From assembly GCA_942493215.1 (NCBI GenBank), contig OW818670.1, forward strand, positions 153,209-217,208: DNA of 64,000 nt, read 5' to 3'. Below the pieces are notes generated by a model. That model was not told the origin of the DNA. It saw only the letters and a list, made by a program, of their open reading frames with translations, and did no database searches. The position numbers and the translations under genes were made by a program. The DNA is from an uncultured Bacillota bacterium. Lineage in GTDB: Bacteria; Bacillota_I; Bacilli_A; RF39; UBA660. Below, one piece after another: positions 1-64,000 of this stretch (positions within the stretch are counted from its first letter, which is position 1; each line of letters starts with the position of its first letter).

Positions 1-417
1 ATCAATTTGTTCTTTTTCTATTTGCTCTACTTTTTGTTGCTCTTCTTGGATTTCTTTTTGTTTATTATTTAAGTTACTTTCTTTTTCTTCTAATAACTTT
101 TCTCTATTTTGTAGAGTGGAATCACGTCTATCTATATTATTTTCACGAGCCAAGAGCCGGTCTTCCGCCTCTTTTACTTCATTTTTTTTCTCGCGAACAT
201 CCTTCTCCGTCTCAATTTTTATATTATGGGCTTCTTCTTTAGCCTCTAATAAATAATCACGCTTTATTTTATCGGCTTCTTTTTTAGCCTTTTCTAACAT
301 ATCATCAGCTTTTTTAGTAGCCTTTGAGCCTTTAACATAATTTATAATAGACATTACAATGATTCCAACAAAAATTCCAACTAGAACTAGTAAAGTAGAG
401 GAAATAATCTTATCCAT
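1..417 (-). CDS. rny: Ribonuclease Y, 5' part only (N-terminal ~139 aa; the gene runs off the window start)
   Basis: Minus-strand ORF starting at ATG 417..415 after an SD (GGGAGGT). It encodes an N-terminal TM helix followed by a Lys/Glu-rich coiled coil (MDKIISSTLLVLVGIFVGIIVMS...KKADDMLEKAKKEADKIKRDYLLEAKEEAHNIKIETEKDVREKKNEV), typical of RNase Y. The recA-rny adjacency matches B. subtilis. It is absent from the ORF track because it is truncated by the window edge. Confidence 0.7.
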   Translation of the reverse strand, partial: MDKIISSTLLVLVGIFVGIIVMSIINYVKGSKATKKADDMLEKAKKEADKIKRDYLLEAKEEAHNIKIETEKDVREKKNEVKEAEDRLLARENNIDRRDSTLQNREKLLEEKESNLNNKQKEIQEEQQKVEQIEKEQID

Positions 418-567
418 AATTACCTCCCATTTACTATTTTTTATTATTATGTGAATTACTTCACTATTTATATTGTAAAGTGTAAAACAAAATAAGTCAA
501 GAAACTTTAAAGCAAATGGGTATATAATTTGAAAATAAAAAAAATATAGTTATAAACTATACTCTTT

Positions 568-1623
568 TTAATTTTCAGCATCTGCTTTTTCTTCTTTAAC
601 TTCTTTTTCAACAGAATCTTTGACAGTTTTCTTTACTACACCATAGTATTCTCTTGTCTTTCCTTCAACTTCGGCAAATAGCTTCTTATCTTTTTTAAAT
701 AACTCTTTAACATTTTCTTTGCCTTGACCTATTTTTTCACCCTTATAAGCGTACCAAGCTCCCGTTTTTTCGATAATATTAGCTTCAGCCGCCATATCAA
801 CAATTTCGCCTTCTTTTGACACACCTTCACCATACATAATATCAACAACGCAATTTTTAAATGGTGGAGCCATTTTATTTTTAACGACTTTGACAGTAGT
901 TTTATTACCAACAATATCGTTGCCCAATTTAATTTGTTCCCCTTTTCTGATATCTAAACGAACAGAAGAATAAAACTTCAAAGCCCTTCCACCTGGTGTC
1001 GTTTCCGGATTACCAAACATAACACCTACTTTTTCACGTAATTGATTTATAAATATGGCAATAGTATTAGTCTTACTAATAACAGCTGCTAGTTTACGTA
1101 AAGCCTGACTCATTAATCTAGCTTGTAAGCCAACATGGGAATCACCCATTTCGCCTTCAATTTCCGCTTGTGGCACTAAAGCTGCAACCGAGTCGATAAC
1201 AACAACACTTATAGCTCCACTACGTACTAATGCCTCACATATTTCTAAAGCTTGTTCCCCATTATCTGGTTGGGATAATAATAACTCATTAATATTAACC
1301 CCTAATTTAGCAGCATATTGAGGATCAAGAGAATGTTCAGCATCAATGAAAGCTGCACGGCCACCTTTCTTTTGAGCCTCCGCAATCGCATGCAAAGCAA
1401 AAGTTGTTTTACCACTTGATTCTGGTCCAAATATTTCAATAATTCGTCCTTTAGGATATCCACCTATTCCTAATGCCACATCAAGAGCTAATGAACCACT
1501 TGATATAACATCAATTTCTCGATGTTGATTATCGCCTAATTTCATTACCGCACCTTTACCAAATTGTTTTTCTATATCTAATAACACTTGTTCTAAAGTC
1601 TTATCAGCTGTTGTTTTAACCAT
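568..1623 (-). CDS. recA: Recombinase RecA
   Basis: 351 aa with a Walker A motif (GPESSGKTT), RecA L1/L2 loop regions and a conserved C-terminal acidic tail. Confidence 0.97.
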
Positions 1624-1800
1624 TTATTTTCCTCCTAACATCTAAACACATTGTACAGTATATCTTTTTCTTTGTCAATACCAAAACGAACATTTGTTTG
1701 TTTAAATTTGTAAATACTATTCCCCACTTTTATTAAAAGATGACAACAAAAAAAATATATTTGAATAATTATTATTACTAAATATATTTTTTATTTATTT

Positions 1801-2400
1801 TTAAGCTTTTTCAACAAAGTACTTTTTAGTCATAGTATAATATTGAAAACCAGAAATAATTGATAAGACAGTAGCAACAATTAATAAGAAATCTGATACT
1901 TTTAAATTCCATAATTCAAATGGTAAATTATAGAATAAAGTTAGAACGATACCTGACATTAAACATGCCGTTTTAATTTTTCCTATTTTAATGGCTGCCA
2001 CTACTTTTCCACTATTACCAGCTGCCATCTTAAAGGCATCAACAGCAATATCCCTTACAATAATAACTGTTGGTATTAAAGCACTAATGAATCCCGTAGC
2101 CGATAAAATAACTAAAACCGAATTAACCAGCATTTTATCAGCAATCGCATCAAGCATTTTACCTAAATCAGTTACCATATTATATTTACGAGCAATTCGT
2201 CCATCAAAGAAATCAGTTATAGCCGCTATGATAAATAAAACACCAGCTATTAAATACTTAATGTCTCCTAAAACAATTGTCTCATTAATAAATAATTTAG
2301 GTAAATTGATACCAAGAGCATCATAAGGTAATAATAAAACAATTATTATTAAAACACTTATAATGATACGCATCATTGTTATTTTATTAGGCAAGTTCAT
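1801..2400 (-). CDS. pgsA: CDP-diacylglycerol--glycerol-3-phosphate 3-phosphatidyltransferase
   Basis: 199 aa membrane protein with the CDP-alcohol phosphotransferase motif (DxxDGxxAR...G...D). The rodZ-pgsA-recA order matches the B. subtilis ymfM-pgsA-(cinA)-recA arrangement. Confidence 0.9.
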   Translation of the reverse strand: MNLPNKITMMRIIISVLIIIVLLLPYDALGINLPKLFINETIVLGDIKYLIAGVLFIIAAITDFFDGRIARKYNMVTDLGKMLDAIADKMLVNSVLVILSATGFISALIPTVIIVRDIAVDAFKMAAGNSGKVVAAIKIGKIKTACLMSGIVLTLFYNLPFELWNLKVSDFLLIVATVLSIISGFQYYTMTKKYFVEKA

Positions 2401-2893
2401 ATACTTCCTCCTTGGTTACATTTAAGTTTGCGGTAATAACATTTTCATTGGCGCTATTATTACGAAAATTAATGTATAGATACACAGCTACTACCATAAT
2501 GGCTATTACTAAAATAGCTATAATAATAATCTGAATCTTACTTGGTTTAGCTTTATAATTAAGCGTATATGGTGAAACAACTTTGTCTTCTTTTTTATCT
2601 TTTTCGGCTACTTCCTTTTTAGCTTCTTTAATCTCCGCTAAAGATATTTTCGATGTATAATCAAACAAATACTCATTGAAATCATCCACTAAAGCATCAT
2701 AATCTAAACCTAAATATTTAGAATAATCCTTAATAAAATGTTTCAAGCTAAATATATCATCAAAAGCTTCAATATTACCGGCTTCCACATTTTCGATCTG
2801 CGTTGTTGTCATTTTTAAGTCATTAGCAGCTTCTTCAATTGTAATATCAACATTTTCACGAGCTTCTTTTAATCGAGCCCCAATCTCCTTCAA
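2387..2893 (-). CDS. rodZ: Cytoskeleton/cell-shape protein RodZ (YmfM-like): XRE-type HTH followed by a TM anchor
   Basis: N-terminal HTH (IGARLKEARENVDITIEEAANDLKMTTTQIENVE) followed by one TM segment. The track ORF extends to 2968, where it would abut the rnpB 3' end. A TTG at 2893 preceded by AAAGAGGTGG is the likelier start. Confidence 0.7.
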   Translation of the reverse strand: MKEIGARLKEARENVDITIEEAANDLKMTTTQIENVEAGNIEAFDDIFSLKHFIKDYSKYLGLDYDALVDDFNEYLFDYTSKISLAEIKEAKKEVAEKDKKEDKVVSPYTLNYKAKPSKIQIIIIAILVIAIMVVAVYLYINFRNNSANENVITANLNVTKEEVYELA

Positions 2894-2977
2894 ACTTTCC
2901 ACCTCTTTAATTAAAAAAAAATATTTCGTAAGCCATGTTCTGTTCCTAAATAAATTAGGCGCAAACATTTATCTATT

Positions 2978-3268
2978 GATTTCTCAATCCCATAGTAAAT
3001 TATCATTCTCTACTATTAGGTTCCCCTACCAAATTTGGGTTTCTCACTCGCGGGGTTTACCACGTTCCATTTCTTTTATTTCTAAAAGACTCGTCTCTTT
3101 GGCACTTTAGGTCTATAACCATAACTTTCGTCTTAGGTTAATCGACGCCGTCAAGCATAAGCTTGCCATAGATTATTTTTTCTCTATGCGCGAACACTAC
3201 TATCATCACAGATAGTGTGAGCATGGACTTTCCTCTACATTACTAAGAATGCAGCGTTTGCTAAAATA
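2978..3268 (-). ncRNA. rnpB: RNase P RNA, type B (Bacillus-like)
   Basis: The reverse complement contains GAGGAAAGTCCATGCTC (P4 region) and GGAACGTGGTAAACCCCGCGAGTGAGAAACCCAAATTTGGTAGGGGAACC. These are near-identical to the conserved B. subtilis rnpB segments. The gene lies immediately downstream of gpsB, as in B. subtilis (ypsB-rnpB). Ends are approximate. Confidence 0.88.
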
Positions 3269-3270
3269 TT

Positions 3271-3612
3271 TTATTCTTTACCATAAATAATTTTTTCTAA
3301 ATTAGAAATTCTTTTTAATACATCAGCTGTCGTCGTATTTCCAGTACTTCCACTAGATTCATTATTAGTATCACTAATAACGTCTAATTTCATTTTTAAT
3401 GATCGTACTTCTTGTTTTAATCTTATGTTGTCATCAATTAATTCTTTCTTCTCATATTCAAGATTCTTAATTGTTTTTTCAAACATATCATAATCTCTAA
3501 TAACAACATCTAAGAATTTATCGACTTCCTGTGGGCGATAGCCTCTGGTATCAATTTTGAACTCTTTTTCTAAGATATCCTTAGCGCATAAAACAGTTCC
3601 TTCACGATTCAT
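3271..3612 (-). CDS. gpsB: Cell-cycle protein GpsB (DivIVA-domain)
   Basis: DivIVA N-terminal domain (AKDILEKEFKIDTRGYRPQEVDKFLD) plus a C-terminal coiled coil. The likely start is the ATG at 3612, 6 nt after GAGGGGTG. The track ORF start at 3627 lies inside the SD. Confidence 0.85.
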   Translation of the reverse strand: MNREGTVLCAKDILEKEFKIDTRGYRPQEVDKFLDVVIRDYDMFEKTIKNLEYEKKELIDDNIRLKQEVRSLKMKLDVISDTNNESSGSTGNTTTADVLKRISNLEKIIYGKE

Positions 3613-3950
3613 AATTTCACCCCTCATTTACATATACATTTTCTCAAAAAAAAGCCCATTTGTCAATCTATTTCTAAAAGGAAAAAATTACTAAAAAACA
3701 TCAAACTACTTATCTTTTACTTTAACAAAAGACGCTAGTTTGATGTATAGAATATTATCAAGCATATTATTAATGCACTCCTCCACACAATAATGAAAGC
3801 GCATACCTTTATTCACCTCTTTACAATAAATTACCATAAACTTTTAAGTAATGCACGCGATTTGACAAAACTAGATATAATTAGACATGTTAATTGATAA
3901 ATTTTATAGAAATTTGTGGTTATTTATAGTATAATGAAAAAGGTGGTAAT

Positions 3951-4538
3951 ATGAAATATCCGCTTGGTATAAATAAATGTTCAAATAATCATGTTGATTA
4001 TGCTAATCGAGGAATGACTTTAGAATGTGACATCAATCTTACTAATAAATATTATTTAGATAATGATATGGCGGTTATCCATAAAAAGCCTACTCCCTTA
4101 ACAATTGCTAAGGTTGAGTATAAATCTAATAAAGAAGCTATTATTAGAGAAGCTTACTTTAAAACCCCATCAACAACTGATTATAATGGGTTATATCGTG
4201 GTATGTATATTGATTTTGAGGCTAAAGAAACTAAAAGTAAAAGTTATTTTCCTTTAAACAATATTCATCCTCATCAAATTAAACATCTAGAGGGCATTGT
4301 CAATCATGGTGGTGTTAGCTTTATTATTGTAAGGTTTACAACTCTTAATTTGACTTTTTATTTAGAAACGAGTAAATTAATAACGTTCTTAAAAACTTCT
4401 AAACGGCAATCTATTCCTCTTGAATATTTTAAAGACAATGGTTATTTAATAAAAGAAGGATATCAGCCACGTTTAGATTATTTAAAGATTATTGATAACA
4501 TATATTTTAAAAGAGGTGCATATGAAAAAGAAAATTGA
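3951..4538 (+). CDS. recU: Holliday junction resolvase RecU
   Basis: 195 aa with the RecU core (YRGMYIDFEAKETK...HPHQIKHL). The recU-ponA operon arrangement is the same as in B. subtilis. An SD (AAAGGTGG) precedes the ATG. Confidence 0.85.
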   Translation: MKYPLGINKCSNNHVDYANRGMTLECDINLTNKYYLDNDMAVIHKKPTPLTIAKVEYKSNKEAIIREAYFKTPSTTDYNGLYRGMYIDFEAKETKSKSYFPLNNIHPHQIKHLEGIVNHGGVSFIIVRFTTLNLTFYLETSKLITFLKTSKRQSIPLEYFKDNGYLIKEGYQPRLDYLKIIDNIYFKRGAYEKEN

Positions 4539-7206
4539 TACTCTTATGAGTAATGCTAAAAAGATGTGGAAACAACATAGTTTCCTTATAATTACCATAT
4601 TACTTAGTCTTGCTATATTAATTGTTGGTAAAATGGCTATAGGGTTGTATAAAGCCCTACTATTTACCATTATGCTTGATATTGGGTGCTATATTACGAC
4701 GAAAGTATTTGAAAAAACAGACAAGGGAAAAATTAAAGTTAAAAATATGGGTGAAATTATGAAAACAAAGAAGAAAAATGAAAAAAATAAAAAAAATGTT
4801 AAAAAGAAGAAAACATTAAGAGTCATTTTATTAATTATTTTTTCCATTGGCATTCTCTTAATTCTCGCTTTTCTTGGTTTTATCTTTTTAGTTATAAAAA
4901 CTGCTCCCAAATTTGATACTTCTAAATTATATAATCAAGAGGCTACTATTTTATATGACCGTAACGGCGAAGTATTTGCTAAACTAGGAGCTGAAAAAAG
5001 AGAAATTATATCGTATGATGATATGCCCGAAGTACTAGTAGATGCTATAGTTGCTACCGAAGATTCAAGATTCTTCCAACATAATGGTTTTGATTTACCA
5101 CGTTTCTTAAAAGCGAGTGTTGGTCAATTAATGGGTCAAGATGCCGGTGGTGCTTCAACTCTAACAATGCAGATTAGTAAACAACGTTTTACTTCTACGG
5201 AAGCTTCAGGTATTCAAGGTATTATTCGTAAATTTACTGATATATATATGGCCGTATTTAAAATCGAAAAGAATTATACCAAAAAGGAAATTTTAGAAAT
5301 ATATGCCAACTCATTCTATATGGGAGCGGGAGCTTGGGGTGTTGAACAAGCCTCACAAACATATTTTAATAAAAGTGCTAAAGATATAAATTTAGCCGAA
5401 GCAGCAATGATTGCTGGTATGTTTCAATCGCCTGATGCTTATGATCCTTTTGCTAATCCTGATAAAACCGAAGCCCGTCGTAAGACCGTTCTATATTTAA
5501 TGCATTTACATGGTTATATTACTGAACAGGAGAAGAAAGCGGCTGAAGCTATACCCGTTTCTAAATTAATCCATAAGGCTAATACTTCTTCTAATCAATA
5601 TTTAGCATTTATTGATACTGTTACAGCCGAAGTCTTTAAACAAACAGGAAAAGATCCATATACAACATCGATGCAAATATATACAACTATGGATCGAGCA
5701 AAACAAGATTCTATTAACAAAGCTATGTCGGGTGAAACATTCAAGTGGGATAATGATGTGGCCCAAGGTGCAGTAGCTGTTATTGCTACACAAACTGGTG
5801 AAGTAGCTGCTATTGGTGCTGGTCGTAACTATACTAAAGCTAATGGTTATAATCGAGCTACTAAAATTAATCGTCAGATAGGTTCAACTGCTAAACCAGT
5901 ATATGATTATGGTCCAGCATTCGAATATAATAACCTTTCAACATATGGGCCAGTTGCTGATGAACCGTATACATATTCTAATGGTGTTAACATGAAGAAT
6001 TTCGATGGTAAATATCAAGGACTTATTACTATTCGTACAGCCGTAATGGGTTCTCGTAATGTGCCAGCTTTAAAAACTTTCCAAAGTGTTAACAATGATA
6101 AAATAAAAGAATTTGTTCAGAATTTAGGCCTCGCACCAGAACTTAATGATGGTATGATTCATGAAGCTCATTCAATAGGTGGATATAATGGTGAATCACC
6201 AATTAAAATGGCTGCTGCTTATGCTGCATTCGCTAATGGTGGCTATTATATTGAGCCACATAGTTTTACTAAATTAATATATCGTGATACATCTGAAGAA
6301 TATGATCGTCAATTCATAAAAAGAAGAGCTATGAGTGCTGAAACAGCTTATATGATGGCCGATGTATTAATTGATACAAGCGTTAGTGCTTTAGGAACAT
6401 ATAGTAATATTGGTGGAGCAACCTTCTGTGCTAAAACTGGTACAACTAACTTTTCAGAACAAACAATTAAAGATTATGGTCTTTCTAGTCGAGCTGTAAA
6501 TGATTTATGGGTAACTGGATTTAATAATGATTATGCTATGAGTGTTTGGTATGGTTATGATCAATTATATAAAGATCATCCTGAATATGTAAGTATAAGT
6601 GGTAACTACAGTCATAAAAGAATGTTTCAAACTTTAGCTAGAGACTTCTTTAAAGGAAAAGTATCATTTGAAAAACCTGATGGTGTAGTAAGTGTTGGTA
6701 TTGAAAAAGAAACTAGTCCTGCTCTATTACCTAGTGCTTTTACCCCCTCTAATATGATTATTTATGAGTTATACAAGAGAGGTTCTGAGCCAACTGACGT
6801 TTCTACTAGATTCTCACAGTTATCTAATGTTAGTAGTCTAACAGCAACGAAAAAGGATTCCGCAGTAACCTTATCTTGGACTCCAATTGCAACACCAAAT
6901 GCTATTGATGGTACTTACTTAAGCAATTACTTTGCATCAATCTTCCGTTCTGATAATGATCGTAATAACAACTATTATAACCGTTTAGAATATAATAGTA
7001 ATTATATTGGTACTATAGGTTATGGTATTTATAAAAAAGATAGTACTGGCAATCTTGTACATGTTGGTTATACTAGTGGTACTACTTATAAATACACATT
7101 AGCAGCAGATGAAACCGATGTTAATTTTGTTGTTAAATCAGAATACTCAATGTTTAAGAATAACGCTAGTAGCGGTGTTGAAGCTGTATATGCAGATCAA
7201 GGTTAA
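4522..7206 (+). CDS. ponA: Class A penicillin-binding protein 1A/1B (glycosyltransferase + transpeptidase)
   Basis: GT51 motifs (EDSRFFQHNGFD, GASTLTMQ), a TP domain with STAKP (SxxK) and KTGTT, and a long C-terminal extension. ATG 4522 has a strong SD (AAAGAGGTG). The N-terminus carries an extra hydrophobic segment before the usual basic-stretch/TM anchor. Confidence 0.9.
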   Translation: MKKKIDTLMSNAKKMWKQHSFLIITILLSLAILIVGKMAIGLYKALLFTIMLDIGCYITTKVFEKTDKGKIKVKNMGEIMKTKKKNEKNKKNVKKKKTLRVILLIIFSIGILLILAFLGFIFLVIKTAPKFDTSKLYNQEATILYDRNGEVFAKLGAEKREIISYDDMPEVLVDAIVATEDSRFFQHNGFDLPRFLKASVGQLMGQDAGGASTLTMQISKQRFTSTEASGIQGIIRKFTDIYMAVFKIEKNYTKKEILEIYANSFYMGAGAWGVEQASQTYFNKSAKDINLAEAAMIAGMFQSPDAYDPFANPDKTEARRKTVLYLMHLHGYITEQEKKAAEAIPVSKLIHKANTSSNQYLAFIDTVTAEVFKQTGKDPYTTSMQIYTTMDRAKQDSINKAMSGETFKWDNDVAQGAVAVIATQTGEVAAIGAGRNYTKANGYNRATKINRQIGSTAKPVYDYGPAFEYNNLSTYGPVADEPYTYSNGVNMKNFDGKYQGLITIRTAVMGSRNVPALKTFQSVNNDKIKEFVQNLGLAPELNDGMIHEAHSIGGYNGESPIKMAAAYAAFANGGYYIEPHSFTKLIYRDTSEEYDRQFIKRRAMSAETAYMMADVLIDTSVSALGTYSNIGGATFCAKTGTTNFSEQTIKDYGLSSRAVNDLWVTGFNNDYAMSVWYGYDQLYKDHPEYVSISGNYSHKRMFQTLARDFFKGKVSFEKPDGVVSVGIEKETSPALLPSAFTPSNMIIYELYKRGSEPTDVSTRFSQLSNVSSLTATKKDSAVTLSWTPIATPNAIDGTYLSNYFASIFRSDNDRNNNYYNRLEYNSNYIGTIGYGIYKKDSTGNLVHVGYTSGTTYKYTLAADETDVNFVVKSEYSMFKNNASSGVEAVYADQG

Positions 7207-7219
7207 AAAAGAAAATAGA

Positions 7220-7840
7220 TTATCTATTTTCTTTTCTTTTACAAATATTTTTTAGTTCACAATTATCACATTCTGGTTTAATAGCTTTACAGTAATACCT
7301 TCCAAATAGTAATAATTGATGATGAGTTTTAAGTAAAGGATAGTCTTTAAACATTTTAGTTAATTTCTTTTCAATTAATAAAACATCATCAGTTTCATTA
7401 GCAAACCCTAATCTTTTACTAACTCTTGCCACATGAGTATCAACCGCAATACATTCTTCACTATAAATAATTCCTAATACAACATTAGTAGTTTTACGTC
7501 CAACACCTGGTAATGATTCAAGAAACTCACGATCATTAGGAACATACCCTATTGGTTCTAATGCCGAAGCTATCCCTTTAATATTTAAAGCCTTTTTATG
7601 ATAGGTACCAACTGTTTTAATTACGTTCTCTAAGTCATCAACAGGAGCCTCTTTTAAGCTTTTCAAATCGGGATATTTTTTAAATAATTCTTTAGTAATA
7701 ATATTTACTCTTTTATCAGTTGATTGGGCACTTAACATAACGGCTATAAGTAATTCATAATCGTTTGAAAAGTTCAATTCACTTTTTGGATTAGGAAATA
7801 ACTTATCTAAATAACTAACAATCTCATTCATGTTTATCAT
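7220..7840 (-). CDS. nth: Endonuclease III
   Basis: HhH-GPD fold (LPGVGRKTTNVV) and a C-terminal 4Fe-4S motif (C-x6-C-x2-C-x5-C). Adjacent to dnaD, as in B. subtilis. Confidence 0.92.
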   Translation of the reverse strand: MINMNEIVSYLDKLFPNPKSELNFSNDYELLIAVMLSAQSTDKRVNIITKELFKKYPDLKSLKEAPVDDLENVIKTVGTYHKKALNIKGIASALEPIGYVPNDREFLESLPGVGRKTTNVVLGIIYSEECIAVDTHVARVSKRLGFANETDDVLLIEKKLTKMFKDYPLLKTHHQLLLFGRYYCKAIKPECDNCELKNICKRKENR

Positions 7841-8474
7841 TTAACCAGTCATAATCAAATAATTTGGAAGGATTTTCTTTTTGAGTATTAAACTTTTTTC
7901 TAGATGCCTCAACATCAGCTGGTGTTTTAATACCCTTCTTCTTCCATTCATAAAGAATCTTATCAATATATCTTAGACTTGTAACACCGTTATAGATAGC
8001 CTCTTTTAAGGCTGCAATAATTATTTCTTCATTATGATCATCATCTAACCATGTACTAATTATTTCATATTCCATCGGTGATAGAGTTCGACCTAGTTCA
8101 TGCTCAAAAGTATTATAAAAGCTCTTACTATCATCTTTCTTTTCTTTATCACCATCAATGATTAGAAATGCCAATTTTTTATATAAAGCATCTAAATTAT
8201 ATTTTTCTTCCCGAATAGTACCCCTTTTAACTACATTAATATCCATTAGTTTTTTTTCAGTCAAATTATTTATTAAATCCATTACTTTAGGTAATGGTAA
8301 ATTTAAATTAGCACTAAAAATCTGCGGATTAAAAAGCTTATCACTATCATTAATTAAGTATATGATAAGTACTAATTCATCACTAGTTAATCCTAGATTA
8401 GTATACTGTTCTAATAGTATCCGCGGTATAACTATATGATTGTCTTTTAAAATTTTCATTACTTTATCCATCAT
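7824..8474 (-). CDS. dnaD: Replication initiation/membrane attachment protein DnaD
   Basis: 216 aa with an N-terminal winged-helix region and a C-terminal DnaD/DnaB_2 domain (...IIIAALKEAIYNGVTSLRYIDKILYEWKKKG). dnaD-nth synteny. Confidence 0.78.
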   Translation of the reverse strand: MMDKVMKILKDNHIVIPRILLEQYTNLGLTSDELVLIIYLINDSDKLFNPQIFSANLNLPLPKVMDLINNLTEKKLMDINVVKRGTIREEKYNLDALYKKLAFLIIDGDKEKKDDSKSFYNTFEHELGRTLSPMEYEIISTWLDDDHNEEIIIAALKEAIYNGVTSLRYIDKILYEWKKKGIKTPADVEASRKKFNTQKENPSKLFDYDWLNDKHE

Positions 8475-8564
8475 AACACTTCACCACACTTTCATTTTAG
8501 CACAATTTAAACTATCCACTCAATAAATATTATAAAAAAGGATAATATTATTAAAATATTATCC

Positions 8565-9590
8565 TTATTGTCTATTATATTCCCGTGAAAAGTAACGTAA
8601 TTGTTTATCAACAGAACTATCACTTAAATCTGAAGCCGTCATAGGACTATAAATTAGTGCCATCCCACTCTGCTCAAATGAATATTTAAATCCCATCTGT
8701 TTTAATATTTCTTTATAGTTTCCTTTATATTCAAAAAATTGTTCTTGAGCACGGTCATCAATCATTCCTTGTGATTGCTCTATAATAGGTGAAAAATCAG
8801 AACTTCTCTTACATGATGGTAATGACTCTTCCGTTAAATAGATTGTTCGACCTGTTATAAATTGACTAATAAAGGTATCACCTAGGTTTTGGAGAGCAAC
8901 ATTACAAAATTGTTCCAAATTCGGATTAGCAAGTATTTTTTCCTTTTCAGCTTGAAGCTGCTCTTTTGTTACACTTTTACAAAGTTCTTTATCTCTTCCA
9001 ATTATCTCATATAGCATGTCAACATAATTCTTGTGTGATGTTTTATATCCACAACTTATCTTACTTCTAAGTGCCTCATCTTGACCATTAACTAAGGAAG
9101 TATTTCCCATCAACTCATTAATTCCGATAGCAAATTCTAATACGGGATAATAGTTAGTCGGACAAGTATTTTGAGTAGCACTAAAATATTTACTATAATT
9201 AGAATCATAATTACCAATACCGATACCTGCTTTTAAGATTTCCATTGGAATATCATATTCTAATACAACAGCGCCCCCTCTGCATCCTAGAAAAAAATAT
9301 TCCTCATTACAACACAAAGTATTAAATGCTAAAACTGCATCCTGTGGAAAAAGGAAAAATGATTTTGTAGTACAATGATGAATACCATCATAATTAAACG
9401 AACTCATTTCCCCAACCCTATGACCAGGAAAGTAAGTATCATCCCCTATATCTTGAGCAACTGTAAAATAGGGTCTACTATAAAAATTCATATAACCCAA
9501 TTGATATAATACCGCTTCTGATGAAAGATCTCTTTTGTTGTATTTTAAATTATTAAATAAATCTGGAACAATTCGATATATTAAAGCCAT
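8565..9590 (-). CDS. Hypothetical protein (341 aa, Cys-containing, no recognisable domain)
   Basis: Long ORF with host-like codon usage. It occupies the slot that holds asnS after dnaD in B. subtilis. No motif could be assigned. Confidence 0.5.
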   Translation of the reverse strand: MALIYRIVPDLFNNLKYNKRDLSSEAVLYQLGYMNFYSRPYFTVAQDIGDDTYFPGHRVGEMSSFNYDGIHHCTTKSFFLFPQDAVLAFNTLCCNEEYFFLGCRGGAVVLEYDIPMEILKAGIGIGNYDSNYSKYFSATQNTCPTNYYPVLEFAIGINELMGNTSLVNGQDEALRSKISCGYKTSHKNYVDMLYEIIGRDKELCKSVTKEQLQAEKEKILANPNLEQFCNVALQNLGDTFISQFITGRTIYLTEESLPSCKRSSDFSPIIEQSQGMIDDRAQEQFFEYKGNYKEILKQMGFKYSFEQSGMALIYSPMTASDLSDSSVDKQLRYFSREYNRQ

Positions 9591-9673
9591 TAGTTTACCT
9601 CCGTTTTTTCATTACGTCATATAATAACATCTTTTATAGATTTGTCAAATTAATTAATATATATAAAAAACTG

Positions 9674-10774
9674 TTAGTCATAACAGTTTTTCTTATTAAT
9701 AATATAATTTTTAAGTTCCATATTATTATTAGTTATTACTCTATTTAATACAGCAATCTCTAAATCTAATAATACTTTCTTTAAGAAAGGTCCGGGTTGC
9801 CTATCTAAAATACAACAAATATCATTAGTTGATATCTTTAAATCCTTTAAACTTTTAATAGGTAATCCATCATACCTATTAGTAATAATTCTTCGATCTA
9901 TTCCTTTAATATCACCAACAATAGAAGATATATATAATCCATATTTATATAAATTATAATTATCTAAATTATCTTGTTGTAATAATTCTTGAATTTTAAT
10001 TATTTGATCTTTCTCACCACACGAAAAATTATAAATATCTAGAACATCTAATTGAGTCCATATCCCAATTAAATCCTTAGTTAGCTTAATATTCTTTAAT
10101 AGAGGTATATCTAAATAAGATGTTAAATCTAAATCCAATAACAATTGTTGACCATTTAAAGCATTACTACTTAAGAAGATCTTATTAAGTTCTTCCTTTT
10201 TACGATAATAAGAAATATTCTTTAATAAATAACCGTATTCTTTTATCTTTTGAACTAAATAAGGATCAATCGTAAAGTTTAAGACAGTAGCAAATCGGAC
10301 AGCTCGTAATATTCTTAAAGCATCTTCTTGTAATTTTTGATTGGCATCGCCTACCATTCTGATTACTTTGCAATCAATATCGACTTTCCCATCTAATAAA
10401 TCCATTAATTCACCATTACTATTTAAACATAAGGTATTAATAGTAAAATCTCGTCGTAATAGATCAGTCTTTAAATCATGAATATACTCTACTTTAACAG
10501 GAATACGATTATTAGCATACTTTAATTCCCGTCTAAAGGTCGTAATTTCAAAACGATATTTATTAGAATATAGAGTTACACCCCCATATTGTTCTTTAGG
10601 AAGATTCGCTTCTTCAAATATATCTTTTAACTCACGGGGAGTAGCATCAGTACATATATCAACATCAATACTGGCTCTTTTCATATATAAGTCACGAGGA
10701 AAACCCCCAACTATATAGGCTTGAAAACCACTATTCTCAATTCTCTTAATTATTTTAAGTGCTGTTTCTAACAT
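9674..10774 (-). CDS. cca: CCA-adding tRNA nucleotidyltransferase
   Basis: PolyA-polymerase head domain (GGFPRDLYM...DVDI) and a tRNA-NT C-terminal region. Confidence 0.85.
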   Translation of the reverse strand: MLETALKIIKRIENSGFQAYIVGGFPRDLYMKRASIDVDICTDATPRELKDIFEEANLPKEQYGGVTLYSNKYRFEITTFRRELKYANNRIPVKVEYIHDLKTDLLRRDFTINTLCLNSNGELMDLLDGKVDIDCKVIRMVGDANQKLQEDALRILRAVRFATVLNFTIDPYLVQKIKEYGYLLKNISYYRKKEELNKIFLSSNALNGQQLLLDLDLTSYLDIPLLKNIKLTKDLIGIWTQLDVLDIYNFSCGEKDQIIKIQELLQQDNLDNYNLYKYGLYISSIVGDIKGIDRRIITNRYDGLPIKSLKDLKISTNDICCILDRQPGPFLKKVLLDLEIAVLNRVITNNNMELKNYIINKKNCYD

Positions 10775-10810
10775 TAATCACCTATACCAAAAAAAAAGGC
10801 TTAATGCCTT

Positions 10811-11083
10811 TTAGTTTAAAGCTTCTTTTAATTTAGATCCAGCTTTAACTGCAACAGCAACTCTTGCTGGAATATGAACTTTTTCACCAGTTCTAGGATT
10901 ACGAGCATCTTTAGCTGCTTTTTTCTTAGCAGTAAAAGTACAGAAACCTGTTAATGCTACTTTACCTTCTTTTTTTAAGCCTTTCATTATTCCATCCATC
11001 ATAGCCTCTAAAGCACGAGATGAATCAGCTTTTGTTAAGCCTGTTTCTTCAGCAATAAAATTTACTAAATCAGTTTTTGACAT
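10811..11083 (-). CDS. hup: DNA-binding protein HU
   Basis: HU/IHF fold (MSKTDLVNFIAEETGLTKADS...GFCTFTAKKKAAKDARNPRTGEKVHIPA). The start was moved to the third ATG (11083), 7 nt after GGGAGGT. Confidence 0.95.
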   Translation of the reverse strand: MSKTDLVNFIAEETGLTKADSSRALEAMMDGIMKGLKKEGKVALTGFCTFTAKKKAAKDARNPRTGEKVHIPARVAVAVKAGSKLKEALN

Positions 11084-11213
11084 ATTCATTACCTCCCTAT
11101 TTCTGTTAAGCTACCTTGCTTACAATTAAAGAATACCATTTTTAATCAATAAAATCAATATTTTTTAAACATTTTTATTAATTATTTATAAAATTATTCC
11201 AAAAACTAAGCCT

Positions 11214-12056
11214 TTATAAGACTTTTTTCTTCTTTTTTACTCTTATTTCCACTATATCCATGGCAAATAAATCATTAAAATATTTCAAAATACCGGCACT
11301 ATCACTTAATTTAATAACTCCACTATTAATTATAATAACAGTATTATTTTTATAAATAATACCCCTAACATTTTTAGGAAATAGTCTTTTAAAAGGCGCT
11401 ATAATACCCCAGTTACCAGGAATCCATGATGGTAAAAGACCACCATGGGTATGACCCGTTAATATTAAATCAATGTTCCTGACATAGTTGATTAAATTAC
11501 CTTCTAATATACCAATTGGTGTATGCATTAACAAAATATTATACTTTTGACGAGAAATATTTAAGAAGTTTTTTCTAAAATCATTATATAAAGACTCATA
11601 ATCTGACTCATCATTATCATAATAACTAACAGGAGGATTATACCCCATAAAACAAATATGATCATCCTCATATGATTCGTTTATTAAAAAATGAACATTT
11701 TTAATGTTTTTTAATCCTTTAATAAAAAGATTATCAGGATCTTTCCAATTATGACGTCCCGAATCAACATCATGATTACCAATAATAATCATAACTGGAC
11801 ACAGATTACCAATTTGCTCTAACCACGATAGAAAGATATCACTATTTTTTTGAGTATTACCAAAATCGTAAGTATCCATTAAATCCCCAGTAACACATAC
11901 ATAATCAGGACAAGCTTCTTTGATAGCGTTAAAAATAATATCTAACCTTTTAGTATTATAATTATTGCAAAAATGAACATCAGAAATATGGATAATATGC
12001 AAATCTTTAATACTTTTAAAAGTATTAAGATTATAGGTTGTTTTTTTAAATCGCAT
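11214..12056 (-). CDS. Calcineurin-like metallophosphoesterase
   Basis: HISDVH...GDLMD...GNHD...GHTH metallophosphatase motifs. Confidence 0.8.
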   Translation of the reverse strand: MRFKKTTYNLNTFKSIKDLHIIHISDVHFCNNYNTKRLDIIFNAIKEACPDYVCVTGDLMDTYDFGNTQKNSDIFLSWLEQIGNLCPVMIIIGNHDVDSGRHNWKDPDNLFIKGLKNIKNVHFLINESYEDDHICFMGYNPPVSYYDNDESDYESLYNDFRKNFLNISRQKYNILLMHTPIGILEGNLINYVRNIDLILTGHTHGGLLPSWIPGNWGIIAPFKRLFPKNVRGIIYKNNTVIIINSGVIKLSDSAGILKYFNDLFAMDIVEIRVKKKKKVL

Positions 12057-12229
12057 TATAATTCACCTATTTAATTATACACGTTCCTCCTTCGTTTATG
12101 AATAGCTATTTTTTTAATATAATAACCTATAACCATTATTTATCTAACATATTTATAATAAAAGCTTGTTTTCTCTTGTATTTATTTGTTTTATATATTA
12201 TAATTAGTTGTCAAAAGAAAGAGGAATTT

Positions 12230-13825
12230 ATGAATTATGAACATTTTAATGATTTAGGCTTAGATACTAAAGTATTAAAGTCTATTGAAACACTTGGTTT
12301 TGAAACTCCAAGTAAAATCCAAAAAGAAATTATCCCCTTAATATTAAAAGGTTTTGATTGTTTAGGTCAAGCTCAAACCGGAACTGGCAAAACATTAGCC
12401 TTTGCGGCTAGTATTTTATCAAAAATAAATGTTATGGGTAATGTTGTTAAAGCTATTATTTTAGTGCCAACTAGAGAGCTAGCTTTACAAGTAAGTGAAG
12501 AATTTGAAACTTTAAATAAATCTAGTCAATTTAATATTTTGGCTGTTTTTGGTGGTTCTAGTATTGAACTTCAAATTAAAGCTTTAAAAAGAGGTGTCGA
12601 CATTGTTGTTGGAACACCAGGTCGTATCAATGATTTAATTGTTCGTCGCGTTTTAAAATTAGATAATATTGAATTTTTTGTCTTAGATGAAGCTGATGAA
12701 ATGCTTAATATGGGATTTGAAGAAGATATTCATACCATCTTCAATAAAACACCCGAGAAAAAACAAGTATTACTATTCTCCGCAACTATGCCTAAAGCAA
12801 TCTTAAATATCGCTAATAAATATATGAAAAAAGACTACCAACATATTAATATTGCTGAAAAGAGTAATACGTCGATTAATGTTAGTCAGTATTATTATCT
12901 AGTCAATGAGAGAACAAGAACTGAAGCTTTATGCCGCGTTGTTGATGTAAAGAATCCAACTCTCGCTTTAATCTTCTGTCAACGTAAAAGTGATGTTGAT
13001 ACCCTTTTAACCGAATTAGCGAAGCGTAATTATAGTGCCGAAGCAATGCACGGTGATATTGCTCAAAATATGCGAATTCAAACCTTAGAACGTTTTAAAG
13101 AAGGGGCATTCACCTACTTAATCGCAACTGATGTAGCTGCTCGTGGAATTCATGTTAATAATATTGATTTAGTTATTAATTATAATCTTCCTCAAGATGT
13201 TGATTCTTATATCCATCGGGTTGGAAGAACAGGTCGAGCTGGTGAAACAGGTGAAGCCATTAGTTTTGTAACACCTAAAGAAGTAAGATTTCTAGAAGAT
13301 GTTGAACGAATTGCTAAATGTACTATTACTAAATGTGAATTACCTGATCTAAAGAGTATTATCGAATCTAAATATCAACGCATTATTAAAGATGTCAATA
13401 CTTTACTAGATAATAAAGACTATGAGGAATGTTTACCTTATGTCAGAGATATGAATAAAGAAGATTCAATTCGTTTCTCTGCTTCTTTATTAAAAATGAT
13501 GCTAAGTAAAGAAATCGGTTCCGATTTTAATAAAGAAATCGTTGTTAAAGAACGCTATGATCGTCGTGATATTGTTAATAAGAATGCAACTAGATTATTC
13601 TTAACGGTTGGAACAATTGATGGTATTAAAAAAGGATCATTACTTGATTTCTTAAAAGAAACAACTCATATTGATAAAGCTTGTTTTAATAATATTGAAG
13701 TATTAAGTAAATTTACCTTTATGGATGTTGATAATAAAATGGTCGATGAAGTTATTAAGAAACTATCTAATAAAAAATTTAGAGATCGTACTATTAGAGT
13801 TGAAAAGGCAGGAAAAAAGAAGTAA
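12230..13825 (+). CDS. cshA: DEAD-box ATP-dependent RNA helicase (CshA/DeaD-like)
   Basis: Q-motif, Walker A (AQTGTGKT), DEAD, SAT, HRVGRTGR and a C-terminal basic RNA-binding tail. The start was trimmed to ATG 12230, downstream of AAGAAAGAGGA. The track ORF start at 12098 adds an implausible hydrophobic leader. Confidence 0.9.
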   Translation: MNYEHFNDLGLDTKVLKSIETLGFETPSKIQKEIIPLILKGFDCLGQAQTGTGKTLAFAASILSKINVMGNVVKAIILVPTRELALQVSEEFETLNKSSQFNILAVFGGSSIELQIKALKRGVDIVVGTPGRINDLIVRRVLKLDNIEFFVLDEADEMLNMGFEEDIHTIFNKTPEKKQVLLFSATMPKAILNIANKYMKKDYQHINIAEKSNTSINVSQYYYLVNERTRTEALCRVVDVKNPTLALIFCQRKSDVDTLLTELAKRNYSAEAMHGDIAQNMRIQTLERFKEGAFTYLIATDVAARGIHVNNIDLVINYNLPQDVDSYIHRVGRTGRAGETGEAISFVTPKEVRFLEDVERIAKCTITKCELPDLKSIIESKYQRIIKDVNTLLDNKDYEECLPYVRDMNKEDSIRFSASLLKMMLSKEIGSDFNKEIVVKERYDRRDIVNKNATRLFLTVGTIDGIKKGSLLDFLKETTHIDKACFNNIEVLSKFTFMDVDNKMVDEVIKKLSNKKFRDRTIRVEKAGKKK

Positions 13826-13829
13826 TTAT
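13784..13829. repeat. Direct repeat copy 1: native 3' end of cshA (last 14 codons + stop + 4 nt)
   Basis: GATCGTACTATTAGAGTTGAAAAGGCAGGAAAAAAGAAGTAATTAT. It recurs at 14860..14905 with 2 mismatches. Confidence 0.85.
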
Positions 13830-13847
13830 TTTAAATTTTTAGAATGA

Positions 13848-13884
13848 AAGTAGAAATAAAAAGATATGTTCTACTTTTTCTTTT
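13848..13884 (+). terminator. Rho-independent terminator of cshA
   Basis: Hairpin AAGTAGAA-(13 nt loop)-TTCTACTT followed by a U-run (TTTTCTTTT). Confidence 0.6.
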
Positions 13885-14233
13885 GATAAAATTATTATTA
13901 GAAAATGAAAAGATAGGCCTAAAGTGATAACAAACAAATACTGAACTAAATACGAAAAATAAAACATTATTTTAGAAATATTAAATAATGAGATATCAAT
14001 AGAAATGAATATTTTTAGACTTTAATGTAAAAGAAAACGAAATCATTGAAGAATATATAGTTGAAATAATATATGATTAAGCAATTTATGACCTGTTTAG
14101 AATTTAAATATTAAAATAAGTTGATGTATAGAACCAAACTGGGATTTATTCATATCCTTTTACTGTCTACTTTTTATTGGCAAATTTATTTTACAGAGCT
14201 TATTCTTCTTAAATCTATTTTTATTAAAAAAAA

Positions 14234-14265
14234 TTGACATTAATAAAATAAAGTGATAGTATAAT
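14234..14265 (+). promoter_or_regulatory. Sigma-A-type promoter of the inserted orphan gene
   Basis: TTGACA (14234..14239), a 17-bp spacer, then an extended -10 TGaTAGTAT. A perfect TATAAT lies 3 nt further on. Confidence 0.55.
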
Positions 14266-14292
14266 TTGAAAATATATTTTAGGAGGGTTTCT

Positions 14293-14832
14293 ATGGGAAA
14301 AAGAGAATTTTATAATGCATTCATTTTAATAGATCGACTTGACAAAGAATTGGTTAAAGAAATAAGTAGTAATGATATTTTTTGGATTACGAGTGATGAT
14401 AACATTATTAATATGGTCATTAACAGTGTAATTCCTAGTATTCACGAATCTGTCACAAAGAGCAAATTCTTTGGTATTGAAAGGCCTACAAAGGTGATAA
14501 GATTTGATTCTGTAAGAATTTATGTTGAGAAGAAAGGAGATAGGTATTTTGATGTTATTTCACAAATAGAAATAAAAAACGGAATCCAAAGAGAATTTGG
14601 AGAAATTGATGATATAGCATTCGACGGTCTATCTGAGATAAGAGAATCAGATGTTGTTCGCCAATTAGAAGATATAAAAAATTGTATGAATCCAAATCAA
14701 GCATATTGTACATATTGTAGTAAATTAAAGAAAATGAGAGACCTGGCTATAAGTAGATATCATAAACATTCACTAAAAACTGATATAATTACTGATTTTC
14801 AAAGAAAATACGGGCCAAAATGCAAACAATAA
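14293..14832 (+). CDS. Orphan hypothetical protein (179 aa) carried on the cshA-3' insertion
   Basis: ORF with AGGAGGG 7 nt before ATG 14293. The track ORF start at 14266 precedes the predicted transcription start. No recognisable domain. The C-terminus has a CxxC and His/Lys-rich stretch (CTYCSKLKKMRDLAISRYHKH). Confidence 0.6.
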   Translation: MGKREFYNAFILIDRLDKELVKEISSNDIFWITSDDNIINMVINSVIPSIHESVTKSKFFGIERPTKVIRFDSVRIYVEKKGDRYFDVISQIEIKNGIQREFGEIDDIAFDGLSEIRESDVVRQLEDIKNCMNPNQAYCTYCSKLKKMRDLAISRYHKHSLKTDIITDFQRKYGPKCKQ

Positions 14833-14859
14833 TGTATATATTTAAATAAAAAATATAAA

Positions 14860-14905
14860 GATCATACTATTAGAGTTGAAAAAGCAGGAAAAAAGAAGTA
14901 ATTAT
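14860..14905. repeat. Direct repeat copy 2: degenerate duplicate of the cshA 3' end, abutting the NUDIX gene stop
   Basis: GATCATACTATTAGAGTTGAAAAAGCAGGAAAAAAGAAGTAATTAT (44/46 identical to copy 1). Its TAA (14899..14901) sits next to the minus-strand NUDIX stop (14902..14904). Confidence 0.85.
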
Positions 14906-15396
14906 ATTACTTCTTTTATTATGTGATGAGTAAAGTTATAATCTCTATCAATTAATCTATCTTTTATAAGTTTGGGCTTAAAATTAATATCCTCTAATTC
15001 TTTAGCTGTTACCCATCTAAATTCTAGTGGTTTTTCAATTCCCTTATCATTTTCAATAATAGTATAATCTTCTAATCTAGCTTCTTTAATATTGATAGGT
15101 TCAACTAGAAAATAAAAGCCGATTTCATGAAAAGGATTACTATTATGTCCTTTGAAAAAGTTTTCAATAACAGCTATATTATTTATTATCTTAACAGGAT
15201 AACCTAATTCTTCATGCATTTCTCGACAGATAGCTTCATTGCTATCTTCACCCAGTTCAACATGACCACCTGGTAGACAATAAAAGGGGTTATTACATAT
15301 TCTAACAATTAAGAATTTATTATTAGCACAAACAATTCCTCCCACCCGATACTTAAAATTGCCTTCATTAGTTGTTAATTTAACATCTACTGCCAT
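14902..15396 (-). CDS. NUDIX hydrolase
   Basis: Nudix box GGHVELGEDSNEAICREMHEELG. Confidence 0.85.
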   Translation of the reverse strand: MAVDVKLTTNEGNFKYRVGGIVCANNKFLIVRICNNPFYCLPGGHVELGEDSNEAICREMHEELGYPVKIINNIAVIENFFKGHNSNPFHEIGFYFLVEPINIKEARLEDYTIIENDKGIEKPLEFRWVTAKELEDINFKPKLIKDRLIDRDYNFTHHIIKEVI

Positions 15397-15450
15397 ATCA
15401 TCACTCCCAATTTATTATAACACTTAAAAAGAAATAGTTAATACTATTTC

Positions 15451-16926
15451 TTATAAAACAATAGCAAATAAATTGCCTGAACCTCTATTAACTAATTTAC
15501 ATAATGTTTGCTGCAATTTATGACGAGCGTTTTCTGGTGTTAATGATAATTTAGCTTGAATACCTTCTTTAACTATGACATCTAAACTACGACCAAATAT
15601 TTCGCTTTTCCATATATTAGCTGGATTAAGATCATAGTCTTTCATTAGATAATTAATTAATTCTTTACTTTGAATTTCTGATCCAATTATTGGTTCAAAA
15701 GTACTTTCAACATCAACTCTTATCATATGAATAGAAGGAGCAACTGCTTTAAGCTTAATACCATAACGACTACCTTGTCTAATAATCTCTGGCGTATCAA
15801 GTTTCATATCTAATAAAGTTGGTGAAGCTACGCCATAACCAGTTGCTTTAACCATTTTTAAAGCTCCTTTAATTTGATCATATTCATATTTAGCTTCATT
15901 ATAGTCTTGAAATAGCTTTAATAAGTCAGCTTTATTAGTAATATCGACATTAATTATTTCTTTTAACACCTGATTATATAATTCAACTGGTGCTTGTAAA
16001 TTAATTGTTACTTCACCACTAGAAGTATTAACATCAGATAAATAGGCTTTACTAATATATTCACAATCCGTAAAATGGGTCGTAATATCTTCAATATCTC
16101 TTAACTTATCAACACTAATAACACTTTCTTTAATTTTTGAAACATATACTTGTTTTAACCAGTTATTAGGGGCTAAACAAGCAATCCATTCTGGCATATT
16201 AACATTTACTTCTAAAACAGGGAATTCATATAATGCCTCTCTTAAAATATTATAAATGTCTTTTTCAATCATTGTTTCGACACTAATTGGTAAAACCGGA
16301 ACATCATAAGTAATATGAAGTTTTTCGGCTAATCGTTCAGTATCTGGTAACATTGGATGCGTTGAATTTAAAATAACAATAAATGGTTTACCAATATCTT
16401 TTAATTCACTTATAACTCTTGTTTCGGCTTCGACATAATCGTTACGATTTAACTCACCAATAGAACCATCAGTCGTAATAACAATACCAATTGATGAATG
16501 ATCACGAATAACTTTTTCGGTACCAATTTCAGCTGCTTCAATAAAGGGTATTTCTTCATCAAACCATGGTGTTTTTACCATTCTAGGACCATTTTCATCT
16601 TCATAACCTTTACAGTTAGGTATGACATACCCCACACAATCAACTAGTCTAATATTAGCGTAAAAATCATCTATCTTAACCTTAGCAGCATGACTAGGAA
16701 CAAACTTTGGTTCCGTCGTCATAATCATTTTTCCTTGCGCACTTTGAGGTATCTCATCTAAGGCTCTTTTTCGTTCATATTCATCTTCAATATTAGGAAC
16801 AACTAAATTCTCAATGAATTTCTTTATAAATGTTGATTTACCCGTTCTAACAGCTCCTACAACCCCTAAATATATATCGCCACCGGTACGCTCAGTAATA
16901 CTTTTGATAATATCAATTTTTTCCAT
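15451..16926 (-). CDS. spoIVA: Stage IV sporulation protein A (spore coat basement-layer ATPase)
   Basis: 491 aa with an N-terminal Walker A (GVVGAVRTGKSTFIKKF) and a highly conserved SpoIVA body. SD AGGGG precedes the ATG. Confidence 0.92.
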   Translation of the reverse strand: MEKIDIIKSITERTGGDIYLGVVGAVRTGKSTFIKKFIENLVVPNIEDEYERKRALDEIPQSAQGKMIMTTEPKFVPSHAAKVKIDDFYANIRLVDCVGYVIPNCKGYEDENGPRMVKTPWFDEEIPFIEAAEIGTEKVIRDHSSIGIVITTDGSIGELNRNDYVEAETRVISELKDIGKPFIVILNSTHPMLPDTERLAEKLHITYDVPVLPISVETMIEKDIYNILREALYEFPVLEVNVNMPEWIACLAPNNWLKQVYVSKIKESVISVDKLRDIEDITTHFTDCEYISKAYLSDVNTSSGEVTINLQAPVELYNQVLKEIINVDITNKADLLKLFQDYNEAKYEYDQIKGALKMVKATGYGVASPTLLDMKLDTPEIIRQGSRYGIKLKAVAPSIHMIRVDVESTFEPIIGSEIQSKELINYLMKDYDLNPANIWKSEIFGRSLDVIVKEGIQAKLSLTPENARHKLQQTLCKLVNRGSGNLFAIVL

Positions 16927-17052
16927 ATAACCCCTACTTTCCTCTAATTCATTAAAATATATGAGAAAAATAAGTAATATATGATAAATTGTTAATAAAT
17001 ACTATAAATTATGTGTATTTATTGTCTTTCTTTTGGAAATAAATCCTCCTAA

Positions 17053-18636
17053 ATGTATATTTTTACCAATTGTACTAATAATATTAATGATTTTTATGGG
17101 GGTGATAATATTTTTTTTAATAGAAATAAGACTGTTCAAAAAAAAGTTGATGAAATCAATAAGTCTTTAGAAAATTATTGTGTTTCTAAAGATTTAGAAC
17201 TTAATATAACAGTTATGAACAAACTATTTCAAGATGATGATACTATTATCCCTCGCAACATTATTAATAATAACCATTCATATAAATATTGTTTATTTTA
17301 TTGTAATGGTATGGTTGATCAAATAATACTTAATGAGAATATTATTAAACCCCTAATGTTATCTGATATTACTATCCCTGAAGAAAATTTTATTGATGTC
17401 CTAACAAATAATGTTTTACTAATTAATGAAGTCAAAAAAACTAATAATATGAAACAAGTTATTGAAAATGTTACTTATGGTGATACAATTTTATTTATTG
17501 ATAAATTTGATTATGCTCTTATTTTAAGCACTAAAAATTTTAAAATACGAGATATTAATGAACCGGAAAACGAAAAAATATTATCTGGTCCTCATGAGGG
17601 TTTCAATGAATCAATTTTTTCAAATCTTTCCTTAATCCATCGTAAATTACGTACTAATAATTTAAAAATTAAGTATCTTAAAATTGGTGAGGAAAGTAAT
17701 ACAATGGTTTGTATTTGTTATTTAGATAATATTGTCAATAAAAAGATTCTTAACGAATTATATATACGCCTTAATAAAATTAAAATTGATGGCATTTTAG
17801 ATTCTCATTATATAAATGAAATAATCAAAGATGCCCCCTTTTCCTTATTCCGTACAACTGGTTCTACAGAAAGACCAGATGCTGTTATCGGTAAGATGTT
17901 AGAAGGACGAATTGCCATAATGGTTGATGGAACACCAACCGTATTAACTGTACCCTACCTATTCATTGAAAACTTTCAAAGTAGTGAAGATTACTATATG
18001 AACTTTTATTATACTAGTTTTACACGCTTTACTCGTATTTTGGGCTTTATACTTACGATTATGATTCCAGCTTTTTATGTTTCTATTGTTGCTTATCATC
18101 AGGAGATGTTGCCTACTAATCTCTTTATTAACATTGCTATGGAACGGCAAAATGCCCCCTTACCAGCCGCTTTAGAATGTTTTATTATGTTAATTGTTTT
18201 TGATATATTAAAAGAAACAGGTATTCGAATGCCATCTAATATTGGCCAAGCTTTAAGCATTGTTGGAGCTTTAGTTATTGGTCAATCAGCTGTTGAAGCT
18301 AAATTAGTAGCCGCACCTATGATTATTGTTGTAGCTAGTACGGGTATTACTAGTTTATTGGTTCCTAAATTAAGTTCACCCGTAATATTTGTTCGTTTCA
18401 TTTTATTAGCATTAGCAAGCGTTTTAGGATTTTATGGGTTACTGCTTGGAATATCATGGGTAATTATTAACATTCTTAATTTGCGTTCGTTTGGAGTCCC
18501 CGAAATAACAATTTCCGGCAATATTACAATGCAAAATATTAAAGACCAAATTGTAAGAACTTCTTGGAAAAATATGCATATGCGACCAAAGTTTATTACT
18601 AATAATCGTCAAAGGATGAATAATAATGAAAACTAA
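17053..18636 (+). CDS. Spore germination protein, GerA family A subunit
   Basis: GerAA-family signature (GRIAIMVDGTPTVLTVP...DYY...) with a C-terminal multi-TM domain. The start codon is uncertain because there is no SD at 17053. The next in-frame ATG is 17218. Confidence 0.8.
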   Translation: MYIFTNCTNNINDFYGGDNIFFNRNKTVQKKVDEINKSLENYCVSKDLELNITVMNKLFQDDDTIIPRNIINNNHSYKYCLFYCNGMVDQIILNENIIKPLMLSDITIPEENFIDVLTNNVLLINEVKKTNNMKQVIENVTYGDTILFIDKFDYALILSTKNFKIRDINEPENEKILSGPHEGFNESIFSNLSLIHRKLRTNNLKIKYLKIGEESNTMVCICYLDNIVNKKILNELYIRLNKIKIDGILDSHYINEIIKDAPFSLFRTTGSTERPDAVIGKMLEGRIAIMVDGTPTVLTVPYLFIENFQSSEDYYMNFYYTSFTRFTRILGFILTIMIPAFYVSIVAYHQEMLPTNLFINIAMERQNAPLPAALECFIMLIVFDILKETGIRMPSNIGQALSIVGALVIGQSAVEAKLVAAPMIIVVASTGITSLLVPKLSSPVIFVRFILLALASVLGFYGLLLGISWVIINILNLRSFGVPEITISGNITMQNIKDQIVRTSWKNMHMRPKFITNNRQRMNNNEN

Positions 18637-19765
18637 AAAAAGATTACTTATCTTGACTCTTATTTTGGGATCATTTATTTTAACGGGATGTTGGAACTAT
18701 GTTGGTCTAAACGAAATGACTATTGTTACAGGATTTGCTATTGATAAAACAAAGGATAACAAATATTATCATACCACTTTTGAAATAGTTGATATGGTTA
18801 AATCAAATAAGCAAGAAGGGATAAAAACCAAAATAATCGAGTCTGATGGAGAAACCCTTTTCCAAGCTATTCGTAATGCTAAAAAAAGAATTACCAATAA
18901 ATTATATTTTGCTAATGCTCAAATTATAATAATCAATGAAAATATTGCCAAAAACGAAGGAATTAATAATATCATTAATTGGTTTTTAAGAGATGCTGAA
19001 GTCCGAGAAACAATGAATGTTATAATAGCTAAAAATAGTAGTGCAAAAGACATTATTAATATAAAGGGATTAGGAAATTCTATTACTTCCTATGAAATAA
19101 ATGGGATAATAAAAAGAGATAGTGATGTAACATCATCAACATATGATACCCAATTATATAATACCTATAATGTTCTTAATGGTTATGGTTTATCACTTGT
19201 TCTACCCGCTCTTCATATCGTTAATAATGATGATGAAAAAGTCGTTGAAGCAGACGGTATTGCTATTTTTGATAAAGATAAATTAATTGGGTATTTAAAT
19301 GCTACTCAAGTTGAACCCTACCTTTTTGCGGTTGGTAAATCCCGTGGTGGTATTATCGCTATAAGTGATAATACCAATAAAAAACCCGATATCTCTTTAG
19401 AAATATCCGAAGTTAATGAAAAAAAATCTTATACTTACAATAAAAAAAAAATTGAATTCAAAATTGACTTAGAAATAAAAGTTTATTTAGGTGAATATAT
19501 GAGCCAAAAAAAAGTTTTGACAGAAAAACAAATTGCCGAACTAGAAATTCAAGCCAACAAACAAATAAATAAAGAAGTTGGAAACGTTATTAATAAAATC
19601 CAAACCGAATTTGGTGCTGATATTCTTGGTTTTGGTCAATACATTTATAAACATAATCCTAATTTATATAAAGATTTAAATAAAGATTGGAAAAATTATT
19701 TTAAAAATACTGAAGTAAACGTTAATAGTAAGGTTACTATTGTTAACACAGCATTTATGAAATAA
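18626..19765 (+). CDS. Spore germination protein, GerA family C subunit (lipoprotein)
   Basis: Lipobox LTGC at the N-terminus. GerAC-like length. Operon position after the A subunit. Confidence 0.78.
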   Translation: MKTKKRLLILTLILGSFILTGCWNYVGLNEMTIVTGFAIDKTKDNKYYHTTFEIVDMVKSNKQEGIKTKIIESDGETLFQAIRNAKKRITNKLYFANAQIIIINENIAKNEGINNIINWFLRDAEVRETMNVIIAKNSSAKDIINIKGLGNSITSYEINGIIKRDSDVTSSTYDTQLYNTYNVLNGYGLSLVLPALHIVNNDDEKVVEADGIAIFDKDKLIGYLNATQVEPYLFAVGKSRGGIIAISDNTNKKPDISLEISEVNEKKSYTYNKKKIEFKIDLEIKVYLGEYMSQKKVLTEKQIAELEIQANKQINKEVGNVINKIQTEFGADILGFGQYIYKHNPNLYKDLNKDWKNYFKNTEVNVNSKVTIVNTAFMK

Positions 19766-19776
19766 TGGAGTGATAT

Positions 19777-19986
19777 ATGGAAATAATTATTCTTGTTGTA
19801 GTTTATATGTTTATTATTATAAGTGAATTATTGCCTCTAATTAAAAAAAGAAGAACCAAAGAGGTATGGGTATATGTTGGTGGTCTAATAGTTAGTTTTA
19901 TTATTCTTTTATTGTTTAGTTTAGAAGTAAAAATACCAAGCCCCACTACTTTAATAAAATCCATAGTAAAAATTTTTATTAGTTAA
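19777..19986 (+). CDS. Small two-TM protein, germinant-receptor D-subunit-like
   Basis: 69 aa with two hydrophobic helices, sitting between the C and B subunit genes. Such D genes occur in a subset of gerA-type operons. Confidence 0.4.
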   Translation: MEIIILVVVYMFIIISELLPLIKKRRTKEVWVYVGGLIVSFIILLLFSLEVKIPSPTTLIKSIVKIFIS

Positions 19987-19990
19987 AGAG

Positions 19991-21094
19991 ATGATGAAAA
20001 TGCAAAAAGAAATAATATCCTCTAAACAAGCTACCGCTATTCTTATTATGTTTTTATTTGGTAGTAGTGTTGTTTTAGGTGTTAATTCTGAATTATGTCA
20101 GGATACATGGTTAGCCTTATTTACATCAGTGTTAATGTTTATTCCTCTTATCTTTATTTATTCTAGAGTAATCAAACTCTTTCCCGAAAAAGATATTTTT
20201 ATTATTATTGATAACTTATTTGGTAAATTCTTTGGAAAAATTATTATCGTATTAATTAGTTGGTATGCCCTACACCTAGGATCTCTTGTATTAAGAGATT
20301 TTTCAGAATTCATTCAAGTTGTATCTATGAATGAAACACCAGAAATTATTCTAATGATTGCTATGATTGCCATTATTATTTATCTTGCCAAAAGTGGTAT
20401 TGAAACATTAGGAAGATGGTCTATTACTATTTTCTTTATTATTATTACCTTTGTTATTATTACTTTAATATTTTCAGGTAGCAAACTTGATTTTAATAAC
20501 TTATTACCTATATTTAATCATTCTCCTAAAGAAGTATTAACTTCAGCTTATAGCATTCTTTCTTTCCCCTTTGCCGAAACAGTAGTATTTATTACTCTAG
20601 CTGGAGCCATCAAGAAAAAAGATAGTCCCTATAAAATTTATTTATTTGCTAGCTTAATAGCTTTAATAATTTTTACTATTATTGTAACAAGAAATATGGC
20701 TGTTGCTGGGGCACCGACTATAAAAATAGCTGCATTCCCATCCTACACTTCCGCTCGCTTAATTGGTATAGGTGATTTTTTAACCCGCATTGAAGGTAGT
20801 GTTACCATTAACTTCATTCTAGCCGGTATAACCAAAATAACTGTTTGTCTTATGGCTGCTACCAAAGGAATATCCCACCTATTTAAAATAAATAATTATC
20901 GTACATTAGTAACACCAACCGGCTTATTAATGGTAGCTCTATCTACTATTCTTTATTCTAATATAACCCAAATGTTTAATTTTCTCCCTACTTATTCAAT
21001 ATACGCTATACCATTTCAAATAATTATTCCCATTATAATTTGGATTACCGCCGAAATAAAAAAGAAAAATTATTTAAGACCAATAAAAAACTGA
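19991..21094 (+). CDS. Spore germination protein, GerA family B subunit (APC-superfamily permease-like)
   Basis: 367 aa polytopic membrane protein with GerAB-like features. Confidence 0.82.
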   Translation: MMKMQKEIISSKQATAILIMFLFGSSVVLGVNSELCQDTWLALFTSVLMFIPLIFIYSRVIKLFPEKDIFIIIDNLFGKFFGKIIIVLISWYALHLGSLVLRDFSEFIQVVSMNETPEIILMIAMIAIIIYLAKSGIETLGRWSITIFFIIITFVIITLIFSGSKLDFNNLLPIFNHSPKEVLTSAYSILSFPFAETVVFITLAGAIKKKDSPYKIYLFASLIALIIFTIIVTRNMAVAGAPTIKIAAFPSYTSARLIGIGDFLTRIEGSVTINFILAGITKITVCLMAATKGISHLFKINNYRTLVTPTGLLMVALSTILYSNITQMFNFLPTYSIYAIPFQIIIPIIIWITAEIKKKNYLRPIKN

Positions 21095-21126
21095 TTTTAA
21101 AAAAATCCAGTTTTTTGGTTATCATA

Positions 21127-21372
21127 TTATATAAGTTTATCTATATCCTTTGGTACATTATCATTCATTACCGCCGAAATAATTTTTTCTTCCTTTTCTT
21201 TAGAAACATCTTTACCTGTCATTTTGCTAAGTTCATGTATTACATCTCTTAATGTTTGTTCATTCTTCATATCTGATTGTTGTAATTTATTTGCAAGTTC
21301 AAGAATTGTTTCTTTATTCACACTAGTCCTTTTCTCAATTTTATTAAAAAGATTATCTGAAAAATTAAACAT
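21127..21372 (-). CDS. Stage VI sporulation protein F-like small protein
   Basis: 81 aa. The pattern ILELANKLQQSDMKNEQTLRDVIHELSKMTGKDVSKEKEEKIISAVMNDNVPKD resembles my recollection of the SpoVIF family (KLANxxQxxDLxDExTLRxLIxxL...VxKEKEExIV...P). Confidence 0.45.
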   Translation of the reverse strand: MFNFSDNLFNKIEKRTSVNKETILELANKLQQSDMKNEQTLRDVIHELSKMTGKDVSKEKEEKIISAVMNDNVPKDIDKLI

Positions 21373-21416
21373 AAAAACCCTCCTGCCATATTATATGACA
21401 TTAGGGTTTTTTGTGC

Positions 21417-22730
21417 CTATTCTTCGCCTTTATTTTTAAATTGTATAACAATTGGTGTTCCTTCTAAATCAAAAGCTTCCCGAATCTTATTTTCTAAATA
21501 ACGCTCATAAGAAAAATGTATTAAGCCCTTACTATTAACTTGAATATTAAAGGTTGGAGGTTTAGTTGATACTTGAACGCAGAAATATACTTTAAGTCTC
21601 TTTCCTTTATAACTAGGTGGTAAATTTAAAGCATAGGCATCTTTGATAACATCATTTAATAAGCGGGTACTTATCTCTTTATGATGGTTTTCAGCAACCT
21701 TTAAAACGTTTGGCATCAAAGTATGAATTCTTCTTTTAGTTAATGCTGATAAGAAGACAATTGGGGCATAAGGAATAAATTGAAAATTATTACGAATTTT
21801 CTTTGTGAAATCTTTCATTTCTTGATCTTTATTATCAATCGCATCCCATTTATTAACAACAATTATAACGGCCTTACCTGCTTCAATGGCATAGCCAGCA
21901 ATATGCTTATCATGCTCCATAATCCCCGCAATAGCATCAATTACTACTAAACATACATCCGAACGATCAATAGCTCTTAAAGCCCGTAATAGACTATATT
22001 TTTCAATATTTTCATAGACTTTACCCTTTTTACGCATACCGGCTGTATCAATAATAACATAATCTTGATCATTATAACGAAACTTCATATCAACAGCGTC
22101 TCTTGTTGTACCAGCTGTATCACCAACAATAACTCTTTCTTCATTAACGATAGCGTTAACTAAACTACTTTTTCCAACATTAGGTCGTCCAATAACCGCC
22201 ATTCTAATAAATCCTTCATCATATTCTTCATTAGAAGAAGGATTAAAATCTTTAACAATAAGCTTTAATAAATCATCAATACCAATGTTCTGTTCTCCAC
22301 TAACATTAACATAATCATTAAAACCTAATTCATAGAAATCATAAAGATGATCATTACTTTCTTTACTATCAACTTTATTAATAATAACAATTACTTTTTT
22401 ACTGCACTTTAAAAGCATATCTCGAACAGCAAAATCATTACTATCCAGTCCTACTTTACCATCTACAACAAATAAAATAACATCTGCTTCATTAATGGCT
22501 ATCTCTACTTGAACCTTTATCTCTTCATTAAATAAATCTTTATTAACATCTATTCCACCTGTATCAACTAAATGAAAACTATAATCTTTATAATTAACAT
22601 TACCATAAATACGATCTCTAGTTACACCTGGTGTATCTTCAACAATAGATATTTGTTTTCCCACTAATTTATTAAAAATAGTTGATTTACCTACATTTGG
22701 TTTACCCACTATCGCTACAACTGGTTTACT
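21417..22730 (-). CDS. der: Ribosome-associated GTPase Der/EngA
   Basis: Two tandem G domains (GKPNVGKST, GRPNVGKSS) plus a KH-like C-terminus. The start was moved to ATG 22730, 5 nt after GAGGTGA. The track start at 22742 is a GTG inside the SD. Confidence 0.93.
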   Translation of the reverse strand, partial: SKPVVAIVGKPNVGKSTIFNKLVGKQISIVEDTPGVTRDRIYGNVNYKDYSFHLVDTGGIDVNKDLFNEEIKVQVEIAINEADVILFVVDGKVGLDSNDFAVRDMLLKCSKKVIVIINKVDSKESNDHLYDFYELGFNDYVNVSGEQNIGIDDLLKLIVKDFNPSSNEEYDEGFIRMAVIGRPNVGKSSLVNAIVNEERVIVGDTAGTTRDAVDMKFRYNDQDYVIIDTAGMRKKGKVYENIEKYSLLRALRAIDRSDVCLVVIDAIAGIMEHDKHIAGYAIEAGKAVIIVVNKWDAIDNKDQEMKDFTKKIRNNFQFIPYAPIVFLSALTKRRIHTLMPNVLKVAENHHKEISTRLLNDVIKDAYALNLPPSYKGKRLKVYFCVQVSTKPPTFNIQVNSKGLIHFSYERYLENKIREAFDLEGTPIVIQFKNKGEE

Positions 22731-22802
22731 CATCTTTATCACCTCAACTTGTAATATTATAACACAATAAATAAAAATAATAACAATTTTATATTGTTAT
22801 TA

Positions 22803-23339
22803 TTATACTAAGGTTGTTTTATAATCAATTACCCTTCCATATTTAATAATATCATTAATAATACCACCATATATAACTGTTGTATATTCAATTAATTGCC
22901 CTAATTGATAAGTATTAATACTATCAATAATACGTAAATAAACTTTATTTTTATACTTATATATCTTTAACTTATCGATTATTTTCATATCAATATCACC
23001 TAAATTATCAATCTGATAAAGAAAACAATCACTAGGATCAATTTTAATACACATATCTATTTGTTTACCATAATAATTAAAATATTCATTATCTTCTTTT
23101 TCTAATAAGATTAATCCCCCATAATGAATATCCCGATATACTGTAACATCATAATAGCCAAAAATATCAATCCCATATTTATCTCTTAATTTAACAAATA
23201 AATCACGAAAATATAACTCTAATTTCTCTTTTTCATATAGATTAACATCTTTAGTATATTCTTTATTAATTAATAAAACTAGCCTTTTATCATTAATGAC
23301 ATCGACTTTCATCATATCACCTAAAGTATTGTATGTCAT
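22803..23339 (-). CDS. Hypothetical protein (178 aa)
   Basis: ORF between engB and der. No recognisable motif. Confidence 0.45.
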   Translation of the reverse strand: MTYNTLGDMMKVDVINDKRLVLLINKEYTKDVNLYEKEKLELYFRDLFVKLRDKYGIDIFGYYDVTVYRDIHYGGLILLEKEDNEYFNYYGKQIDMCIKIDPSDCFLYQIDNLGDIDMKIIDKLKIYKYKNKVYLRIIDSINTYQLGQLIEYTTVIYGGIINDIIKYGRVIDYKTTLV

Positions 23340-23359
23340 TAGTAAATGATGTTTCCGTC

Positions 23360-23944
23360 TTATTGCAACATTATATCTAATTTTTCGTAAACTTCTTTAC
23401 GACCTTCTTTAGTTACATTAGAAAATAAAATAAGATCATCACCTGTTAATAAATCTAATCCCTCTAAAACAATACTACGTTGTTTTTGTTGTTGGGTAAC
23501 AGGTACTTTATCTAATTTAGTAGCAACAATCGTTACTGTCTTCTTATAAAATTTTAAATAATTATACATCATTAAATCTTCTTTTGAAGGTTTATGACGA
23601 AAATCAATTAGCATAAAAACATGTTTCAAATTAGGTCGATTCATTAAATAATCTTCCATCATTAAACCAAATTTTTTTTGACGTGCTTTATTTAAAGACG
23701 CATAACCATAACCCGGAGCATCAACTAAATAATAAGCATTATTGACTAAATAGAAATTAATTGTTTGTGTTTTACCAGGCGTAGATGATGTTCTAGCATA
23801 GTTTTTACGATTGATAATCGTATTGATAAAACTACTCTTTCCTACATTAGATCTACCAACCATTAAGAATTCTGGTAATTCATCGGTTGGATATTGACTA
23901 CGTCTTACCGCACTCATTGTTAAATTAACACTTGAAATCTTCAT
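23360..23944 (-). CDS. engB: Ribosome biogenesis GTP-binding protein YsxC/EngB
   Basis: GRSNVGKSSFIN G1 motif and DxPGYG G3 motif. Length 194 aa. Confidence 0.9.
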   Translation of the reverse strand: MKISSVNLTMSAVRRSQYPTDELPEFLMVGRSNVGKSSFINTIINRKNYARTSSTPGKTQTINFYLVNNAYYLVDAPGYGYASLNKARQKKFGLMMEDYLMNRPNLKHVFMLIDFRHKPSKEDLMMYNYLKFYKKTVTIVATKLDKVPVTQQQKQRSIVLEGLDLLTGDDLILFSNVTKEGRKEVYEKLDIMLQ

Positions 23945-24078
23945 AACCTCACCTAACTATATAATAATATATGACTTGTCAGTAACTAACATTATAGCAT
24001 TTATATTAGCCATTGTCAAAGAAGACAAACATTAATGTAAATAAAAAACGGTATCTGTAATAAACCTCATTTAGCCTA

Positions 24079-24714
24079 CTACTTAAATACCTCCTCATAT
24101 ATTATTTCTGTTTTATGAATAGATCCTATTTTTTCTTCTAAAATATTTTTTTTAGCTTCTAAAAATTTATTACGATTTCTTATCAAACTAATAAAATCCT
24201 TTTTATCCTTTAAATTGGTGCTTCCATTATAAGTAATTCTTATAACTAAGGCATCATTATCTACATAATTATTAAGAGAATCATTAAGCATTACAATTTT
24301 AACATTATCTTCAACATAATTTCCATTTATATAATTATTTTTAATAACATTAACAAAGGTAGATTCAACGATCTTAAGAACGGTAGAATCATCAGTCTCT
24401 CCATCATCTAGATAATCCTTTAAAACATTAATATCTTTAATATTAAGTTTTTCAATAAAGAGAAAATTAATAATATGAACATTTAAAAATTTGTTTTTAC
24501 CAAGTTCAAAAAACAAATTACTTTTTTCAAATTCTTCATTTATATTTTGAAAATCGATTTTGCTTTTTAAGTATTGAATAAAAAAACGCATATATAGATT
24601 ATATATTTGATAACAGCAATTACTATCATAGCCATTAATTAAGCCTTTTTCTACTGCCAAATCATGATTATAGTTTTCCTTACTCAACATTAATATAAAA
24701 TCTTTATATTCCAT
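24079..24714 (-). CDS. Hypothetical protein (211 aa)
   Basis: ORF with no recognisable motif, immediately downstream of a putative peptidase gene. Confidence 0.45.
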   Translation of the reverse strand: MEYKDFILMLSKENYNHDLAVEKGLINGYDSNCCYQIYNLYMRFFIQYLKSKIDFQNINEEFEKSNLFFELGKNKFLNVHIINFLFIEKLNIKDINVLKDYLDDGETDDSTVLKIVESTFVNVIKNNYINGNYVEDNVKIVMLNDSLNNYVDNDALVIRITYNGSTNLKDKKDFISLIRNRNKFLEAKKNILEEKIGSIHKTEIIYEEVFK

Positions 24715-24722
24715 ACTATCAC

Positions 24723-26000
24723 CTAATCCACATTAATTTTAACGCCAACAAATTCACTGGACACCAAACCAATTGGAGCCCAACCGACTTTAGCAGATCC
24801 ACCCCACGTTGAAACATGAACACCATCATTATCAACCCCTGTTATATACATTGCATGTCCTTCAGTAAAAGGATTAGTAACAATCAAATTATCAGGGACA
24901 AAGAAGTTGCCATTACGTGGAAAGATTCCTTTAGGATAATACTTATTATATGAGGTCAGTCCATCAATACGCCAGGCGAAAGAGTTAGTTATAAATTGTG
25001 TCCCATCTGCTATTAAAGCCTTATATTTGTCAGTCGAATCAATATCAAAATATAACTGCTTCTTTATGCTTCCAGTTAGTCCATATTGTTTTAAGTAATC
25101 GTCAAAATAGGAAAGCACTATAGATTTTAATCCAATTATTCCTTTAGGACTGGTCATTTTTATAAACTCATTCCCCTTTTCTGACAATGTATGTACGCCA
25201 CTTGTAATACCATTAAAGTCAACTCCAAAAGTGTTTTTACAAGTATATAAAAAATAATCCACTGTCATATATTCATAATTAAAATCTATATTACCATTTT
25301 CATCAACATTATACATTGGATAACCAAACCTATCAAGGAACTCCTTTTCCTTGCCTTCAAATGCCTTAAAAATACAGTTAGTAATAGCAACATATCCACA
25401 GCCTGCTCCTCCTATATTATTGTGATAAATATTTAATAAAGCATCATAATCATTATTACTAACATTTGGATAATACTTATTTATTATAGAAAACATTTTA
25501 TCACCAAAAAGCAACTCAAGTTCATTATCAAGTGAGAAAACATTCTGATCGCCACCATATTGATATCCCCCATAATTGTATTCGCCAAAAATACTTATCG
25601 GATTACCACTTGCATCAAATCCCTTTATTATATTTCCATTTAGATCATATATAAAAGTCATACCATTAATTGAAACAGTATGATAATTTAAATTATCATA
25701 CCCTAAATTATCACTATTATTTAAACAGTCAGTTATTAATTTTTTTTCTAATTCTTCAATACCATCATTATAATTAGTCCACCAACCGCTAATGTTTTTA
25801 TAACCTATATTCAATTTGTCATAATGGTATTTTAACTTTTGAGCAATATTACTAATGTACATATCTGAACAATTATTTAAGTAGCTTGATATAAATGTTT
25901 GATAAGTTATAGAAGTATAATTATTACTTTCACTATCAAAAGATGCTTTATGTTGTTTCAATAATGAAGTATTTATTCTATTTAAATCATAACTAGCCAA
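24723..26000 (-). CDS. Hypothetical protein with a possible papain-fold Cys/His peptidase core
   Basis: 425 aa, Gly/Tyr/Asn-rich. Candidate catalytic Cys in NIGGAGCGYVAITN and a downstream His in TEGHAMYITGVD. Confidence 0.45.
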   Translation of the reverse strand: MASYDLNRINTSLLKQHKASFDSESNNYTSITYQTFISSYLNNCSDMYISNIAQKLKYHYDKLNIGYKNISGWWTNYNDGIEELEKKLITDCLNNSDNLGYDNLNYHTVSINGMTFIYDLNGNIIKGFDASGNPISIFGEYNYGGYQYGGDQNVFSLDNELELLFGDKMFSIINKYYPNVSNNDYDALLNIYHNNIGGAGCGYVAITNCIFKAFEGKEKEFLDRFGYPMYNVDENGNIDFNYEYMTVDYFLYTCKNTFGVDFNGITSGVHTLSEKGNEFIKMTSPKGIIGLKSIVLSYFDDYLKQYGLTGSIKKQLYFDIDSTDKYKALIADGTQFITNSFAWRIDGLTSYNKYYPKGIFPRNGNFFVPDNLIVTNPFTEGHAMYITGVDNDGVHVSTWGGSAKVGWAPIGLVSSEFVGVKINVD

Positions 26001-26100
26001 ACCATCACCTTCTCACTTACAAATACTACTATAGTAATTATCTTAGTATAATTATATCATAACAAGAAAAAGAAACCAAATGGTTTCCTTAATATCTTAA

Positions 26101-26176
26101 TGGCGCCTAATGTAGGACTCGGACCTACGACCTATCGGTTAACAGCCGAGTGCTCTACCAACTGAGCTAATTAGGC
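26101..26176 (-). tRNA. tRNA-Asn (GTT), CCA encoded
   Basis: The reverse complement GCCTAATTAGCTCAGTTGGTAGAGCACTCGGCTGTTAACCGATAGGTCGTAGGTCCGAGTCCTACATTAGGCGCCA folds as a cloverleaf. The anticodon loop is cuGUUaa. Confidence 0.9.
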
Positions 26177-26270
26177 ATTTCGCATTCAAGACTATTTCAT
26201 TATATAATCTTTTTTTAGATTTGGCAATAGTTTTGAATGCATTTTTTTAATTTTTTATAGGAAAATGCTA

Positions 26271-27149
26271 TTATAAATGCTTATCTTCTGGTCTTACTGT
26301 CATTAAATCATTAAAAGCTTCTTCAATGATATTTAAAATCATCTTATCGATCCTATAATTAGCTTCATTTTCAACCATATTCTTATGTAATAAAAAGTAA
26401 TCATATAAATTATTTTTAGTTGTTGGTGAAACATTTTGTAAGCATGACCATAAGTAACACCCTTTTAAAGTAGCTATTCCTATTTTTTTATAATCAGTTA
26501 ATTTGTATGTCAATAACCACGATATTTCTTTTAAAGCTATCTCTGAGGCTGTTAATTCTAAAGCTGCATCATATTTTGGGATGCCTGCCTTCTTTTCCGA
26601 TTGCCATTTTAAATTTATTTTAAAATTATAGTTAAGATAATTATCCTCTACAATAGGATTAGTATAACTACTAATATATTTTAAACGTAAGAATAAATGC
26701 CAAAGATAGGGATTATCCATATTTTTAAAACATTCTTCTGTATATTTTAAAAAATAACAAATAAGATAAGAACGTAATTGAAAAGAAATATATTCTTCTC
26801 TATCCGATGGAACTAACATTCTGGCATTATTAGTAAGCATTCTTATATACAATAAAGATATTGGCTGTTTACAAAGAAGTCTATCTATATCATAATATTT
26901 TACTTGTTGATCAAGATTATTACCAATAAAACTAGTGATATCAGGAAGTCCAGCTTGAAATATAGGGTTATAGCAAAGTTCTAATTTTTCGTATTCCCTT
27001 TTATTTTTGATATCAAAAATATTTTTCTCAACTTCTGGACCATCAATATTATGATCAAGATCCAAATACATTCTTTGATTATAATAATATAAATCAGCGC
27101 ATATAATTTGGCCTATTTCAATTAATTTCTCTATATCAACAACCGCCAT
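26271..27149 (-). CDS. Hypothetical protein (292 aa)
   Basis: ORF with no recognisable motif, next to tRNA-Asn. Confidence 0.45.
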   Translation of the reverse strand: MAVVDIEKLIEIGQIICADLYYYNQRMYLDLDHNIDGPEVEKNIFDIKNKREYEKLELCYNPIFQAGLPDITSFIGNNLDQQVKYYDIDRLLCKQPISLLYIRMLTNNARMLVPSDREEYISFQLRSYLICYFLKYTEECFKNMDNPYLWHLFLRLKYISSYTNPIVEDNYLNYNFKINLKWQSEKKAGIPKYDAALELTASEIALKEISWLLTYKLTDYKKIGIATLKGCYLWSCLQNVSPTTKNNLYDYFLLHKNMVENEANYRIDKMILNIIEEAFNDLMTVRPEDKHL

Positions 27150-27203
27150 AATATCACTTCCTTAAGGAGTTTCTATTATAGCAAAAATTGATTATAAGTC
27201 AAG

Positions 27204-28946
27204 TTATCTTATCTTAATATGAACATCTCTTAATTGTTGTTCTGTTACCATACTAGGACTACCCATCATTAAGTCCTCAGCATTACTATTCATAGGAAAC
27301 GCTATTATTTCTTTTATATTGGTCTGATTACTTAATAACATAATTATGCGATCAATTCCCGGAGCCATTCCCGCATGAGGAGGAGCTCCATATTGGAATG
27401 CTGTATATAAAGATTTAAACTTATTTTTTAATATTTCTTCATCATAACCGGCTATTTCAAAAGCCTTCTTCATGATATCAAGACGATGATTACGAACAGC
27501 TCCACTTGATAACTCAATACCATTGCAAACAATATCATATTGATAGGCTAAGATATCCTCTGGTTTTTTTGTTAATAGTGCTTCCATTCCTCCTTTGGGC
27601 ATACTAAAAGGGTTATGAGTAAAAACATATTTTCCTTCTTCATCACTATATTCATACATTGGAAAATCATCAACAAAACAAAATGCAAATTGATTATGAT
27701 CAATAAGACCAACTTTGTCACCTAAATATATTCTTATTTGACCAGCTAATTTACTAGCTTGTTTATTATCCGCAATAAAGAATATAACACTACCCGCTTT
27801 TAAATCAGTTTTCTTGATAATAGATTCCCGATTTTCATCCGTTAAAAACTTATCAATAGGTCCGGCAAAACTCATATCATCATTTACTTTAAAATACCCA
27901 ATTCCCGGCATCCCTAAATATTTAGCGTATTCGACTATTTCATCAAACCATGCATTAGATTTACTAGCTATATTATCGACTTTAATAGCTTTAACTATAT
28001 TATCTCGAAATGGTTTAAAATCACTATTAATAAATACATCAGTTATATCAATTATTATTAAGGGATTACGTAAATCTGGTTTATCAGTACCATATTTATC
28101 AATAGACTCTTTATATGGAATCCGAGGAAAAGGTTTAGCTGTTACAGTATTCTGACTAAATTTGGTAAATGTCTCATATAAAACATCTTCAGCTACATTA
28201 TAAACATCACTTGATTCGGCAAAAGCCATTTCAAAATCTAATTGATAAAACTCACCAGGAGTCCTATCACTTCGGGCATCTTCGTCTCTAAAACAAGGAG
28301 CTATTTGAAAATAACGGTCAAAACCACTTACCATTAATAATTGTTTGAATATTTGTGGGGCTTGTGGCAGGGCATAAAAAGCTCCATGATGTTTCCTTGA
28401 TGGAACAATAAAGTCACGAGCTCCTTCTGGCGATGATGCCGTTAGAATTGGTGTTTGCATTTCCATAAAGCCTAATTCTTTCATTTTGGTTCTTAAAAAG
28501 TCAATAACTTGTGATCTTAAAATGATATTATCATGTACTTTAGGATTACGTAAATCTAAGAAACGATATTTTAATCTTACTTCTTCATTTACTTCATGAG
28601 AAGTAATAATCTCAAATGGTAAAACATTATTAGCACTCCCTAATACCTCAATACTATCAACTAGCATTTCTAAAGTACCGGTTTTAATTTTAGGATTGTA
28701 ATCATCAATATTACGTTTTCTAATATTTCCATTTACGGTTACAGCGGATTCTTTAGTTAGACCATCAAAAAGATGATCATCATTACTAACTATTTGTAAA
28801 ACACCTGATTCATCACGAATATCGAGGAAGATTATTCCGCCATGATCACGAATATTTTCAATCCACCCCGCAACTCTTACGCGCATTTTTATATCATTAT
28901 CATCTATCTTACCACAATAATGGGTACGATATTTATTACTAGGCAT
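27204..28946 (-). CDS. aspS: Aspartyl-tRNA synthetase, probably non-discriminating given its operon with gatCAB
   Basis: Class II aaRS motifs 1-3 (FRDE, GGGIGIDR-like QAPQ..., GxGxGxDR), an N-terminal OB fold and a GAD insertion. 580 aa. Confidence 0.95.
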   Translation of the reverse strand: MPSNKYRTHYCGKIDDNDIKMRVRVAGWIENIRDHGGIIFLDIRDESGVLQIVSNDDHLFDGLTKESAVTVNGNIRKRNIDDYNPKIKTGTLEMLVDSIEVLGSANNVLPFEIITSHEVNEEVRLKYRFLDLRNPKVHDNIILRSQVIDFLRTKMKELGFMEMQTPILTASSPEGARDFIVPSRKHHGAFYALPQAPQIFKQLLMVSGFDRYFQIAPCFRDEDARSDRTPGEFYQLDFEMAFAESSDVYNVAEDVLYETFTKFSQNTVTAKPFPRIPYKESIDKYGTDKPDLRNPLIIIDITDVFINSDFKPFRDNIVKAIKVDNIASKSNAWFDEIVEYAKYLGMPGIGYFKVNDDMSFAGPIDKFLTDENRESIIKKTDLKAGSVIFFIADNKQASKLAGQIRIYLGDKVGLIDHNQFAFCFVDDFPMYEYSDEEGKYVFTHNPFSMPKGGMEALLTKKPEDILAYQYDIVCNGIELSSGAVRNHRLDIMKKAFEIAGYDEEILKNKFKSLYTAFQYGAPPHAGMAPGIDRIIMLLSNQTNIKEIIAFPMNSNAEDLMMGSPSMVTEQQLRDVHIKIR

Positions 28947-28948
28947 AA

Positions 28949-30379
28949 TTACCTCTTTTCTATTTCTTCTTTCATTAACTTCATCGTTAAATCTGGATTA
29001 GCTTGACCTTTAGTTTCTCGCATAACCTGCCCCACTAAATAGTCAATTATTCTTGTTGCACCACTCTTATATTGAGTTACAACTTCTGGATGTTTATCAA
29101 CAATACTCTTAACAATATCTCTTATTACATCATCATTAGCCATCTGTTTAATATCTTTTTCTTTAACGATTATAAGAGGATCTTTATTAGTGTCTAAAGC
29201 CTCATATAAGACTTCTTTACCCTGCTTTATAGAAATAGTCCCATTACTTACTAAACTAATTAAAGAAGATAGCATTAATGGCGTAAGATAAATATCATTA
29301 ATATTTAAATCATTCTTATGTAAATGACTTAAAATTATACCTGTTATCCAATTAGACGCTAATTTAGGGTCGCTGTTTTTAAGACATTCTTCATAATATA
29401 AAGCAATACTTTTATCTCTTACTAAAATAGTGGCATCATATCTAGATAAACCATATTTATCAATATAGATATTAGCTCGTTCATATGGTAAAACCGGTAT
29501 TTCTTTTCTTATTTCATCTAAAAATTCTTGTTCTATTTTAATAGGAGGAATATTAGGTTCAACATAGTACTTATAATCAACCGCATCGACTTTACTACGC
29601 ATTGGATACGTTTTCATATCTTCAGAATCAAAGCGTCTTGTTTCCTGAATAATCTTACCACCAGACTCTAATATTTCGGTTTGTCTTTTTATTTCATATT
29701 CAATCGCTAATTTAACATTACCAAACGAATTAATGTTTTTCATTTCGACTTTAGTACCTAATACCGTATCTGTATCTTTCATTAAGGAAATATTAACATC
29801 ACTACGCATCTGACCTAAATCACTACGGGCTTCTGACACATCACAATAAAGAAAGATATTACGTAATGACTCTAAAAAAGTAATAGCTTCTTCGGCTGAA
29901 TACATACAGGGTTCCGTAACTATTTCCATTAGAGGAATTCCCGAACGATTATAATCAATTAAAGAATAATTACCGAAATGATCTAAACTAGCCGTATCTT
30001 CTTCTAAATGTAACTGATGAATATCAACTTTCTTATCCATTCCATTAACATTTATCATTAAGTATCCATTCTTGCCCATCGGTTTAGTTACTTGGGTAAT
30101 CTGGTAGCCTTTAGGAAGATCAGGATAAAAATAATTCTTCCGATCAAACATTACAACATCAGGATTATTACAATTTAAAGCGATAGCAGTTTTTAAAGAT
30201 TTTCTAACAGCTTCTTTATTAATAACTGGTAGAATACCTGGTAAACCAATGTCAACTGGTGCCACATTAGTATTAGGATCACTTGAATAACTATTAGTTG
30301 ATGATGAAAAGTTTTTTGACTTTGTTTTTAACTCACAATGGACTTCTAATCCAATAACTACTTTATACATTAGCATCAC
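28949..30379 (-). CDS. gatB: Asp/Glu-tRNA amidotransferase subunit B
   Basis: VIGLEVHCEL N-terminus and GatB/YqeY C-terminal domain. Confidence 0.95.
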   Translation of the reverse strand: MMLMYKVVIGLEVHCELKTKSKNFSSSTNSYSSDPNTNVAPVDIGLPGILPVINKEAVRKSLKTAIALNCNNPDVVMFDRKNYFYPDLPKGYQITQVTKPMGKNGYLMINVNGMDKKVDIHQLHLEEDTASLDHFGNYSLIDYNRSGIPLMEIVTEPCMYSAEEAITFLESLRNIFLYCDVSEARSDLGQMRSDVNISLMKDTDTVLGTKVEMKNINSFGNVKLAIEYEIKRQTEILESGGKIIQETRRFDSEDMKTYPMRSKVDAVDYKYYVEPNIPPIKIEQEFLDEIRKEIPVLPYERANIYIDKYGLSRYDATILVRDKSIALYYEECLKNSDPKLASNWITGIILSHLHKNDLNINDIYLTPLMLSSLISLVSNGTISIKQGKEVLYEALDTNKDPLIIVKEKDIKQMANDDVIRDIVKSIVDKHPEVVTQYKSGATRIIDYLVGQVMRETKGQANPDLTMKLMKEEIEKR

Positions 30380-31823
30380 CTCTAGCCGTTATATTCTTAT
30401 AGCCTAATACTTCTTCTATTTTATTGGCCATATTTAAGACCAATGCATCATCTTTTACTCGACCCGTTATATTAATCGCAATGGGCATCATATTGATAAA
30501 CCCATTAGGTAGGGTAATACTAGGAAATCCTCCAAAATTACCAATTACTAAATGATTTTCTAATAATAAATAGCGATCAGATAATTGATCATTTTTTGTA
30601 CCAAACTTAGGAGCTGGACCCCCACTAGCTGGCATAATTAAACCATCATATACTTTAAATAATTCATTAATCTTATCTACTATCATATGTCTTACTCGAC
30701 CAGCATTTAAAAATAATTTTTCTTGATTTTCTTTTTGTAAAATATAACTACCTAGTATAAATCGTCTTTTAATAAGTTCCGAAAATCCTTTATTACGAGC
30801 ATTAAACATTATTTCATCAATACTATTTCCCTCACCTCGTGGTCCATATAGAATACCTGTTAAATTAGCATTATTACTAGTTGCTTCCGCACATGAAATA
30901 GTCATATAGACAGGATATAAAGCATTAAATAAATTCTTATCTATGTTAACACCCTCAACAATAAAGCCAAGGTCTCGACATTTATCTAAAGTCTTGTGAA
31001 ATACTTCTAATGTTTGTTTCAATTCATCATCTGGATCTTGATAATACTCTAATTCACAAGCTTCTTTTAAATAAAATAGTTTTTTACCTTTAATATCACT
31101 GTTAATACTATCAGCATACACTTTACCATCATCTGATAAACTTGTCATATCATTTACATCTTTTCCCTTTAAAACATCAACAACATAAGTAATATCTAAT
31201 ACATTACGAGCAAATATTCCCACATGATCAAGACTAGAAGCAAAGGGAAATAAACCATATCTTGATATTAAACCATAAGTGGGCTTAAAACCTACGACTC
31301 CTCCAAATGCTGCTGGCTTACGAACTGAATCGCCTGTATCTGATCCAATACTAAATGGTACTATATCTAAAGCAACACTAGCGGCACTTCCGGCTGATGA
31401 TCCACCTATTAAGCAACTATCATCCCAGGGATTTTTTACTACCCCCGTATGACCAGTTGTACCAGTTCCCCCCATTGCTAATTCATCTAGTACAGTTTTA
31501 CCAATTAAGACAGCACCAGCCTCTTTTAATTTCTTATAAACAGTTGCATCATAGACTGGAACATAATCTTTTAATATATTAGATGAAGCTGTTGTTAATA
31601 TACCTTTAGTTGAATAATTATCCTTTATAGCATAAGGAATGCCACTTAAAATACTATTACTTTTTTGTTCTTCCATTTCATCCATAATGGTAATAAAAGA
31701 ATTGTATTTTTCTTGATATACATAAGCTAAACTTTTAGCTTCCATAAAAGCCGAAAAACTAGTTATTTCTTTACTATCCAATTTACTTCTTAAATTACTA
31801 ATAGATTTTTCTGAATAATTCAT
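30363..31823 (-). CDS. gatA: Asp/Glu-tRNA amidotransferase subunit A (amidase signature family)
   Basis: Amidase signature GGSSGGSAA-like (GGSSAGSAASVA) with the Ser-cisSer-Lys triad region. Confidence 0.95.
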   Translation of the reverse strand: MNYSEKSISNLRSKLDSKEITSFSAFMEAKSLAYVYQEKYNSFITIMDEMEEQKSNSILSGIPYAIKDNYSTKGILTTASSNILKDYVPVYDATVYKKLKEAGAVLIGKTVLDELAMGGTGTTGHTGVVKNPWDDSCLIGGSSAGSAASVALDIVPFSIGSDTGDSVRKPAAFGGVVGFKPTYGLISRYGLFPFASSLDHVGIFARNVLDITYVVDVLKGKDVNDMTSLSDDGKVYADSINSDIKGKKLFYLKEACELEYYQDPDDELKQTLEVFHKTLDKCRDLGFIVEGVNIDKNLFNALYPVYMTISCAEATSNNANLTGILYGPRGEGNSIDEIMFNARNKGFSELIKRRFILGSYILQKENQEKLFLNAGRVRHMIVDKINELFKVYDGLIMPASGGPAPKFGTKNDQLSDRYLLLENHLVIGNFGGFPSITLPNGFINMMPIAINITGRVKDDALVLNMANKIEEVLGYKNITARGDANV

Positions 31824-32114
31824 TTACTCCACCACCTTTGGTACTTTAACCTGATTATGATTAACCTGTTTAACGTTCTTTAAAACATCTTCGACCGGTA
31901 AATTATCACCTATTACATCTTCTCGCAAAGCAGTATGATAATCAGTAAAAGGAAAAGTCATAGGTTCATAATCTTTAATACCATCAATCTTACCTATTAA
32001 ATCCATTTGTTTTAATATTACTTCAAATTCACTCTCTAATGTAACATACTCATCTTCATTCATTTCAAACATTAACTTACGAGCATATTCTCTTAATTTT
32101 TCTTTTTCAATCAT
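31824..32114 (-). CDS. gatC: Asp/Glu-tRNA amidotransferase subunit C
   Basis: Small subunit directly upstream of and abutting gatA. The start was moved to ATG 32114, 5 nt after AGGAGG. The track ORF begins further upstream. Confidence 0.85.
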   Translation of the reverse strand: MIEKEKLREYARKLMFEMNEDEYVTLESEFEVILKQMDLIGKIDGIKDYEPMTFPFTDYHTALREDVIGDNLPVEDVLKNVKQVNHNQVKVPKVVE

Positions 32115-32124
32115 AACAATCCTC

Positions 32125-32390
32125 CTAGCATTAAAAAAACAGCAATTCAAAATCCCTTGCAGGGACGAATTACTGTTGTATCCGCGGTACCACCCTAATT
32201 ATCATTATTCATGATCTACTTAATTCTAACAAATCTAGTAATATGATAACGGATTACATTCCGACTTACACTACTAACCTCTTCGTATAAGTAACTCAGG
32301 AGCGTTTTTCATTAATATCTTATTGTTAGCTTCCACCTATTCTAACTCGCTTTAAATAAAAATATCATTACTCTTTCCTTCGCAGTCGTT
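32125..32390 (-). promoter_or_regulatory. T-box riboswitch leader of the gatCAB-aspS operon
   Basis: Minus-strand transcript from a TTGACA-17-TATAAT promoter (32425..32397). It carries a stem I start with a GA/AGAGUA kink-turn motif (GCGAAGGAAAGAGTAATGA). It carries the conserved T-box sequence AATTAGGGTGGTACCGCGG (32196..32178). It ends in a terminator helix (ACAGTAATTCGTCCC/GGGATTTTGAATTGCTGT) plus a U-run that overlaps the antiterminator. A candidate specifier is GAA-AAC-G (Asn) in ATGAAAAACGC. Confidence 0.8.
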
Positions 32391-32459
32391 AAAAGCATTA
32401 TAGAGTAATTTCCATAATATGTCAAGTATATATTTTTAGTATTAATATTATAGTTACTT

Positions 32460-33170
32460 TTATCCTACTAATTGCTTTTGTTTATCTTTAATAGGAATTT
32501 TATAAAAAAGCCGTCTACTTAAAAAAGACCGCAATTTTATTCTAGCCATTATAAGATTCTTTGAAACAGTACTTTGGTGAGTATTAAGCATTTCAGCAAT
32601 TTCTCTTGTCTTAAAACTTTGCTGATTAAAAAGACCGTAAAAAAGAATTATAATATTTTTTTCCAATTCATTTAAAATAAATAAAGAGGCTTCAATATCA
32701 CTACCTGTTACTTGTTCAATATAATCATTTTCAACATTCTGACCAGTATCTAGTGCTCGTAGTAGTGAAAAATCATCATCTTCATTATTATTATCTAAAG
32801 TGGCTTCTAAACTCATATCGTATGACTTAACTCTAGATAATTGATTTTTAATTACATGTCTAATACATGGTTTTAAATAAGATCTAAAGGTTATTCCTAT
32901 CTCAAAATCAAAGTTTTCAATAGCTCTAACGATAGCAAATACCCCTTCACTAACCAAATCCTCATCACTTACCGTGGCATTATTATCATATCCAAAATAA
33001 GTATGTATCAAAGTTGTTATTATTCTTATATTATGCACTATTAATATATTTCTAGCATTTAGATCACCATTTTTTGCTAAATAAAGATATTTTATGGTAT
33101 CTTCCTCGGAAAGTAATGGTGGTAAATCAAGGCCATCAAAAACATAATTTATTTTTCTATTAGAATACAT
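32460..33170 (-). CDS. RNA polymerase sigma factor, SigK/SigE-like sporulation family (divergent paralog)
   Basis: Region 2 (LSEEDTIKYLYLAKNGDLNARNILIVHNIRII...DLVSEGVFAIVRAIENFDFEIGITFRSYLKPCIRHVIKN) and region 4 HTH (REIAEMLNTHQSTVSKNLIMARIKL). 236 aa with no pro-sequence. Confidence 0.75.
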   Translation of the reverse strand: MYSNRKINYVFDGLDLPPLLSEEDTIKYLYLAKNGDLNARNILIVHNIRIITTLIHTYFGYDNNATVSDEDLVSEGVFAIVRAIENFDFEIGITFRSYLKPCIRHVIKNQLSRVKSYDMSLEATLDNNNEDDDFSLLRALDTGQNVENDYIEQVTGSDIEASLFILNELEKNIIILFYGLFNQQSFKTREIAEMLNTHQSTVSKNLIMARIKLRSFLSRRLFYKIPIKDKQKQLVG

Positions 33171-33330
33171 ACAGCATACTTCCTCTTCTTGTTTTTCTAA
33201 TTTTATTGATAATAAAAGTTAATAGTTGGTTATTATAGCACAAAATTAGCATTTTATCCAACAAATTATATAATTAATTATGCCTATATTCTTAATATAA
33301 AAAAATTATGTAAGTTATTAGCTTACATAA

Positions 33331-34455
33331 TTAAATACTTTTACCAATAGTTCTCTTTTTTAAAAGATGATTACTTATACATTTTGTTGTAATAATAGTT
33401 CTTTGAGTTCTAAAACACCAGTTGTCACCATCATCAAAAACATCTATCTTTGCGTAAAAAGGTTCAAGAAAAAACTGTCCCTTCATTTCATTTGGCTCAA
33501 TGTAAGCTATACCAAAGAAACTGTGGTTTGATCCATCACGAGCTGGTCTTTCAATTAATGCCATTTCTTTATCTGCTACTAAAGTAATATTTTTATATTT
33601 TGCCGGTATAATGTTATCTAAAGTAGCTCTTCCTTGCAAATCTAACACTAATCTTGATAAACCACAAGTATTTTCATCATTTGCTAATTTATGTTTTATG
33701 AGATTATTTTCATAAATAATAAATTCGGAGAAAATATCTCCAATATTCATAGTGTTTGGTGTAACAACTAATGGTCTTATCTCTCCATCGATTTTTTTAA
33801 ATAAACAAATAATTATGATTTGATTATCAACAACTAATAATCTAACCGAATAATTAATTAAATATGTAGTATTATCATTAAATAGTATTCTTCCATAAGT
33901 ATCTATAACTACCAATTGAGCTAATTCTTCATTAATTTTCTTCCAACCTATATAAATATTTGCCGTTTTATCATATTCTAATAAGTCCAGTCTTAAAGTA
34001 GCTATCTTAGCATTATTAGAATCAAAAATATCTTGCTTACCATTTGCATCAATTCCAATTGGTATGATTAAATGATTTTTACCTTTAGCAACACAAATAT
34101 CATCATATTCTTTTGAAGAATAAGAAATTTTTGGTTCATTAGTTAGATTACAAATAACTAATCTAAATCCCATGTGCTCATTTGTTTTTTTCCCAACCTT
34201 AAATCGTAAATATAAAGGATAACCCTGCTCAATAGGTAATAACTCAACAGTGTCACACTTTATTTTAAATAAGCATTTCTTTTGAAAATAAACCAACTTT
34301 ATAGTTTGTCCATCTACTACTCTAGTTTCAACATAGTATTTCACTATCATACCACTATGAAAAGCACATTTTTTTTCTTCTATTTGACGAATTATTTTTT
34401 CTTTAGTAATTGGCTCAAAACTAATTGATTCTTCAGTGTAATTTTTTACTTCCAT
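33331..34455 (-). CDS. Hypothetical soluble protein (374 aa) between the two sigma-factor genes
   Basis: ORF with no TM segment and no recognisable motif. Same strand as both sigma genes and positioned between them. Confidence 0.5.
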   Translation of the reverse strand: MEVKNYTEESISFEPITKEKIIRQIEEKKCAFHSGMIVKYYVETRVVDGQTIKLVYFQKKCLFKIKCDTVELLPIEQGYPLYLRFKVGKKTNEHMGFRLVICNLTNEPKISYSSKEYDDICVAKGKNHLIIPIGIDANGKQDIFDSNNAKIATLRLDLLEYDKTANIYIGWKKINEELAQLVVIDTYGRILFNDNTTYLINYSVRLLVVDNQIIIICLFKKIDGEIRPLVVTPNTMNIGDIFSEFIIYENNLIKHKLANDENTCGLSRLVLDLQGRATLDNIIPAKYKNITLVADKEMALIERPARDGSNHSFFGIAYIEPNEMKGQFFLEPFYAKIDVFDDGDNWCFRTQRTIITTKCISNHLLKKRTIGKSI

Positions 34456-34582
34456 AAACCACCAACTTTATTATATCTTAATACCGAGTTGATAACTTTT
34501 TAATCATTTGTTTCTTCAATGAGAATAATAACACTAACATATCTGAAAGTCAATATAAGTTATATTAATAAAAGATTGCTAT

Positions 34583-35299
34583 CTAAACAACTTTTTGTTC
34601 ACAAACCTCTTTATCATTAACTTCTGATTTTCCATTATAACCAAGATGATTTTCCATCTTAAATAAATAATCCTTAATCTGTATTAAAGCTGAGGCCTCT
34701 ATTCTACTTACAGTTGATTGAGAACGATTCATTATAACGCCAATCTCTTTTTGAGATAATGGTTCATTATCTTCAAAACCATTACGCATACTAACAACCT
34801 GATGTTCTTTGGCAGTAAGAAAAAATAAAGCTTTTCTAATCTCCTCATATAATTCATATTCATTATAAGCCTCTTCAATATTACAATCATCACATAATGT
34901 ATCTAATAAAGATAATGCATTACCATTATAATAAACCATTTTATTTACACTAATGGTACGATGCCTTTTATTTTTTCTTAATTCCATAAATATTTCATTT
35001 TTTATACATGTCTTAGCATAAGAAACAAAATTAACTCCCCTGTCTAATTTAAAAGAATTTAATGCTTTAAACATTCCTAATATTCCAATACTAATTAAAT
35101 CATCCATATCAAGACCAGGAATAGGCTTAATTTTTAACTTCTCTACTACTAAGTTTATAACAAATAAAGTATAATGCTCTTTAAGTTTATTTCTAGCATA
35201 TTCATCACCAATACTAGCTAATTGAAAATAGTATTTTTTTTCAGCAGCTGATAATTGTTTTATTTCTTTACTATAATAATTAATACTATTTACTTTCAT
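34583..35299 (-). CDS. RNA polymerase sigma factor, SigK-like (SigE/SigK sporulation family)
   Basis: Strong similarity to B. subtilis SigK/SigE through regions 2-4 (LSAAEKKYYFQLASIGDEYARNKLKEHYTLFV...DLISIGILGMFKALNSF...FVSYAKTCIKNEI...SQKEIGVIMNRSQSTVSRIE). 238 aa. Confidence 0.8.
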   Translation of the reverse strand: MKVNSINYYSKEIKQLSAAEKKYYFQLASIGDEYARNKLKEHYTLFVINLVVEKLKIKPIPGLDMDDLISIGILGMFKALNSFKLDRGVNFVSYAKTCIKNEIFMELRKNKRHRTISVNKMVYYNGNALSLLDTLCDDCNIEEAYNEYELYEEIRKALFFLTAKEHQVVSMRNGFEDNEPLSQKEIGVIMNRSQSTVSRIEASALIQIKDYLFKMENHLGYNGKSEVNDKEVCEQKVV

Positions 35300-35675
35300 A
35301 CTTTTTCTCCCGTTGTTTTTGACTTTAATTTTAAATTAAAAAAGGTCCTAATTCATTAAAAGTGCTATTATTATAACACTAAAAAACAATAAATGAATAA
35401 TTTTTTCATTTATTGTGAAAAAATAATCATTAGATTATTTTTTAGCATACATTAGTATCAGTATATTTGTCTTCTATAATTTTAGGGTTATGGCCATTAA
35501 TTTTTGAATAAGCCATACAATAAGTTAAACCTAGTAATAAAACATTAGTTAAACATAAAAAGACGATTATTCCTCTTCTCATATATTTCTTTTTTTCATC
35601 TTCCATATTATCACTTCCTATATATAATTGTAGTATGTTTTAATTCAACATTTTTTATTCAAAAATTATATATTT

Positions 35676-36194
35676 TCAGTTACAATTTAATTGCTTGAAA
35701 TAAATATCTCTTCGCCCTCTTTTAAAATCTTTTTGACCAATTTTGAGAAATTCATCTTTGAGAAAATTATTGATAGAATATATATTATCAGGATGAATAG
35801 TAGCAACCGCATATTTACAACCTATATTTAAGGCATATTGATTTAAAACTTTTAGCATTTGATATTGTAAACCATTACCAATATATTTAGGATTAACCAT
35901 CATAGGCCCATAATCAGCTATAAGTCTAAAATCATAATTACTTATTTCTAACTTCATTGCTGAATGTTCTGTTGCTGGTATATACATCATTGAGCAAACT
36001 ATTTCATCATTTAAATAATAGTTCCATATTTTACTATTATCTTTTAACATTTGTTTTAAATCATCTTCTGAAAAAACACCTAACCAATCAGGATGTTCCA
36101 TATTATCTCTAACCATTTTACTAAATATTAGATATTCATCTAGATTAATACTATCATCCTGACAAACAAGATCTGTTAAATATATTTTATCCAT
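35676..36194 (-). CDS. GNAT-family N-acetyltransferase (putative)
   Basis: Motif A-like VNPKYIGNGLQYQMLKVL near the C-terminal half. 172 aa. Confidence 0.55.
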   Translation of the reverse strand: MDKIYLTDLVCQDDSINLDEYLIFSKMVRDNMEHPDWLGVFSEDDLKQMLKDNSKIWNYYLNDEIVCSMMYIPATEHSAMKLEISNYDFRLIADYGPMMVNPKYIGNGLQYQMLKVLNQYALNIGCKYAVATIHPDNIYSINNFLKDEFLKIGQKDFKRGRRDIYFKQLNCN

Positions 36195-36266
36195 TTTATA
36201 ATTGGCCTCTTTTCTACTATAATTATAACACTTATTGTCTTAAGAAAAAAACACTATAAAGTGTTT

Positions 36267-36584
36267 CTAATTTAAATGTTTATTAACAAAACTTCTAATT
36301 GCTTGCTCATTAGCAAAGCCAACCATACTATCTAATAGACTGCCATTTTTAAATAGTATCATCGTTGGTATTGACATAACTTGATATTGCATCGCTAACT
36401 GTCCATTTTCATCAACATTTACTTTAGCTATATCAAAGCCTGTTTCTTCTTTACTAATACTCTCTAATATAGGGGCGACCATTTTACATGGTCCACACCA
36501 ATTAGCATAAAAATCAACTAATATTAACTTATCATTCTTTAAAACTTCTTTTTCAAAATTATTTTCATCAACATGTTTTAACAT
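36267..36584 (-). CDS. trxA: Thioredoxin
   Basis: WCGPC active site. 105 aa. Confidence 0.92.
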   Translation of the reverse strand: MLKHVDENNFEKEVLKNDKLILVDFYANWCGPCKMVAPILESISKEETGFDIAKVNVDENGQLAMQYQVMSIPTMILFKNGSLLDSMVGFANEQAIRSFVNKHLN

Positions 36585-36631
36585 TTTCTTTCCTCCTCTT
36601 TTTATGGACTTTGACAGATTGTAACATAAAA

Positions 36632-36910
36632 CTAATTTTTGGTTATCTCAAACTTTTTAATTATTTCTTCAATTTCTTTATTAGCAATGGAGTAATAGAC
36701 CTCATTACCCACTTTTTTAGCGCTTATCATACCCATCGCCTTTAATTTAGCTAATTGCTGTGACACCACTGATTGTGATGTACAAGCACATGCTTGTAAA
36801 CCTGTAACATTCTTTTCTTTGGTATGACATAAGCTTACTAAAATACAAAGTCTTACCTCATTGGATAAAACATCAAAAATAGTTGCTAAATCCTTTATAT
36901 TCATCTTCAC
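36632..36910 (-). CDS. ArsR/SmtB-family transcriptional regulator
   Basis: Winged HTH (LSNEVRLCILVSLCHTKEKNVTGLQACACTSQSVVSQQLAKLKAMGMI). 92 aa. Confidence 0.8.
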   Translation of the reverse strand: MKMNIKDLATIFDVLSNEVRLCILVSLCHTKEKNVTGLQACACTSQSVVSQQLAKLKAMGMISAKKVGNEVYYSIANKEIEEIIKKFEITKN

Positions 36911-36999
36911 TATATCATCTCCATTAATATATTATAATATTCTAATATATTTGTCAATAGTATAAGCCCAATTAATAAAAAAAGACATATGTCTTTTCC

Positions 37000-37929
37000 C
37001 TATTCCGTAATATTATTGTATTTATTTTTTATTTCATCTATTCGGGAAAAACTAGAATGATTATTTACCATATCTTTATAGGCTTGTAAAACCTCTTCTT
37101 TTAATGTTACACCATCTTGATTATAGATTGAACTATTAGGTAATATATCATCTCCCGTATAAATATTGAATAAATTATCATATTCTTTTTTGACAATACT
37201 ATCAGTAGAATATTTAGTCATATACCCATCATAAAGTAAAATTATTTTTTCAAAGTCCATCCAAGAAATAACTAGACTACCATCTTTATATAAATAATTA
37301 CTATTAGTATACTTATAAATATTATTTTTTAGGATGCAATAATCTTTACTTGAATTATCTAACATATATTTATAAATGTTATATAAATAAGCATAATTAA
37401 CATCAATTGAATAAACATTTTCACTATTATCGATGTAGTAGTAATCTAATAATGGCATATTATAAACAATTATGGTGTATAAATTATAATCTACTTTCTC
37501 TGATAAATCGGATAAGGTATTATTATAATCATAAGCCTGATTTAATAGTATCTTTTTAAAACCATCTATATCACTAGTAGTCATAATATCTTTATTAAGC
37601 ATTTCTTTTTTGGCACTATCTACTTTATTTTTCATTGCTTTACCTAAAGTTGTTAAGGATTTTAAAACATTTTCTTTTGTTACTATTTGTTCATTAGTAA
37701 GATTAGCATTAATATCAATATGATTAGTATCAATAAGATCCTTTACATAGGCTTTATTATTAAAAACCAAATCATCAATATTTTCTTTAGTATAATCCGT
37801 ATTACTAGTTTTAGTAGCACTATTAAAATTTATCCATTTATATTTTTGATTTAAATAATAACCACCACCAATAATAATTACAAGTAATAATAAGGATAAA
37901 AAAGTTTTAAATATACTGTTAGACTCCAT
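37000..37929 (-). CDS. Hypothetical membrane-anchored protein (309 aa, N-terminal TM, Asn/Tyr-rich)
   Basis: ORF with a single N-terminal hydrophobic helix. No recognisable motif. Confidence 0.5.
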   Translation of the reverse strand: MESNSIFKTFLSLLLLVIIIGGGYYLNQKYKWINFNSATKTSNTDYTKENIDDLVFNNKAYVKDLIDTNHIDINANLTNEQIVTKENVLKSLTTLGKAMKNKVDSAKKEMLNKDIMTTSDIDGFKKILLNQAYDYNNTLSDLSEKVDYNLYTIIVYNMPLLDYYYIDNSENVYSIDVNYAYLYNIYKYMLDNSSKDYCILKNNIYKYTNSNYLYKDGSLVISWMDFEKIILLYDGYMTKYSTDSIVKKEYDNLFNIYTGDDILPNSSIYNQDGVTLKEEVLQAYKDMVNNHSSFSRIDEIKNKYNNITE

Positions 37930-38125
37930 TTACTGCCAACTCCTTTATAACTATATTATACTGCATTTAAATACTTTAAAGAATTAATAAAAAGAATATT
38001 TTACATCTTTATGACAGTTAATAAAACCTAGATTGTTATAAATCTAGGTTAATACTATATAATCTTTTGTAATTAAATACCTCTCATATCAGTTAATATA
38101 CCCATTAAGTCAGATACGCTATATA

Positions 38126-38998
38126 CTAAGTATTATCTTTTTTTCTAAAATTATTTATCCATTCAAAATCATTAGGATCAATATTATCTTGGCGAATAAT
38201 ATTTTGTAATAATGTCCCATGAAAATCACTACCACCACTAATAAGTAGGTTATGTTGCCTACAAAAATCTAAATAGGCTTTTGTTTCTTCCTCTGTATGT
38301 AATAAATAATAACACTCAATCCCATCAATATCTGTACTACTGCATATATCATTTAAAAATTTCATTTTATCTTTAATCATTTTATATTGACCGGGATGCG
38401 CAAGAATTGCTACTCCTCCTGCTTCATGAATTTTAGCAACTGTTTCGGTAGCAGAAAATCCTAAACTTTCTTCGGATACAAAAAATGGACTATCAGGATT
38501 AGAAAAGGCGTTACGATAAAGAGCACCTCTGTTTTCCATTATTTCAGGCCCTAATATTCTAATATTATAATCACAATATTTATTTAATAAATCAAATAAT
38601 GCGATACCAGCATATGTTCCAGGGCTAATATCTTCATCATCAAACTTTAATCCAAGCTCCCTTGCCACTTTTTTTCCTTGCTCAAAAGCTTCTTTTTGAA
38701 ATTCCCATATTCGTTTATCTTTTTGATCAAAATAAGGTTTCAAATAATCTGCATCAATAAAATAGCCTAATATTTCAATAGGATATTCCTGAAAAGTGCA
38801 TTTCACTTCCACTCCTGGTATTAAAATACCCGTATAATAATCACCAATATTTATACCTCTTAAAGATAAATAAGTATTAACATTATCATGATCAGTAATA
38901 GAAGCAATTTTAATACCATTTTGTTCAATTTTCTTTAATAGTTCAATTGGTGTTAAAACACCATCAGAATTATTAGTATGCATATGTAAATTAATCAT
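38126..38998 (-). CDS. PHP-domain metal-dependent phosphoesterase
   Basis: MINLHMHTNNSDG N-terminal PHP motif. His/Asp metal ligands recur through the ORF. Confidence 0.8.
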   Translation of the reverse strand: MINLHMHTNNSDGVLTPIELLKKIEQNGIKIASITDHDNVNTYLSLRGINIGDYYTGILIPGVEVKCTFQEYPIEILGYFIDADYLKPYFDQKDKRIWEFQKEAFEQGKKVARELGLKFDDEDISPGTYAGIALFDLLNKYCDYNIRILGPEIMENRGALYRNAFSNPDSPFFVSEESLGFSATETVAKIHEAGGVAILAHPGQYKMIKDKMKFLNDICSSTDIDGIECYYLLHTEEETKAYLDFCRQHNLLISGGSDFHGTLLQNIIRQDNIDPNDFEWINNFRKKDNT

Positions 38999-39051
38999 AT
39001 CATCACTTCCTATTTGATTATAACAGTATAAAAAGTAATTTACAATGTAAA

Positions 39052-39675
39052 TTACTTTTTACTAACTAAATATCTTAATACTGTTTTTAATTTAGTAGGA
39101 TCAGCTTTTCTGGCATCAGAAAGATAGATTTCTCGATGTCTTAATGTCTTAATAACTAAATTATTATCATTAATAAACTTTTTCATTTGTTCAAAAGTTT
39201 TAGATTCACTATCATAAGAACCAATATGTAACATTTGAACAACTAATCCTTCTTCCATATTCTCTAATCTTACTGCATTAAATAAAGGACTATCATTCTT
39301 CTTTTTAACTAATTCTATCGCTTTATTAAATACATCAGGCGTAACAAAACAGGGTTGTCTAATCATAATTGTATATAGTAATTCATCTTTATTTAAAGTA
39401 GTACTTTTTTTGCCTTCTTCTGTTAAATCCCATAAACCTTCTAAAGGATATACTTGATAATCAAAATAACCATCAGGAGTATAACCTTTTCTTGGCATCA
39501 TTTTAATCGTATAAGATAATTGATATAATACTTCTACTCTTTTACCAAAATCAGGATTATTAGGATTACCTTCTCCATTTATCATTAAGAATTGGAATGA
39601 GGGAATCGTTACTAATTCAGGTTTTTCTTTAGGTAAATAAAACTGTTTTTCAACTTTCTTCCATTCCTGTTTCAT
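39052..39675 (-). CDS. GyrI-like small-molecule-binding domain protein
   Basis: 207 aa with the length and composition pattern of GyrI-like effector-binding domains. Confidence 0.55.
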   Translation of the reverse strand: MKQEWKKVEKQFYLPKEKPELVTIPSFQFLMINGEGNPNNPDFGKRVEVLYQLSYTIKMMPRKGYTPDGYFDYQVYPLEGLWDLTEEGKKSTTLNKDELLYTIMIRQPCFVTPDVFNKAIELVKKKNDSPLFNAVRLENMEEGLVVQMLHIGSYDSESKTFEQMKKFINDNNLVIKTLRHREIYLSDARKADPTKLKTVLRYLVSKK

Positions 39676-39689
39676 ATTGTCTCCTTTAA

Positions 39690-40403
39690 CTATAATCCAA
39701 AAAAAGTACTAGCAATAAGATTTTTATCAGGATAATTAGCATTATGCATTGTCTGTTCAAATTTAGAACGATCATAAGTAACTTCTTTTTTCTCAATCCT
39801 ATAATCATTATCATTAATTGTTAATATCACATAATGTGTTAGATTGTTTATTGTACAACCACTACTACCAACATCATAGCCCTTTTTTGAGTCACCATCT
39901 ATTACCAATTCACTATGCTCATGACCAAAAAAGATGATATCACATTCTTCTGACTTGATTATTTCTTTAATTAAGCCATCTCTTAATATTTCCAGTGAAT
40001 GAAAAGGATAACCATCCGTCGAATCTTTATTAATTAAAAAATGCTTGAAACCAATAAGATAATTATTTATCTTTAAATTATATTCAAGATTACATTTTAA
40101 TAAATACTCTCTATGTTTATTATCTAAATTACTAGCCACCCATCTTTGATGTTCCTTTTGACGATCTGATAATTCATCATCAACTTGTATACCCTCAATA
40201 AAGTATAACTCATGATTACCAAATAACATTCGAATATTATTGTTAATAATCAAATCTAAACATTCCCTAGGATTAGGACCAATAGCTAGAACATCACCTA
40301 AACATATTACTTCATCAAACTTATTTTTATTAATATCATTTATAATAGCTTCTAAGGCCTGAAAATTAGAATGAATATCGGAAAATATTGCCACTTTATA
40401 CAT
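39690..40403 (-). CDS. Metallophosphoesterase (YfcE/MJ0936-like)
   Basis: IFSDIHSN...GDVLAIGP...GNHE...GHEH motifs. Confidence 0.8.
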   Translation of the reverse strand: MYKVAIFSDIHSNFQALEAIINDINKNKFDEVICLGDVLAIGPNPRECLDLIINNNIRMLFGNHELYFIEGIQVDDELSDRQKEHQRWVASNLDNKHREYLLKCNLEYNLKINNYLIGFKHFLINKDSTDGYPFHSLEILRDGLIKEIIKSEECDIIFFGHEHSELVIDGDSKKGYDVGSSGCTINNLTHYVILTINDNDYRIEKKEVTYDRSKFEQTMHNANYPDKNLIASTFFGL

Positions 40404-40417
40404 CTTATCACCTACTA

Positions 40418-40972
40418 TTAAAAATTTCTAACATTATTATCATACTCTTGAAAAGAAGATATTCTAAAACCATCCGTCGAATCAATGGCTATGACTTTCA
40501 TATTTTTTAAACCCTTTACTAATAAAGCTGTTTTATACATATGATCATACCAATCATCAATATTATCATCTTCTTCAGTAAACCATTCTTTCTTCTTCCC
40601 TCGCTCAAATATAGTTTCTAAATCACTAAATAAGAATATTACTTCATAATCAATATTAGGTAGTCTCTCAATTAATCTTCCAACTAGATTATTATCAAAA
40701 TCAACATTCTGACCCTTTATTAACATAATAGTATTATTATTTCTATTATTTTCTTCTATTACCCGATCAATAATTTCTACTCTTCTATCACCAATTGGAT
40801 CATTTTCGCTTTGTTTTATATAATCAATGCTTTCTTGAATTGCCAAAATATGATGGTTAATCCACCCTAATTCGGTAAGCAGGTTAACGTCATCTTTAGT
40901 AACCATTCTTTTGATAAAAGTACTTTTACCAGCAGCTGAACACCCAAATACCCATACTACCTTATTACTCAT
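40418..40972 (-). CDS. P-loop NTPase / small-molecule kinase-like protein
   Basis: Walker A GCSAAGKST at the N-terminus. 184 aa. Confidence 0.6.
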   Translation of the reverse strand: MSNKVVWVFGCSAAGKSTFIKRMVTKDDVNLLTELGWINHHILAIQESIDYIKQSENDPIGDRRVEIIDRVIEENNRNNNTIMLIKGQNVDFDNNLVGRLIERLPNIDYEVIFLFSDLETIFERGKKKEWFTEEDDNIDDWYDHMYKTALLVKGLKNMKVIAIDSTDGFRISSFQEYDNNVRNF

Positions 40973-41003
40973 AATATCACCTACTGTAATAATAACATAA
41001 TTA

Positions 41004-42140
41004 TTAAATATTTACTATATTATTTAGTTGCTCTACTTTATCAAGTTTCTCCCAATTAAAAATATCGCGTCCAAAATGTCCACCTACAGCTGTTTGCAAA
41101 TAAACAGGTTTTGTCAAATCTAAGGTTTTAATTATCCCCCTCGGTGTCAAATCAAAATTAGTCTTTATAATCTCTAATATCTTATCTTTTGATATCTTTT
41201 CAGTATTAAATGTTTCAATAAATATTGATAATGGCTCCACCATACCAATCCCATAACTTAATTGTAATTCACATTTATCACATAATTTAGCCGCTACAAT
41301 ATTTTTAGTAATATATCTAGCCATATAAGAAGCACTACGATCTACTTTGGTAGCATCTTTGCCACTAAAACACCCGCCACCAATTCGGGCCATACCACCA
41401 TATGTATCAACCACTATTTTTCTACCCGTTAATCCGGTATCACCAAGTGGTCCTCCAATAACAAATCTCCCGGTTGGATTAATATAATATTTATAATTGG
41501 TATTCATATGATACTTCTTAACAATTTCATCCATAATATGTTCTTTAATAAAAGTCTTAAATTCTAACTCACTATAATCTTCATTATGTTGAATCGACAT
41601 TAACATATTATCAATTTTTAAATTAGTAGGATCACTATAATCAATCGTAACTTGACTTTTCATATCTGGTCTTGCATCTAAAAACGTCTTGTTTTTACGA
41701 AGGGTGGTCGCCAATAAAATAAGATCATGAGCAATCGATATAGGTAAAGGCATATAGTTACTAGTTTCATTGGTAGCATATCCAAACATTATGCCTTGAT
41801 CTCCAGCACCGCCACTATCAACACCAAGCGCAATATCACTTGATTGTTCATTAATAACTACTTTTACTTCACAAGTATTACCATCAATTCCCCATTCTTC
41901 ATTTTGATAACCAACATCACATATAACCTTTCTAGCAACTTTTTCATAATCAATAGTGGTATTAACTCTAACTTCTCCCCCAATAATTAATAAGTCAGTT
42001 GTAATGTAGCACTCACACGCAACACGAGCATGTGGATCATGCTTTAGACATTCATCTAAGATAGCATCACTTATTTGATCACATAACTTATCAGGATGTC
42101 CTTCCGAAACTGATTCGGATGTAAATAATATTTTTTCCAT
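41004..42140 (-). CDS. metK: S-adenosylmethionine synthetase
   Basis: LFTSESVSEGHPDK N-terminus and a GGGAFSGKD-like motif (GGGCFSGKDATKVDRSASY). The start was moved to ATG 42140, after GAGGAAAG. Confidence 0.95.
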   Translation of the reverse strand: MEKILFTSESVSEGHPDKLCDQISDAILDECLKHDPHARVACECYITTDLLIIGGEVRVNTTIDYEKVARKVICDVGYQNEEWGIDGNTCEVKVVINEQSSDIALGVDSGGAGDQGIMFGYATNETSNYMPLPISIAHDLILLATTLRKNKTFLDARPDMKSQVTIDYSDPTNLKIDNMLMSIQHNEDYSELEFKTFIKEHIMDEIVKKYHMNTNYKYYINPTGRFVIGGPLGDTGLTGRKIVVDTYGGMARIGGGCFSGKDATKVDRSASYMARYITKNIVAAKLCDKCELQLSYGIGMVEPLSIFIETFNTEKISKDKILEIIKTNFDLTPRGIIKTLDLTKPVYLQTAVGGHFGRDIFNWEKLDKVEQLNNIVNI

Positions 42141-42164
42141 TTTCTTTCCTCTCTCTAACAATAA

Positions 42165-42305
42165 AAAAACTTCCCAGAGAGGAAAGTTTGCTAAAACTTT
42201 CTCTCATTGTTCATAGTTATACTATGCTAAGTAAGGCACCTTCTTTATCCAAGGGTTGCCACTGGATCAACGATCTTCATCTTCCCAGTTCTTAATAAGA
42301 GTCTT
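42165..42305 (-). promoter_or_regulatory. SAM-I (S-box) riboswitch with terminator, in the metK leader
   Basis: The minus-strand leader starts CTCTTATTAAGAACTGGGAAGATGAAGATCG...CCAGTGGCAACCC...AAGGTGCC. This resembles the S-box consensus (CTCTTATCAAGAGxGGxGGAGGGA...GATGA...GGCAACC...GGTGCC). It ends in the hairpin AAACTTTCCTCTCTGGGAAGTTT plus a U-run. Promoter TTGACA-17-TAAAAT lies at 42349..42321. Confidence 0.7.
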
Positions 42306-42440
42306 TTTAATTGTAATTAGATTTTAACACTTAATAATTTTAATGTCAATAAAAAATAAACAAGTTAATAACCTGTTTATTCTAAAATTATTATCTTCTT
42401 AATTTGTGAAAGAAAGGTTTAGTCTCTTCTACTTGTTGTG

Positions 42441-43235
42441 TCATTTTTTCTTCTTCGCTTCAATTATATATGAAGCTACATAATCTTCAATGTTACCATC
42501 TGGTACCCACGAATTTATTATCTCTCTAGTATTATCTTTTGGATATAATTTTATATCAATAAAGCCTGACTCTTTAAGCATTACTTTAATGTTTTCTACA
42601 TACTCAGCTCCAGCAATACATCCAGACATCATTCTTAAATCTTGTTTAATTTTTTCTGGCAACTCAGCAGTAGCTACAACATCAGATATTGATAATCTAC
42701 CATCATTTTTTAATACTCTAAATGCTTCTTTAAATACTTTTTCTTTTTCCAAAGATAAGTTTATTACACAGTTTGATATAATTACATCTATTGATGAATC
42801 CTCTACAGGTAAATTCTCAATTTCGCCTAATCTGAATTGTACATTGTCATACTTTGACTTTATTGCATTTGCCCTTGAAAGTTTTATCATTTCAGGTGTC
42901 ATATCTACTCCAATAACTAATCCTGTTGAACCTACTTTTCTTCTTGCGAGGAAACAATCAAATCCACCACCACTACCAAGGTCTAAAACTGTTTCTCCTT
43001 CTTTAAGACTTGCTATTACAATGGGATTACCACATCCTAAACCCATATTGGATTCCGTTGGGACACTTGAAATATCGTTTTCATTGTATCCAATATTTTT
43101 AGATATTGATTCTATGTCTTGTTGTGTATCACCACAGCAACAGCCTCCACCACAACAGCCTTGAGCTTCTTTTTTTGCTATATTCGCATAATTATTACGA
43201 ATATGTTCTCTTAATTCTTCTTTACTTTCTTTCAT
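42441..43235 (-). CDS. arsM: Arsenite S-adenosylmethionine methyltransferase
   Basis: N-terminal Cys cluster (GCCGGGCCCG), SAM-binding motif VLDLGSGGGFDCF and conserved catalytic Cys residues (ISNCVINLS, MSGCIAG). The start is ATG 43235, after AAGGAG. Confidence 0.8.
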   Translation of the reverse strand: MKESKEELREHIRNNYANIAKKEAQGCCGGGCCCGDTQQDIESISKNIGYNENDISSVPTESNMGLGCGNPIVIASLKEGETVLDLGSGGGFDCFLARRKVGSTGLVIGVDMTPEMIKLSRANAIKSKYDNVQFRLGEIENLPVEDSSIDVIISNCVINLSLEKEKVFKEAFRVLKNDGRLSISDVVATAELPEKIKQDLRMMSGCIAGAEYVENIKVMLKESGFIDIKLYPKDNTREIINSWVPDGNIEDYVASYIIEAKKKK

Positions 43236-43280
43236 AATGTTCTCCTTTTTACTTATGAACACTAACATTCATTTATTAAT

Positions 43281-45020
43281 CTACAGTTCAATTAATTTAT
43301 CTCCCTTTATTTCTTCCGGATTCCAACTAATCACTGCAAAGTTTCCTTTAGAATGGGAATTTACTTTATTTATCCATTCTATTTCATTACTTGCCTTTGC
43401 TTTTAAAATCTTATTTGTAGTGCCAGTTTTATACAATGACGAATTTATAACCCACCACTTACTTGATATTCCGGCTCTTTTTAAATCTTCTTCTAATCTC
43501 ATTGCTTCAAATACAGGCGTTGTCTCAGCTAAGGTTACAATTATTACTTCTGTCTCATTTGCATTTCTTAATCGTGGAAGTAGTTTTTTTACTGATTCTG
43601 GTATATCACCATGAGACCTCTGTATTTCTTTATGATAACTTTGAGTAGAATCTAAAAGTAATAAAGTATGTCCGGTTGGTGCTGTATCAATAACTACAAC
43701 TTCTTCATCAGCTTTCTCTACAAGTTCAGCAAACCTTCTAAATACCGCTATTTCTTGTGTGCAGGGCGACTTCAAGTCTTCTTCTACATAAGCTATATCT
43801 TCGACTGACATTGTTTCTTTTGCCTTTGATAGAACTTCTTCTTTATATTTTTGGAGTTCTTCGTGTTCATCAATATGGCTTATAGTAATTAAACTATAAT
43901 TCTTCATAAGCAAATTTAAATGATTGGCTGGGTCAGTTGTGGTGAGATGTACTTTTTGACCTTTATTAGCTAATCCTAAGGCAATGGCACAGGCTACTGT
44001 AGTTTTTCCTACTCCACCTTTGCCCATCGTAAATATAACTTTTTTATGAGAATTATATATGTCATCTATTACATCATGCAAACTAAGTATATTTTCAGTT
44101 TGTAATGTCTCAACATTACTATCTAATATGTCATGTGTTAAAAATGCTCTCACATTATTTATTCCAGTAATATTATATGCTCTTAATGGAACTGCATATA
44201 TTTCCTTATCTTTTAATCCATTAGGCATACTGGCAAGAGCTTTTTGCTGCTTACGATATAATCCTTCTGAAATAGAATCATCAAATCCCTGTAATACCCC
44301 ATTTATAATCATAATTTGATTGTTTATGCCTAAATCAGAAAGTTCCTTTGATGCTCTTTCAGCTTCAATAAGAGGTGTTGAATCAGGTTTTGAAACAATA
44401 ATCAATGTTGTTTTTTCTTTATCAGCTAATGTATTTACCGCTTTTTTATATATCTCTTTTCTTTCTTCTAGCCCAGATAATTGACCAAGACAAGAAGCTC
44501 CATGAGTACTCTCACTAATAAAATTACTCCATGCTGATGGCAATTGTAACATTCTTAATGTATGTCCGGTTGGTGCTGTATCAAAAATAACATAATCATA
44601 TTCTTTTTCTATATTCTCATCTGCAATAAAATTAGAGAACTCATTGAAAGCAGCAATTTCTACTGTACATGAGCCTGATAATTGCTCTTCCATATTTTTA
44701 ATTACTACTTCAGGCAATTTGCCCCTATATGGTGCAATTACGCTTTCTCTATATTCTTCTGCTGACTTTAAGGGGTCAAGATTGATGACTGTTAAATTAT
44801 GTACACCTTTTATTTGAGTTTTCTTATTGCTTAATTCCATTTCAAATACATCTTGCAAATTAGAGGCAGGGTCAGTACTTATTAGCAAAACGCTTTTACC
44901 ACTATCGGCAATGCTTACAGCAGTTGCACAGGCAGTAGAAGTTTTACCAACGCCACCTTTACCAGTATAAAATAAATATTTTGTAAGCTTTATATTGTTA
45001 GGATTAAATGATTTATTCAT
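43281..45020 (-). CDS. arsA: Arsenical pump-driving ATPase ArsA (two-domain)
   Basis: Duplicated halves, each with a P-loop GKGGVGKT and DTAPTGHTL. ATG 45020 follows GGAGG and overlaps the arsD stop (TAATG). Confidence 0.92.
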   Translation of the reverse strand: MNKSFNPNNIKLTKYLFYTGKGGVGKTSTACATAVSIADSGKSVLLISTDPASNLQDVFEMELSNKKTQIKGVHNLTVINLDPLKSAEEYRESVIAPYRGKLPEVVIKNMEEQLSGSCTVEIAAFNEFSNFIADENIEKEYDYVIFDTAPTGHTLRMLQLPSAWSNFISESTHGASCLGQLSGLEERKEIYKKAVNTLADKEKTTLIIVSKPDSTPLIEAERASKELSDLGINNQIMIINGVLQGFDDSISEGLYRKQQKALASMPNGLKDKEIYAVPLRAYNITGINNVRAFLTHDILDSNVETLQTENILSLHDVIDDIYNSHKKVIFTMGKGGVGKTTVACAIALGLANKGQKVHLTTTDPANHLNLLMKNYSLITISHIDEHEELQKYKEEVLSKAKETMSVEDIAYVEEDLKSPCTQEIAVFRRFAELVEKADEEVVVIDTAPTGHTLLLLDSTQSYHKEIQRSHGDIPESVKKLLPRLRNANETEVIIVTLAETTPVFEAMRLEEDLKRAGISSKWWVINSSLYKTGTTNKILKAKASNEIEWINKVNSHSKGNFAVISWNPEEIKGDKLIEL

Positions 45021-45391
45021 TAACAACAGCCTCCGCCACCACAACATCCATTATTTTTTTTAGGCAATATTGTATTAGGCATATCAATTGTTACTCCTAA
45101 TAAGTTTAACATTTCTTCATTAGTAGGATATCTTCCTTCAATAACAATCTTTTCATCAACCATAATTATTGGAAATTTGTCTACACCATTTTTGTTTATA
45201 AATTCATTTACTTCTTTATTATTAACAAAAGCTTGAGGCGAACTAGATAAATTATATCTTTCTACTATAACTCCCATTTTACTTAAGCTGTTAATCACAG
45301 CTGATATTCTTATTAATTCAGGGTCAACACCTACTCCACATAAACCAGTAGAACAGCACATAGCTGGCTCAAATATTTTCATTTTTTTCAT
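45020..45391 (-). CDS. arsD: Arsenic metallochaperone/repressor ArsD
   Basis: MKIFEPAMCCSTGLCG N-terminus with Cys12/13/18. C-terminal Cys-rich tail NGCCGGGGCC. Translationally coupled to arsA. Confidence 0.85.
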   Translation of the reverse strand: MKKMKIFEPAMCCSTGLCGVGVDPELIRISAVINSLSKMGVIVERYNLSSSPQAFVNNKEVNEFINKNGVDKFPIIMVDEKIVIEGRYPTNEEMLNLLGVTIDMPNTILPKKNNGCCGGGGCC

Positions 45392-45461
45392 AACAAATCT
45401 CTCCTTTTTCATTTTTTTCATCTATATAATTAAAAGCATCAATATAATATGAGTTCATATA

Positions 45462-45764
45462 TTATTTGCAGATACAATCATCTTTTTCATTAGAAATATA
45501 TTGAATGAACTTATTTAATTCATCAATGGTATATTTATTTAAACTGTAATATACCCAGTTTATTTCCTTTCTTGCTATAACTAATTTAGCATCTATTAGA
45601 GTTTTCATATGATGTGAAAGTGTTGGTTGTGTTATATTGAGCTTCTCTAATATCCTACAAGCACACATTTCTCCACATGATAACATATCAATTATCTGCA
45701 ATCTATTATTATCTGACAGTGCCTTAAATATTAATACTTTTTTTTCATTATTCTTTTTATTCAT
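45462..45764 (-). CDS. arsR: ArsR-family arsenic-responsive repressor
   Basis: Metal-binding/HTH region LSCGEMCACRILEKLNITQPTLSHHMKTL. First gene of the cluster. Confidence 0.85.
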   Translation of the reverse strand: MNKKNNEKKVLIFKALSDNNRLQIIDMLSCGEMCACRILEKLNITQPTLSHHMKTLIDAKLVIARKEINWVYYSLNKYTIDELNKFIQYISNEKDDCICK

Positions 45765-45774
45765 ACTTTATTCT

Positions 45775-45850
45775 CCTTCATTGATAACTATCTATATAGA
45801 CTTACATCTATATTATATGCAACATCTGTACAAAATGCAACACTATATCA
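45775..45850 (-). promoter_or_regulatory. ars promoter with a putative ArsR operator
   Basis: Minus-strand TTGCAT-17-TATAAT followed by the inverted repeat TATAGA-tgtaag-TCTATA between the promoter and the arsR start. TGTTGCAT occurs twice. Confidence 0.45.
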
Positions 45851-45913
45851 AGAATAAGTTATAATTTAGAAAATAAAAAGATACGTATATACGTATCTTT
45901 AAATTTCAAAATT

Positions 45914-45989
45914 GGTGTCCCCTGGGAGGCTCGGACTCCCGACCCACTGATTAAGAGTCAGTTGCTCTACCAACTGAGCTAAGGAGACA
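45914..45989 (-). tRNA. tRNA-Lys (CTT)
   Basis: The reverse complement TGTCTCCTTAGCTCAGTTGGTAGAGCAACTGACTCTTAATCAGTGGGTCGGGAGTTCGAGCCTCCCAGGGGACA folds as a cloverleaf with the anticodon loop cuCUUaa. CCA does not appear to be encoded. Confidence 0.85.
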
Positions 45990-46130
45990 TAAATATTTAG
46001 TACTAACTAAATAATACTTTTTTATTATATCACATTGTTACAACTTTGGAATACTAAAAATTACTTTTTTACATAAATTTAATTGTATTATTGATTAATC
46101 AATTATATAATTAAGCTAGGAGGAATATAA

Positions 46131-47087
46131 ATGAAGCTAAAATTAACTAAAAAGCAATTAATTGTTGGTATCATTGCCTTATTCTTTCTTATTGGTAGTA
46201 CTATTACAACAACAGTAATTATTAAAAACTATAAACATAAGACTAATAATAATATTGATACTACTAATAATGATAATACTAAAGATAATACAGATGAAAA
46301 TACTAATAAAGAAGATGAAAAACCTGAAGAAGATAATTTTACTATTAGTATTGATGGTAAAGAAGTATGTAGTTCAATATATGGACAATGTTTATATACA
46401 CCTAGATATTATATAACCAGAGATACAACTACTGCTAATATTGTTGTTACGACTAATCTAAAAGGTTATGAGATCTATCCTACTACTAGTTATAGTTTAA
46501 AGAGTGGTTTAAACAATATTGTTTATGGTAAAGATAGTAATAAAAAAGAGTTGTCTTTAGATCTATATTTAATTAATAATACTTTATCTGATAATAAAAT
46601 CGACATAAATGATACAGTAAACAATATTACCAGTGTGTTCATAAATTATGATTATGGTTTTAGTACTGATTTTGATAGCTATTTAATCGATAATGTTATG
46701 ATTACTAGTGATAATCATGAGAAATTTATTAAGTGCGCTAAAGATGAATGTAAAGATATGACTAGTCTTAAAAAATACTTTATGGATAAATATTATATGA
46801 GTGAGCGATTAATTGAAGAACTTATTAATAATGCTACTAAGAATGGTTATATTAAGGTTGAAGATAATGTTATATATTTTAAAGGCTATATTATTGGTTA
46901 TGAAGATAGTTATTCATATAATTTCTATAAGACATATAAAGATAATGATAATATATATATAATAATTGATTTAAATGATAACAATGATAATAATAAATAT
47001 AATAGTAGTTATATAGTAAAGTTAATAAAAGTAGATGATAAATATAGTATCGATGATTATGATTATATTGGTACAAGAATAGAATAA
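46131..47087 (+). CDS. Hypothetical membrane-anchored extracellular protein (318 aa; N-terminal TM then an Asn/Asp/Thr-rich low-complexity linker)
   Basis: ORF with a good SD (AGGAGG) upstream, located between tRNA-Lys and tRNA-Val. Followed by a hairpin/T-run terminator (AAAGGACAATAAATTGTCCTTTTTT). Confidence 0.6.
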   Translation: MKLKLTKKQLIVGIIALFFLIGSTITTTVIIKNYKHKTNNNIDTTNNDNTKDNTDENTNKEDEKPEEDNFTISIDGKEVCSSIYGQCLYTPRYYITRDTTTANIVVTTNLKGYEIYPTTSYSLKSGLNNIVYGKDSNKKELSLDLYLINNTLSDNKIDINDTVNNITSVFINYDYGFSTDFDSYLIDNVMITSDNHEKFIKCAKDECKDMTSLKKYFMDKYYMSERLIEELINNATKNGYIKVEDNVIYFKGYIIGYEDSYSYNFYKTYKDNDNIYIIIDLNDNNDNNKYNSSYIVKLIKVDDKYSIDDYDYIGTRIE

Positions 47088-47119
47088 AAGGACAATAAAT
47101 TGTCCTTTTTTAATATTAA

Positions 47120-47196
47120 TGGTGAACGATGTAGGATTCGAACCTACGACCTCTACCACGTCAAGGTAGCGTTCTAACCAACTGAACTAATCGTCC
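47120..47196 (-). tRNA. tRNA-Val (GAC), CCA encoded
   Basis: The reverse complement GGACGATTAGTTCAGTTGGTTAGAACGCTACCTTGACGTGGTAGAGGTCGTAGGTTCGAATCCTACATCGTTCACCA has the anticodon loop uuGACgu. Confidence 0.85.
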
Positions 47197-47254
47197 ATAT
47201 GTATTATTTTACCTTATATGATAAATATATGCAAGAAAAAAGATAAGATTTTTC

Positions 47255-47842
47255 TTATCCAATTATTCTTCGATACTGTCCTTCTTTTAATCTCTTAACG
47301 ACCATATCCATCGCATCTACCATTGGTATACTAGGATCCTCTAAACGGGTATACACTAATTGGTTAACAAGATTAATAAATCTATCATCTAAATCTACTA
47401 ATTTACTACTTACACCACTTTTTTGATTATACATTTCATATTTGCCTAAAATCGTAAGATGAGGTATATGATATAATAAATCATATGTATCATAAAAATC
47501 TTTTAGTTCACCATTTTCTCTAAGATATTTAATTTGATTAATAACCGTTAGAGGCGCTACTATTAATAAACCTAGATATCCCATATTAACAAACCCATCC
47601 TCGGTATTAATTGGATAATCATAATCTAAATTAGTAATAGCATAGTCTATTTCTGAAAATACGGATTGGGCTTTAGCAATAAAGTTTCCAGCCACTTCAG
47701 GAGTTACTCTTCTAAATTGATTAAGTACTCTTCTGTGAGCTAATACTTTTTCTTGATTGGGTGTTAAAGATAATTTAAAAAGTTTAGAAGTACATATTTG
47801 ACAATAATGTAGTTCTCCCTTTATTTGTTCATTCAACTTCAT
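47255..47842 (-). CDS. Hypothetical protein, paralog family member 1 (195 aa)
   Basis: Shares the C-terminal signature RFINLVNQLVYTRLEDPSIPMVDAMDMVVKRLK with the two upstream genes. Confidence 0.6.
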   Translation of the reverse strand: MKLNEQIKGELHYCQICTSKLFKLSLTPNQEKVLAHRRVLNQFRRVTPEVAGNFIAKAQSVFSEIDYAITNLDYDYPINTEDGFVNMGYLGLLIVAPLTVINQIKYLRENGELKDFYDTYDLLYHIPHLTILGKYEMYNQKSGVSSKLVDLDDRFINLVNQLVYTRLEDPSIPMVDAMDMVVKRLKEGQYRRIIG

Positions 47843-47869
47843 AACAACGCTGCTTTCTATTTTTATATA

Positions 47870-48439
47870 TTAATTTAATGTTGTAGGCTTTTTTTCTTTA
47901 CAAAATTTCTTGGGTATATTATTAATTATTCTAAACATTGCCTCTTCCATAGGCATATCAGGACTATCTAGACGTAATTGTACTAGTTCATTAACAATAT
48001 CATTGAACATAGGATTAAATGCTCTTAAATCAGAACTAATACCATCTGTACGCTCATTTGATAAATTATATTCATTAGTATCACAAGGAAAATATACATA
48101 TTTAGTGCCACAAAGACTCTTAAAGATATCTGCCAAAACGTCTTTATCGCCTCTTTTACACCTACTAATACCTTTACTTACTATTCCACCAAGTTCCGTA
48201 AGATATATTAATCCATGGGCTGTATCACAGCCATAATCATCTGGACAATGAAAACTAACATAAGAATATTTTGCATCAGCATTCACATCATCCAATGCTC
48301 TTTGAACTTCTATTATAAAATCGGCAGCTAAACCAGCATTAACATGTCTAAACTCTCTTAATATCTTTTTTTCTTTTAAATTTTTATGTCTACTTAATAA
48401 TTTAGCTTTTGATTCCTGATAATAATGCATTAAACCCAT
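47870..48439 (-). CDS. Hypothetical protein, paralog family member 2 (189 aa)
   Basis: C-terminal signature MFNDIVNELVQLRLDSPDMPMEEAMFRIINNI. Carries the N-terminal motif LSRHKNLKEKKILREFRHV...FIIEVQRAL shared with the family. Confidence 0.6.
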   Translation of the reverse strand: MGLMHYYQESKAKLLSRHKNLKEKKILREFRHVNAGLAADFIIEVQRALDDVNADAKYSYVSFHCPDDYGCDTAHGLIYLTELGGIVSKGISRCKRGDKDVLADIFKSLCGTKYVYFPCDTNEYNLSNERTDGISSDLRAFNPMFNDIVNELVQLRLDSPDMPMEEAMFRIINNIPKKFCKEKKPTTLN

Positions 48440-48447
48440 ATTATCAT

Positions 48448-49674
48448 CTATCCTTTCTTTGCTTCTGATAGAGTTCTAACTTTTAATGTCATTCGCTTCT
48501 TTAAAAGATCTATAGCTTTATTAAAAACCTCCTCCATAGATATATCTGGCTCATCTAAACAAATCTTTACTAAATCATTAAAGATTGTTTTAAATTCCAA
48601 ATTATGCATTAATAATTTCTGATTAAGTCCATTTTTTGTTGTATACATATCATAATAACAATCAGAATCAAAGCTAAAATAATCTACTCTTGATAGATTA
48701 AAAACCTGTTCATATACTTTACATTGATCACCTGGCTTGTAGTAAACGCCTTTACAAAAGCCTATATGATTAGCTGGAATTATATACTTCATAGACGAAA
48801 AAATGGTATTTATGTTTGATTTTGGATTAGCAATAGTTAAGTCTCTGGCTTCAAATTTCTCATCGGCTATAACTGATTTAGCATTAGCAATAAATTGTGC
48901 AACCATATCACAATCCATATTTTTAAATCTTTGTAATACTCTTATTTGTCTTAATTCTGCTTCTTGTTGTGGTGTCATATATAATCTTAATTTGTTTTTA
49001 ATAATTAATGATATATTATGTAAGAAATCATTATTATCAAATAATTCTACCTCATTACCAGTTATTTTTTCACCTGTTTTTAATTCGTTAATAACTAGTT
49101 TCATAGCAAAACCCATTGATATACTAGGTCTTTCTAATCTTACTTCAATTAAACGTTTAACTAGGTCTTCAAATCTTGCATCAAATTTTATTAATTGGGA
49201 ATTAATTTTACCATCATTATATAAGTTATAACCAAAATCAAAAATAAATTGAAAACCATTAATACGTTCTAAATAGTCATCTATTTGAGAAACATTTTCA
49301 AAATTTTTTCTATCTTTTTCATCTTGGTCAATTACAACATTTAGTTCACTTTTTCTATCAGCAGGAATAATAATTGTTTTTGTTAATGGCGTATTTATTA
49401 AGCCCTGATTATCATCATTTTTTGCTATTCCATAAGGAGTATAAAAAGCTTTATATCTCTTACCTTTATCACTTTTTTCTTGCTCAAAAAAATTTTTAGC
49501 TTCCACTATAAAATCGTTCATTAAATATGAATCAACAAATTGAAACTCACGTAAAATTATGGCTTTAGCTTTTCTTAATCCTTCGACCGATTTATCTTCT
49601 TGTGTAGGTATACCTAAAGTTCCTTTTATTTTTATCCCTAAATCAGATAAATTATACTTTTTTAAAATTTTCAT
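48448..49674 (-). CDS. Hypothetical protein, paralog family member 3 (408 aa; two tandem copies of the family domain)
   Basis: Two repeats. Each has the N-terminal RxLxxFxxVxxxxAxFI motif and a C-terminal FxDLVKxLIExRLExPxISMxxAM motif (RFEDLVKRLIEVRLERPSISMGFAMKLV and IFNDLVKICLDEPDISMEEVFNKAI). Own promoter (TTGACA-17-TATCAT) and SD. Confidence 0.6.
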   Translation of the reverse strand: MKILKKYNLSDLGIKIKGTLGIPTQEDKSVEGLRKAKAIILREFQFVDSYLMNDFIVEAKNFFEQEKSDKGKRYKAFYTPYGIAKNDDNQGLINTPLTKTIIIPADRKSELNVVIDQDEKDRKNFENVSQIDDYLERINGFQFIFDFGYNLYNDGKINSQLIKFDARFEDLVKRLIEVRLERPSISMGFAMKLVINELKTGEKITGNEVELFDNNDFLHNISLIIKNKLRLYMTPQQEAELRQIRVLQRFKNMDCDMVAQFIANAKSVIADEKFEARDLTIANPKSNINTIFSSMKYIIPANHIGFCKGVYYKPGDQCKVYEQVFNLSRVDYFSFDSDCYYDMYTTKNGLNQKLLMHNLEFKTIFNDLVKICLDEPDISMEEVFNKAIDLLKKRMTLKVRTLSEAKKG

Positions 49675-49699
49675 ATCCTCACATATCCCCCATTCTTAA

Positions 49700-49735
49700 T
49701 AGTATATGATATATCTAATTCTGATTATTGTCAAT
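49700..49735 (-). terminator. Rho-independent terminator after ddl
   Basis: Minus strand: AAGATAAG-atatg-CTTATCTT followed by TTTTTT. Confidence 0.6.
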
Positions 49736-49755
49736 TAAAAAAAGATAAGCATATC

Positions 49756-50952
49756 TTATCTTAATTTTCCCTTCATTCCTTTTGAACCTTTTACTCCCTT
49801 TAAGCCATTATGACAGCTTAATATATTAGTATTAAATGAATTAATCTTTTTAGCATTGTTTTTATATTCTTTGATAGCTAAAGTAATTAAATCATCTAAT
49901 AGAGTATGATATTCTTTACCAGCTGCATCCCATAAGTAGAAAGATAAAGATCCTGGAATGGTATTTGGTTCATTAACATAGATATGATTGCTTTTTTTAT
50001 CAACCAAGAAATCAATACGGCATACACCACTTAAGTTTAAAGTTGTGAATGTTTTCTTCGCTAAATCTTTTATTTCTTCAGTCATCTTTTCATCTATTTT
50101 AGCAGGAATAATACGATTAGTTGAAGCCATACCTTTAGACTTACCACCTTTAGTATTACCCAAATATTTATCTCTATATGTTAAGAATTCATCCGCACTT
50201 ATTACTTGTTCTAAAGCACTAGTTTCCTGATATTCATAATTGCCTAATACACTACAATTGATTTCCATTAAGTTTTCAACTTTTTTCTCAATGACAACCT
50301 TTGTATCATATTTTATAGCTTCCAAAACGGCTTCATCTATTTTATCTTCATCTTTAACAATGGTTATACCAATACTACTACCAAGTGTTGCTGGTTTTAC
50401 TACAACTGGATAACCTAACTTTTTAATATCTTTTAGAATATGCTCATTATTAGTTAAATACTCTGTATCATAGAACCATACATATGGAACATAAGGAATA
50501 CCTGTTGCTTCCATTATCTGTTTCATAACCACTTTATCTTGTCCTAAAGCTGATCCTAAAACATTACTTCCAACATATGGAACACCAACCGTTTCTAAAT
50601 AACCTTGTAATGATCCATCTTCTACATTATTACCATGAACAATTGGTAGAATAACATCAATATCACTAATTTCTTTTTTAGAAAATCCCGTTATTCTTTG
50701 TAAAACATAACGGTCATCTTTTTTACATAATACCACACGATTGGCAAATCTTTTTAAATTTTCAAAATCACGATAAATATCTAAATCAGCTAACATATGA
50801 CCAGCATACCAAATTCGATCTTTACTAATATAAATAGGTATTACTTCATATTTTTCAGCATCCATACTTTTAATTGCTTGAATAGCCGATATTATACTTA
50901 CCTCATGTTCAACTGTTTCTCCACCAAATATTACACCAACTTTAATTGCCAT
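49756..50952 (-). CDS. ddl: D-alanine--D-alanine ligase
   Basis: ATP-grasp fold with conserved Ddl N-terminal (VIFGGETVEHEVSI) and C-terminal motifs. About 30 extra residues of Gly/Lys-rich C-terminal tail. Confidence 0.9.
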   Translation of the reverse strand: MAIKVGVIFGGETVEHEVSIISAIQAIKSMDAEKYEVIPIYISKDRIWYAGHMLADLDIYRDFENLKRFANRVVLCKKDDRYVLQRITGFSKKEISDIDVILPIVHGNNVEDGSLQGYLETVGVPYVGSNVLGSALGQDKVVMKQIMEATGIPYVPYVWFYDTEYLTNNEHILKDIKKLGYPVVVKPATLGSSIGITIVKDEDKIDEAVLEAIKYDTKVVIEKKVENLMEINCSVLGNYEYQETSALEQVISADEFLTYRDKYLGNTKGGKSKGMASTNRIIPAKIDEKMTEEIKDLAKKTFTTLNLSGVCRIDFLVDKKSNHIYVNEPNTIPGSLSFYLWDAAGKEYHTLLDDLITLAIKEYKNNAKKINSFNTNILSCHNGLKGVKGSKGMKGKLR

Positions 50953-50966
50953 AATTAATCATCCTC

Positions 50967-52559
50967 CTACTTCTCATTGAATATGTCTGGTAAATCATTT
51001 TCTAACAAGACATATGTTTCTTTATCCTGAAGTTTTTGAACCAAAGGAAAAGCTTCTTTGACATCATTTAAGATATGAATATGTTTTTCTTTATAGTCCT
51101 TACTCATTAAACCTTCATAAATAGGCTTTGTTTGTTCGGCTCCTACTAAGACAACTTCATCACATACTTCTGAAATATATTGACCAAATTTAAAATTCAT
51201 TTCAAATTGTTTTTCGCCCAAATCAATCATACCTGGTGTAACAATAATTTTCTTACCGGGCATCAAGCCTAATACTTCAACCGCCATTTTTGAACCAACG
51301 GGATTAGAATTATAAGCATCATCAATTATATTAATATTACCATATTTCTTTAATTCTAAGCGGTGTTCATAAGCATTTATTTTCTTAACACCTAATTGGA
51401 TCTGCTCCATTGTTAAGCCAAGTTCTAGACCCATCGCTATACCATCTAGAATATTATAAACATTGTGATATCCTAATAACTTAGTGGTAATCGGATATTT
51501 CTTTTTATTGTCTTTTAAGACACAATCAAAAGTCATTCCTTCATAAGATAATTTAATGTTTTCAGCACGAACATCAACATCCTTATTATCAATACCAATC
51601 CAAACTACTTTACATTTATTTTTTAATTTATAACTTAATTGTAATTCATCATCACCATTTAAAACGGCTGTACCATCCTTAGGAATACTCTCTACTAACT
51701 CAAATTTAGCTTTTTGAATATTTTCTTGACTACCAAATGTTTCTAAGTGGGCAACCCCAATTTTTGTTAAAATCGCATATTTAGGTTTAATAAATTTACA
51801 TGATCTCGTTATTTCTCCAACCCGCATGGCTGATATTTCCGCTACAAAGATATCCGCAAATTTATCAATATAATTATTAATGGTATTAATTAAACCATAA
51901 GTTGTATTATAATTTTTAGGAGTTTGAAAAGAATTATACTTAATACTTAAAATATCATTAACGGCATTCTTCGTACTAGTCTTACCATAACTACCCGTTA
52001 CTCCTACTACTACTAAATTATTCATTTGTTTTAACTTTCTTGATGCTTGATGCCAATATTTATAGAAAACCGCTTTCTCAATTGGTTTATTAACAACATT
52101 AGCAGCCATAACGACAAAATAATTAATATAAATTAATAATCCAAGAAATAAGTAATAATAAGTTAAATATGATTCATCAAAGAAAATATACATACCTATA
52201 ACTGGGATTAAATATAAAATTAAAGTTGTTACTAATAACCTTTTTATCCGAGGCGTAATAACAAGGGGTTTTTTGGTTTGTTCATTCTTATATTTTTTGT
52301 AATGAAAACAAGACGCTACTAAATAATAAAGACTAAATAATACCATTAAGATAATAGGATCAATAAATAGTCCTACCATAAACATAATGAAAAACATATC
52401 TGGTTCAAAGAATACCTTATATGGATTCTTTATAATCCATCTTAAATATCTTTGATTTTCATTATAAAAATTTTGTTGTAAGATATGAAAACCTTTTTTC
52501 GTTTTTAAACCAGCATAAATAAAGACAAGAATAAGGGAATAAAGAAAATACTCTTTCAT
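50967..52559 (-). CDS. murF: UDP-MurNAc-tripeptide--D-Ala-D-Ala ligase MurF with an atypical ~165-aa polytopic membrane N-terminus
   Basis: Mur ligase central P-loop (GVTGSYGKTSTK) appears only at residue ~188. The C-terminal MurF signature is IDDAYNSNP...GMIDLG. The first ~165 aa form about five hydrophobic helices in place of the normal soluble MurF N-domain. Confidence 0.8.
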   Translation of the reverse strand: MKEYFLYSLILVFIYAGLKTKKGFHILQQNFYNENQRYLRWIIKNPYKVFFEPDMFFIMFMVGLFIDPIILMVLFSLYYLVASCFHYKKYKNEQTKKPLVITPRIKRLLVTTLILYLIPVIGMYIFFDESYLTYYYLFLGLLIYINYFVVMAANVVNKPIEKAVFYKYWHQASRKLKQMNNLVVVGVTGSYGKTSTKNAVNDILSIKYNSFQTPKNYNTTYGLINTINNYIDKFADIFVAEISAMRVGEITRSCKFIKPKYAILTKIGVAHLETFGSQENIQKAKFELVESIPKDGTAVLNGDDELQLSYKLKNKCKVVWIGIDNKDVDVRAENIKLSYEGMTFDCVLKDNKKKYPITTKLLGYHNVYNILDGIAMGLELGLTMEQIQLGVKKINAYEHRLELKKYGNINIIDDAYNSNPVGSKMAVEVLGLMPGKKIIVTPGMIDLGEKQFEMNFKFGQYISEVCDEVVLVGAEQTKPIYEGLMSKDYKEKHIHILNDVKEAFPLVQKLQDKETYVLLENDLPDIFNEK

Positions 52560-53311
52560 TAATTATCACTACCTTCTATAAAACTTTGTAAAACTTTAAC
52601 TGTTTGACCAAGACGTTCTAAATAAGCATAATGAGTACAATTTTCATATACTACTAATCCTGCATTATCAATTAACTGTTCTAATTTATATGCATCATCA
52701 ATAGGTACCGCAGTATCTAATGTCCCCCAAATAATTAAAGTTGGGCACTTTATTTTAAATAGTTCATCAGTAATATCGAGATTAACATGATTAACCATAA
52801 TTTCTCGCATCATCGGATTAGCGTTACGATAATCAGTTGACCCAAAATGTTTCTTTGCCCATTCTTCTAAAGGTTTAATATTAATTTTACTCTTTAAATT
52901 CTTTAATATGCGTATCTTTAAAGATTTATTATCTTTAGCTTTATATGGACTAGCCATTACTACTAATTTCTGAACTTTATATTTAGATGCATATAATAAA
53001 CTTATTTTACCTCCAAAGGAATGACCTACTAATATCGGATTTTCTATTTTTAAGTAATTAATTAATTCATAAAGACAATCGACATAATCATATAATGTCC
53101 AAGGATAATTAGGAGTAGAGCTTTCTCCATGGCCTGGTAAATCAATAATTGTTACATAACAATTATCACTTATACCATCCCCAACACCCTTCATCATCTC
53201 GATGTTTTGTTGCCAACCATGAAGTAATATCACCATAGGTCCTTTTTTATTACCATATTGGATATAATTTACATCAACATTTTTTATATTTATTTTCATT
53301 CTATCCACCAT
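52559..53311 (-). CDS. Alpha/beta-fold hydrolase
   Basis: Nucleophile elbow GHSFGG, HGW oxyanion region and C-terminal Asp/His. Confidence 0.8.
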   Translation of the reverse strand: MVDRMKINIKNVDVNYIQYGNKKGPMVILLHGWQQNIEMMKGVGDGISDNCYVTIIDLPGHGESSTPNYPWTLYDYVDCLYELINYLKIENPILVGHSFGGKISLLYASKYKVQKLVVMASPYKAKDNKSLKIRILKNLKSKINIKPLEEWAKKHFGSTDYRNANPMMREIMVNHVNLDITDELFKIKCPTLIIWGTLDTAVPIDDAYKLEQLIDNAGLVVYENCTHYAYLERLGQTVKVLQSFIEGSDN

Positions 53312-53369
53312 TAATATTATAACTTAATTAATATCAAATATCAAATAAAATTTAAAACAAGACCAAATA

Positions 53370-54269
53370 TTAGTCTTGTTTTTCTTTATTTTCTGACATC
53401 ATTTCTTTAATTGTTGTACCTAGAGTTGCAATATTTTGTAAATCTGATGGTACGATAATTTTGGTAGCTGTTCCATTTGCTAATACTTGTAAAGCTTCTA
53501 AACTCTTTAATGTAATAACGGTTTGATCAGCTTTAACATCTTTAATTAATCTAATACCTTCAGCTTCTGCTTGTTTTAATTTAAGAATAGCTTCTGCTTC
53601 ACCTTCAGCTTCTCTAATTTGTGATTCTTTTTTAGCTTCTGCTCGAAGAATCGCACTTTCTTTTTCACCTTCAGCAATTAAAATACTAGATCTTTTTTCA
53701 CCTTCAGCACGAAGGATAGACTCTCTTCTTTCACGTTCTGCCCGCATTTGTTTTTCCATAGCTTCTTGAATATCACGTGGAGGAAGAATGTTTTTAACCT
53801 CAACTCGGGTTACTTTTATACCCCACGGATCGGTTGCTTCATCAAGAATTGCTCGCATCTTAGAATTAATTATATCCCTTGATGTTAATGTTTCATCTAA
53901 TTCTAAATCACCAATAATATTACGTAATGTTGTTGCTGTCAGAGACTCAATGGCATCAATTGGATTTTCAACCCCATAAGTATACAATTTAGCATCCGTT
54001 ATTTGAAAATAAACAACTGTATCTATTTGCATAGTGACATTATCTTTTGTAATAACTGGTTGTGGTGCGAAATCTTTAACAATTTCCTTTAATGTAACCT
54101 TATTAGCAATTCTATCTAGAAATGGTAATTTAACATGTAAACCATTATCCCAAGTAGCATAATAAGAACCTATTCGTTCAACAACATAAGTTTTTGCTTG
54201 CGGAACAATTTTGATATTAGGAATAACTAAAATTAAAACTAAAACTAAAATAATTAAAAATATATCCAT
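53370..54269 (-). CDS. SPFH/band-7 (stomatin/prohibitin-like) membrane protein
   Basis: N-terminal TM, SPFH domain, C-terminal Glu/Ala-rich coiled coil (EGEKRSSILIAEGEKESAILRAEAKKESQIREAEGEAEAIL). Confidence 0.9.
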   Translation of the reverse strand: MDIFLIILVLVLILVIPNIKIVPQAKTYVVERIGSYYATWDNGLHVKLPFLDRIANKVTLKEIVKDFAPQPVITKDNVTMQIDTVVYFQITDAKLYTYGVENPIDAIESLTATTLRNIIGDLELDETLTSRDIINSKMRAILDEATDPWGIKVTRVEVKNILPPRDIQEAMEKQMRAERERRESILRAEGEKRSSILIAEGEKESAILRAEAKKESQIREAEGEAEAILKLKQAEAEGIRLIKDVKADQTVITLKSLEALQVLANGTATKIIVPSDLQNIATLGTTIKEMMSENKEKQD

Positions 54270-54695
54270 TTATTTCACTCCTTTAACCTTTAATTTAGTA
54301 CTATTAATTTCTAAAACTATAACCTTACTATTTTTTACTATTTTGGTATCAGCGTAAGCTGTCCATATTTTACCATCAACTTTTACTTCGCCATAACCAC
54401 CTTTTTTAATATTGGAGATTACCATTCCTTGCATTCCAATAATGCGATCAAGATTAGTCTTTGTCTTTCGATTGTTTAAAAATTTAATCAAAGTTGAACG
54501 TGTGGTTGCTAATAAAATAACACCACCAACGACAAATACACCCATTTGAATTAAAGCATTATTTGTAAAAAAAGAAACAATCAAAGCTAAGATACCACTT
54601 GCAACAAACCAAATAGTTGTTAAATTAATAGTTGCTAATTCAATAATAGCCAATAAAACAATTGTAAATAACCAATAATAAAACATACTCACCAC
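54270..54695 (-). CDS. NfeD-family membrane protein (partner of the SPFH protein)
   Basis: 141 aa with an N-terminal TM region and a C-terminal OB-like beta domain. Abuts the SPFH gene on the same strand. Confidence 0.75.
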   Translation of the reverse strand: MVSMFYYWLFTIVLLAIIELATINLTTIWFVASGILALIVSFFTNNALIQMGVFVVGGVILLATTRSTLIKFLNNRKTKTNLDRIIGMQGMVISNIKKGGYGEVKVDGKIWTAYADTKIVKNSKVIVLEINSTKLKVKGVK

Positions 54696-54796
54696 CTAAT
54701 TATCATTATACTACAATATATGTTGGTTTTCTAGTAATAATTTGCGGAAAGTTTTTAAAATAAGAAGCATAAACTTGTACAAAGGAGAAATATATA

Positions 54797-55749
54797 TGCC
54801 AACCAATAATTTTGAAGCTTTTTATGAAAATATTAAAGATCGTATAGCCCCTATGTTATCTGATAATCCTTGTTTTAAAGATGAATTAAAGCGTATTTAT
54901 TTATCATTTAATAATGATGATATTGAATGCCGTTTAGAAAATAATGGTCGTAAAATCATTTTTAATGATTGCCACACTGACTCTAATTATATTAATAAAA
55001 GTACCAGGGTTTTAAAGATGGTTACCATAAGTAGTAGTATTGGTGAAATTATGGTTGACGAAATGAAGAATCATACAACTGTTAATGATAGTCTACCTAA
55101 TGCTGAAAGTAATGAATCACAATTATTTGACATTTTCTTACAATATACTTATCGTTACTTTGATAAAGATGGTTTAGAAATAGAACATTGTGGTATGAGT
55201 ACTAAATTAAAAGAAATATGTGATGTATCTTTCTTCTTAAATTACTCTATTATGTATCATATATTAATGAAATATCGTCCACTATTCATGTTTGGTAATA
55301 CTCCTCAATGTCCAGAATCTGTAAATAAAGAAACGACATCTACTTACTGCTATAACCGTTCTAATAGTAATCTCGCTATGGTTGGTTGTACCGTTAATAT
55401 TTGTCGTGAACAAATCGATGATGATACTAATGCTTTATATTATGATGATTCCTGTCACGAACAAAAATTAATGATTAATCCGCGCGATCTTAATGGACCA
55501 GCAATTGGTTTTTATATTAAAGGACAATATCTTCTATCTGGGCGACCTCAATATTTAAACTTTAATCCCCAACATATTTTAAGTGGTGATGAAATTAATA
55601 GTGGCATTTATAATGCTCCCTACTTTTTAAAACAAGTTGAAGCTTTTCTTGGTGATAATAAAGGATCATCACCTTTATATGAAAGCTTAATGCGAAGAGG
55701 CAAACAACAATTAGTGGAGGAAGAAAAAAGATTAATAAAAAAAGACTGA
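54797..55749 (+). CDS. Hypothetical protein (317 aa, Cys-rich, no recognisable domain)
   Basis: ORF whose start was trimmed to ATG 54797, after AAGGAGAAA. Confidence 0.5.
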
Positions 55750-55766
55750 AGATCAAACTTCAGTCT

Positions 55767-58352
55767 TTATTTGGCGTCATACCAATTACAACCATAATCC
55801 ATATCAACTTTTAATGGTACTCGAAGTTCGCAAACATTGTTCATGATATCCATTACCATCTTAGTTACTTGTTCTCTTTCTGGTTCTAAACAATCAAAAA
55901 TTAATTCATCGTGAACTTGTAAAATCATTTTTGTTTGTAAGTGTTCTTCTTGTAATTTTTGATGTATTTTAATCATCGCTAACTTAATAATATCAGCACT
56001 TGTTCCTTGAATAGGAGTGTTTAGTGCCATCCGTTCGCCACCACTTCTAATCATATAATTCTTATTGTTAAGCTCCGGAATATTACGTTTACGATTAAAT
56101 AAGGTTCTTACATAACCATTTTCATGAGCTTCTTTTATAACATTATCCATATAACTTTTTATACCAGGATACATATCTAAATAATTTTTAATAAATCTTG
56201 ATGCCTCACTCGTCGCAATTCCTAAATTCTCCGATAAGCCATACCCACTTATACCATAAATAATACCGAAGTTAACAGCTTTAGCCATTCTTCGCATATC
56301 TTTAGTAACTAATTCTTCTGGTACTTTAAAGATATCACTAGCTGTTTTTGTATGAATATCTTTATTTTGATTAAAGGCTTCAATTAAAGCTGGTACATTA
56401 GCCATATGCGCTAAAATACGTAGTTCTATCTGGGAATAATCGCCACTTAAAATAACGGCTTTAGGACTAGGAATAAAAGCCTTTCTTATTAAACGACCAT
56501 ATTCATAACGAATAGGAATATTTTGAAGATTAGGCTCAATTGAAGATAAACGACCAGTTCTCGTTAAAGCTTGATTATAAATTGTATGTATTTTATGATC
56601 CGGCATAATGGTTGATATTAATCCTTCAATATAGGTTGAATATAATTTAGATAGCATTCTATACTCTAGTATATCATCAATAATGGGATGTGTTCCTTTT
56701 AATTTTTCTAATATATCAGCTGATGTTGAATAACCATTAACACCTTTCTTACCATGCTTTAAACCTAATTTTTCAAATAATATTTCTCCTAATTGTTTAG
56801 GCGATGAAATATTAAACTTGGCTCCAGCATGATTATAAATAGTCTGACTAATAAGCTCCATCTTAATAGTAATTTCTTTACCCATTTCCGTTAAGGTATC
56901 ACGATTAACATTAACACCACTATATTCCATATCACCTAAGACATAAGTAAGTGGCATTTCAATATCATTAAATAAATTTAATAATTCTTCACTAACTAAT
57001 TTATCTTTAAATTCTTTATAAGTTTCATAAATAAACTTAGCTTTCATTACCGCATTAAGGCCAGTTGTATTAATATCTGGTTCAATAAATTTTGTTTTAC
57101 CAAATACAACATCATAAAATGGTATATCATAACTAAAAGTATTAGCTAAAACAGCTACATCATCCTTAATATTGTAATCTAATAAATAAGCCGCTAACAT
57201 TGTATCAAAAACAACGTTATCAACATTCAAAGTTTGCCATTTAAGCGCTACATATAATTTCTTTAAATCATAAGTATACTTTTCTTTTCCTTTTAATAAA
57301 GGTAAAAAGATATTTAAATGACTATTAGGTACAAAGAAACTATTATGAGCATCATAATATGCAAGCCCGAGAATCTTACTAGTATGATAATTAGTACCTA
57401 ATATTTCTAAATAAATACTACATTGATTATCTAAACTTAGATTATCAAAATTAGTTAAAATTGATACTTCTTCTATTTTCTTTACTATTGGTTGTGGAGC
57501 TTTCCTTAAGAAGGAATAAAACTCTAATTCTTCATATAAGGCATTTAAACTATTATAATTAGGTCCCATATATTTAGTATCACTAATGTCTATTTCTAAA
57601 GGAGTATTAATTTCAATAGTTGCTAAATCATAACTCATATAAGCATTATCTTTATCGGTTACTAATTTTTCTTGCATTTTAGGTGAGAACTTATCAAGAT
57701 TTTGATAGACTCCATCTAATGTTTTATAATCTTGTAACATCTTTAAAGCGGTTTTCTCACCTATTCCTTTAACACCTGGAATATTATCAGAACTATCGCC
57801 TTCTAGGGCTTTTAAATCAATAATATTAATCGGTTCAATACCATAATCAGCTCTAAATGTTTCCTTATTATAACGAATATAATCTTTACTTTTTAATAGT
57901 TTAATATCAATATCATCACTAATTAATTGTAATAAGTCCTGATCACTACTAATAATTGTACCAATAAAATTAGGATCTTCATTACAGTATCTTGCAAATG
58001 TTCCAATAATATCATCAGCTTCATAATTATCTATTTCATAATATTTAATACCCATTTTACCTAGTATATCTTTAGCTATAGGAAACTGTTTTACTAATTC
58101 ATCTGGTGTTTCAATCCGTCCTTCTTTATAAGTTGGATATTTATCATGACGAAAAGTTTTACCTTTATCAAAAGCTACCATTATATAAGTAGGATTTTCC
58201 TCAGTAATTATTTTATTAATCATATTAACAAAACCAAATATGGCATTAGTAGGGAATCCCTTACTATTACGCATAAAATTACCGTTATAAGCTGTTGCAT
58301 AGTAACTTCTAAATAATAAATTATTACCATCAACTAACAATATTTTCTCCAT
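55767..58352 (-). CDS. polA: DNA polymerase I
   Basis: 5'-3' exonuclease N-domain (LLVDGNNLLFRSYYA), a 3'-5' exo-like linker and a family A polymerase domain (motifs A DYSQIELR, B RRMAKAVNFGIIYG, C VHDEL). The start is likely ATG 58352. The track start is a GTG. Confidence 0.95.
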   Translation of the reverse strand: MEKILLVDGNNLLFRSYYATAYNGNFMRNSKGFPTNAIFGFVNMINKIITEENPTYIMVAFDKGKTFRHDKYPTYKEGRIETPDELVKQFPIAKDILGKMGIKYYEIDNYEADDIIGTFARYCNEDPNFIGTIISSDQDLLQLISDDIDIKLLKSKDYIRYNKETFRADYGIEPINIIDLKALEGDSSDNIPGVKGIGEKTALKMLQDYKTLDGVYQNLDKFSPKMQEKLVTDKDNAYMSYDLATIEINTPLEIDISDTKYMGPNYNSLNALYEELEFYSFLRKAPQPIVKKIEEVSILTNFDNLSLDNQCSIYLEILGTNYHTSKILGLAYYDAHNSFFVPNSHLNIFLPLLKGKEKYTYDLKKLYVALKWQTLNVDNVVFDTMLAAYLLDYNIKDDVAVLANTFSYDIPFYDVVFGKTKFIEPDINTTGLNAVMKAKFIYETYKEFKDKLVSEELLNLFNDIEMPLTYVLGDMEYSGVNVNRDTLTEMGKEITIKMELISQTIYNHAGAKFNISSPKQLGEILFEKLGLKHGKKGVNGYSTSADILEKLKGTHPIIDDILEYRMLSKLYSTYIEGLISTIMPDHKIHTIYNQALTRTGRLSSIEPNLQNIPIRYEYGRLIRKAFIPSPKAVILSGDYSQIELRILAHMANVPALIEAFNQNKDIHTKTASDIFKVPEELVTKDMRRMAKAVNFGIIYGISGYGLSENLGIATSEASRFIKNYLDMYPGIKSYMDNVIKEAHENGYVRTLFNRKRNIPELNNKNYMIRSGGERMALNTPIQGTSADIIKLAMIKIHQKLQEEHLQTKMILQVHDELIFDCLEPEREQVTKMVMDIMNNVCELRVPLKVDMDYGCNWYDAK

Positions 58353-58425
58353 CATTATCACCTATTATCATTATAACAGTTATTTATTTTAAAAACAAAT
58401 AAAAAGAGAATTGATATTCTCTTAT

Positions 58426-59292
58426 TTATATTTTAAATAATTTATTAAATTCTTCAGGGACAGGCGCTTCAAAATGTAATAATTTATTAGTTACAGGATG
58501 AACTAGTTCTAAAACATAAGCATGTAGCCCTAATCTTTTAATGGGGTTACGATTTGATCCATACTTTTTATCACCAACAATAGGACATTTAAGATCATGC
58601 ATATGGACTCTAATCTGATTCTTACGACCAGTATCAATAAAAACATCTAGTAAAGTATAATTTTCTTTTTTTAGTTTTACTTGGTAATTAGTAATGGCTA
58701 AATCACCATCTTTATCACTAGAATAAACAACATGATTTATATTTTCTTTAAGATAGGATTTGATTGTACCTTTTTCTTTAATTTTATTACCTTCAACTAC
58801 CGCTAAATAATGTCTTATTCTAATAATTTTATCCCAATTATCTTGATATAAAAATTTAATTTTTTCATCTTTAGCAAACATTAATACACCTGATGTATCT
58901 TGATCTAAACGATGAATAATAAAGATTTTATTATTCTCATTCTTGTTTTTTAAATAACGCATTACATAGTGATAGGCTGTATTTTCTTTATCTCTTTCCG
59001 TCGCAACCGAAAGTAATCCTGCTGGTTTATTAATAACAATTATCTCTTTATCTTCATAAAGAATATCAATACTACTACGATATATCTTATTACTAACTTG
59101 TTGGGTATTAATCATTACTTTTTGACCTAACTTAAGAGGATAATTATACTTTGTAACTACATGCCCATCAACATGAACATTACCCCTTGCTAAGAAGTTT
59201 TTAATGGTATTTTTAGATTTATTTTCGATATTTCGATATAACGAATCAAGGAGTAGCCCTTCACAGATAACAACATATTCGATATTTTTCAT
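58426..59292 (-). CDS. RluA-family 23S rRNA pseudouridine synthase (RluD-like)
   Basis: S4-like N-terminus and catalytic HRLDQDTSG motif. Confidence 0.85.
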   Translation of the reverse strand: MKNIEYVVICEGLLLDSLYRNIENKSKNTIKNFLARGNVHVDGHVVTKYNYPLKLGQKVMINTQQVSNKIYRSSIDILYEDKEIIVINKPAGLLSVATERDKENTAYHYVMRYLKNKNENNKIFIIHRLDQDTSGVLMFAKDEKIKFLYQDNWDKIIRIRHYLAVVEGNKIKEKGTIKSYLKENINHVVYSSDKDGDLAITNYQVKLKKENYTLLDVFIDTGRKNQIRVHMHDLKCPIVGDKKYGSNRNPIKRLGLHAYVLELVHPVTNKLLHFEAPVPEEFNKLFKI

Positions 59293-59304
59293 TTTATCAC
59301 CTTT

Positions 59305-62300
59305 CTAGAATAAACTAAGTTGATTTGATTCATCCATTCCCTCTAAAATTCCCATTAAACGCATTTTATCAAGTAATGTACTGGAAATCTTAGCCCTTTT
59401 TTGTAAATCTTCAATACTCATAAATTCTTTCTTCTGTCGTTCTTCAACAATGTTTTTAGCAACTGTATCACCTAATCCATCAATAGCACGAAATGGTGGT
59501 ATCAAAGTCTTATGATCCTCATCCACTTTAAAATACATGTCATCACTTTTATTTAAATCAACATTAGCACATTTAAGACCACGAGCTGTCATTTCTAAAG
59601 CTAAACGAAGACATTCTAAAGTACCATTTTCTTTATTAGTAGCTTCATAACCTTTATTAATAATTTCTTCCATTCTAGCTTTAATAGCGCTATATCCCTT
59701 AATCATTACTTCAATATCAAAGTCGGTTGCTTTGGTTGAAAACCATGAAGCATAAAAGTATTCGGGTTTATGAACTTTATACCACGCTATTCTAAAAGCA
59801 CTCATTACATAAGCTGTCGCATGGGCTTTAGGGAACATATACTTAATTTTGCGACATGATTCAATGAACCAATCTTCAATACCCGCATCTTTCATTTCCC
59901 CTGCAAAGCCCGTCCATGTTTCAACATCTTTACTAGCTTTACCTTTACGAACAAACTCCATTATTTTAAATGCTTTAATAGGTTTCATTCCTTTTTGCAT
60001 TAAATAAACCATAATATCATCACGACAACCTATTACGTCCTTAAATGGTATTACTTTATTATCAATTAATTCTTTAGCGTTACCAAGCCAAACATCAGTA
60101 CCATGAGATAAACCAGATATCTTAATTAATTCGGCAAAACTAGTAGGTTTTGTATCCATAACTAATTGAATCGTAAATGGGGTTCCAAACTCCGGTATTC
60201 CTAACGTACCCGTTGAATTTAAAATTTGTTCACTTGTTACTCCTAATGGTTTAGGAGATAAGAATATTCCCATTGTTTCTCTATCATCAAGTGGAACTTC
60301 TGTGACAATATCACCAGATAAATCCTGAATTAAACGTAATTGAGTTGGATCAGAGTGACCTAATATATCTAGTTTTAAAACATCTTGATCAATCGCATGA
60401 TAATCAAAATGCGTAGTCCGCCAAGGTGAGGTTGGATCATCAGCTGGATATTGAAATGGGGTAAAATCATAAACATCCATATAATCAGGAATAACAACAA
60501 TACCTCCCGGATGTTGGCCCGTTGTCCGTTTAACTCCGGTACAACCAATTGCTAAACGTTCCACTTCAGCTGTGCGCATAACAATATTTTTATCTTCACA
60601 ATAGCCTTTAACAAAACCGAAGGCTGTTTTATCAGCAACTGTTCCAATTGTACCAGCCCGATATACATTATCTAATCCAAATAAAACTTTAGTATAATCA
60701 TGAGCAGATGCTTGATTTAAATCCGAAAAGTTTAAATCAATATCGGGTACTTTATCAGCATTAAAACCTAAGAAAGTCGCAAATGGCATATCATTACCAT
60801 CTTTAAACATTTTAGTGCCACATTTAGGACAATCTAAATCTGGTAAATCAAAACCTGAAGAATAGGTATTAGCTAAAGGTTCACCATCTTCTTCAAAAAT
60901 ACTATGTTTACATTTTAGACATCGATAATGCGGTGGTAAGGGATTAACTTCCGTAATACCCATCATCGTTGCGACAAAAGAAGATCCAACAGATCCACGA
61001 GAACCAACTAAATAACCATCATCATTAGATTTTTTTACTAATTTTTGAGCAATTAAATATATAACATCGAATCCCCCACCAATAATACCACCTAGGCTCT
61101 TTTTCATTTTTCCTTCAACATCATCAGTGCTTAACTCTGGTTCTTTAAGTCTAATACTTTCTCTTATTTTTTCTTTAACCGCATCAAAGCCTTGTAAAAG
61201 AACTTCGTGTAAAGATTTAAATGATTGCTCTAATAATGTTTCTCCACTTATATTCTTTCCTTCTAATTCTTCTTTAATACTGGAGTATATTCCATCACCG
61301 TATAACTCTTTAGCAATACGTTCTTCTATATTATAAGGTAATGGATTACCATACCAATCAGCAGCCTTGTTATACACTAATTCGGTTACTGTCTCAACTG
61401 ATTTATCAATTTTAGGTGAGAATGGTACACCACCTGTTTCAATTATTACTTCAATAATTTCACACATATTAGCTATCTTTTTAGTATTAGTAACAACTAT
61501 TTCAAAAGCTTTATCAGCTGGTAAAAATTCAAAAGCTTCTAGCATTTCTCTAGTAGTCCTGAAATATTGATCGGGTACCTTACCATATTTAGACAAAGGA
61601 TGTCGTCCACCCCCTGGTACTTTTTGATTGGCAATAATCTCTCGATAAATTTTATCTTCTGGACGCATATTATGAACATCACCGGTCGCAACAATTATTC
61701 TGCCGGTTTCTTCCGTAACTCTAATAATCTTTCGGATATGCTCTAAAAGTTCAGCTTGATTACTAAAATCTCCACCAACTAAATGTTCATAGCATTCCGG
61801 TGGTTGAACTTCTACATAATCATAAAATTCAATAATATTAGATAGTTCTTCATCAGATTTAGATCGTGCTTGGATAAATACTTCACTTTCATAACAACCA
61901 CTTCCGATTAATAAACCCTCGCGATAGTTATCAATTTCACTACGTAAAATTCTAGGTACTTTATATATATATTTAGTGTTCGCTAAAGAAATAACCCGGA
62001 ATAAGTTTTTAAGACCCGTTTTATTTTTGCTAAGAATATTAATGTGATAACCATTACCAAATTTATATATCTCATCTTTAGATACTAATTTGGTTAAATC
62101 ATTAATCGTTTCAAAATTACGATCTATTAATTTACTACTCATCTTATAAAATACTAAAGCGGTTGCTTCGGCATCATAATCACCACGGTGATGAGATTCT
62201 TCATCAAATGGTATATTATAACGTTTTACTAGAGCTGATAAACTATGACGATTAAAACCCGTATCTAGGGTACGTGATAACTCTAAGGTATCAATAACTG

Positions 62301-63930
62301 TATTAGTAAATGCTCCTAAATTATATTTTTTATAAGCCATTTCCAAGAATGAAACATCAAATTTAGCATTATGAGCAACCATTGGTAAATTACCAGTCCA
62401 CGCTATAAAGCGTTTAATAGCATTTTCTTCATTATCTTTATCTACTAACATATCATCAGTAATGGATGTAACTTCAACTATTTTAGCAGGTAAAAGACGA
62501 CCGGGATTAATAAGTTCATCATACTTTTCAACGATATCTCCACCCATTATTTTAACCGCACCTATTTCAATAATAGAATCTCCACCACCAGCATTAAAGC
62601 CAGTTGTTTCAAAGTCAAAAACAACATAAGTACTGCCAATTAATGGTTCATTACTAGGTCGAATTACCACATCAACTTTATCATCAATCATTAATAATTC
62701 AGTCCCATATAAAACTTTAAATGGTTCTTCGCCCTCTTTTAATTTCTTATTAATATCTTTAACCATCTCATAAGCGGCTGGAAATGATTGAATACCGTTA
62801 TGATCAGTAATTGCAATAGCAGGATGTCCCCATTTTCTAGCTTGATTAACAATATCAACATAATGTTTATCAAGTTCAACATTCGTAACACTATCCATCT
62901 GGCTCATCATCGTATGAGTATGTAGCTCTACTCTTTTTTCAGGAGCATCATCTTTAACCGATACAATCTCTTTATGGGATACATTAATATCTCGAACACT
63001 AAATGTTAATTCTTTTGCATAGGCATCATCCTTAACATTACCCCGCATTAAATACCAATTGCCTACTTTCAAACCTTTAGATATGATTTTAAACTCTTCT
63101 GCATCATTAACAAAAATTTTACCATAGATACTATCTGTACCATCCGTTAATTTTAAAGTTATAATTTTTAAAGACGTTTTTGTTTCTAATATATCTAAAC
63201 CAAAAATACGACATTCAATCGTTATATTATTAACTTGATTAATTATGGTATCAATCCGAGAAATAGGTGTATCAATGACGTTGCCCATAACGACCTCTGG
63301 GTTATCGGTTATAACAATTAATGGTTTACGAACCATCTCAAATTTTCTTGTTGATTTAGTATCACTTACTACTTCTTTTTTTTCTAATAGTCCCTTAGGT
63401 ACATCAACCACTAAACTACTCGCAATCTCTTCTTTTAATGATCCATCTAGTGCTTCATTAACAACTATTTCTAATTCTATATCTTTAAAACCTTCTTTTT
63501 TTAAGGATTCAATAATGGTACTTTTAACTTCTTCTAATTTCTTTTTTTCTGTTTTATTGCCCAATTCAATTATTAATGTATGACCATTAACACTAATATT
63601 ACGGTTTAGAAGCATCATTAAAGAAGGTAAATTACCACCAATACTTTCTAGTATATGTTTATAGTAATCCCCTAATATCTCATAATCTTCATTTATTAAA
63701 GTGATATTATAATCTACTTCATCCACATCACTAAATGCTTGTTTTAATAATTTATTAAACTCTAAACTAATAGGTAAAGCATGGTTTAAAGTTAAATAAA
63801 AAAAATATTTCTTCTTATTATTAGTTCCTACAATTTTATCTAATTTACCACCATCAAAAAAAGTATATTGATCAGTTGGCAAATTGATTTTTTTTAATAA
63901 TACTTCTAATTTGTCATTCATATACTTCAC
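59305..63930 (-). CDS. polC: DNA polymerase III alpha, PolC-type
   Basis: 1541 aa with an OB domain, a PHP domain with an inserted DnaQ-like exonuclease (FDFETTG...HNAKFD), a Zn finger (CLKCKHS...CPKCG) and polymerase core motifs. Confidence 0.95.
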   Translation of the reverse strand: MKYMNDKLEVLLKKINLPTDQYTFFDGGKLDKIVGTNNKKKYFFYLTLNHALPISLEFNKLLKQAFSDVDEVDYNITLINEDYEILGDYYKHILESIGGNLPSLMMLLNRNISVNGHTLIIELGNKTEKKKLEEVKSTIIESLKKEGFKDIELEIVVNEALDGSLKEEIASSLVVDVPKGLLEKKEVVSDTKSTRKFEMVRKPLIVITDNPEVVMGNVIDTPISRIDTIINQVNNITIECRIFGLDILETKTSLKIITLKLTDGTDSIYGKIFVNDAEEFKIISKGLKVGNWYLMRGNVKDDAYAKELTFSVRDINVSHKEIVSVKDDAPEKRVELHTHTMMSQMDSVTNVELDKHYVDIVNQARKWGHPAIAITDHNGIQSFPAAYEMVKDINKKLKEGEEPFKVLYGTELLMIDDKVDVVIRPSNEPLIGSTYVVFDFETTGFNAGGGDSIIEIGAVKIMGGDIVEKYDELINPGRLLPAKIVEVTSITDDMLVDKDNEENAIKRFIAWTGNLPMVAHNAKFDVSFLEMAYKKYNLGAFTNTVIDTLELSRTLDTGFNRHSLSALVKRYNIPFDEESHHRGDYDAEATALVFYKMSSKLIDRNFETINDLTKLVSKDEIYKFGNGYHINILSKNKTGLKNLFRVISLANTKYIYKVPRILRSEIDNYREGLLIGSGCYESEVFIQARSKSDEELSNIIEFYDYVEVQPPECYEHLVGGDFSNQAELLEHIRKIIRVTEETGRIIVATGDVHNMRPEDKIYREIIANQKVPGGGRHPLSKYGKVPDQYFRTTREMLEAFEFLPADKAFEIVVTNTKKIANMCEIIEVIIETGGVPFSPKIDKSVETVTELVYNKAADWYGNPLPYNIEERIAKELYGDGIYSSIKEELEGKNISGETLLEQSFKSLHEVLLQGFDAVKEKIRESIRLKEPELSTDDVEGKMKKSLGGIIGGGFDVIYLIAQKLVKKSNDDGYLVGSRGSVGSSFVATMMGITEVNPLPPHYRCLKCKHSIFEEDGEPLANTYSSGFDLPDLDCPKCGTKMFKDGNDMPFATFLGFNADKVPDIDLNFSDLNQASAHDYTKVLFGLDNVYRAGTIGTVADKTAFGFVKGYCEDKNIVMRTAEVERLAIGCTGVKRTTGQHPGGIVVIPDYMDVYDFTPFQYPADDPTSPWRTTHFDYHAIDQDVLKLDILGHSDPTQLRLIQDLSGDIVTEVPLDDRETMGIFLSPKPLGVTSEQILNSTGTLGIPEFGTPFTIQLVMDTKPTSFAELIKISGLSHGTDVWLGNAKELIDNKVIPFKDVIGCRDDIMVYLMQKGMKPIKAFKIMEFVRKGKASKDVETWTGFAGEMKDAGIEDWFIESCRKIKYMFPKAHATAYVMSAFRIAWYKVHKPEYFYASWFSTKATDFDIEVMIKGYSAIKARMEEIINKGYEATNKENGTLECLRLALEMTARGLKCANVDLNKSDDMYFKVDEDHKTLIPPFRAIDGLGDTVAKNIVEERQKKEFMSIEDLQKRAKISSTLLDKMRLMGILEGMDESNQLSLF

Positions 63931-64000
63931 CCATATTAATTATACCAAAAACTAAGATATTAATAAATAACAATTTTTAATTACTGCTGTTTAAAGAAAA

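Follow-up and report, generated by a model that had tools for sequence, protein, structure and literature searches.

A gene-bearing insert between two copies of the cshA 3′ end in an uncultured Bacilli bacterium

The gene for a cshA/deaD-type DEAD-box RNA helicase in an uncultured Bacilli bacterium is followed by a second copy of its own 3′ end, and the two copies bound an insert of ~1.08 kb in which a terminator-like hairpin, an AT-rich spacer, a promoter-like site, an AGGAGG motif and a single gene of 179 codons, ORF179, follow one another. This locus is a real but fairly ordinary scar of a past DNA insertion, and the kind of insertion is already known. The reading that we favor, at a probability of about 0.45, is an insertion into the cshA tail by an integrative element that has since decayed to a remnant resembling the cis-mobilizable elements (CIMEs). 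We infer which of the copies is native, that the segment between them came from outside and, above all, that an integrase took part. The features are listed below with the basis of each assignment; positions are those of the window, by which we mean the whole stretch of 64 kb that was analyzed.

12230..13825, + strand: cshA/deaD-type DEAD-box RNA helicase gene, 531 aa (Pfam DEAD 9e-49, Helicase_C 7e-32, DbpA 3e-16)
13769..13833, + strand: direct repeat copy 1 (attL-like), the cshA end in use, ..NKKFRDRTIRVEKAGKKK with stop, plus 8 nt; putative replacement end brought by the insert (repeat comparison; relatives differ from it at 3-4 of the 4 coding mismatches)
13849..13884, + strand: present terminator-like hairpin of cshA (AGUAGAA/UUCUACU), then UUUUCUUUU (read from the sequence)
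13885..14233, no strand: AT-rich non-coding spacer inside the insert, ~350 bp, ~20% GC (composition)
14234..14262, + strand: sigma-70-type promoter-like site, TTGACA, 17 nt, TAGTAT, with upstream TG (consensus match only, 10/12 positions)
14281..14286, + strand: Shine-Dalgarno motif AGGAGG, 6 nt upstream of the ATG at 14293 (read from the sequence)
14293..14832, + strand: ORF179, the cargo gene, 179 aa, of a two-member protein family (codon usage and one homologue)
14845..14909, + strand: direct repeat copy 2 (attR-like), displaced non-functional cshA end (the relic), ..NKKYKDHTIRVEKAGKKK with stop; putatively native (matches likely sister-clade tails and their DNA)
14891..14917, no strand: palindrome with a 12-bp stem, made of the closing codons of the relic and of NUDIX (folding; same design in the related locus L094)
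14902..15396, − strand: convergent NUDIX hydrolase gene, 164 aa (Pfam NUDIX 7e-14); its stop touches the relic stop

The repeated cshA end and the DNA between its copies

The original prediction had described a 46-nt stretch that recurs with two differences (13784-13829 and 14860-14905), and this recurrence is confirmed, although it holds 13 sense codons instead of the 14 then given, followed by the stop and 4 nt. The 46-mer has no third copy in the window, and dinucleotide shuffles gave no match (0/100), so that none is expected by chance. Compared in register, the full repeat extends to 65 nt (13769-13833 against 14845-14909, an offset of 1076 nt) and covers the last 19 cshA codons with the stop and 8 nt, those 19 codons falling inside copy 1 in the gene as it is now. 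The copies differ at five positions (92% identity), four of them coding, and share an identical 10-nt left edge as well as identical blocks of 18 and 21 nt; both also carry D, TIRV and AGKKK, which are absent from all relatives. The edges of the repeat are sharp, identity in 40-nt windows just outside being ~23-47%, which is the level over the rest of the 1076-nt offset. A diverged tandem duplication of the 3′ part of cshA was rejected on this background identity outside the 65 nt, together with a BLASTP comparison of ORF179 with cshA that returned nothing. As had been predicted, copy 2 lies directly against the NUDIX gene, the relic stop at 14899-14901 abutting the NUDIX stop at 14902-14904.

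The intergenic spacer of 467 bp that separates cshA from ORF179 is the fourth largest in the window and unusually long and AT-rich for a compact genome; positions 13830-14292 have a GC content of 19.7%, compared to 25.4% for all intergenic DNA, as would be expected of decayed DNA. Its six-frame translations have no match in Pfam, and a pseudogene remnant was rejected on that ground; Rfam and phage searches of the spacer returned no match, and the plasmid search nothing meaningful. The insert as a whole has no match among phage records, and against the plasmid collection it gave only four short matches (76-93 nt, ~74% identity, E 2e-3), AT-rich and at the level of chance. In viral and metagenome contigs, pattern scans did not find the repeat core, and family scans found neither a related cassette nor a relative of ORF179. 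No terminal inverted repeats lie at the ends of the insert. A MITE or IS-type element was rejected for this reason, and also for a duplication of 65 nt that is imperfect, against target-site duplications of 2-15 bp.

Signals for expression can be read on both sides of ORF179. The perfect Shine-Dalgarno motif and the 179-aa reading frame are where the original prediction placed them, and its promoter sequence (TTGACA, 17 nt, TAGTAT with TG) is present too, in an AT-rich stretch where promoter-like matches are frequent (21, vs. 14.2 +/- 3.9 in shuffles). The hairpin that now follows cshA gives a fold of −12.9 kcal/mol for 13810-13890 (z −1.5), a weak support for a terminator, and is missing from the consensus terminator scan because it has fewer than three G-C pairs. 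The palindrome at 14891-14917 folds on both strands (+ strand, −11.9 kcal/mol, z −4.2; − strand, −9.9 kcal/mol, z −5.0, then UUUUUU), and we read it as a putative bidirectional terminator for ORF179 (+) and NUDIX (−). A non-coding RNA was rejected, since an Rfam search of the region gave nothing above threshold and only sub-threshold hairpin matches at the palindrome.

Relatives and the polarity of the two copies

A scan of genome contigs with cshA, which did not reach the clade of the source genome, found no relative above 52% identity (47% at the best-ranked loci), and closer ones were taken from a protein search and contig look-ups, in which the closest cshA homologues are 70-73% identical; no database genome is closer than 73% in cshA, which limits the search for related elements. 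Synteny with the window (dnaD-cca-HU...metallophosphoesterase-cshA-convergent gene, then spoIVA in L089/L090) indicates that the comparison covers the same locus. All of the eight relatives examined, from metagenomic genomes (8/8, at ~70% amino-acid identity), have a single cshA end, in line with the predicted insertion at the 3′ end of this gene. At L094/L095, cshA is convergent on a NUDIX-family gene 15 nt away, and the two share a terminator hairpin that the final codons of cshA make up, the L094 hairpin having the design of the relic/NUDIX junction in the window; an ancestral tail-to-tail arrangement of cshA and NUDIX, as originally proposed, is thus plausible. L094 is nevertheless not a clean "empty site", because its NUDIX protein is of the 276-aa NrtR type, is 39% identical to the 164-aa protein of the window over only 38 aa, and is not orthologous to it. 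For the comparison with an uninterrupted locus that the prediction had called for, the relatives at hand are distant; they show the single cshA end, and L094 the convergent order with a downstream gene that is not an ortholog.

Which of the two copies is native can be approached through the four coding mismatches. At two of them the relatives robustly agree with the downstream copy, the relic base or residue occurring in 5/6 (the K site) and 5/7 (the synonymous site); at a third, the Y site, a majority does so (4/6), and at the fourth, the H site, the likely sister clade (3/3 members), whose tails YKNH, YRGH and YKNH match copy 2. Since relatives agree with the downstream copy at 3-4 of the 4 sites and L094 has the same hairpin design, the downstream copy is probably the displaced native end, and the copy fused to cshA the replacement that arrived with the insert, which suits the earlier idea of a replacement copy. 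The agreement of relatives with the relic also argues against mere decay of the relic, which predicts the opposite pattern. The polarity rests on four sites, and the assignment of the sister clade has a bootstrap of 67% (NJ). Informative sites along the cshA protein and the sliding identity of cshA to three clades, in a search for a breakpoint inside the gene, both gave a mixed signal.

ORF179 and its single homologue

The codons of ORF179 and its one homologue indicate a genuine gene that belongs to a very rare family. In codon usage it falls inside the range of the host (z −1.7), and its own frame scores best of the six; its GC pattern is GC1>GC2>GC3, and codon usage and GC are host-like, with no compositional mark of foreign origin. 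Among ~15 billion proteins the only homologue is P0122 (E 5e-8, 30% identity end-to-end), whose context is different: it does not stand beside cshA, and its locus has no flanking repeat. The search for the same ORF by the 3′ end of another gene, which the original prediction had asked for, thus yielded this one homologue, with no repeat beside it. The AGGAGGG motif also occurs at the homologue locus (L092), and both genes have their own promoter-like site, ribosome-binding site and predicted terminator. A spurious or de novo ORF was rejected on the frame-specific codon score, the GC pattern and the full-length homologue, as a gene with an end-to-end homologue in a different context is not a de novo gene; the duplication-mediated gene birth once suggested can likewise be dropped, ORF179 being unrelated to cshA. 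A former fusion of ORF179 to the relic, with which it shares its frame with one TAA between, is contradicted by the homologue, which stops at the same point, and was rejected.

The lack of a recognizable family, as noted from the beginning, is upheld apart from P0122. No PADLOC family matches ORF179, and PHROGs, Pfam and NCBIfam gave only chance-level matches (E ≥ 0.005), far below curated cut-offs where these exist, none of which is common to both members of the family. The best PDB profile match has an E of 0.07, and AlphaFold2 models reach a pLDDT of 35 from the single sequence and 38 from the two-sequence alignment, values too low to give a fold comparison any meaning. A known defense or toxin-antitoxin family was rejected on these searches, the suggested defense or addiction role is left unsupported by them, and the CTYC motif to which the original prediction had pointed is not conserved in P0122. 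One could imagine that ORF179 and P0122 represent a new, extremely rare accessory family with a conflict-type role (defense/addiction), traveling as stand-alone units of a promoter and one gene that enter housekeeping-gene tails by bringing a substitute copy of the tail and are mobilized by a recombinase in trans or by host RecA; we regard this as the least likely of all the readings given here.

Known systems and competing explanations

Under the favored reading, a foreign segment of ~1.08 kb, which brought the terminator-like hairpin, the AT-rich spacer, the promoter and ORF179, would have entered cshA within its last 19 codons. This segment would have had a cshA end of its own, 92% identical to that of the chromosome, and the two ends would have recombined, crossing over where the repeat begins on the left (about 13769-13778). 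From then on cshA would be completed by the imported copy, which also supplies its own terminator, and the native end would be displaced 1076 bp downstream, no longer translated within cshA and still serving as half of the hairpin shared with NUDIX, which may now also end the ORF179 transcript. The agent may have been a site-specific integrative element aimed at the 3′ end of cshA that has since lost its recombinase and other genes, the repeats being attL and attR and ORF179 the surviving cargo.

CIMEs are decayed remnants of ICEs or IMEs (PMC5704250), and remnants that have lost the integrase but retain both attL and attR have been documented and are frequent (PMC7563491; PMC5704250). The classical ones measure 1.2-13 kb and carry cargo, microCIMEs measure 130-220 bp (PMC7563491), and in Firmicutes they occupy gene 3′ ends such as those of fda, rpsI, rpmG, rplL and tRNA-Lys in streptococci. 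The cshA insert resembles them in its flanks, direct repeats that take in the target gene's 3′ end and may have the role of att sites, in leaving that gene intact, and in being small, with one cargo gene and no genes for integration or transfer: apart from ORF179 no gene lies between the repeats, and Pfam detects no remnant in the spacer, as befits elements that by definition lack a functional integrase, relaxase, coupling protein and other signature genes. It differs in its size of 1.08 kb, slightly below the classical range, in its target, for cshA is not a reported one, in having no known parental ICE/IME or cognate integrase, in standing alone instead of in tandem with a live element, and in its host, a small-genome, spore-forming lineage and not a streptococcus. 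A related full-length element sharing the att site, which would complete the likeness, was found neither in viral and metagenome contigs nor in the phage and plasmid collections.

The 3′ end of rlmH (orfX) in staphylococci holds pseudo-SCC and SCC remnants, flanked by repeats of ~15-30 nt that are integration-site sequences recognized by serine recombinases. These likewise present cargo that lacks a recombinase (ccr) between direct repeats of the end of a functional housekeeping gene, whereas the cshA repeat is longer, at 65 nt, and points to no particular recombinase family. Integron cassettes are similar as ~1-kb units with a single ORF and a defined recombination site; a cassette of this type, which is usually a promoterless ORF with an attC site and has IntI and attI nearby, was rejected, as the insert has its own promoter-like site, no attC-type site with R″/R′ GTTRRRY cores (by eye), no IntI, and cshA direct repeats as flanks.

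The original prediction likened the duplicated gene end to the footprint of an integrative element and noted that a recombinase is missing. The whole 64-kb window has no integrase or other mobility gene, the spacer shows no trace of a pseudogene, and searches of phage, plasmid, viral and metagenome collections turned up neither a related element nor an attP, so that this agency goes beyond what was observed; the searchable literature does not report cshA as an att target. The main rival, which we think is rather unlikely yet the most serious, requires no lost integrase and fits both the absent recombinase and the absent pseudogene. It holds that DNA from a related strain with the order cshA-terminator-spacer-ORF179 was inserted by homology, RecA acting within cshA on the left and the right joint being illegitimate, ~57 nt before the recipient cshA stop (homology-facilitated illegitimate recombination, HFIR); alternatively, a circular fragment with 65 nt of cshA integrated Campbell-style. 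The relic would be the recipient's own last 19 codons left behind, so that the polarity is the same as under the favored reading, with the donor allele as the functional copy and the native one as the relic. The derived features that the copies share to the exclusion of all relatives point to a close relative as the donor, and, because nothing separates cshA from NUDIX, both genes would stay intact only if the joints fell within the cshA tail, an outcome that selection would favor. HFIR is a described mechanism, in which insertion occurs beside a homologous anchor and the donor and recipient versions of the anchor can remain as direct repeats (PMC3240628). However, it is described mainly in transformation or conjugation experiments, events of either type with ~65 nt of homology are rare, and natural gene-end relics are uncatalogued; repeats of a gene end that flank an insert are far more often att sites, and no genome was found that has ORF179 natively downstream of cshA.

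In an origin in situ, slippage or unequal exchange would have produced a local second copy of the cshA tail, with the ORF179 DNA landing between the copies or a larger duplication being trimmed later, and the copies would have diverged in place. In its favor, the copies are each other's closest match and have features in common that no relative shows, the composition of ORF179 is host-like, and the polarity is statistically weak, with 4-5 differences of which all four changes would fall on copy 1 by chance in 1/16 of cases. We hold it to be improbable, in that at least two independent events at one spot are required, no other similarity exists at the 1076-nt offset, and copy 1, which is coding and under selection, would have accumulated 3-4 changes against 0-1 in the largely unconstrained relic, three of those in copy 1 being A-to-G against the AT bias and three non-synonymous. 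More doubtful still is a cassette that remains mobile, minimal and att-flanked, excised or mobilized by an integrase that is encoded at another genomic site or comes in with a new element, and kept for a benefit of ORF179 such as defense or addiction. CIMEs can be mobilized in cis after accretion with an incoming element (PMC7563491; PMC5704250), both repeats are intact with their identical edge and blocks, and ORF179 retains its predicted signals as its homologue does. Against this, no second copy or relative of the cassette appeared in any collection searched, the window offers no integrase and ORF179 no PADLOC or PHROG match, and a repeat divergence of 8% suggests age.

If the favored reading is true, the locus is a small and clean case of gene gain in a compact, spore-forming, gut-type bacterium, with no harm done to an essential neighbor: the incoming DNA would give the neighbor a new end and terminator, and the old end would be kept on account of its second role, that of terminator for the convergent gene. 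Then cshA would join the housekeeping genes whose tails are used as integration sites. Beyond this site and the rare family, knowledge of integrative elements is unchanged. The locus also draws attention to a protein family that has two members in all in ~15 billion sequences, and its practical value is that of a marker for the parent element or the empty site as closer genomes appear.

The direct repeat at the end of cshA

The gene series at 12–16 kb of the window holds two copies of the cshA end, with one ORF between them.

Features of the cshA–spoIVA region (window coordinates)
Upstream of cshA (-): metallophosphoesterase gene, first of the series
12230–13825 (+): cshA
13769–13833: copy 1 of the repeat, the cshA end now in use
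13849–13884: weak hairpin and U-run, 3′ of copy 1
Between this hairpin and the promoter: spacer of ~350 bp, 19.7% GC
14234–14262: promoter-like site TTGACA-17-TAGTAT with TG, followed by the SD and ORF179
14293–14832 (+): ORF179, the 179-aa cargo gene
14845–14909: copy 2 of the repeat (the relic)
14902–15396 (-): NUDIX gene
15451–16926 (-): spoIVA
Downstream of spoIVA (+): gerA operon

A 46-mer at 13784–13829 recurs at 14860–14905 with two differences, as the original prediction had it; of the composition given there, the stop codon and the following 4 nt stand, and the sense codons number 13 instead of 14. No further copy was found in the window and none in 100 dinucleotide shuffles. In register the repeat extends to 65 nt with five mismatches and is the longest direct repeat within the 64 kb, while identity outside it is about 23–47% on either side (40-nt windows), the level seen elsewhere at the 1076-nt offset. 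The second copy indeed sits directly against the convergent NUDIX gene, its stop (14899–14901) abutting the NUDIX stop (14902–14904), and the promoter, the AGGAGG SD and the 179-aa ORF are likewise present as described. The spacer lacks coding potential and Pfam, Rfam or phage similarity, and has no meaningful plasmid similarity.

ORF179 and its single homologue

ORF179 behaves as a real gene. The concern that it might be spurious is answered by codon usage: its synonymous-codon score of -0.88 falls within the range of the 53 window genes (mean -0.76, sd 0.07; z -1.7), the five other frames score far worse (-1.01 to -1.24), and GC1, GC2 and GC3 are 0.38, 0.29 and 0.20. It is unrelated to cshA, and no match was found among Pfam, PHROG, PADLOC and NCBIfam families, which agrees with the earlier statement that it belongs to no recognisable family, or among PDB sequences. 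A word-indexed search of 5.8 billion clustered proteins returned ORF179 itself only, and HMMER, run exhaustively on 1.84 billion representatives, gave one true relative, P0122 (180 aa, E 5e-8, 30% identity end to end), which has the motifs VEK-G--Y-D-I--IEI and GEID-IAF in common with it. The three remaining HMMER matches, all acyl-carrier-protein repeat arrays, seem spurious; no further relatives came from a profile search or from scanning viral and metagenome contigs in translation.

P0122 is encoded on metagenome contigs of 1.8–1.9 kb (L092 and L093, ~25% GC), with a LysM/PG-binding protein on one side and a Crp-type regulator on the other, and its gene has its own TGnTATAAT promoter, AGGAGGG SD and terminator. 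Within these 1.8–1.9-kb contigs there is neither a cshA neighbour nor a flanking repeat. In the flanks of P0122 (L092 1–384, L093 384–1118), the upstream gene encodes a PG_binding_1 plus triple-LysM protein and carries internal DNA repeats of ~150 nt; the downstream regulator seems to be broken into two ORFs, of 75 aa and 132 aa. Beyond the ORF179 stop TAA (14830–14832) the frame continues as CIYLNKKYKDHTIRVEKAGKKK up to the relic's stop, a single stop thus separating ORF179 from the relic (14830–14901); this shared frame is probably a coincidence (1 in 3 chance), since ORF179 and P0122 terminate at the same position.

The structure prediction proposed earlier gave unusable AlphaFold2 models (pLDDT 35–38). 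From low-confidence secondary structure and reading of the sequence, in which no signal peptide or membrane segment was seen, ORF179 may be a small protein of the cytoplasm whose N-terminal half is beta-rich and whose C-terminal third is basic and helical. Its CTYC motif is not conserved in P0122.

Related loci and the probable native cshA end

For the source genome, an NCBI contig of 1.49 Mb (28.7% GC in the window), the nearest cshA in the searched collections has 73% amino acid identity and the closest genomes are metagenome-assembled 'Bacilli bacterium'. Comparison with eight related cshA loci revealed a second cshA end in none of them (0/8). Two of the loci are syntenic with the window, L089/L090 with the order metallophosphoesterase(-) cshA(+) 325-aa unknown(-) spoIVA(-), and L094/L095 with dnaD-cca-HU...metallophosphoesterase-cinA(-) cshA(+) followed by a NUDIX-family gene (-) that begins 15 nt past the cshA stop. 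A hairpin in L094 has the last cshA codons AAAAAGGAAAUAA as its left arm, with the right arm lying ahead of the NUDIX stop (z -4.1 on one strand and -4.3 on the other); in the window, at 14891–14917, the last relic codons AAAAGAAGUAAU pair with the last NUDIX codons AUUACUUCUUUU (z -4.2 and -5.0), with U6 following on the minus strand. The relic hairpin is of the same design, and the downstream copy therefore preserves a junction type that is found uninterrupted in L094. A tail-to-tail arrangement of cshA and a NUDIX-family gene is seen in a relative, which makes the order proposed as ancestral plausible, but the 276-aa NrtR-type NUDIX of L094 has only weak similarity to the 164-aa protein of the window, and L094 is not a clean empty site.

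In both lineages (L094 6965–7000; window 14891–14917) the Lys-rich last cshA codons make up one arm of a putative bidirectional terminator that they share with the convergent gene, and the genes lie 0–15 nt apart. The slot between cshA and spoIVA has different content in every relative and looks like a locally variable site. Compared up to spoIVA or the next conserved gene, it holds the 164-aa NUDIX and ORF179 in the window (13826–15450), the 325-aa unknown in L089/L090 (1760–3041), and the NrtR-type NUDIX along with ADP-ribosylglycohydrolase and NAD genes in L094 (6982–8700).

Elsewhere in the window, a 341-aa ORF (8565–9590, -) between dnaD (7824–8474) and cca (9674–10774), with no Pfam match and no flanking direct repeat found, looks like a second lineage-specific insertion, since dnaD and cca are adjacent in L094 (30-nt gap). 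Three tandem ORFs without Pfam match (47255–47842, 47870–48439 and 48448–49674, all -), adjoining tRNA-Val (47120–47196), appear by eye to be one uncharacterised family, the 408-aa member looking double-copy. Two genes that by eye are paralogous and sigma-factor-like (32460–33170 and 34583–35299, -) have a 61-nt repeat in common (74% identity) and flank a 374-aa ORF (33331–34455), and a 425-aa ORF without Pfam match (24723–26000, -) adjoins tRNA-Asn (26101–26176).

Differences between the copies fall at four coding sites and one site past the stop, and the relic has A at every one.

Coding differences (copy 1/relic) and relatives with the relic base at the DNA level
TTT/TAT (F/Y): 4/6
AGA/AAA (R/K): 5/6
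CGT/CAT (R/H): 3/3 of the P0009/P0015/P0017 clade; R in other clades
AAG/AAA (synonymous): 5/7

In a neighbour-joining tree of residues 1–505, the window cshA groups with the related proteins P0009, P0015 and P0017 (134/200 bootstraps, 67%), whose tails YKNH, YRGH and YKNH match YKDH of the relic and not FRDR of the functional copy. Since relatives match the relic bases, the relic looks ancestral at 3–4 of the 4 coding sites, a polarity drawn from four sites and a 67% bootstrap, with mixed informative sites along the cshA protein. It is the coding copy that bears the changes, of which three are non-synonymous and three go from A to G, counter to the AT bias of the genome. This pattern is opposite to the simple decay of a dead copy and fits, if thinly, a substitute cshA end brought by the insert. 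Because D, TIRV and AGKKK are present in both copies and in no relative, the substitute must then have come from a very close lineage.

Arrival of the insert and consequences for the genes

With two direct gene-end repeats, an intact target gene and the probable native end displaced to the far side, the topology of the locus is that of a Campbell-type integration, which would place the crossover where the identity block begins on its left. The agent to which we give the highest probability, roughly 0.45, is a site-specific integrative element that had a cshA tail in its attP and has since lost its integrase. It is favoured by base rates, by a layout like that of att sites and by the length and AT-richness of the spacer, possibly decayed DNA, and Firmicutes cis-mobilizable elements (CIMEs) that have kept attL and attR and lost their integration and transfer genes are very common, measuring 1.2–13 kb with cargo and 130–220 bp without (PMC5704250, PMC7563491). 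Against it count the lack of any integrase in the 64-kb window, which agrees with the original prediction, of a pseudogene trace in the spacer, of a parental element in phage, plasmid, viral or metagenome collections, and of a report of cshA as an integration target in the searchable literature. Lost genes are not required if RecA drove the insertion from a related strain with ORF179 downstream of cshA, the right-hand side being joined illegitimately 57 nt short of the recipient's stop, as in the described mechanism of homology-facilitated illegitimate recombination (PMC3240628), or if a circular fragment went in by a single crossover. The same copy polarity is predicted, yet natural events of this sort are rare and the donor arrangement was not found; this route is tentative and somewhat unlikely. 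Local duplication of the cshA end with a separate insertion is improbable, being the least parsimonious of the three agents and a poor fit to the copy polarity. It is very doubtful that the cassette is still mobilisable, and a minimal tail-swapping cassette with a new conflict-type effector is slightly less credible still.

The locus works like a decayed integrative element; as in CIMEs, its flanking repeats include the end of the targeted gene and mobility genes are absent, whereas no parent element is demonstrable. It is not an integron cassette, MITE or IS, and diverged duplication is ruled out. The observation behind the original prediction is solid and its interpretation largely right. 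Insertion scars of this kind are already known and common; in this one the target gene is new, the host lineage unusual and the cargo gene almost family-less.

Whatever the agent, the sequence reads as follows: the DbpA-type C-terminus of cshA stays complete, its three replacements look conservative, and the gene gets a new, weaker predicted terminator; ORF179 is under its own promoter-like site and would end at the bidirectional terminator that was there before; and NUDIX retains its terminator, a function that gives a reason for the retention of the relic's 3′ half.

Follow-up and report, generated by a model that had tools for sequence, protein, structure and literature searches.

Two pro-less sigma factors of the SigE/SigK clade bracket an orphan gene in a reduced-genome gut member of the Bacilli

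In the small (~1.49 Mb), 28% GC genome of an endospore-forming bacterium from the reduced-genome gut Bacilli, an orphan gene is flanked by two sigma-70 family genes that we describe here; both are intact, belong to the SigE/SigK mother-cell clade and lack a pro-sequence. All three genes are located on the minus strand and each corresponds to a maximal ORF: the 238-aa sigma factor sigma2 (34583..35299), the 374-aa orphan (33331..34455) and the 236-aa sigma factor sigma1 (32460..33170), with positions counted along the whole 64,000-nt stretch of DNA that was analysed (the window). The reading we favour, at a rough probability of 0.45, is that sigma1 and sigma2 are mature-form mother-cell-clade sigma factors under transcriptional control alone.

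The neighbours of the sigma pair are the orphan, a GNAT-like gene, a thioredoxin gene and the T-box leader of gatCAB. Neither a SpoIIGA- or SpoIVFB-like gene nor sigG, an integrase or a phage gene was present in this neighbourhood, which agrees with an earlier remark that neither sigma factor has an adjacent processing protease, and no transposase, recombinase gene or repeat was found near the sigma genes; a SpoIVFB-like gene is missing from the window as a whole. The composition of all three genes is native to the region (GC 0.26-0.27 and GC3 0.14-0.15, with window means of 0.285 and 0.173).

Two diverged members of the SigE/SigK clade

The preliminary description of this DNA proposed that two full-length SigE/SigK-clade sigma genes bracket an uncharacterised soluble protein, and Pfam domains, NCBIfam ranking and a check of the ORFs all bear this out. 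Both proteins possess the region 2 and region 4 domains of the sigma-70 family. In sigma2 the Sigma70_r2 (43.3 bits) and r4 (40.5 bits) matches both exceed the cut-off, whereas in sigma1 region 2 scores 38.8 bits and region 4, at 16.6 bits, lies below its cut-off of 24.1 yet aligns over residues 166-214. With hmmalign all sigma regions could be aligned in both proteins. In line with the preliminary description, the pair is not a split sigK, in which two partial fragments would flank a skin element encoding the SpoIVCA recombinase: each gene is full length across regions 2-4 and the gene between them is no recombinase.

For sigma1 and sigma2 alike the NCBIfam models rank SigK first and SigE second, and neither protein reaches the whole-protein cut-off of either family. 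On the SigK models (TIGR02846/NF004471, cut-offs 298.65/252) sigma2 scored 133.2/132.1 bits and sigma1 95.1/95.8 bits, while on the SigE models (TIGR02835/NF006158, cut-offs 339-349) the values were 99 bits for sigma2 and 72-75 bits for sigma1, corresponding to 32-53% of the SigK and 21-29% of the SigE cut-offs. Control scores were 264-415 bits for SigKs and 422-446 bits for SigEs. The B. subtilis SigE, SigK, SigF and SigG sequences used as references all score above their own equivalog cut-offs; clostridial SigE and SigK from metagenome sequences served as additional references.

Sigma2 leans towards SigK. Of 11 positions that discriminate between SigE and SigK, six are K-like and one is E-like, and its N-terminal segment ('LSAAEKKYY..GDEYARNKL') is SigK-like; it most likely derives from SigK. 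It is, however, only 31.6% identical to B. subtilis SigK (29.7% to SigE), so that the match "almost motif for motif" claimed initially is too strong a wording. Sigma1 also falls in this clade but has diverged much further. The notion that the two are paralogous duplicates is likewise doubtful, as they are 27-28% identical to each other, no closer than either is to the B. subtilis SigE and SigK references (26-32%), and these references are themselves closer to one another (44%). A four-residue insertion between regions 2.1 and 2.2 is shared by sigma1 and sigma2, but its value as proof that they duplicated recently is weakened, because a bona fide Clostridium SigK has three extra residues in the same loop.

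Alignment and hmmalign revealed no N-terminal extension in either protein, and neither frame can be extended upstream, in keeping with the earlier observation that a pro-sequence, normally an inhibitory leader, is lacking. The N-terminus of sigma1, NYVFDGLDLPPLLS, is similar to that of mature SigE. The region 4.2 motif of SigK (GISRSYVSRIE) contains an Arg, found in 49 of 52 SigK sequences and presumably responsible for the -35 'AC' specificity known from B. subtilis genetics, whereas both sigma1 and sigma2 carry Gln at this position, as do two of two SigE sequences. In sigma2 region 2.4 ('NEIFMELR') is conserved and the SigE/SigK -10 recognition segment is kept, and in combination with Gln in the -35 recognition helix this should direct the protein to CATA-type promoters with a SigE-like -35. 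Its targets would then include promoters like that preceding spoIVA. In sigma1 the recognition helices of both region 2.4 and region 4.2 are altered, and the promoters that it recognises are therefore probably a different set.

Relatives of either protein are scarce. Among 5.8 billion proteins the closest to sigma2 are 36-38% identical, with nothing above 38%; these were rejected as relatives from the same lineage since they lie on contigs of 46-60% GC and thus belong to unrelated Clostridia. The sole match to sigma1 in the same database was P0068, a 27%-identical sigma factor on a phage-like contig that is not itself SigK-like. A metagenome scan with a profile of sigma1 and sigma2 detected no subfamily resembling them; what it returned were FliA, SigA and the canonical sigK/sigE/sigG clusters of Clostridium. 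In a separate scan two GatA relatives (66-68%) were found, with no sigma genes upstream of gatC. A neighbour-joining tree placed neither sigma factor: long branches group together, and the lack of resolution is attributable to long-branch attraction. Every tested grouping with sigma2 had a bootstrap value of 0.3 or less, and the only better-supported grouping, sigma1 with P0068 (0.67), is probably a product of the same effect.

Sporulation context and control of the sigma genes

That the host is a spore-former is evident within the window from SpoIVA, a gerA-type operon and a canonical sigE-type promoter. The reduced Bacilli orders RFN20, RF39 and ML615J-28 are fast-evolving and contain a mixture of sporulators and non-sporulators. 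SpoIVA scores 709 bits on TIGR02836 against a cut-off of 460 (154%), and 30 nt upstream of its ATG is the sigE-type promoter TCATATA-N14-CATATATT (gene and promoter together at 15451..16984, minus strand). The strict sigE-type motif occurs four times on both strands of the window (1.2 expected), and the spoIVA site is the only one of these within 300 nt upstream of a same-strand gene start. The gerA-type operon comprises Ger(x)C and GerAB subfamily members and a third, GerXA-like gene that falls below its cut-off (306.5 versus 850 bits).

The promoter-like sites of the three genes look sigA-like, and the transcription signals described here are all on the minus strand. Sigma2, whose ribosome-binding site is GGGAG, is isolated from an upstream 54-aa ORF by a terminator made of tandem hairpins and a U-run (35375..35445; RNA fold dG -18.1 kcal/mol, z = -6.0). 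The 127-nt spacer between sigma2 and the orphan holds a SigA-type promoter-like site (TTGACT-17-TATTAT with a TG extension; 34525..34553) and no terminator-like structure (z = 0.19), so that co-transcription of the orphan with sigma2 is also possible. An intrinsic terminator with an 11-bp stem and U7 follows the orphan (33299..33332; dG -9 kcal/mol, z = -3.7), and a second SigA-type promoter-like site (TGGATA-17-TATAAT, again with a TG extension; 33232..33260) precedes sigma1. Both promoter-like sites stem from a consensus scan that is weak in AT-rich DNA (42 sites found, 34.6 expected). None of the three genes is preceded by a Spo0A box or by a promoter motif of the sigE, sigK, sigF or sigG type when B. 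subtilis-derived patterns are used; canonical SigK is expressed late in the mother cell from a promoter that depends on sigE/SpoIIID and sigK. Directly downstream of sigma1, across an unstructured 3' spacer with no terminator, are a perfect TTGACA-17-TATAAT promoter and the T-box leader of gatCAB-aspS (32158..32425; Rfam T-box 117 bits).

Two proteolytic checkpoints act between the compartments, SpoIIR to SpoIIGA for pro-SigE and SpoIVB to SpoIVFB for pro-SigK, and linkage of spoIIGA, sigE and sigG is near-universal. Sigma1 and sigma2 would instead be made in mature form, starting where processed SigE and SigK start, a position at which cleavage of the SpoIIGA or SpoIVFB type cannot gate them. 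Lacking this gate, their activity would have to be set by the timing of transcription, and both would be expected to be expressed in the mother cell. Control of this kind is already known for the pro-less SigK of C. difficile, which is active without proteolytic activation; all four sporulation sigmas are present in every spore-former studied (bioRxiv 10.1101/2022.02.25.481979). Sigma1 and sigma2 may be what this organism has in place of SigK and SigE, and not extra copies. The full version of this idea, whereby they are the only mother-cell sigmas of a minimal endospore-former devoid of both proteolytic checkpoints, two rapidly evolved neighbours of which one is SigK-derived and has switched to SigE-type -35 recognition, seems to us rather unlikely.

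A quite possible alternative is that both are accessory paralogues, lineage-specific extras running a side regulon, either in sporulation or unrelated to it, with canonical sigE (accompanied by spoIIGA and sigG) and sigK located elsewhere in the genome. The core sporulation parts of this host are well conserved, as seen in SpoIVA and the canonical sigE-type promoter, whereas the sigma factors are far below threshold; with SpoIVA at 154% of its cut-off, the sigmas at about 30-50% of the SigK cut-offs and their identities to SigE/SigK below the 44% between those two proteins of B. subtilis, extra paralogues fit at least as well as orthologues. Their unplaced position in the tree and the sigA-like character of the promoters point in the same direction, as do P0054 and P0056, similar pro-less, sub-threshold SigE/K-like sigmas (region 4.2 'SQPTVSR') that stand alone in contigs of 21-24% GC. 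On the other hand, two sigmas on top of the usual complement would be a large number for a genome of 1.49 Mb, and sigma2 has retained the -10 recognition segment of SigE and SigK. Moreover, spoIVFB is reported missing from related reduced Bacilli, which predicts a pro-less SigK (PMC10868615).

The intervening gene, its single homologue and the origin of the locus

The orphan is a real gene, as 374 open codons in DNA of about 27% GC are not a matter of chance. Its product is predicted to be mostly beta-strand with 9 Cys, and the initial view of it as a non-membrane protein holds: no membrane segment is predicted and the maximum Kyte-Doolittle value over a 19-residue window is 1.53. Searches of Pfam, NCBIfam and PADLOC gave no match, and profile matches in the PDB were noise; WG-type repeats were considered and rejected, since there was no Pfam match even at E <= 10. 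AlphaFold2 models were unusable (pLDDT 32 from the single sequence and 35 from a two-row alignment). A word-indexed search of 5.8 billion proteins retrieved only the query itself, while a single homologue, P0069 (E = 1.4e-13, 26% identity), emerged when 1.84 billion representatives were searched exhaustively with HMMER.

P0069 is encoded in a relative (L008), where its gene occupies the corresponding place in the chromosome and immediately precedes a homologous gatCAB promoter and T-box leader; the promoter and T-box segment of the window matches the end of L008 at ~80% identity, which provides the anchor for the comparison of synteny. Neither sigma gene is present at this site in L008, no sigma gene flanks P0069, and the L008 spacer shows no convincing homology to the region upstream of sigma1. 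The orphan is therefore not co-conserved with a sigma gene as far as its single homologue is concerned, and it appears to be a lineage-restricted gene tied to its place in the chromosome, ahead of the gatCAB T-box.

These data bear directly on the proposal that the 374-aa protein is a dedicated partner (an anti-sigma, adaptor or co-factor) of sigma2 and/or sigma1, which we now consider improbable. The three genes do share one strand, and the absence of a terminator between sigma2 and the orphan, with a clear one after it, is a layout typical of sigma/anti-sigma pairs. However, the orphan shows neither a recognizable anti-sigma domain, or indeed membership of any other family, nor a conserved adjacency to a sigma gene. 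It also has a sigA-like promoter site of its own, and the P0069 gene, with its own promoter-like site and terminator, has no sigma neighbour, which argues against a module of sigma factor and partner. The orphan may share a transcript with sigma2, yet it would be no conserved partner of either sigma factor, and the partner idea, the source of the apparent unusualness of the locus, is left unsupported.

Still less probable is that the sigma genes are of mobile or phage origin and were inserted around a resident gene. Phages reportedly encode sporulation-like sigma factors, the only database relative of sigma1 lies on a phage-like contig and is joined to it in 67% of bootstrap replicates, and the site in L008 is without both genes. 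Against this stand the native composition, the lack of an integrase, transposase, repeat or phage gene nearby and the likelihood that the grouping with P0068 is long-branch attraction. In addition, scans of viral contigs were empty, all tblastn matches in a phage database were below 30% identity, and the one match from PADLOC was to a generic MzaA sigma domain. An equally remote idea is that these are decaying, non-functional copies in a lineage losing or remodelling sporulation, as their extreme divergence, the sub-threshold region 4 of sigma1 and the repeated loss of sporulation in related orders (PMC10868615) might suggest, but both genes retain uninterrupted, full-length frames, ribosome-binding sites and alignable sigma regions, and the intact spoIVA and ger genes indicate that sporulation is retained.

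Significance and comparison with known systems

Should sigma1 and sigma2 be the sole SigE and SigK equivalents of this organism, they would represent a natural case of spore formation in which SigE is not processed from a pro-sigma form, for which we know of no precedent (a pro-less SigK being known in C. difficile), and would help to define the minimal endospore regulatory circuit in reduced-genome gut Bacilli. If accessory, they add a small subfamily of pro-less SigE/K-like sigmas that has been poorly sampled, a result of modest interest.

Among known systems, sigma/anti-sigma operons such as SigI-RsgI and the ECF pairs likewise pair a sigma gene with an uncharacterised downstream gene that is read in the same direction and is not separated from it by a terminator, but here that downstream gene encodes a soluble protein without an anti-sigma domain, whose homologue occurs apart from any sigma gene. 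Phage-encoded sporulation-like sigmas, of which P0068 is an example, are similarly short, pro-less and divergent group-3 factors that score weakly on sporulation sigma models; sigma1 and sigma2, in contrast, lie in housekeeping surroundings on the chromosome, have native composition and are not accompanied by phage genes. SigE, the second-best HMM match, shares with both proteins the Gln at the -35 recognition position and with sigma1 a similar mature N-terminus, and a sigA-like promoter would suit sigE-style early expression, but the pro-sequence, adjacent spoIIGA and sigG of the canonical arrangement (a cluster seen in L010) are absent, and no Spo0A boxes were found. SigK differs from sigma1 and sigma2 in region 4.2 and in the loop between regions 2.1 and 2.2, where they have Gln and four extra residues, and the present locus has neither a skin element nor an upstream sigE-type promoter. 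SigK is nevertheless the best HMM match for both, resembles sigma2 at the N-terminus and at 6 of the 11 discriminating positions, and in Clostridioides difficile is pro-less, as are sigma1 and sigma2.

Family assignment of the two sigma factors

As the preliminary description had stated, two sigma factor genes lie either side of an orphan gene on the same strand, here the minus strand: sigma1 (32460..33170, a maximal ORF of 236 aa), the orphan (33331..34455, 374 aa) and sigma2 (34583..35299, 238 aa; both likewise maximal ORFs). We consider it probable (roughly 85%) that sigma1 and sigma2 are intact, pro-less SigE/SigK-clade sigma factors of a spore-former. In Pfam, sigma2 matches Sigma70 region 2 and region 4 above both cut-offs, and sigma1 matches region 2 above its cut-off and region 4 sub-threshold. 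NCBIfam ranked SigK best and SigE next for both proteins, with 133 and 99 bits for sigma2 and 96 and 75 bits for sigma1 (curated cut-offs 252-349). As controls, the SigE, SigK, SigF and SigG sequences of B. subtilis all exceeded their own equivalog cut-offs (375-518 bits), and genuine clostridial proteins from metagenome contigs scored 422-425 bits (SigE) and 355-388 bits (SigK). Sigma2 is 31.6% identical to B. subtilis SigK and 29.7% to SigE, so its supposed 'motif-for-motif' likeness to the former was overstated. For sigma1, identity is about 27% with each of these two B. subtilis proteins, which share 44% with one another, and 28% with sigma2. A neighbour-joining tree left both sigma1 and sigma2 unplaced on long branches.

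Both N-termini coincide with the start of mature SigE/SigK and neither reading frame can be extended, which bears out the earlier claim that neither has an obvious pro-sequence; the hydrophobic one of 20-27 residues, present in every reference SigK/SigE, is absent. The surrounding genes also include no SpoIIGA or SpoIVFB gene, and neither sigma adjoins a processing protease, again as first described. The activity of sigma1 and sigma2 would then be set by transcription alone.

The host itself is, judging from gene content, an endospore-former, since the window encodes at 15451..21094 a canonical SpoIVA (minus strand; 709 bits versus a cut-off of 460) and, divergently, a gerA-type germinant receptor operon with GerXA-like (below its cut-off), Ger(x)C and GerAB subfamily members. 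The spoIVA gene possesses a textbook sigE-type promoter (TCATATA-N14-CATATATT, 16984..16956, 30 nt ahead of the ATG), and of the four strict occurrences of this pattern on both strands of the window it is the sole one found upstream of a same-strand gene start at a distance of up to 300 nt. Elsewhere, three tandem paralogues of 195, 189 and 408 aa (47255..49674, minus strand), the last resembling a two-repeat fusion, did not match NCBIfam; a loose sigE-like motif (49728..49701) lies 27 nt ahead of the gene for the 408-aa protein, and they may thus be lineage-specific sporulation proteins.

Transcription units and genomic setting

A strong tandem-hairpin terminator precedes sigma2, with a predicted 54-aa membrane ORF (35442..35606) just upstream of this terminator/promoter region. 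No terminator-like structure was found in the sigma2-orphan spacer, and the orphan is followed by a clear terminator (hairpin + U7). Upstream of the orphan and of sigma1 are SigA-like sites that have a TG extension, such matches barely exceeding chance in this AT-rich DNA, and no sigE/K/F/G-type motif or Spo0A box was found upstream of any of the three genes. Sigma1 ends 35 nt from the perfect TTGACA-17-TATAAT promoter of the downstream, T-box-controlled gatCAB-aspS operon (32397..32462); as no terminator was found between them, sigma1 transcripts would read through into the T-box leader.

Besides the 54-aa ORF, the neighbours comprise GNAT-like, thioredoxin, ArsR, PHP-domain, GyrI-like and metallophosphoesterase genes and metK with a SAM riboswitch. 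An arsenic-resistance cluster (ArsM-like methyltransferase, ArsA, ArsD and ArsR) is found at 42441..45764. The window is low-GC Firmicutes DNA (about 28% GC) from a 1.49-Mb, 28% GC genome; sigma1, sigma2, the orphan and AspRS are singletons among database proteins, and, as judged by identity in GatA (66-68%), the closest genomes are gut MAGs of 24-27% GC named 'uncultured Bacilli bacterium'.

Possible counterparts of SigK and SigE versus extra paralogues

Our leading reading, which we hold tentatively and at slightly under even odds, is that sigma1 and sigma2 are this organism's counterparts of SigK and SigE. The genome is small, and RFN20, RF39 and ML615J-28, orders of reduced Bacilli, are described as fast-evolving and as mixing sporulators with non-sporulators, spoIVFB being absent from ML615J-28 (PMC10868615); such a loss in related orders is counted in favour of this assignment. 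So are the retained recognition segments of sigma2 and the SigE-like N-terminus of sigma1 (NYVFDGLDLPPLLS). Sigma2 keeps the SigE/SigK segment NEIFMELR in region 2.4, has a SigK-like N-terminal region, and at 11 alignment positions separating 2 SigE from 52 SigK sequences is K-like at six and E-like at one. Its region 4.2 recognition helix carries Gln as in SigE, the residue being Arg in 49 of the 52 SigK sequences; in B. subtilis genetics this residue tells SigE from SigK -35 elements. Sigma1 is E-like and K-like at two of the 11 positions each, and both its recognition helices are altered. The two proteins share four additional residues between regions 2.1 and 2.2, which is weak evidence for common descent given that genuine Clostridium SigK has three additional residues in this loop.

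That sigma1 and sigma2 are instead paralogues additional to the organism's SigE and SigK is a possibility we regard as only a little less likely. It is favoured by their extreme divergence, set against the high conservation of SpoIVA and its canonical promoter, by the sigA-like look of their promoters, by the missing spoIIGA-sigE-sigG linkage (sigG is likewise absent from the surrounding genes), and by comparable stand-alone sigmas in other very low-GC genomes. The latter, P0054/P0056, are 236-aa pro-less SigE/K-like proteins (sub-threshold; SigK 128 bits, SigE 120 bits) found alone on contigs of 21-24% GC. Their region 4.2 helix, 'LNVSQPTVSRI' (SQPTVSR), is similar, and together with sigma1 and sigma2 they may make up a single divergent subfamily. 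Their gene adjoins a type III restriction-modification system and in some copies has an IS30-type transposase inserted upstream. Other contigs (L009-L013; about 29% GC, up to 2.06 Mb) carry the Clostridium-type order sigK-pilT-ftsA-ftsZ-spoIIGA-sigE-sigG, and their SigK is three residues longer in the loop between regions 2.1 and 2.2. The 229-aa protein P0052 joins a SigK-like N-terminal half with a pro-sequence to a SigE-like C-terminal half (SigE 295 bits, SigK 280 bits); it is a hybrid that exists in nature or else a chimera of the assembly.

The orphan gene and remaining alternatives

The orphan matched no family of Pfam, NCBIfam or PADLOC and has no predicted membrane segment; it has nine cysteines, is predicted to be beta-strand for the most part, and gave two unusable AlphaFold2 models (pLDDT 32 and 35). 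Word-indexed searching across 5.8 billion proteins returned nothing beyond the query itself. HMMER, run exhaustively over 1.84 billion representatives, brought up a single homologue, the 295-aa protein P0069, at 26% identity and E = 1.4e-13. The P0069 gene, which has its own promoter-like site and terminator, lies on a 1.9-kb contig (1..1906, 29.5% GC) divergent from metK with its SAM riboswitch, and is followed by an ORF-free 340 bp spacer with a TGCTATAAT promoter-like site and then by a promoter and gatCAB-type T-box leader about 80% identical to that downstream of sigma1. In tblastn this contig yielded no trace of a sigma gene. The sole relative retaining the orphan homologue therefore has it at the same chromosomal landmark with neither sigma gene there. 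A dedicated sigma/partner module predicts the contrary, and the proposal that the 374-aa protein is such a partner is not supported; a partner or anti-sigma role is improbable. A phage origin of the sigma genes is very unlikely, the three genes having native composition and no recombinase or phage gene being found around them, and gene decay is equally unlikely for two intact sigma factors.

What is at stake is a minimal spore-former possibly running without any pro-sigma processing. The apparent oddity of the locus, ascribed in the preliminary description to a late sigma in duplicate and a partner dedicated to it, finds no support as such; these divergent, pro-less mother-cell-type sigma factors are a variant of a known sort and not a new system.

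Follow-up and report, generated by a model that had tools for sequence, protein, structure and literature searches.

How an intact gene for the arsenite-stimulated ATPase ArsA functions in an operon that lacks a pump gene, and how this operon came to lie between a tRNA-Lys gene and metK, are the questions raised by the studied locus. They were addressed in the window, i.e., the whole 64-kb stretch of DNA that was analysed, which belongs to a genome of approximately 1.49 Mb. We consider it probable that the locus is an arsenite-inducible arsRDAM operon with the pump encoded in trans, in which arsRDA represents a mobile cassette, arsM was appended to it, and metK is an independent neighbour.

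Gene Content and Regulation of the Locus

Four intact ars genes in the order arsR-arsD-arsA-arsM are flanked by tRNA-Lys(CTT) and the S-box/metK unit; these and all other features with coordinates given below are located on the minus strand. Each of the four proteins passes the curated cutoff of its family, which bears out the gene identities proposed in a preliminary description of this DNA. ArsR (45462..45764, 100 aa; Pfam HTH_5; NF033788, 89.7 bits) is an ArsR/SmtB repressor with the alpha-3 Cys motif LSCGEMCAC, as revealed by alignment to the CzrA/SmtB structures. The ORF of the As(III) metallochaperone ArsD (PF06953, 156.7 bits; NF033727, 132 bits at a cutoff of 90) spans 45020-45421, and its likely start at 45391, just preceded by the ribosome-binding site AAAGGAG, gives MKKMKIFEPAMCC and places the gene at 45020..45391. 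ArsD keeps the MCCxxxxC motif, the equivalents of Cys12/13/18 being present in PAMCCSTGLCG, and possesses a C-terminal Cys-rich tail, GCCGGGGCC, with NGCCGGGGCC at the protein end.

ArsA (43281..45020, 579 aa; TIGR04291, 832 bits at a cutoff of 650) is a two-domain arsenite-stimulated ATPase with two GKGGVGKT P-loops and two DTAPTGHT motifs (alignment to PDB 9nbl and 1f48), and all three metalloid-binding residues equivalent to Cys113/172/422 occur in SGSCTVEIAAF, GASCLGQL, and KSPCTQEIAVF. Judging from these alignments, ArsA has kept all residues that serve catalysis and metalloid sensing in the R773 enzyme. ArsM (42441..43235; NF008823, 354 bits at a cutoff of 263) belongs to the short (264 aa) clostridial-type As(III) SAM methyltransferases; it carries the N-terminal Cys cluster QGCCGGGCCCG (residues 26-36) and, in LGCGNP, SNCVINL, and SGCIAGA, the equivalents of Cys72/174/224 of CmArsM (PDB alignment, 4fr0 and 5evj), while its nearest homologue is just 73-75% identical. 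The Cys-Gly clusters reported earlier are indeed present in both ArsD and ArsM, but they are not unusual, being family-wide (102/120 ArsM and 64/76 ArsD homologues).

The operon layout is confirmed by the coordinates: the arsD TAA stop (45022-45020) and the arsA ATG (45020-45018) overlap by one base, forming TAATG, and the 45-nt spacer between the arsA stop and arsM holds arsM’s own ribosome-binding site and no terminator. A putative ars promoter with an ArsR operator was read from the sequence at 45794..45840. It consists of the -35 box TTGCAT (45840-45835), a 17-nt spacer, and the -10 box TATAAT (45817-45812), the latter being overlapped by the perfect inverted repeat ATATAGA-N6-TCTATAT (45813-45794). 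The core of this region, GTTGCATATAATATAGATGTAAGTCTATATAGAT, is conserved in the alignments of four loci, the window, L001, L003, and L175. ArsR is a repressor of the pI258 type, with its cysteine site in alpha-3; it probably sits on the inverted repeat and would be released upon As(III) binding. arsRDAM is a genuine, probably arsenite-responsive operon, and its layout with no pump gene close by is a known minority arrangement.

Origin of the arsRDA Cassette

The arsR-arsD-arsA genes form a discrete block of 2.5-2.7 kb, which recurs with 78-90% nucleotide identity in three other AT-rich Bacilli contexts. The cassette common to the window and L175 (43287..45958; blastn and alignments) shows 89.7% nucleotide identity over 2672 bp and includes the 3' part of tRNA-Lys, its terminator, the promoter/operator, and arsRDA; a shorter block (43282-45823; blastn) is shared with L001/L002 (87%) and L003 (78%). 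The cassette ends exactly at the arsA stop codon. arsM lies outside of it and is missing from the three closest copies (L175, L001/L002, and L003), and in none of its four contexts is the cassette linked to a pump. This discrete, always pump-less unit was not recognised in the preliminary description. Strong purifying selection acts on it: the pump-less clade was compared in three independent ways, with dN/dS of 0.06-0.12 for arsA, 0.18-0.26 for arsD, and 0.09-0.18 for arsR. The arsA comparisons with the other genomes gave dS of 0.42-0.50 and amino-acid identity of 93-95%; for metK, dS is at least 1.0, and the best MetK match in the whole protein collection is just 85% identical. These values, too, speak for horizontal transfer of the ars genes.

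The cluster adjoins the 3' side of tRNA-Lys, as was stated previously (anticodon CTT, 45913..45988; ARAGORN; Rfam tRNA, 64.6 bits), and the 3' ~46 nt of this tRNA gene (45958-45913; blastn and alignment) make up the left end of the sequence that the window and L175 have in common. The tRNA-Lys intrinsic terminator hairpin (45877..45900), composed of AAAGATACGTATATACGTATCTTT followed by a T-run, is conserved in L175 (terminator scan and alignment). In L175, where the common block starts within a 3' fragment of tRNA-Lys, the cassette is located between direct repeats of ~200 nt (72.9% identity, E = 6e-25), each of which ends in the tRNA-Lys 3' half and includes ~135 nt of non-tRNA sequence; the left repeat and the window tRNA-Lys differ in two compensatory T-stem pairs. 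In L001, the flanking repeats are of ~100 nt and have the motif AAGCA..AATAAA..TAAGCAC in common. Since the cassette of the closest relative sits between repeats holding tRNA-Lys 3' halves, the sequences support a tRNA-Lys-linked mobile origin of arsRDA; this evidence comes from the contigs of L001 and L175, which are either short or different.

The ars genes are atypical in their use of synonymous codons (combined z = -4.2), and the dinucleotide signature of the region falls into the top 1% of 3.3-kb windows. Together with the recurring cassette and the L175 repeats, these data favour the previously suggested horizontal origin at tRNA-Lys and are of kinds that the preliminary description did not have, but neither an integrase nor a second att-like repeat was found in the window. 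The slight GC richness of the ars region also stands (0.31-0.33 versus the window mean of ~0.285), but its earlier interpretation is not supported. The excess is confined to codon positions 1 and 2, GC3 does not differ (0.17-0.22 in the ars genes, 0.12-0.24 in other genes), and recA and metK have the same GC as the ars genes or exceed it; the enrichment is an amino-acid-composition effect. We suggest that a self-contained arsRDA cassette may circulate among very AT-rich Bacilli in association with tRNA-Lys-derived att-like repeats, and that arsM would have been added separately and later, 3' of arsA, where acr3 sits in plasmid operons such as pCTK01.

Absence of a Linked Pump

The lack of a pump in the cluster, noted earlier, extends to the whole 64-kb window, where neither a gene nor a relic of Acr3, ArsB, ArsP, or ArsC was detected: six-frame tblastn with Acr3, ArsP, and ArsC seeds gave no match at E<0.1, and the multi-TM ORFs represent only the GerAA/GerAB spore-germination proteins, PgsA, a PBP, and similar proteins. 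This absence is not remarkable in itself: of 40 related arsA loci flanked by enough sequence, 11 (27%) are pump-less, and such operons appear already in Castillo & Saier 2010 (PMC2963123, section 3.1), where 5 of 24 true arsA genes lie outside transporter-gene operons and the pump is elsewhere in 3 of those 5 genomes.

We propose that As(III) would be captured by ArsD and passed to the ArsA ATPase. ArsA cannot move arsenite alone; therefore, its membrane partner (Acr3, ArsB, or ArsP) is most likely encoded elsewhere in the genome and would be energised in trans. The cytoplasmic As(III) left over would be methylated by ArsM using SAM.

A pump-independent role for the ArsA clade of the window is conceivable, because all four of its members (the window, L175, L001/L002, and L003) have no linked pump, and they are nevertheless under strong purifying selection. 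According to this explanation, which we regard as unlikely, the genome has no permease, ArsD and ArsA bind As(III) for ATP-dependent sequestration or hand-off to ArsM, and the methylated or volatile species are lost passively. The small genome size is in line with it, as is a second, independent R-D-A-(sigma)-M set (L143/L145) with no pump in 3.3 kb upstream and 10 kb downstream; in addition, published work reports that methylation by anaerobes is limited when As(III) is exported efficiently (PMC9213503, introduction and discussion). Sister clades often link arsM to arsDA, but their arsM is usually accompanied by ArsP and/or Acr3. Moreover, the lack of arsM in the three closest cassette copies indicates that the ArsDA function of the clade is not ArsM-dependent, and we found, and know of, no biochemical precedent for As(III) delivery from ArsD/ArsA to ArsM. 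In earlier surveys, a pump was encoded at another site in most of the genomes whose arsDA is pump-less (PMC2963123).

Somewhat less likely still, ArsA may energise a non-canonical, unlinked membrane partner, as was proposed for Halobacterium NRC-1, in which plasmid arsADRC and arsR2M occur and the chromosomal arsB plays no role in resistance (PMC3600143, section 3.1). Castillo & Saier (PMC2963123, abstract) proposed coupling of ArsA homologues to four unrelated transporters, and L094/L097 carry an unrelated 316-aa 8-TM protein beside arsDA in place of Acr3. However, no conserved candidate lies next to the cassette at any of the four sites (the window, L175, L001, and L003), and the neighbours differ in each of them.

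The metK Neighbourhood

Downstream of the operon, metK (41004..42140; TIGR01034, 543 bits), a core gene for SAM synthetase that is solely a neighbour, is controlled by a SAM-I (S-box) riboswitch (RF00162, 61.6 bits versus 44.4; aptamer 42201-42301, terminator 42189-42167). arsM and the S-box/metK unit are co-directional, and the distance from the arsM stop to the riboswitch is 139 nt, not the 160 given in the preliminary description. Two elements intervene. The first is an AT-rich, terminator-like hairpin (42351..42381), AAUAAACAGGUU-AUU-AACUUGUUUAUU followed by a U-run, which the consensus terminator scan missed as having too few G-C pairs; the fold of 42320-42445 has an MFE of -24.1 kcal/mol (z = -3.5). 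The second is a sigma-70-type metK promoter (42321..42349; TTGACA, 17 nt, TG-TAAAAT), the best in the region by the promoter scan with 11/12 matches.

The co-localisation might have been selected for SAM supply, if arsenite-induced read-through entered the S-box leader and the drain of SAM by ArsM opened the riboswitch, yielding extra metK expression. ArsM consumes SAM, its gene is co-directional with the S-box/metK unit, and some read-through is possible because transcription leaving arsM meets just a weak terminator with an AT-rich stem. We nevertheless find this explanation, raised in the preliminary description, improbable. metK is absent from all 88 ars loci compared (14 with arsM; 1.16 Mb in total) and from three further arsM neighbourhoods, and ars genes are absent from five distinct neighbourhoods of the closest metK relatives, so that among the compared loci the linkage is seen in this window alone. 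A near-consensus metK promoter directly follows the hairpin, and S-box-metK, also found in the relatives L005 and L006, represents an ancestral unit. The adjacency looks accidental, and S-box/metK is probably a core transcription unit of its own, located at the insertion site by chance.

The least probable, and already disfavoured, possibility that arsD and arsA are functionless passengers of a decaying operon which lost its acr3 could be suggested by the position of acr3 after arsA in pCTK01, where the window has arsM, but every ORF is intact with all functional residues kept, dN/dS is 0.06-0.25 in the three independent comparisons, and tblastn detected no acr3 relic in the window.

Comparison with Known Systems

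The L175 repeats with their tRNA-Lys 3' halves, and the start of the window cassette inside an intact tRNA-Lys, resemble tRNA-targeting integrative elements or integrase-less CIME-like cassettes; the differences are that an integrase was nowhere found, that a distal repeat is missing from the window, and that the repeats include the ~135 nt of non-tRNA sequence. The pump-less loci of Castillo & Saier 2010 (cluster 1 ArsA; PMC2963123) likewise combine two-domain ArsA with arsD and arsR and have no arsB, acr3, or arsP in the operon, but in that paper they are described neither as a discrete cassette with tRNA-derived flanking repeats nor with arsM.

Halobacterium sp. NRC-1 pNRC100, with arsADRC and arsR2M, also has arsD/arsA and arsM in one replicon region and no linked pump; according to PMC3600143 and PMC6205960, citing Wang et al. 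2004, both ars sets aid arsenite resistance and chromosomal arsB is dispensable. This system differs in being archaeal, in having two divergent or separate operons with an ArsR each, and in the presence of arsC. Its ArsA belongs to another NCBIfam subfamily (NF041417 ArsA_halo), for which the window ArsA scores 416 bits, under the cutoff of 800.

The arsM clusters of anaerobes (L164-L167, L127, L150, and the Paraclostridium-type methylators of PMC9213503) carry ArsP/Acr3/thioredoxin-DsbD genes. ArsP permeases, present there singly or in pairs, and Acr3, present in most cases, are both lacking in the window, while the short ArsM (~262-266 aa) with N-terminal GCC(G/S)GGC(S/C)C is of the same kind and 68-75% identical to the window ArsM.

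Among the Clostridial/Bacillus-type arsR-arsD-arsA-acr3-arsC operons, that of Clostridium tyrobutyricum pCTK01 (NZ_CP014171.1) has acr3 and arsC after arsA, where the window has arsM, no pump, and no reductase. Otherwise, the two share the arsR-arsD-arsA order with ~70% nucleotide identity over 2.4 kb, abutting or overlapping arsD/arsA, and ArsR and ArsD of the same types.

Organisation and Predicted Functions of the ars Operon

Judged from its sequence, the locus between tRNA-Lys and metK appears to be an ordinary, functional ars operon of the known pump-less minority type, which would have been assembled from a mobile arsRDA cassette and a separately acquired arsM, its adjacency to metK having arisen by chance. 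The family assignments of ArsA, ArsD, ArsM, ArsR, and MetK are unambiguous. The minus strand carries tRNA-Val(GAC) (47196-47120), tRNA-Lys(CTT) (45988-45913) with a terminator hairpin behind it (45900-45877), arsR (45764-45462; NF033788, 89.7 bits against a cutoff of 55), arsD (45391-45020; PF06953 family; NF033727, 132 bits, cutoff 90), arsA (45020-43281; TIGR04291, 832 bits, cutoff 650), and arsM (43235-42441; NF008823, 354 bits, cutoff 263). On the same strand, arsM is followed by an AT-rich hairpin (42381-42351), a near-consensus sigma-70 promoter of metK (TTGACA-17-TAAAAT, 42349-42321), a SAM-I riboswitch (42301-42201) with its own terminator (42189-42167), and metK (42140-41004; TIGR01034, 543 bits). 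The TAATG overlap of the arsD stop and the arsA start, noted in the preliminary description, is confirmed, one base being common to both.

ArsA is composed of two homologous nucleotide-binding halves, the property on which membership in TIGR04291 is based. Both P-loops are present (GKGGVGKTS in the N-terminal and GKGGVGKTT in the C-terminal half), and each half has its DTAPTGHT signal-transduction motif (FDTAPTGHTLRML and IDTAPTGHTLLLL). The metalloid cysteines in SGSCTVEIAAF, GASCLGQLSG, and KSPCTQEIAVF align with those in LSGACTTEIAAF, DASCLGPLAG, and HSPCTEEIAVF of PDB 9nbl, and we take them to be the equivalents of Cys113, Cys172, and Cys422 in the reference R773 system; the protein also matches E. 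coli ArsA (PDB 1f48, E = 1.1e-147). ArsD is a predicted metallochaperone of the NF033727/PF06953 type, which combines a thioredoxin-like fold, a gene adjoining arsA (here with the 1-nt overlap), and the Cys12-Cys13-Cys18 triad, found here as the MCCxxxxC motif within PAMCCSTGLCG. ArsM is predicted to be a class I SAM-dependent As(III) methyltransferase from the conserved cysteines of the reference enzyme CmArsM (Cys44, 72, 174, and 224), its segments LGCGNP, SNCVINL, and SGCIAGA aligning to Cys72, Cys174, and Cys224, respectively (PDB 4fr0). The ArsR motif LSCGEMCAC, which is kept in L175 (the closest of the related loci), aligns to the alpha-3 segment of CzrA, and its counterpart in pI258 ArsR is presumably LSCGELCAC. 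This protein is a winged-helix ArsR/SmtB repressor with a predicted As(III) site in alpha-3 (CxC, pI258/R773 type), for which a perfect 7-bp inverted repeat over the ars -10 box, common to four loci, represents a putative operator.

The Cys-Gly clusters of ArsD and ArsM were initially considered unusual; they turned out to be family traits. Of the 120 best ArsM homologues, 102 carry an N-terminal cluster of the GCC(G/S)GGC(S/C)C type, although it falls outside the region aligned to PDB 4fr0, and a C-terminal tail with at least three cysteines occurs in 64 of 76 ArsD ORFs, the tail GCCGGGGCC being identical in L175 and in the related loci L001 and L002. Recombination between the ArsD tail and the ArsM cluster (38 nt, 74% nucleotide identity) was rejected because their similarity is explained by the same peptide and the same codon bias, both motifs being family-wide.

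Several other elements of the window deserve a record. The sole plus-strand gene from tRNA-Val to tRNA-Lys (46131-47087) encodes a hypothetical Asn/Asp/Lys-rich protein of 318 aa with one N-terminal membrane anchor, 22% GC, and no Pfam match. At 47255-49674 (minus strand), a tandem row of three genes encodes products of 195, 189, and 408 aa that share one uncharacterised domain of ~190 aa, the 408-aa product having two copies; the domain shows 23-25% pairwise identity between copies, no Pfam match, and host-typical codon usage. A T-box leader (32158-32392, minus strand) is located upstream of a gatCAB-like and aspS-like block (26101-31823), with tRNA-Asn just downstream, an arrangement that points to T-box regulation of the indirect Asn-tRNA pathway. 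The mechanical ORF 2387-2968 (minus strand) runs into the gene for RNase P class B RNA (2924-3269, minus strand) at the 3' part of the latter, so the true start of the ORF probably lies further downstream than annotated.

Probable Origin and Mobility of the arsRDA Cassette

The suspicion that the operon lies in a GC-rich island at tRNA-Lys stands for arsRDA by comparative evidence, while nothing of it is visible in the window itself and its GC argument fails. Total GC of the ars genes is 0.30-0.32, with the excess confined to codon positions 1 and 2; GC3 is alike in the ars genes (0.17-0.22) and in the other 49 ORFs (0.12-0.24), and recA (GC 0.355) and metK (0.322) equal or exceed the ars genes. 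Codon choice, on the other hand, is atypical: the synonymous codon z is -3.66 for arsA, -2.15 for arsR, and -1.79 for arsM (-4.2 combined), as compared to a mean of -0.07 for other genes (SD 1.4, minimum -3.72), and the dinucleotide signature (delta*) of 42441-45764 falls into the top 1% of 3.3-kb windows. Codon choice and dinucleotides thus give a mild but real foreign signal in the ars genes.

The cassette recurs in four different surroundings. By blastn, 43282-45823 matches L001 and L002 at 87% and L003 (from a Bacilli MAG) at 78%, and 43287-45958 matches L175 at 89.7%; L001 comes from a MAG labelled Ignavibacteriales, yet it has 25% GC and LtaS and sigma-factor neighbours. The assemblies concerned are GCA_050259235.1 for L001 and GCA_028693965.1 for L003, and L175 stems from metagenome JGI 3300038985. 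The homology ends at the arsA stop codon every time, the flanking genes are different at each locus, and neither arsM nor a pump was found at these relatives' loci. In a neighbour-joining tree built from 85 ArsA sequences, the four cassette proteins group together as a single clade. Discordance of composition or phylogeny with the host core, a criterion for genomic islands, was found in codon choice, in dinucleotides, and in the contrast of ArsA with MetK. Strongly purifying selection (dN/dS of 0.06-0.12 for arsA, 0.18-0.26 for arsD, and 0.09-0.18 for arsR) indicates that the cassette genes are working ones rather than relics.

As a rule, MetK is conserved no less than ArsA. Here, ArsA is 93-95% identical to proteins of other assemblies (dS 0.42-0.50), while the best MetK among ~15 billion proteins is only 85% identical, and the closest metK with available DNA gives a dS of at least 1.0. 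This contrast points to a relatively recent horizontal exchange of the arsRDA cassette.

How could such a cassette move? No integrase or recombinase was found among the genes of 39052-50952 in the window or on L175, and no part of the tRNA-Lys 3' half has a second copy in the 64 kb with up to three mismatches allowed, so the window does not demonstrate an island by these classical signs. Viral contigs yielded a single distant arsA (71%), and the tRNA fragment matched none of them. However, the block shared with L175 starts inside tRNA-Lys, of which L175 has kept no more than the 3' ~47 nt (anticodon loop through CCA), the 5' half being missing. ARAGORN and Rfam call no tRNA on L175, and no Rfam family fits its repeats. 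Two compensatory T-stem pairs distinguish the left L175 fragment from the window tRNA-Lys (GGGAG/CTCCC in the window, TGGGG/CCCCA in L175), so this fragment probably descends from a tRNA copy that was functional. The cassette of L175 lies between imperfect direct repeats of ~200 nt (1011-1209 and 3909-4095; 72.9% identity, E = 6e-25), each comprising ~135 nt of non-tRNA sequence, a segment similar to the tRNA-Lys 3' half, and a terminator, the downstream copy (3909-4095) being decayed. The L001 cassette is also placed between direct repeats (~100 nt; ~9084-9177 and 11751-11847), and a motif AAGCA..AATAAA..TAAGCAC is common to the L001 and L175 repeats.

On the simplest reading, arsRDA would be carried by a small cassette with att flanks and no integrase (CIME-like), descended from integrative elements that target tRNA-Lys. 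The copy in the window would lie directly behind the intact tRNA-Lys, its distal repeat having been lost. Alternatively, the tRNA-Lys-arsRDA arrangement may be ancestral, the tRNA having been split later in L175 by another element, which leaves the second repeat downstream of arsA in L175 unexplained. We therefore prefer the att-flanked cassette, and the tRNA-Lys-derived repeats of L175 and L001 suggest how small integrase-less cargo moves among gut or anaerobic Bacilli.

Proposed Recruitment of arsM and Its Proximity to metK

The shared cassette does not include arsM, whose nearest homologue is only 73-75% identical. arsM begins 45 nt behind arsA, has a ribosome-binding site of its own, and is separated from arsA by no terminator, which makes its co-transcription with arsRDA likely. 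The clusters of close ArsM relatives hold genes for ArsP, Acr3, thioredoxin/DsbD, and MarR, metK never being adjacent.

A selected co-localisation of methylation with the S-box/metK supply of SAM, proposed in the preliminary description, did not survive the comparison. Among 88 ars loci that add up to 1.16 Mb and include 14 with arsM, not one has metK, and the neighbourhoods of the closest MetK relatives (76-83% identity) contain neither ars genes nor tRNA and differ among themselves and from the window. MetK is closest to Catenibacterium/Thomasclavelia; in species-representative genomes the best match, among the matches listed, is that of Catenibacterium (68%), and among these listed loci none is syntenic with the window or has tRNA-Lys beside metK. 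Since S-box-metK is a normal unit in relatives and has its own promoter directly after the arsM hairpin, the arsM-metK adjacency is best attributed to chance in where the insertion fell. Low-level read-through into S-box/metK is possible; nothing suggests selection for it.

Pump Absence and Comparison with Known Systems

An ArsA ATPase is expected to act with an ArsB or Acr3 permease whose gene is in its own operon or elsewhere in the genome. The statement that the operon has no efflux pump gene is correct for the whole 64-kb window, where neither a survey of multi-span membrane ORFs nor six-frame tblastn revealed an arsenite permease. The tblastn search with Acr3, ArsP, ArsC, and other ars-associated seeds gave nothing in the window, arsC included, and the multi-span membrane ORFs are solely GerAA/GerAB, PgsA, a class A PBP, an NfeD-like protein, and a Mur-ligase-like protein. 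At 17053-21094 (plus strand), the window has a complete gerA-type spore-germination operon, its products being GerA, a GerC-like lipoprotein, and the GerAB spore permease. Together with the contig size of 1.49 Mb and the closest MetK relatives, this operon suggests that the host is a spore-former with a small genome, in or near the Erysipelotrichales.

For comparison, neighbours were tabulated in 80 metagenomic loci with ArsA 70-77% identical, plus the closest relatives, the neighbour clusters being identified as Acr3 by TIGR00832 (388 bits), ArsP by PF03773, and ArsC by LMWPc. The commonest layout among related arsA loci is arsR-acr3-arsD-arsA-(arsC). The pump count was limited to the 40 loci whose flanks reach at least 3.5 kb upstream and at least 3 kb downstream; Acr3 is encoded in 25 of them and ArsP alone in 4, and 11, including the window, are permease-free. 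In the survey of Castillo & Saier (PMC2963123), 24 true ArsA genes were examined, and 19 share an operon with arsB, acr3, or arsP; among the remaining five, four adjoin arsD, three occur with arsR, and for three the pump is elsewhere in the genome. Together with our 11 of 40 loci, this survey makes pump-less arsRDA a known minority arrangement, and "no pump in the operon" should be read neither as "no pump" nor as novel biology. For annotation, the result is mostly reassurance that we deal with a variant of the ordinary ars operon.

A more ambitious reading is that ArsD-ArsA of this clade would form a pump-independent cytoplasmic arsenite module, travelling as a tRNA-Lys-associated integrase-less cassette and coupled here to ArsM, so that ATP-driven As(III) capture would feed methylation instead of efflux, with occasional S-box/metK read-through topping up SAM. 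We consider this full scheme very improbable. Its core, pump-independent ArsDA-ArsM action, stays alive at a low probability because the independent lineage of L143 and L145, two more distant ars loci, has arsR-arsD-arsA-sigma factor-arsM with no pump nearby, and arsM is frequently linked to arsDA in sister clades. If the host genome were truly devoid of an As(III) exporter, the bacterium would be a candidate efficient anaerobic arsenic methylator, a point that, if true, would matter in practice for the speciation of arsenic in anoxic environments. The monophyletic arsRDA cassettes, being under strong purifying selection in four contexts with no linked permease, make it possible to test cleanly, in a natural setting, if ArsA is able to function in trans or together with unknown partners.

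Two features of the compared loci may be mentioned separately. The protein encoded between arsA and arsM in L143 (5145-5702) and L145 (2636-3193) is an ECF-type sigma-70 factor of 185 aa, which may be arsenic- or thiol-sensing; its C-terminus is Cys-rich (CCELE...CKYC). In L094 (11847-12797) and L097 (6416-7366), which are arsD-arsA loci without Acr3, a gene on the opposite strand, starting or ending ~100 bp beyond the 3' end of arsA, encodes a 316-aa 8-TM protein that could be a candidate alternative membrane partner.

Among the known systems, the Clostridium tyrobutyricum plasmid pCTK01 (arsR-arsD-arsA-acr3-arsC) differs from the window in having acr3 at the position held by arsM. The best-studied analogue of the pump-less arrangement is Halobacterium NRC-1, which, according to the passages on its ars genes in PMC3600143 and PMC6205960, has arsADRC together with arsR2M, arsB being dispensable.

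Follow-up and report, generated by a model that had tools for sequence, protein, structure and literature searches.

The question raised by this locus is whether a gene that joins the central and C-terminal domains of MurF to a membrane domain encodes a genuine peptidoglycan enzyme, and what such a membrane domain would do. The gene lies on the minus strand of the window (the whole 64,000-nucleotide stretch of DNA that was analyzed), and its product, TM-MurF, has the following ligase features.

50967..52559, minus strand: TM-MurF gene, ATG start, 530 aa, membrane N-domain plus MurF-type central and C-terminal domains
51969..52004, minus strand: P-loop (ATP-binding) GVTGSYGKTSTK, residues 186-197
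51432..52001, minus strand: Mur ligase middle (ATPase) domain, residues 187-376, PF08245 (E 8e-43)
51012..51365, minus strand: Mur ligase C-terminal domain, residues 399-516, PF02875
50973..51008, minus strand: C-terminal motif LLENDLPDIFNE, residues 518-529, near-invariant among TM-MurF relatives

The P-loop was indeed far from the N terminus of the open reading frame, where the preliminary description had placed it (about residue 188), and its GSYGKT (residues 189 to 194), invariant in TM-MurF homologues, conforms to the GxxGK[TS] P-loop of Mur ligases. The C-terminal domain contained the MurF-type motifs DDAYNSNP (residues 413 to 420) and PGMIDLG (residues 442 to 448), which in a residue-level alignment paired with ddtYNasp/ddsYNan and gaMkELG/gdMaELG of the T. 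maritima/E. coli MurF enzymes; we take DDxYNxNP and GxMxELG to be motifs specific to MurF. Across 43 to 86 homologues, the P-loop, E241, H271, K285, D303/D304, H399/R400, DDAYNSNP, and PGMxxLG were invariant or nearly so. The best model for TM-MurF was TIGR01143 (MurF), with 225.2 bits against at most 90 bits for MurE, MurC, and MurD; profile positions 64 to 403 of 418 covered residues 172 to 519, and the last 15 profile positions remained unaligned at the C-terminal motif. The TIGR01143 score was below the curated cutoff (288.6 bits), which counts against plain MurF membership, and a scan of NCBIfam returned no model above its own cutoff. The top matches in a PDB sequence search were all MurF, as were the best matches in a structural search (4qf5, 3zl8, 4cvm, and 1gg4), and alignments to solved MurF structures began at about residue 175 to 185 of TM-MurF and at residues 76 to 117 of the PDB chains. 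Pfam detected no Mur_ligase N-domain (PF01225) in TM-MurF and no match at all in residues 1 to 186. Pfam, TIGR01143, and the PDB sequence and structure alignments thus agreed on what had been proposed at the outset, a MurF-type core from which canonical domain 1 is gone. Core scores against individual MurF structures were 100 bits for S. pneumoniae (the one Firmicutes match), 123 bits for Thermotoga, and 121 bits for E. coli; since S. pneumoniae MurF is no closer to the core than the Thermotoga and E. coli enzymes are, the core is a deep MurF branch and no obvious recent derivative of Bacilli MurF.

In place of domain 1, the protein begins with hydrophobic helices and conserved loops.

52080..52559, minus strand: helical membrane domain, residues 1-160, 4 to 5 TM helices, N terminus predicted outside and C terminus inside
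52425..52487, minus strand: cytoplasmic loop 1 motif HILQQNFYNENQRYLRWIIKN, residues 25-45, consensus HMLQQNxY..RY..W
52227..52283, minus strand: cytoplasmic loop 2 motif EQTKKPLVITPRIKRLLVT, residues 93-111, at the membrane face just N-terminal of TM4
52074..52091, minus strand: NKPIEK, residues 157-162, where TM5 ends on the cytoplasmic side, P159 and E161 invariant

Kyte-Doolittle and Hessa-type scans identified hydrophobic segments at about residues 4 to 18 (weak), 53 to 66, 68 to 86, 108 to 126, and 132 to 155; because TM1 is marginal, the helix count is given as 4 to 5. These segments were modeled as helices by AlphaFold2 with a pLDDT of about 90 (87.7 for the whole protein, with a pTM of 0.76), and membrane-like hydrophobic minima were confined to the first 165 residues in 85 of 86 homologues. 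A conserved helical membrane domain of about 160 aa in the place of the soluble N-domain, as originally described, was therefore borne out by the scans, the AlphaFold2 model, and conservation in 86 sequences. The description of five hydrophobic helices with short loops held for the helices (4 to 5) but not for every loop, as two cytoplasmic ones span about 30 and 20 residues. Lys plus Arg counts were 6.8, 7.8, and 5.9 in the predicted-inside loops versus 0.4 to 0.5 in the predicted-outside stretches, so that by the positive-inside rule the ligase and the two basic loops are predicted to be in the cytoplasm; several spanning-length helices together with this charge bias are what a polytopic membrane protein would have. 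Residues 1 to 180 matched no Pfam or NCBIfam family and had no significant relative among solved structures.

Conservation within the N-domain was centered on the loops, with a mean column identity of 0.64 to 0.66, compared to 0.35 to 0.51 in the TM helices (86 sequences). Y32 of loop 1 was invariant even among N-domains merely 27 to 34% identical to that of the window. The family consensus of loop 2 was KKPLVxTxRxKRL, in which R104 and R107 were invariant and K96 and T102 almost so. NKPIEK opens the long helix (residues 146 to 178) that enters the ligase core in the AlphaFold2 model.

TM-MurF is the middle gene of an operon in the order alpha/beta-hydrolase, TM-MurF, Ddl, whose genes overlap or lie a few nucleotides apart in the majority of 89 loci.

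52559..53311, minus strand: alpha/beta-hydrolase (Pfam, NCBIfam), 250 aa, upstream of TM-MurF
49756..50952, minus strand: D-Ala-D-Ala ligase (DdlA type), 398 aa, third operon gene
49759..49857, minus strand: Lys/Gly-rich C-terminal tail of Ddl, residues 366-398, conserved ..SFxSNIL..GxKGxKG..

The TAA stop of the hydrolase gene overlaps the murF ATG (TAATG), and an adjacent hydrolase was found in 76 of the 89 TM-MurF loci, with a gap of at most 14 nt in 75 of these 76; the hydrolase was also present in distant lineages. The triad S98/D199/H227 was conserved among its relatives. The fold is lipase/esterase-like, and the closest solved relatives were 6i8w (which we take to be P. aeruginosa PlaF), lipases, and ABHD6; to our knowledge, an alpha/beta-hydrolase has no place in the textbook peptidoglycan pathway. 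Neither this coupled upstream gene nor the loop-centered conservation had been mentioned in the preliminary description. Downstream, the order murF-ddl that had been reported was found again, with a ribosome-binding site of ddl (AGGAGG) overlapping the murF stop codon and ddl directly downstream of TM-MurF in 79 of the 89 loci. Ddl scored 320 bits with NF002528 (cutoff, 262 bits), its closest solved structure was S. aureus Ddl (2i87), and its tail runs past the end of the alignment to that structure. A Van-type Ddl (D-Ala-D-Ser or D-Ala-D-Lac) was considered but found no support, as D-Ala-D-Ala ligase models scored above their cutoffs and Van models below.

Other peptidoglycan genes were found nearby in related loci. 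murE directly adjoined TM-MurF in one locus (L078), was upstream of the operon in two (L042 and L045), and in another (L052) formed a murE-mraY pair about 4 kb off (within 6 kb) with no murF in between; in a further locus (L087), TM-MurF was followed downstream by genes for a pantetheinyl-transferase (Pfam ACPS) and an alanine racemase, and acpS-alr also lie near ddl-murF in B. subtilis. TM-MurF is thus linked to ddl, murE, or mraY, the genomic association of a MurF. The window contained no second Mur ligase, and whether a second, canonical murF exists can be answered for the scope covered: none was present in the window, nor across 85 related loci (about 1.4 Mb). Apart from TM-MurF, the Mur-ligase open reading frames that were classified with NCBIfam in these 85 loci were MurE or MurC, each having a normal N-domain; three more, outside the classified set, were MurE-like, and none was a canonical MurF. 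No GatD-like gene was found next to the TM-MurF gene.

Taken together, TM-MurF is probably a membrane-integral MurF, that is, a UDP-MurNAc-tripeptide:D-Ala-D-Ala ligase, with an architecture that is new among MurFs. Its ATP-dependent ligase core is intact in its motifs, is predicted to face the cytoplasm, and would be catalytically active; canonical domain 1 has given way to the bundle of 4 to 5 membrane helices. Since the last TM helix continues into the ligase core as one long helix, the active site would be held near the inner membrane face, and the last cytoplasmic step would, on the predicted topology, be tethered to the membrane. In solved MurF structures, domain 1 takes part in binding the substrate at its UDP end. 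The two basic/aromatic loops and the PIE motif (Y32, R104, R107, P159, and E161) most likely form a substitute binding surface for the nucleotide-diphosphate end, and the same surface may dock partners. Ddl from the same transcript would supply D-Ala-D-Ala, the pentapeptide product would be released beside MraY and may be channeled to it, and the co-translated hydrolase may contribute.

An alternative that we consider unlikely is that the trio of hydrolase, TM-MurF, and Ddl is an accessory, horizontally mobile module that exists beside a canonical MurF and has a different purpose, such as modifying another acceptor, providing an alternative or back-up route to the precursor, or salvaging scavenged muropeptides trimmed by the hydrolase. 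The three genes stay together in backgrounds that differ widely: among genomes with strong Shine-Dalgarno sites, in those of 25 to 34% GC and in one of 47% GC, and also in a Bacteroidaceae-labelled lineage of 48 to 49% GC with 0 to 1 Shine-Dalgarno sites per 10 to 14 genes, where it could be an extra copy. A mobile module would also fit a core that is a deep MurF branch under the family cutoff, the conserved hydrolase partner, and the missing peptidoglycan-synthesis steps and possible muropeptide scavenging reported by KO-based surveys in RF39, RFN20, and ML615J-28 (PMC10868615). However, the 85 neighborhoods and the window lacked any canonical MurF beside which such a module would act, and TM-MurF adjoins murE/mraY in several species. 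Carriers were mostly labelled Bacilli, Mollicutes, or Tenericutes MAGs, lineages of a kind described as genome-reduced (PMC10868615), in which a redundant second MurF and Ddl would be unlikely. Moreover, a genome survey of RF39 and RFN20 scored the peptidoglycan pathway as complete (PMC7301438), so that some MurF was recognized there, and the sole candidate at the loci examined is TM-MurF.

Slightly less likely still is that the acceptor of TM-MurF is lipid-linked, i.e., undecaprenyl-PP-MurNAc(-GlcNAc)-tripeptide (lipid I/II) rather than UDP-linked; polyprenyl-pyrophosphate would then be bound by the membrane domain and by the arginine pair at the membrane face, which would stand in for the UDP-binding domain. 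That domain 1, which binds UDP, is the sole part lost would agree with such an acceptor, as would the position of the invariant R104, R107, Y32, and E161 of the replacement domain in predicted cytoplasmic loops beside TM helices, the membrane-lipid enzymes among the closest solved relatives of the partner hydrolase, and the precedent of MurT, a Mur-ligase homologue without domain 1 that acts on lipid II. Arg and Tyr are, however, equally suited to the diphosphate of UDP, MurE and MurC in the same neighborhoods are ordinary soluble enzymes making UDP-MurNAc-tripeptide, and MraY would be required to transfer the tripeptide precursor efficiently. We consider it just as improbable that the membrane domain is more than an anchor and acts as a substrate-binding module, either for completing the tripeptide of lipid I/II or within a fixed complex with the hydrolase, the Lys-tailed Ddl, and MraY.

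The weakest explanation, an artefact in which a frameshift, misassembly, or wrong start joins an unrelated membrane open reading frame to a normal murF, has a negligible probability: the length of TM-MurF is unusual, a few database entries are shorter or junk-ended (consistent with contig ends or local errors), and some gene calls begin 25 residues later, but the same unbroken open reading frame of about 530 aa with its conserved N-terminal motifs recurs in hundreds of independent assemblies, its start overlaps the upstream stop as in most relatives, and the window has no separate murF start with domain 1. Relatives occurred in no fewer than 571 species representatives of GTDB and among metagenome proteins in the thousands, and the full-length homologues among the matches listed were all alike, with about 515 to 560 aa. 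This layout, known from two phylum-level backgrounds, excludes an artefact, and conservation on this scale rules out the frameshift or fusion origin; hundreds of uncultured gut bacteria share the architecture. A phmmer search of 1.84 billion representatives with the N-domain only gave 390 matches, all of them the fusion protein or its truncated pieces, and found no N-domain that stood alone or on another enzyme; a profile search with N-domains returned short fragments only. The frameshift that the preliminary description had named as refuting (a membrane open reading frame next to a normally sized murF) was thus excluded, full-length relatives being widespread and the N-domain never alone.

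Comparison with known systems places TM-MurF closest to canonical MurF (E. coli 1GG4, T. maritima 3ZL8, A. baumannii 4QF5, and P. aeruginosa 4CVK), with which it has in common the central and C-terminal domains, the P-loop, DDxYNxNP, GxMxxLG, and gene linkage to ddl and murE. Where canonical MurF has a soluble domain 1 of about 80 to 100 aa, TM-MurF has a membrane domain of about 160 aa, and it differs further in its C-terminal ENDLPDxFNE motif, the murF-ddl order, and the upstream hydrolase. MurT, which together with GatD makes up a lipid II amidotransferase, belongs to the same Mur-ligase superfamily. It, too, is without canonical domain 1, and it acts on a peptidoglycan precursor at the membrane; MurT structures were among the fold matches of TM-MurF. 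Unlike TM-MurF, it has no TM domain, has its own C-terminal domain and a GatD partner, and amidates D-Glu, and the MurT model NF052464 gave TM-MurF 20.8 bits against a cutoff of 800. The poly-gamma-glutamate synthetase PgsB/CapB is an ATP-dependent amide ligase of the Mur-ligase/FolC superfamily with an N-terminal hydrophobic anchor that acts in a membrane complex, but it has a single anchor helix and another substrate and product, and it is not known to have specific similarity to the N-domain of TM-MurF. In the membrane-bound serine racemase VanT, a normally soluble precursor enzyme is fused to an N-terminal polytopic membrane domain; that domain is of an unrelated acyltransferase-3 type with about 10 or more helices, and the protein is a racemase of a resistance operon. 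That the MurF core tolerates new fusions is indicated by MurE-MurF (PRK11929), MurF-Alr (PRK11930), and MurC-Ddl (PRK14573), whose models match the core of TM-MurF; unlike TM-MurF, these join soluble enzymes to each other, retain domain 1, and have no membrane domain.

In textbooks, Mur ligases are soluble enzymes of the cytoplasm, and they are antibiotic targets; it has long been asked whether scaffolds of MreB, MurG, and MraY organize the cytoplasmic steps at the membrane. In the searchable literature, we found the architecture undescribed under membrane-anchored or transmembrane MurF or Mur ligase, or under MurF in RF39, RFN20, or Erysipelotrichales, and a KO search of the supplement of one paper found nothing. 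The group that carries TM-MurF consists of large numbers of prevalent, mostly uncultured gut bacteria. Because TM-MurF scores under curated family cutoffs, pathway-completeness calls made by profile in RF39, RFN20, and ML615J-28 may be affected, and because it has no domain 1, inhibitors aimed at the domain 1/2 interface of MurF would not apply. TM-MurF is a natural test case for substrate recognition by a Mur ligase without domain 1, for channeled hand-over of the precursor to MraY, and for the contribution of a co-inherited alpha/beta-hydrolase. Should the membrane domain turn out to be a substrate-binding module, a large group of gut bacteria would carry out the "last cytoplasmic step" of peptidoglycan synthesis as a membrane step.

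The ORF of TM-MurF, as we call the MurF-type protein of the window and its relatives of the same layout, and the ligase features assigned to it were as follows.

50967-52559, minus strand: TM-MurF ORF, ATG start, no interruption, 530 aa
TM-MurF residues 186-197: P-loop, GVTGSYGKTSTK
TM-MurF residues 187-376: Mur ligase middle domain (Pfam)
TM-MurF residues 399-516: Mur ligase C-terminal domain (Pfam)

Pfam matched nothing in residues 1-186; PF01225, the N-terminal domain of Mur ligases, was absent. The top NCBIfam model was MurF TIGR01143 (225 bits, below its curated cutoff of 288.6), of which only positions 64-403 of 418 aligned, to TM-MurF residues 172-519; the MurE, MurC, and MurD models scored at most 90 bits. 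The best seven matches in a sequence search of solved structures were all MurF entries (from T. maritima [3zl8], E. coli [1gg4], P. aeruginosa, A. baumannii, and S. pneumoniae), and each alignment began only at residue ~175-185. DDAYNSNP and PGMIDLG paired with the equivalent motifs in residue-level alignments to solved MurFs, and the almost invariant C-terminal motif of the TM-MurF family, LENDLPDxFNE, occupied the stretch where the final 15 positions of the MurF profile failed to align. Given these domain, model, and structure matches, the P-loop position, and the intact catalytic motifs, the preliminary description, a MurF core with membrane helices in place of the soluble N-terminal domain (domain 1), was correct.

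Hydropathy scans of residues 1 to ~160 (the N-domain) indicated membrane-type segments at ~53-66, 68-86, 108-126, and 132-155 and a weaker one at 4-18. Over 86 homologues, Lys plus Arg averaged 6.8 in loop 19-52, 7.8 in loop 86-107, and 5.9 beyond the last helix, and only 0.4 to 0.5 in the N-terminal tip and the two short turns. From this bias, the positive-inside rule predicts that the N terminus is outside and the C terminus inside, with five transmembrane helices, or four should helix 1 fail to cross the membrane; both long loops and the ligase would then be cytoplasmic. AlphaFold2 models of the full-length protein (pLDDT 87.7, pTM 0.76) and of the N-domain alone (pLDDT 90.8) were both all-helical in the N-domain, and helix 146-178 prolonged the last membrane helix straight to the ligase core's first strand. 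In an alignment of 15 diverse N-domains from distant homologues, two matched Pfam EI24/CysZ (best E value, 5.6e-06) and the other 13 had no match; the two matches are probably compositional.

Residues Y32, R104, R107, P159, and E161 (window-protein numbering) were invariant among N-domains only 27 to 34% identical to that of the window, and the motifs HMLQQNxY..RY..W (residues 25-41), KKPLVxTxRxKRLxxT (residues 96-111), and NxPIEK (residues 157-162) were kept in distant N-domains. Mean column identity in 86 sequences was 0.64 to 0.66 in the cytoplasmic loops, 0.35 to 0.51 in the membrane helices, and 0.71 to 0.74 in the ligase domains. That the loops are better conserved than the helices suggests a scaffolding role for the helices and a functional surface made up of basic and aromatic residues at the membrane's cytoplasmic face.

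Searched against 5.8 billion clustered proteins, TM-MurF gave thousands of matches, the best 120 of which were all 525 to 540 aa long (97 to 100% query coverage, 59 to 89% identity); where the source gave a name, it was "MurF." A GTDB scan with one genome per species yielded at least 571 candidate stretches confirmed as TM-MurF relatives, and the best 80 of these came from uncultured gut MAGs, mostly labelled Bacilli, Mollicutes/Tenericutes/Mycoplasmatota, or Erysipelotrichaceae and including Candidatus Coprosoma and Candidatus Coprovivens. When residues 1-175 alone were searched against 1.84 billion representatives (filter-only HMMER), 390 clusters were obtained, in which all full-length members had 521 to 559 aa and an identical layout and short members were cut off by a contig edge or ran into out-of-frame junk. 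The N-domain was not found in this search as a separate protein or on another enzyme and is therefore not known separately. The artefact raised in the preliminary description, a frameshift joining a separate upstream membrane ORF to a normal murF, is excluded by these homologue lengths and fragments and by the same layout in at least 571 species.

The TM-MurF gene was the middle member of a tight three-gene operon (the trio). Upstream lies a gene for a 250-aa alpha/beta-hydrolase (52559-53311, minus strand), the TAA stop of which overlaps the murF ATG; downstream lies ddl (49756-50952, minus strand), with an AGGAGG overlying the murF stop codon. The hydrolase gene was directly upstream in 76/89 loci (spacing of -23 to +14 nt in 75 of the 76, most commonly -4, -1, or +1), and ddl was directly downstream in 79/89 (usual gap, 5 to 15 nt). 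The hydrolase is translationally coupled to TM-MurF, and the two were inherited together across distant lineages. Its triad, Ser98/Asp199/His227, was conserved, and its closest solved relatives were lipid esterases, namely, 6i8w (which we take to be PlaF of P. aeruginosa), a lipase, and ABHD6; we know of no place for it in the peptidoglycan precursor pathway. Ddl was of the DdlA type, scoring above D-Ala-D-Ala ligase cutoffs and below Van-type cutoffs. Its conserved, Lys/Gly-rich tail of ~33 residues (366-398; 49759-49857, minus strand; SFxSNIL..GxKGxKGMKGK) protruded past the end of the alignment with the closest solved Ddl, and a small Lys/Gly-rich insert was seen around residues 264-280; tail and insert might attach Ddl to the membrane or to a partner, in keeping with a membrane-bound MurF.

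Around the operon, three ORFs that follow ddl directly and share its strand (47255-49674, minus strand; 408, 189, and 195 aa) jointly carried four copies of one ~190-aa domain (23 to 25% identity over the full length, 44% in the conserved C-terminal ~55 residues, ...RLExPxIxMxxAM...), with no Pfam match and no tblastn counterpart in the related loci compared. An NfeD and Band-7 (stomatin-like) pair lay directly upstream (53370-54695, minus strand); this synteny returned in a subset of related loci, where an Rce1-like CAAX protease sometimes stood between the pair and the hydrolase, as in L001. The flanking opposite-strand ORFs, 46131-47087 (plus strand; 318 aa; its N-terminal hydrophobic helix precedes a low-complexity stretch rich in Asn, Asp, and Thr) and 54742-55749 (plus strand; 335 aa), had no Pfam match.

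The trio was present in every distant lineage sampled, L088 being confirmed for the hydrolase-TM-MurF pair only (there the next gene was cut by the contig end and had no Pfam record). In L087, a Firmicutes-type locus of 34% GC, pantetheinyl-transferase (Pfam ACPS) and alanine-racemase genes followed the trio; in B. subtilis, acpS-alr lies near the ddl-murF region. L089 carried the trio at 47% GC, and L084 (9238-12885) and L086 (9241-12848), of a large group labelled Bacteroidaceae, carried it with 34 to 44% identity on contigs of 48 to 49% GC and up to 346 kb. Shine-Dalgarno-like sites upstream of genes numbered 0/14 and 1/10 in this group and 10 to 13 in Firmicutes-type loci. Because of this near-absence, the background carrying the trio there appears truly distinct and Bacteroidota-like, which suggests an old transfer of the whole trio between phyla.

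The 64-kb window had no second Mur-ligase gene. In the ~1.4 Mb surrounding TM-MurF across 85 related loci, a further nine Mur-ligase ORFs turned up, none of them a canonical MurF: six, put through NCBIfam, were MurE (five; L042, L052 twice, L067, and L078) or MurC (one; L081), all with an ordinary soluble N-domain, and three (L045 and L062 twice) matched MurE by phmmer only. In L078 (7660-12958, plus strand), genes for a SleB-type cell-wall hydrolase, an AsnB-type glutamine amidotransferase, TM-MurF, and MurE (mDAP type) followed one another, with MurE 18 nt downstream of TM-MurF and neither the trio hydrolase nor Ddl adjoining. In L052, mraY came directly after murE with no murF between, and TM-MurF lay ~4 kb upstream. 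In published surveys of RF39 and RFN20, many genomes were scored as having all or most of the peptidoglycan pathway (PMC7301438; PMC10868615). Together, these data make TM-MurF most likely the housekeeping MurF. An accessory or salvage role for the trio, alongside a normal MurF, would fit the joint occurrence of the three genes in two phyla and the deep position of TM-MurF among MurFs; with no canonical MurF seen in the window or in these 85 loci, we regard it as unlikely. Separately, a second MurE-type ligase (470 aa) in L052 overlapped an amidase-signature protein (588 aa) by 4 nt (12448-15623, minus strand) between TM-MurF and murE-mraY, with a similar MurE-like ORF at the matching position of L062; the pair could modify the stem peptide.

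If TM-MurF is the housekeeping enzyme, Ddl would supply D-Ala-D-Ala, which the membrane-held ligase core would join to the tripeptide precursor, using ATP. The Arg/Lys/Tyr/Gln loops at the membrane face may replace the lost domain 1 by gripping the diphosphate-nucleoside end of the substrate, and the pentapeptide would leave beside MraY; any part of the hydrolase would likewise be conjectural. A lipid-linked acceptor also seems unlikely; the conserved loop residues would suit a polyprenyl-pyrophosphate, and MurT, a Mur-type enzyme without domain 1 that works on lipid II, is a precedent.

Two of its three domains are homologous to those of canonical MurF, and TM-MurF presumably works in a MurF-like way; because domain 1 is absent and the curated score cutoff is not reached, we file it as a new architectural variant of MurF and not as a plain member. 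The known fusions MurE-MurF and MurF-Alr are soluble and retain domain 1, whereas TM-MurF lacks it; MurT, PgsB/CapB, and VanT offer no more than partial analogies. In full-text literature searches on membrane-anchored or transmembrane Mur ligases, MurF included, and on MurF in RF39, RFN20, and Erysipelotrichales, no description of this architecture came up, and databases label the proteins simply MurF. The preliminary observation thus stands, and its reading is supported: TM-MurF, a variant of a core cell-wall enzyme, is real and strongly conserved, has apparently not been described before, and comes with a conserved, unexplained partner hydrolase. It would be of high interest to the peptidoglycan field if the membrane domain alters the substrate or organises a membrane-bound precursor complex.
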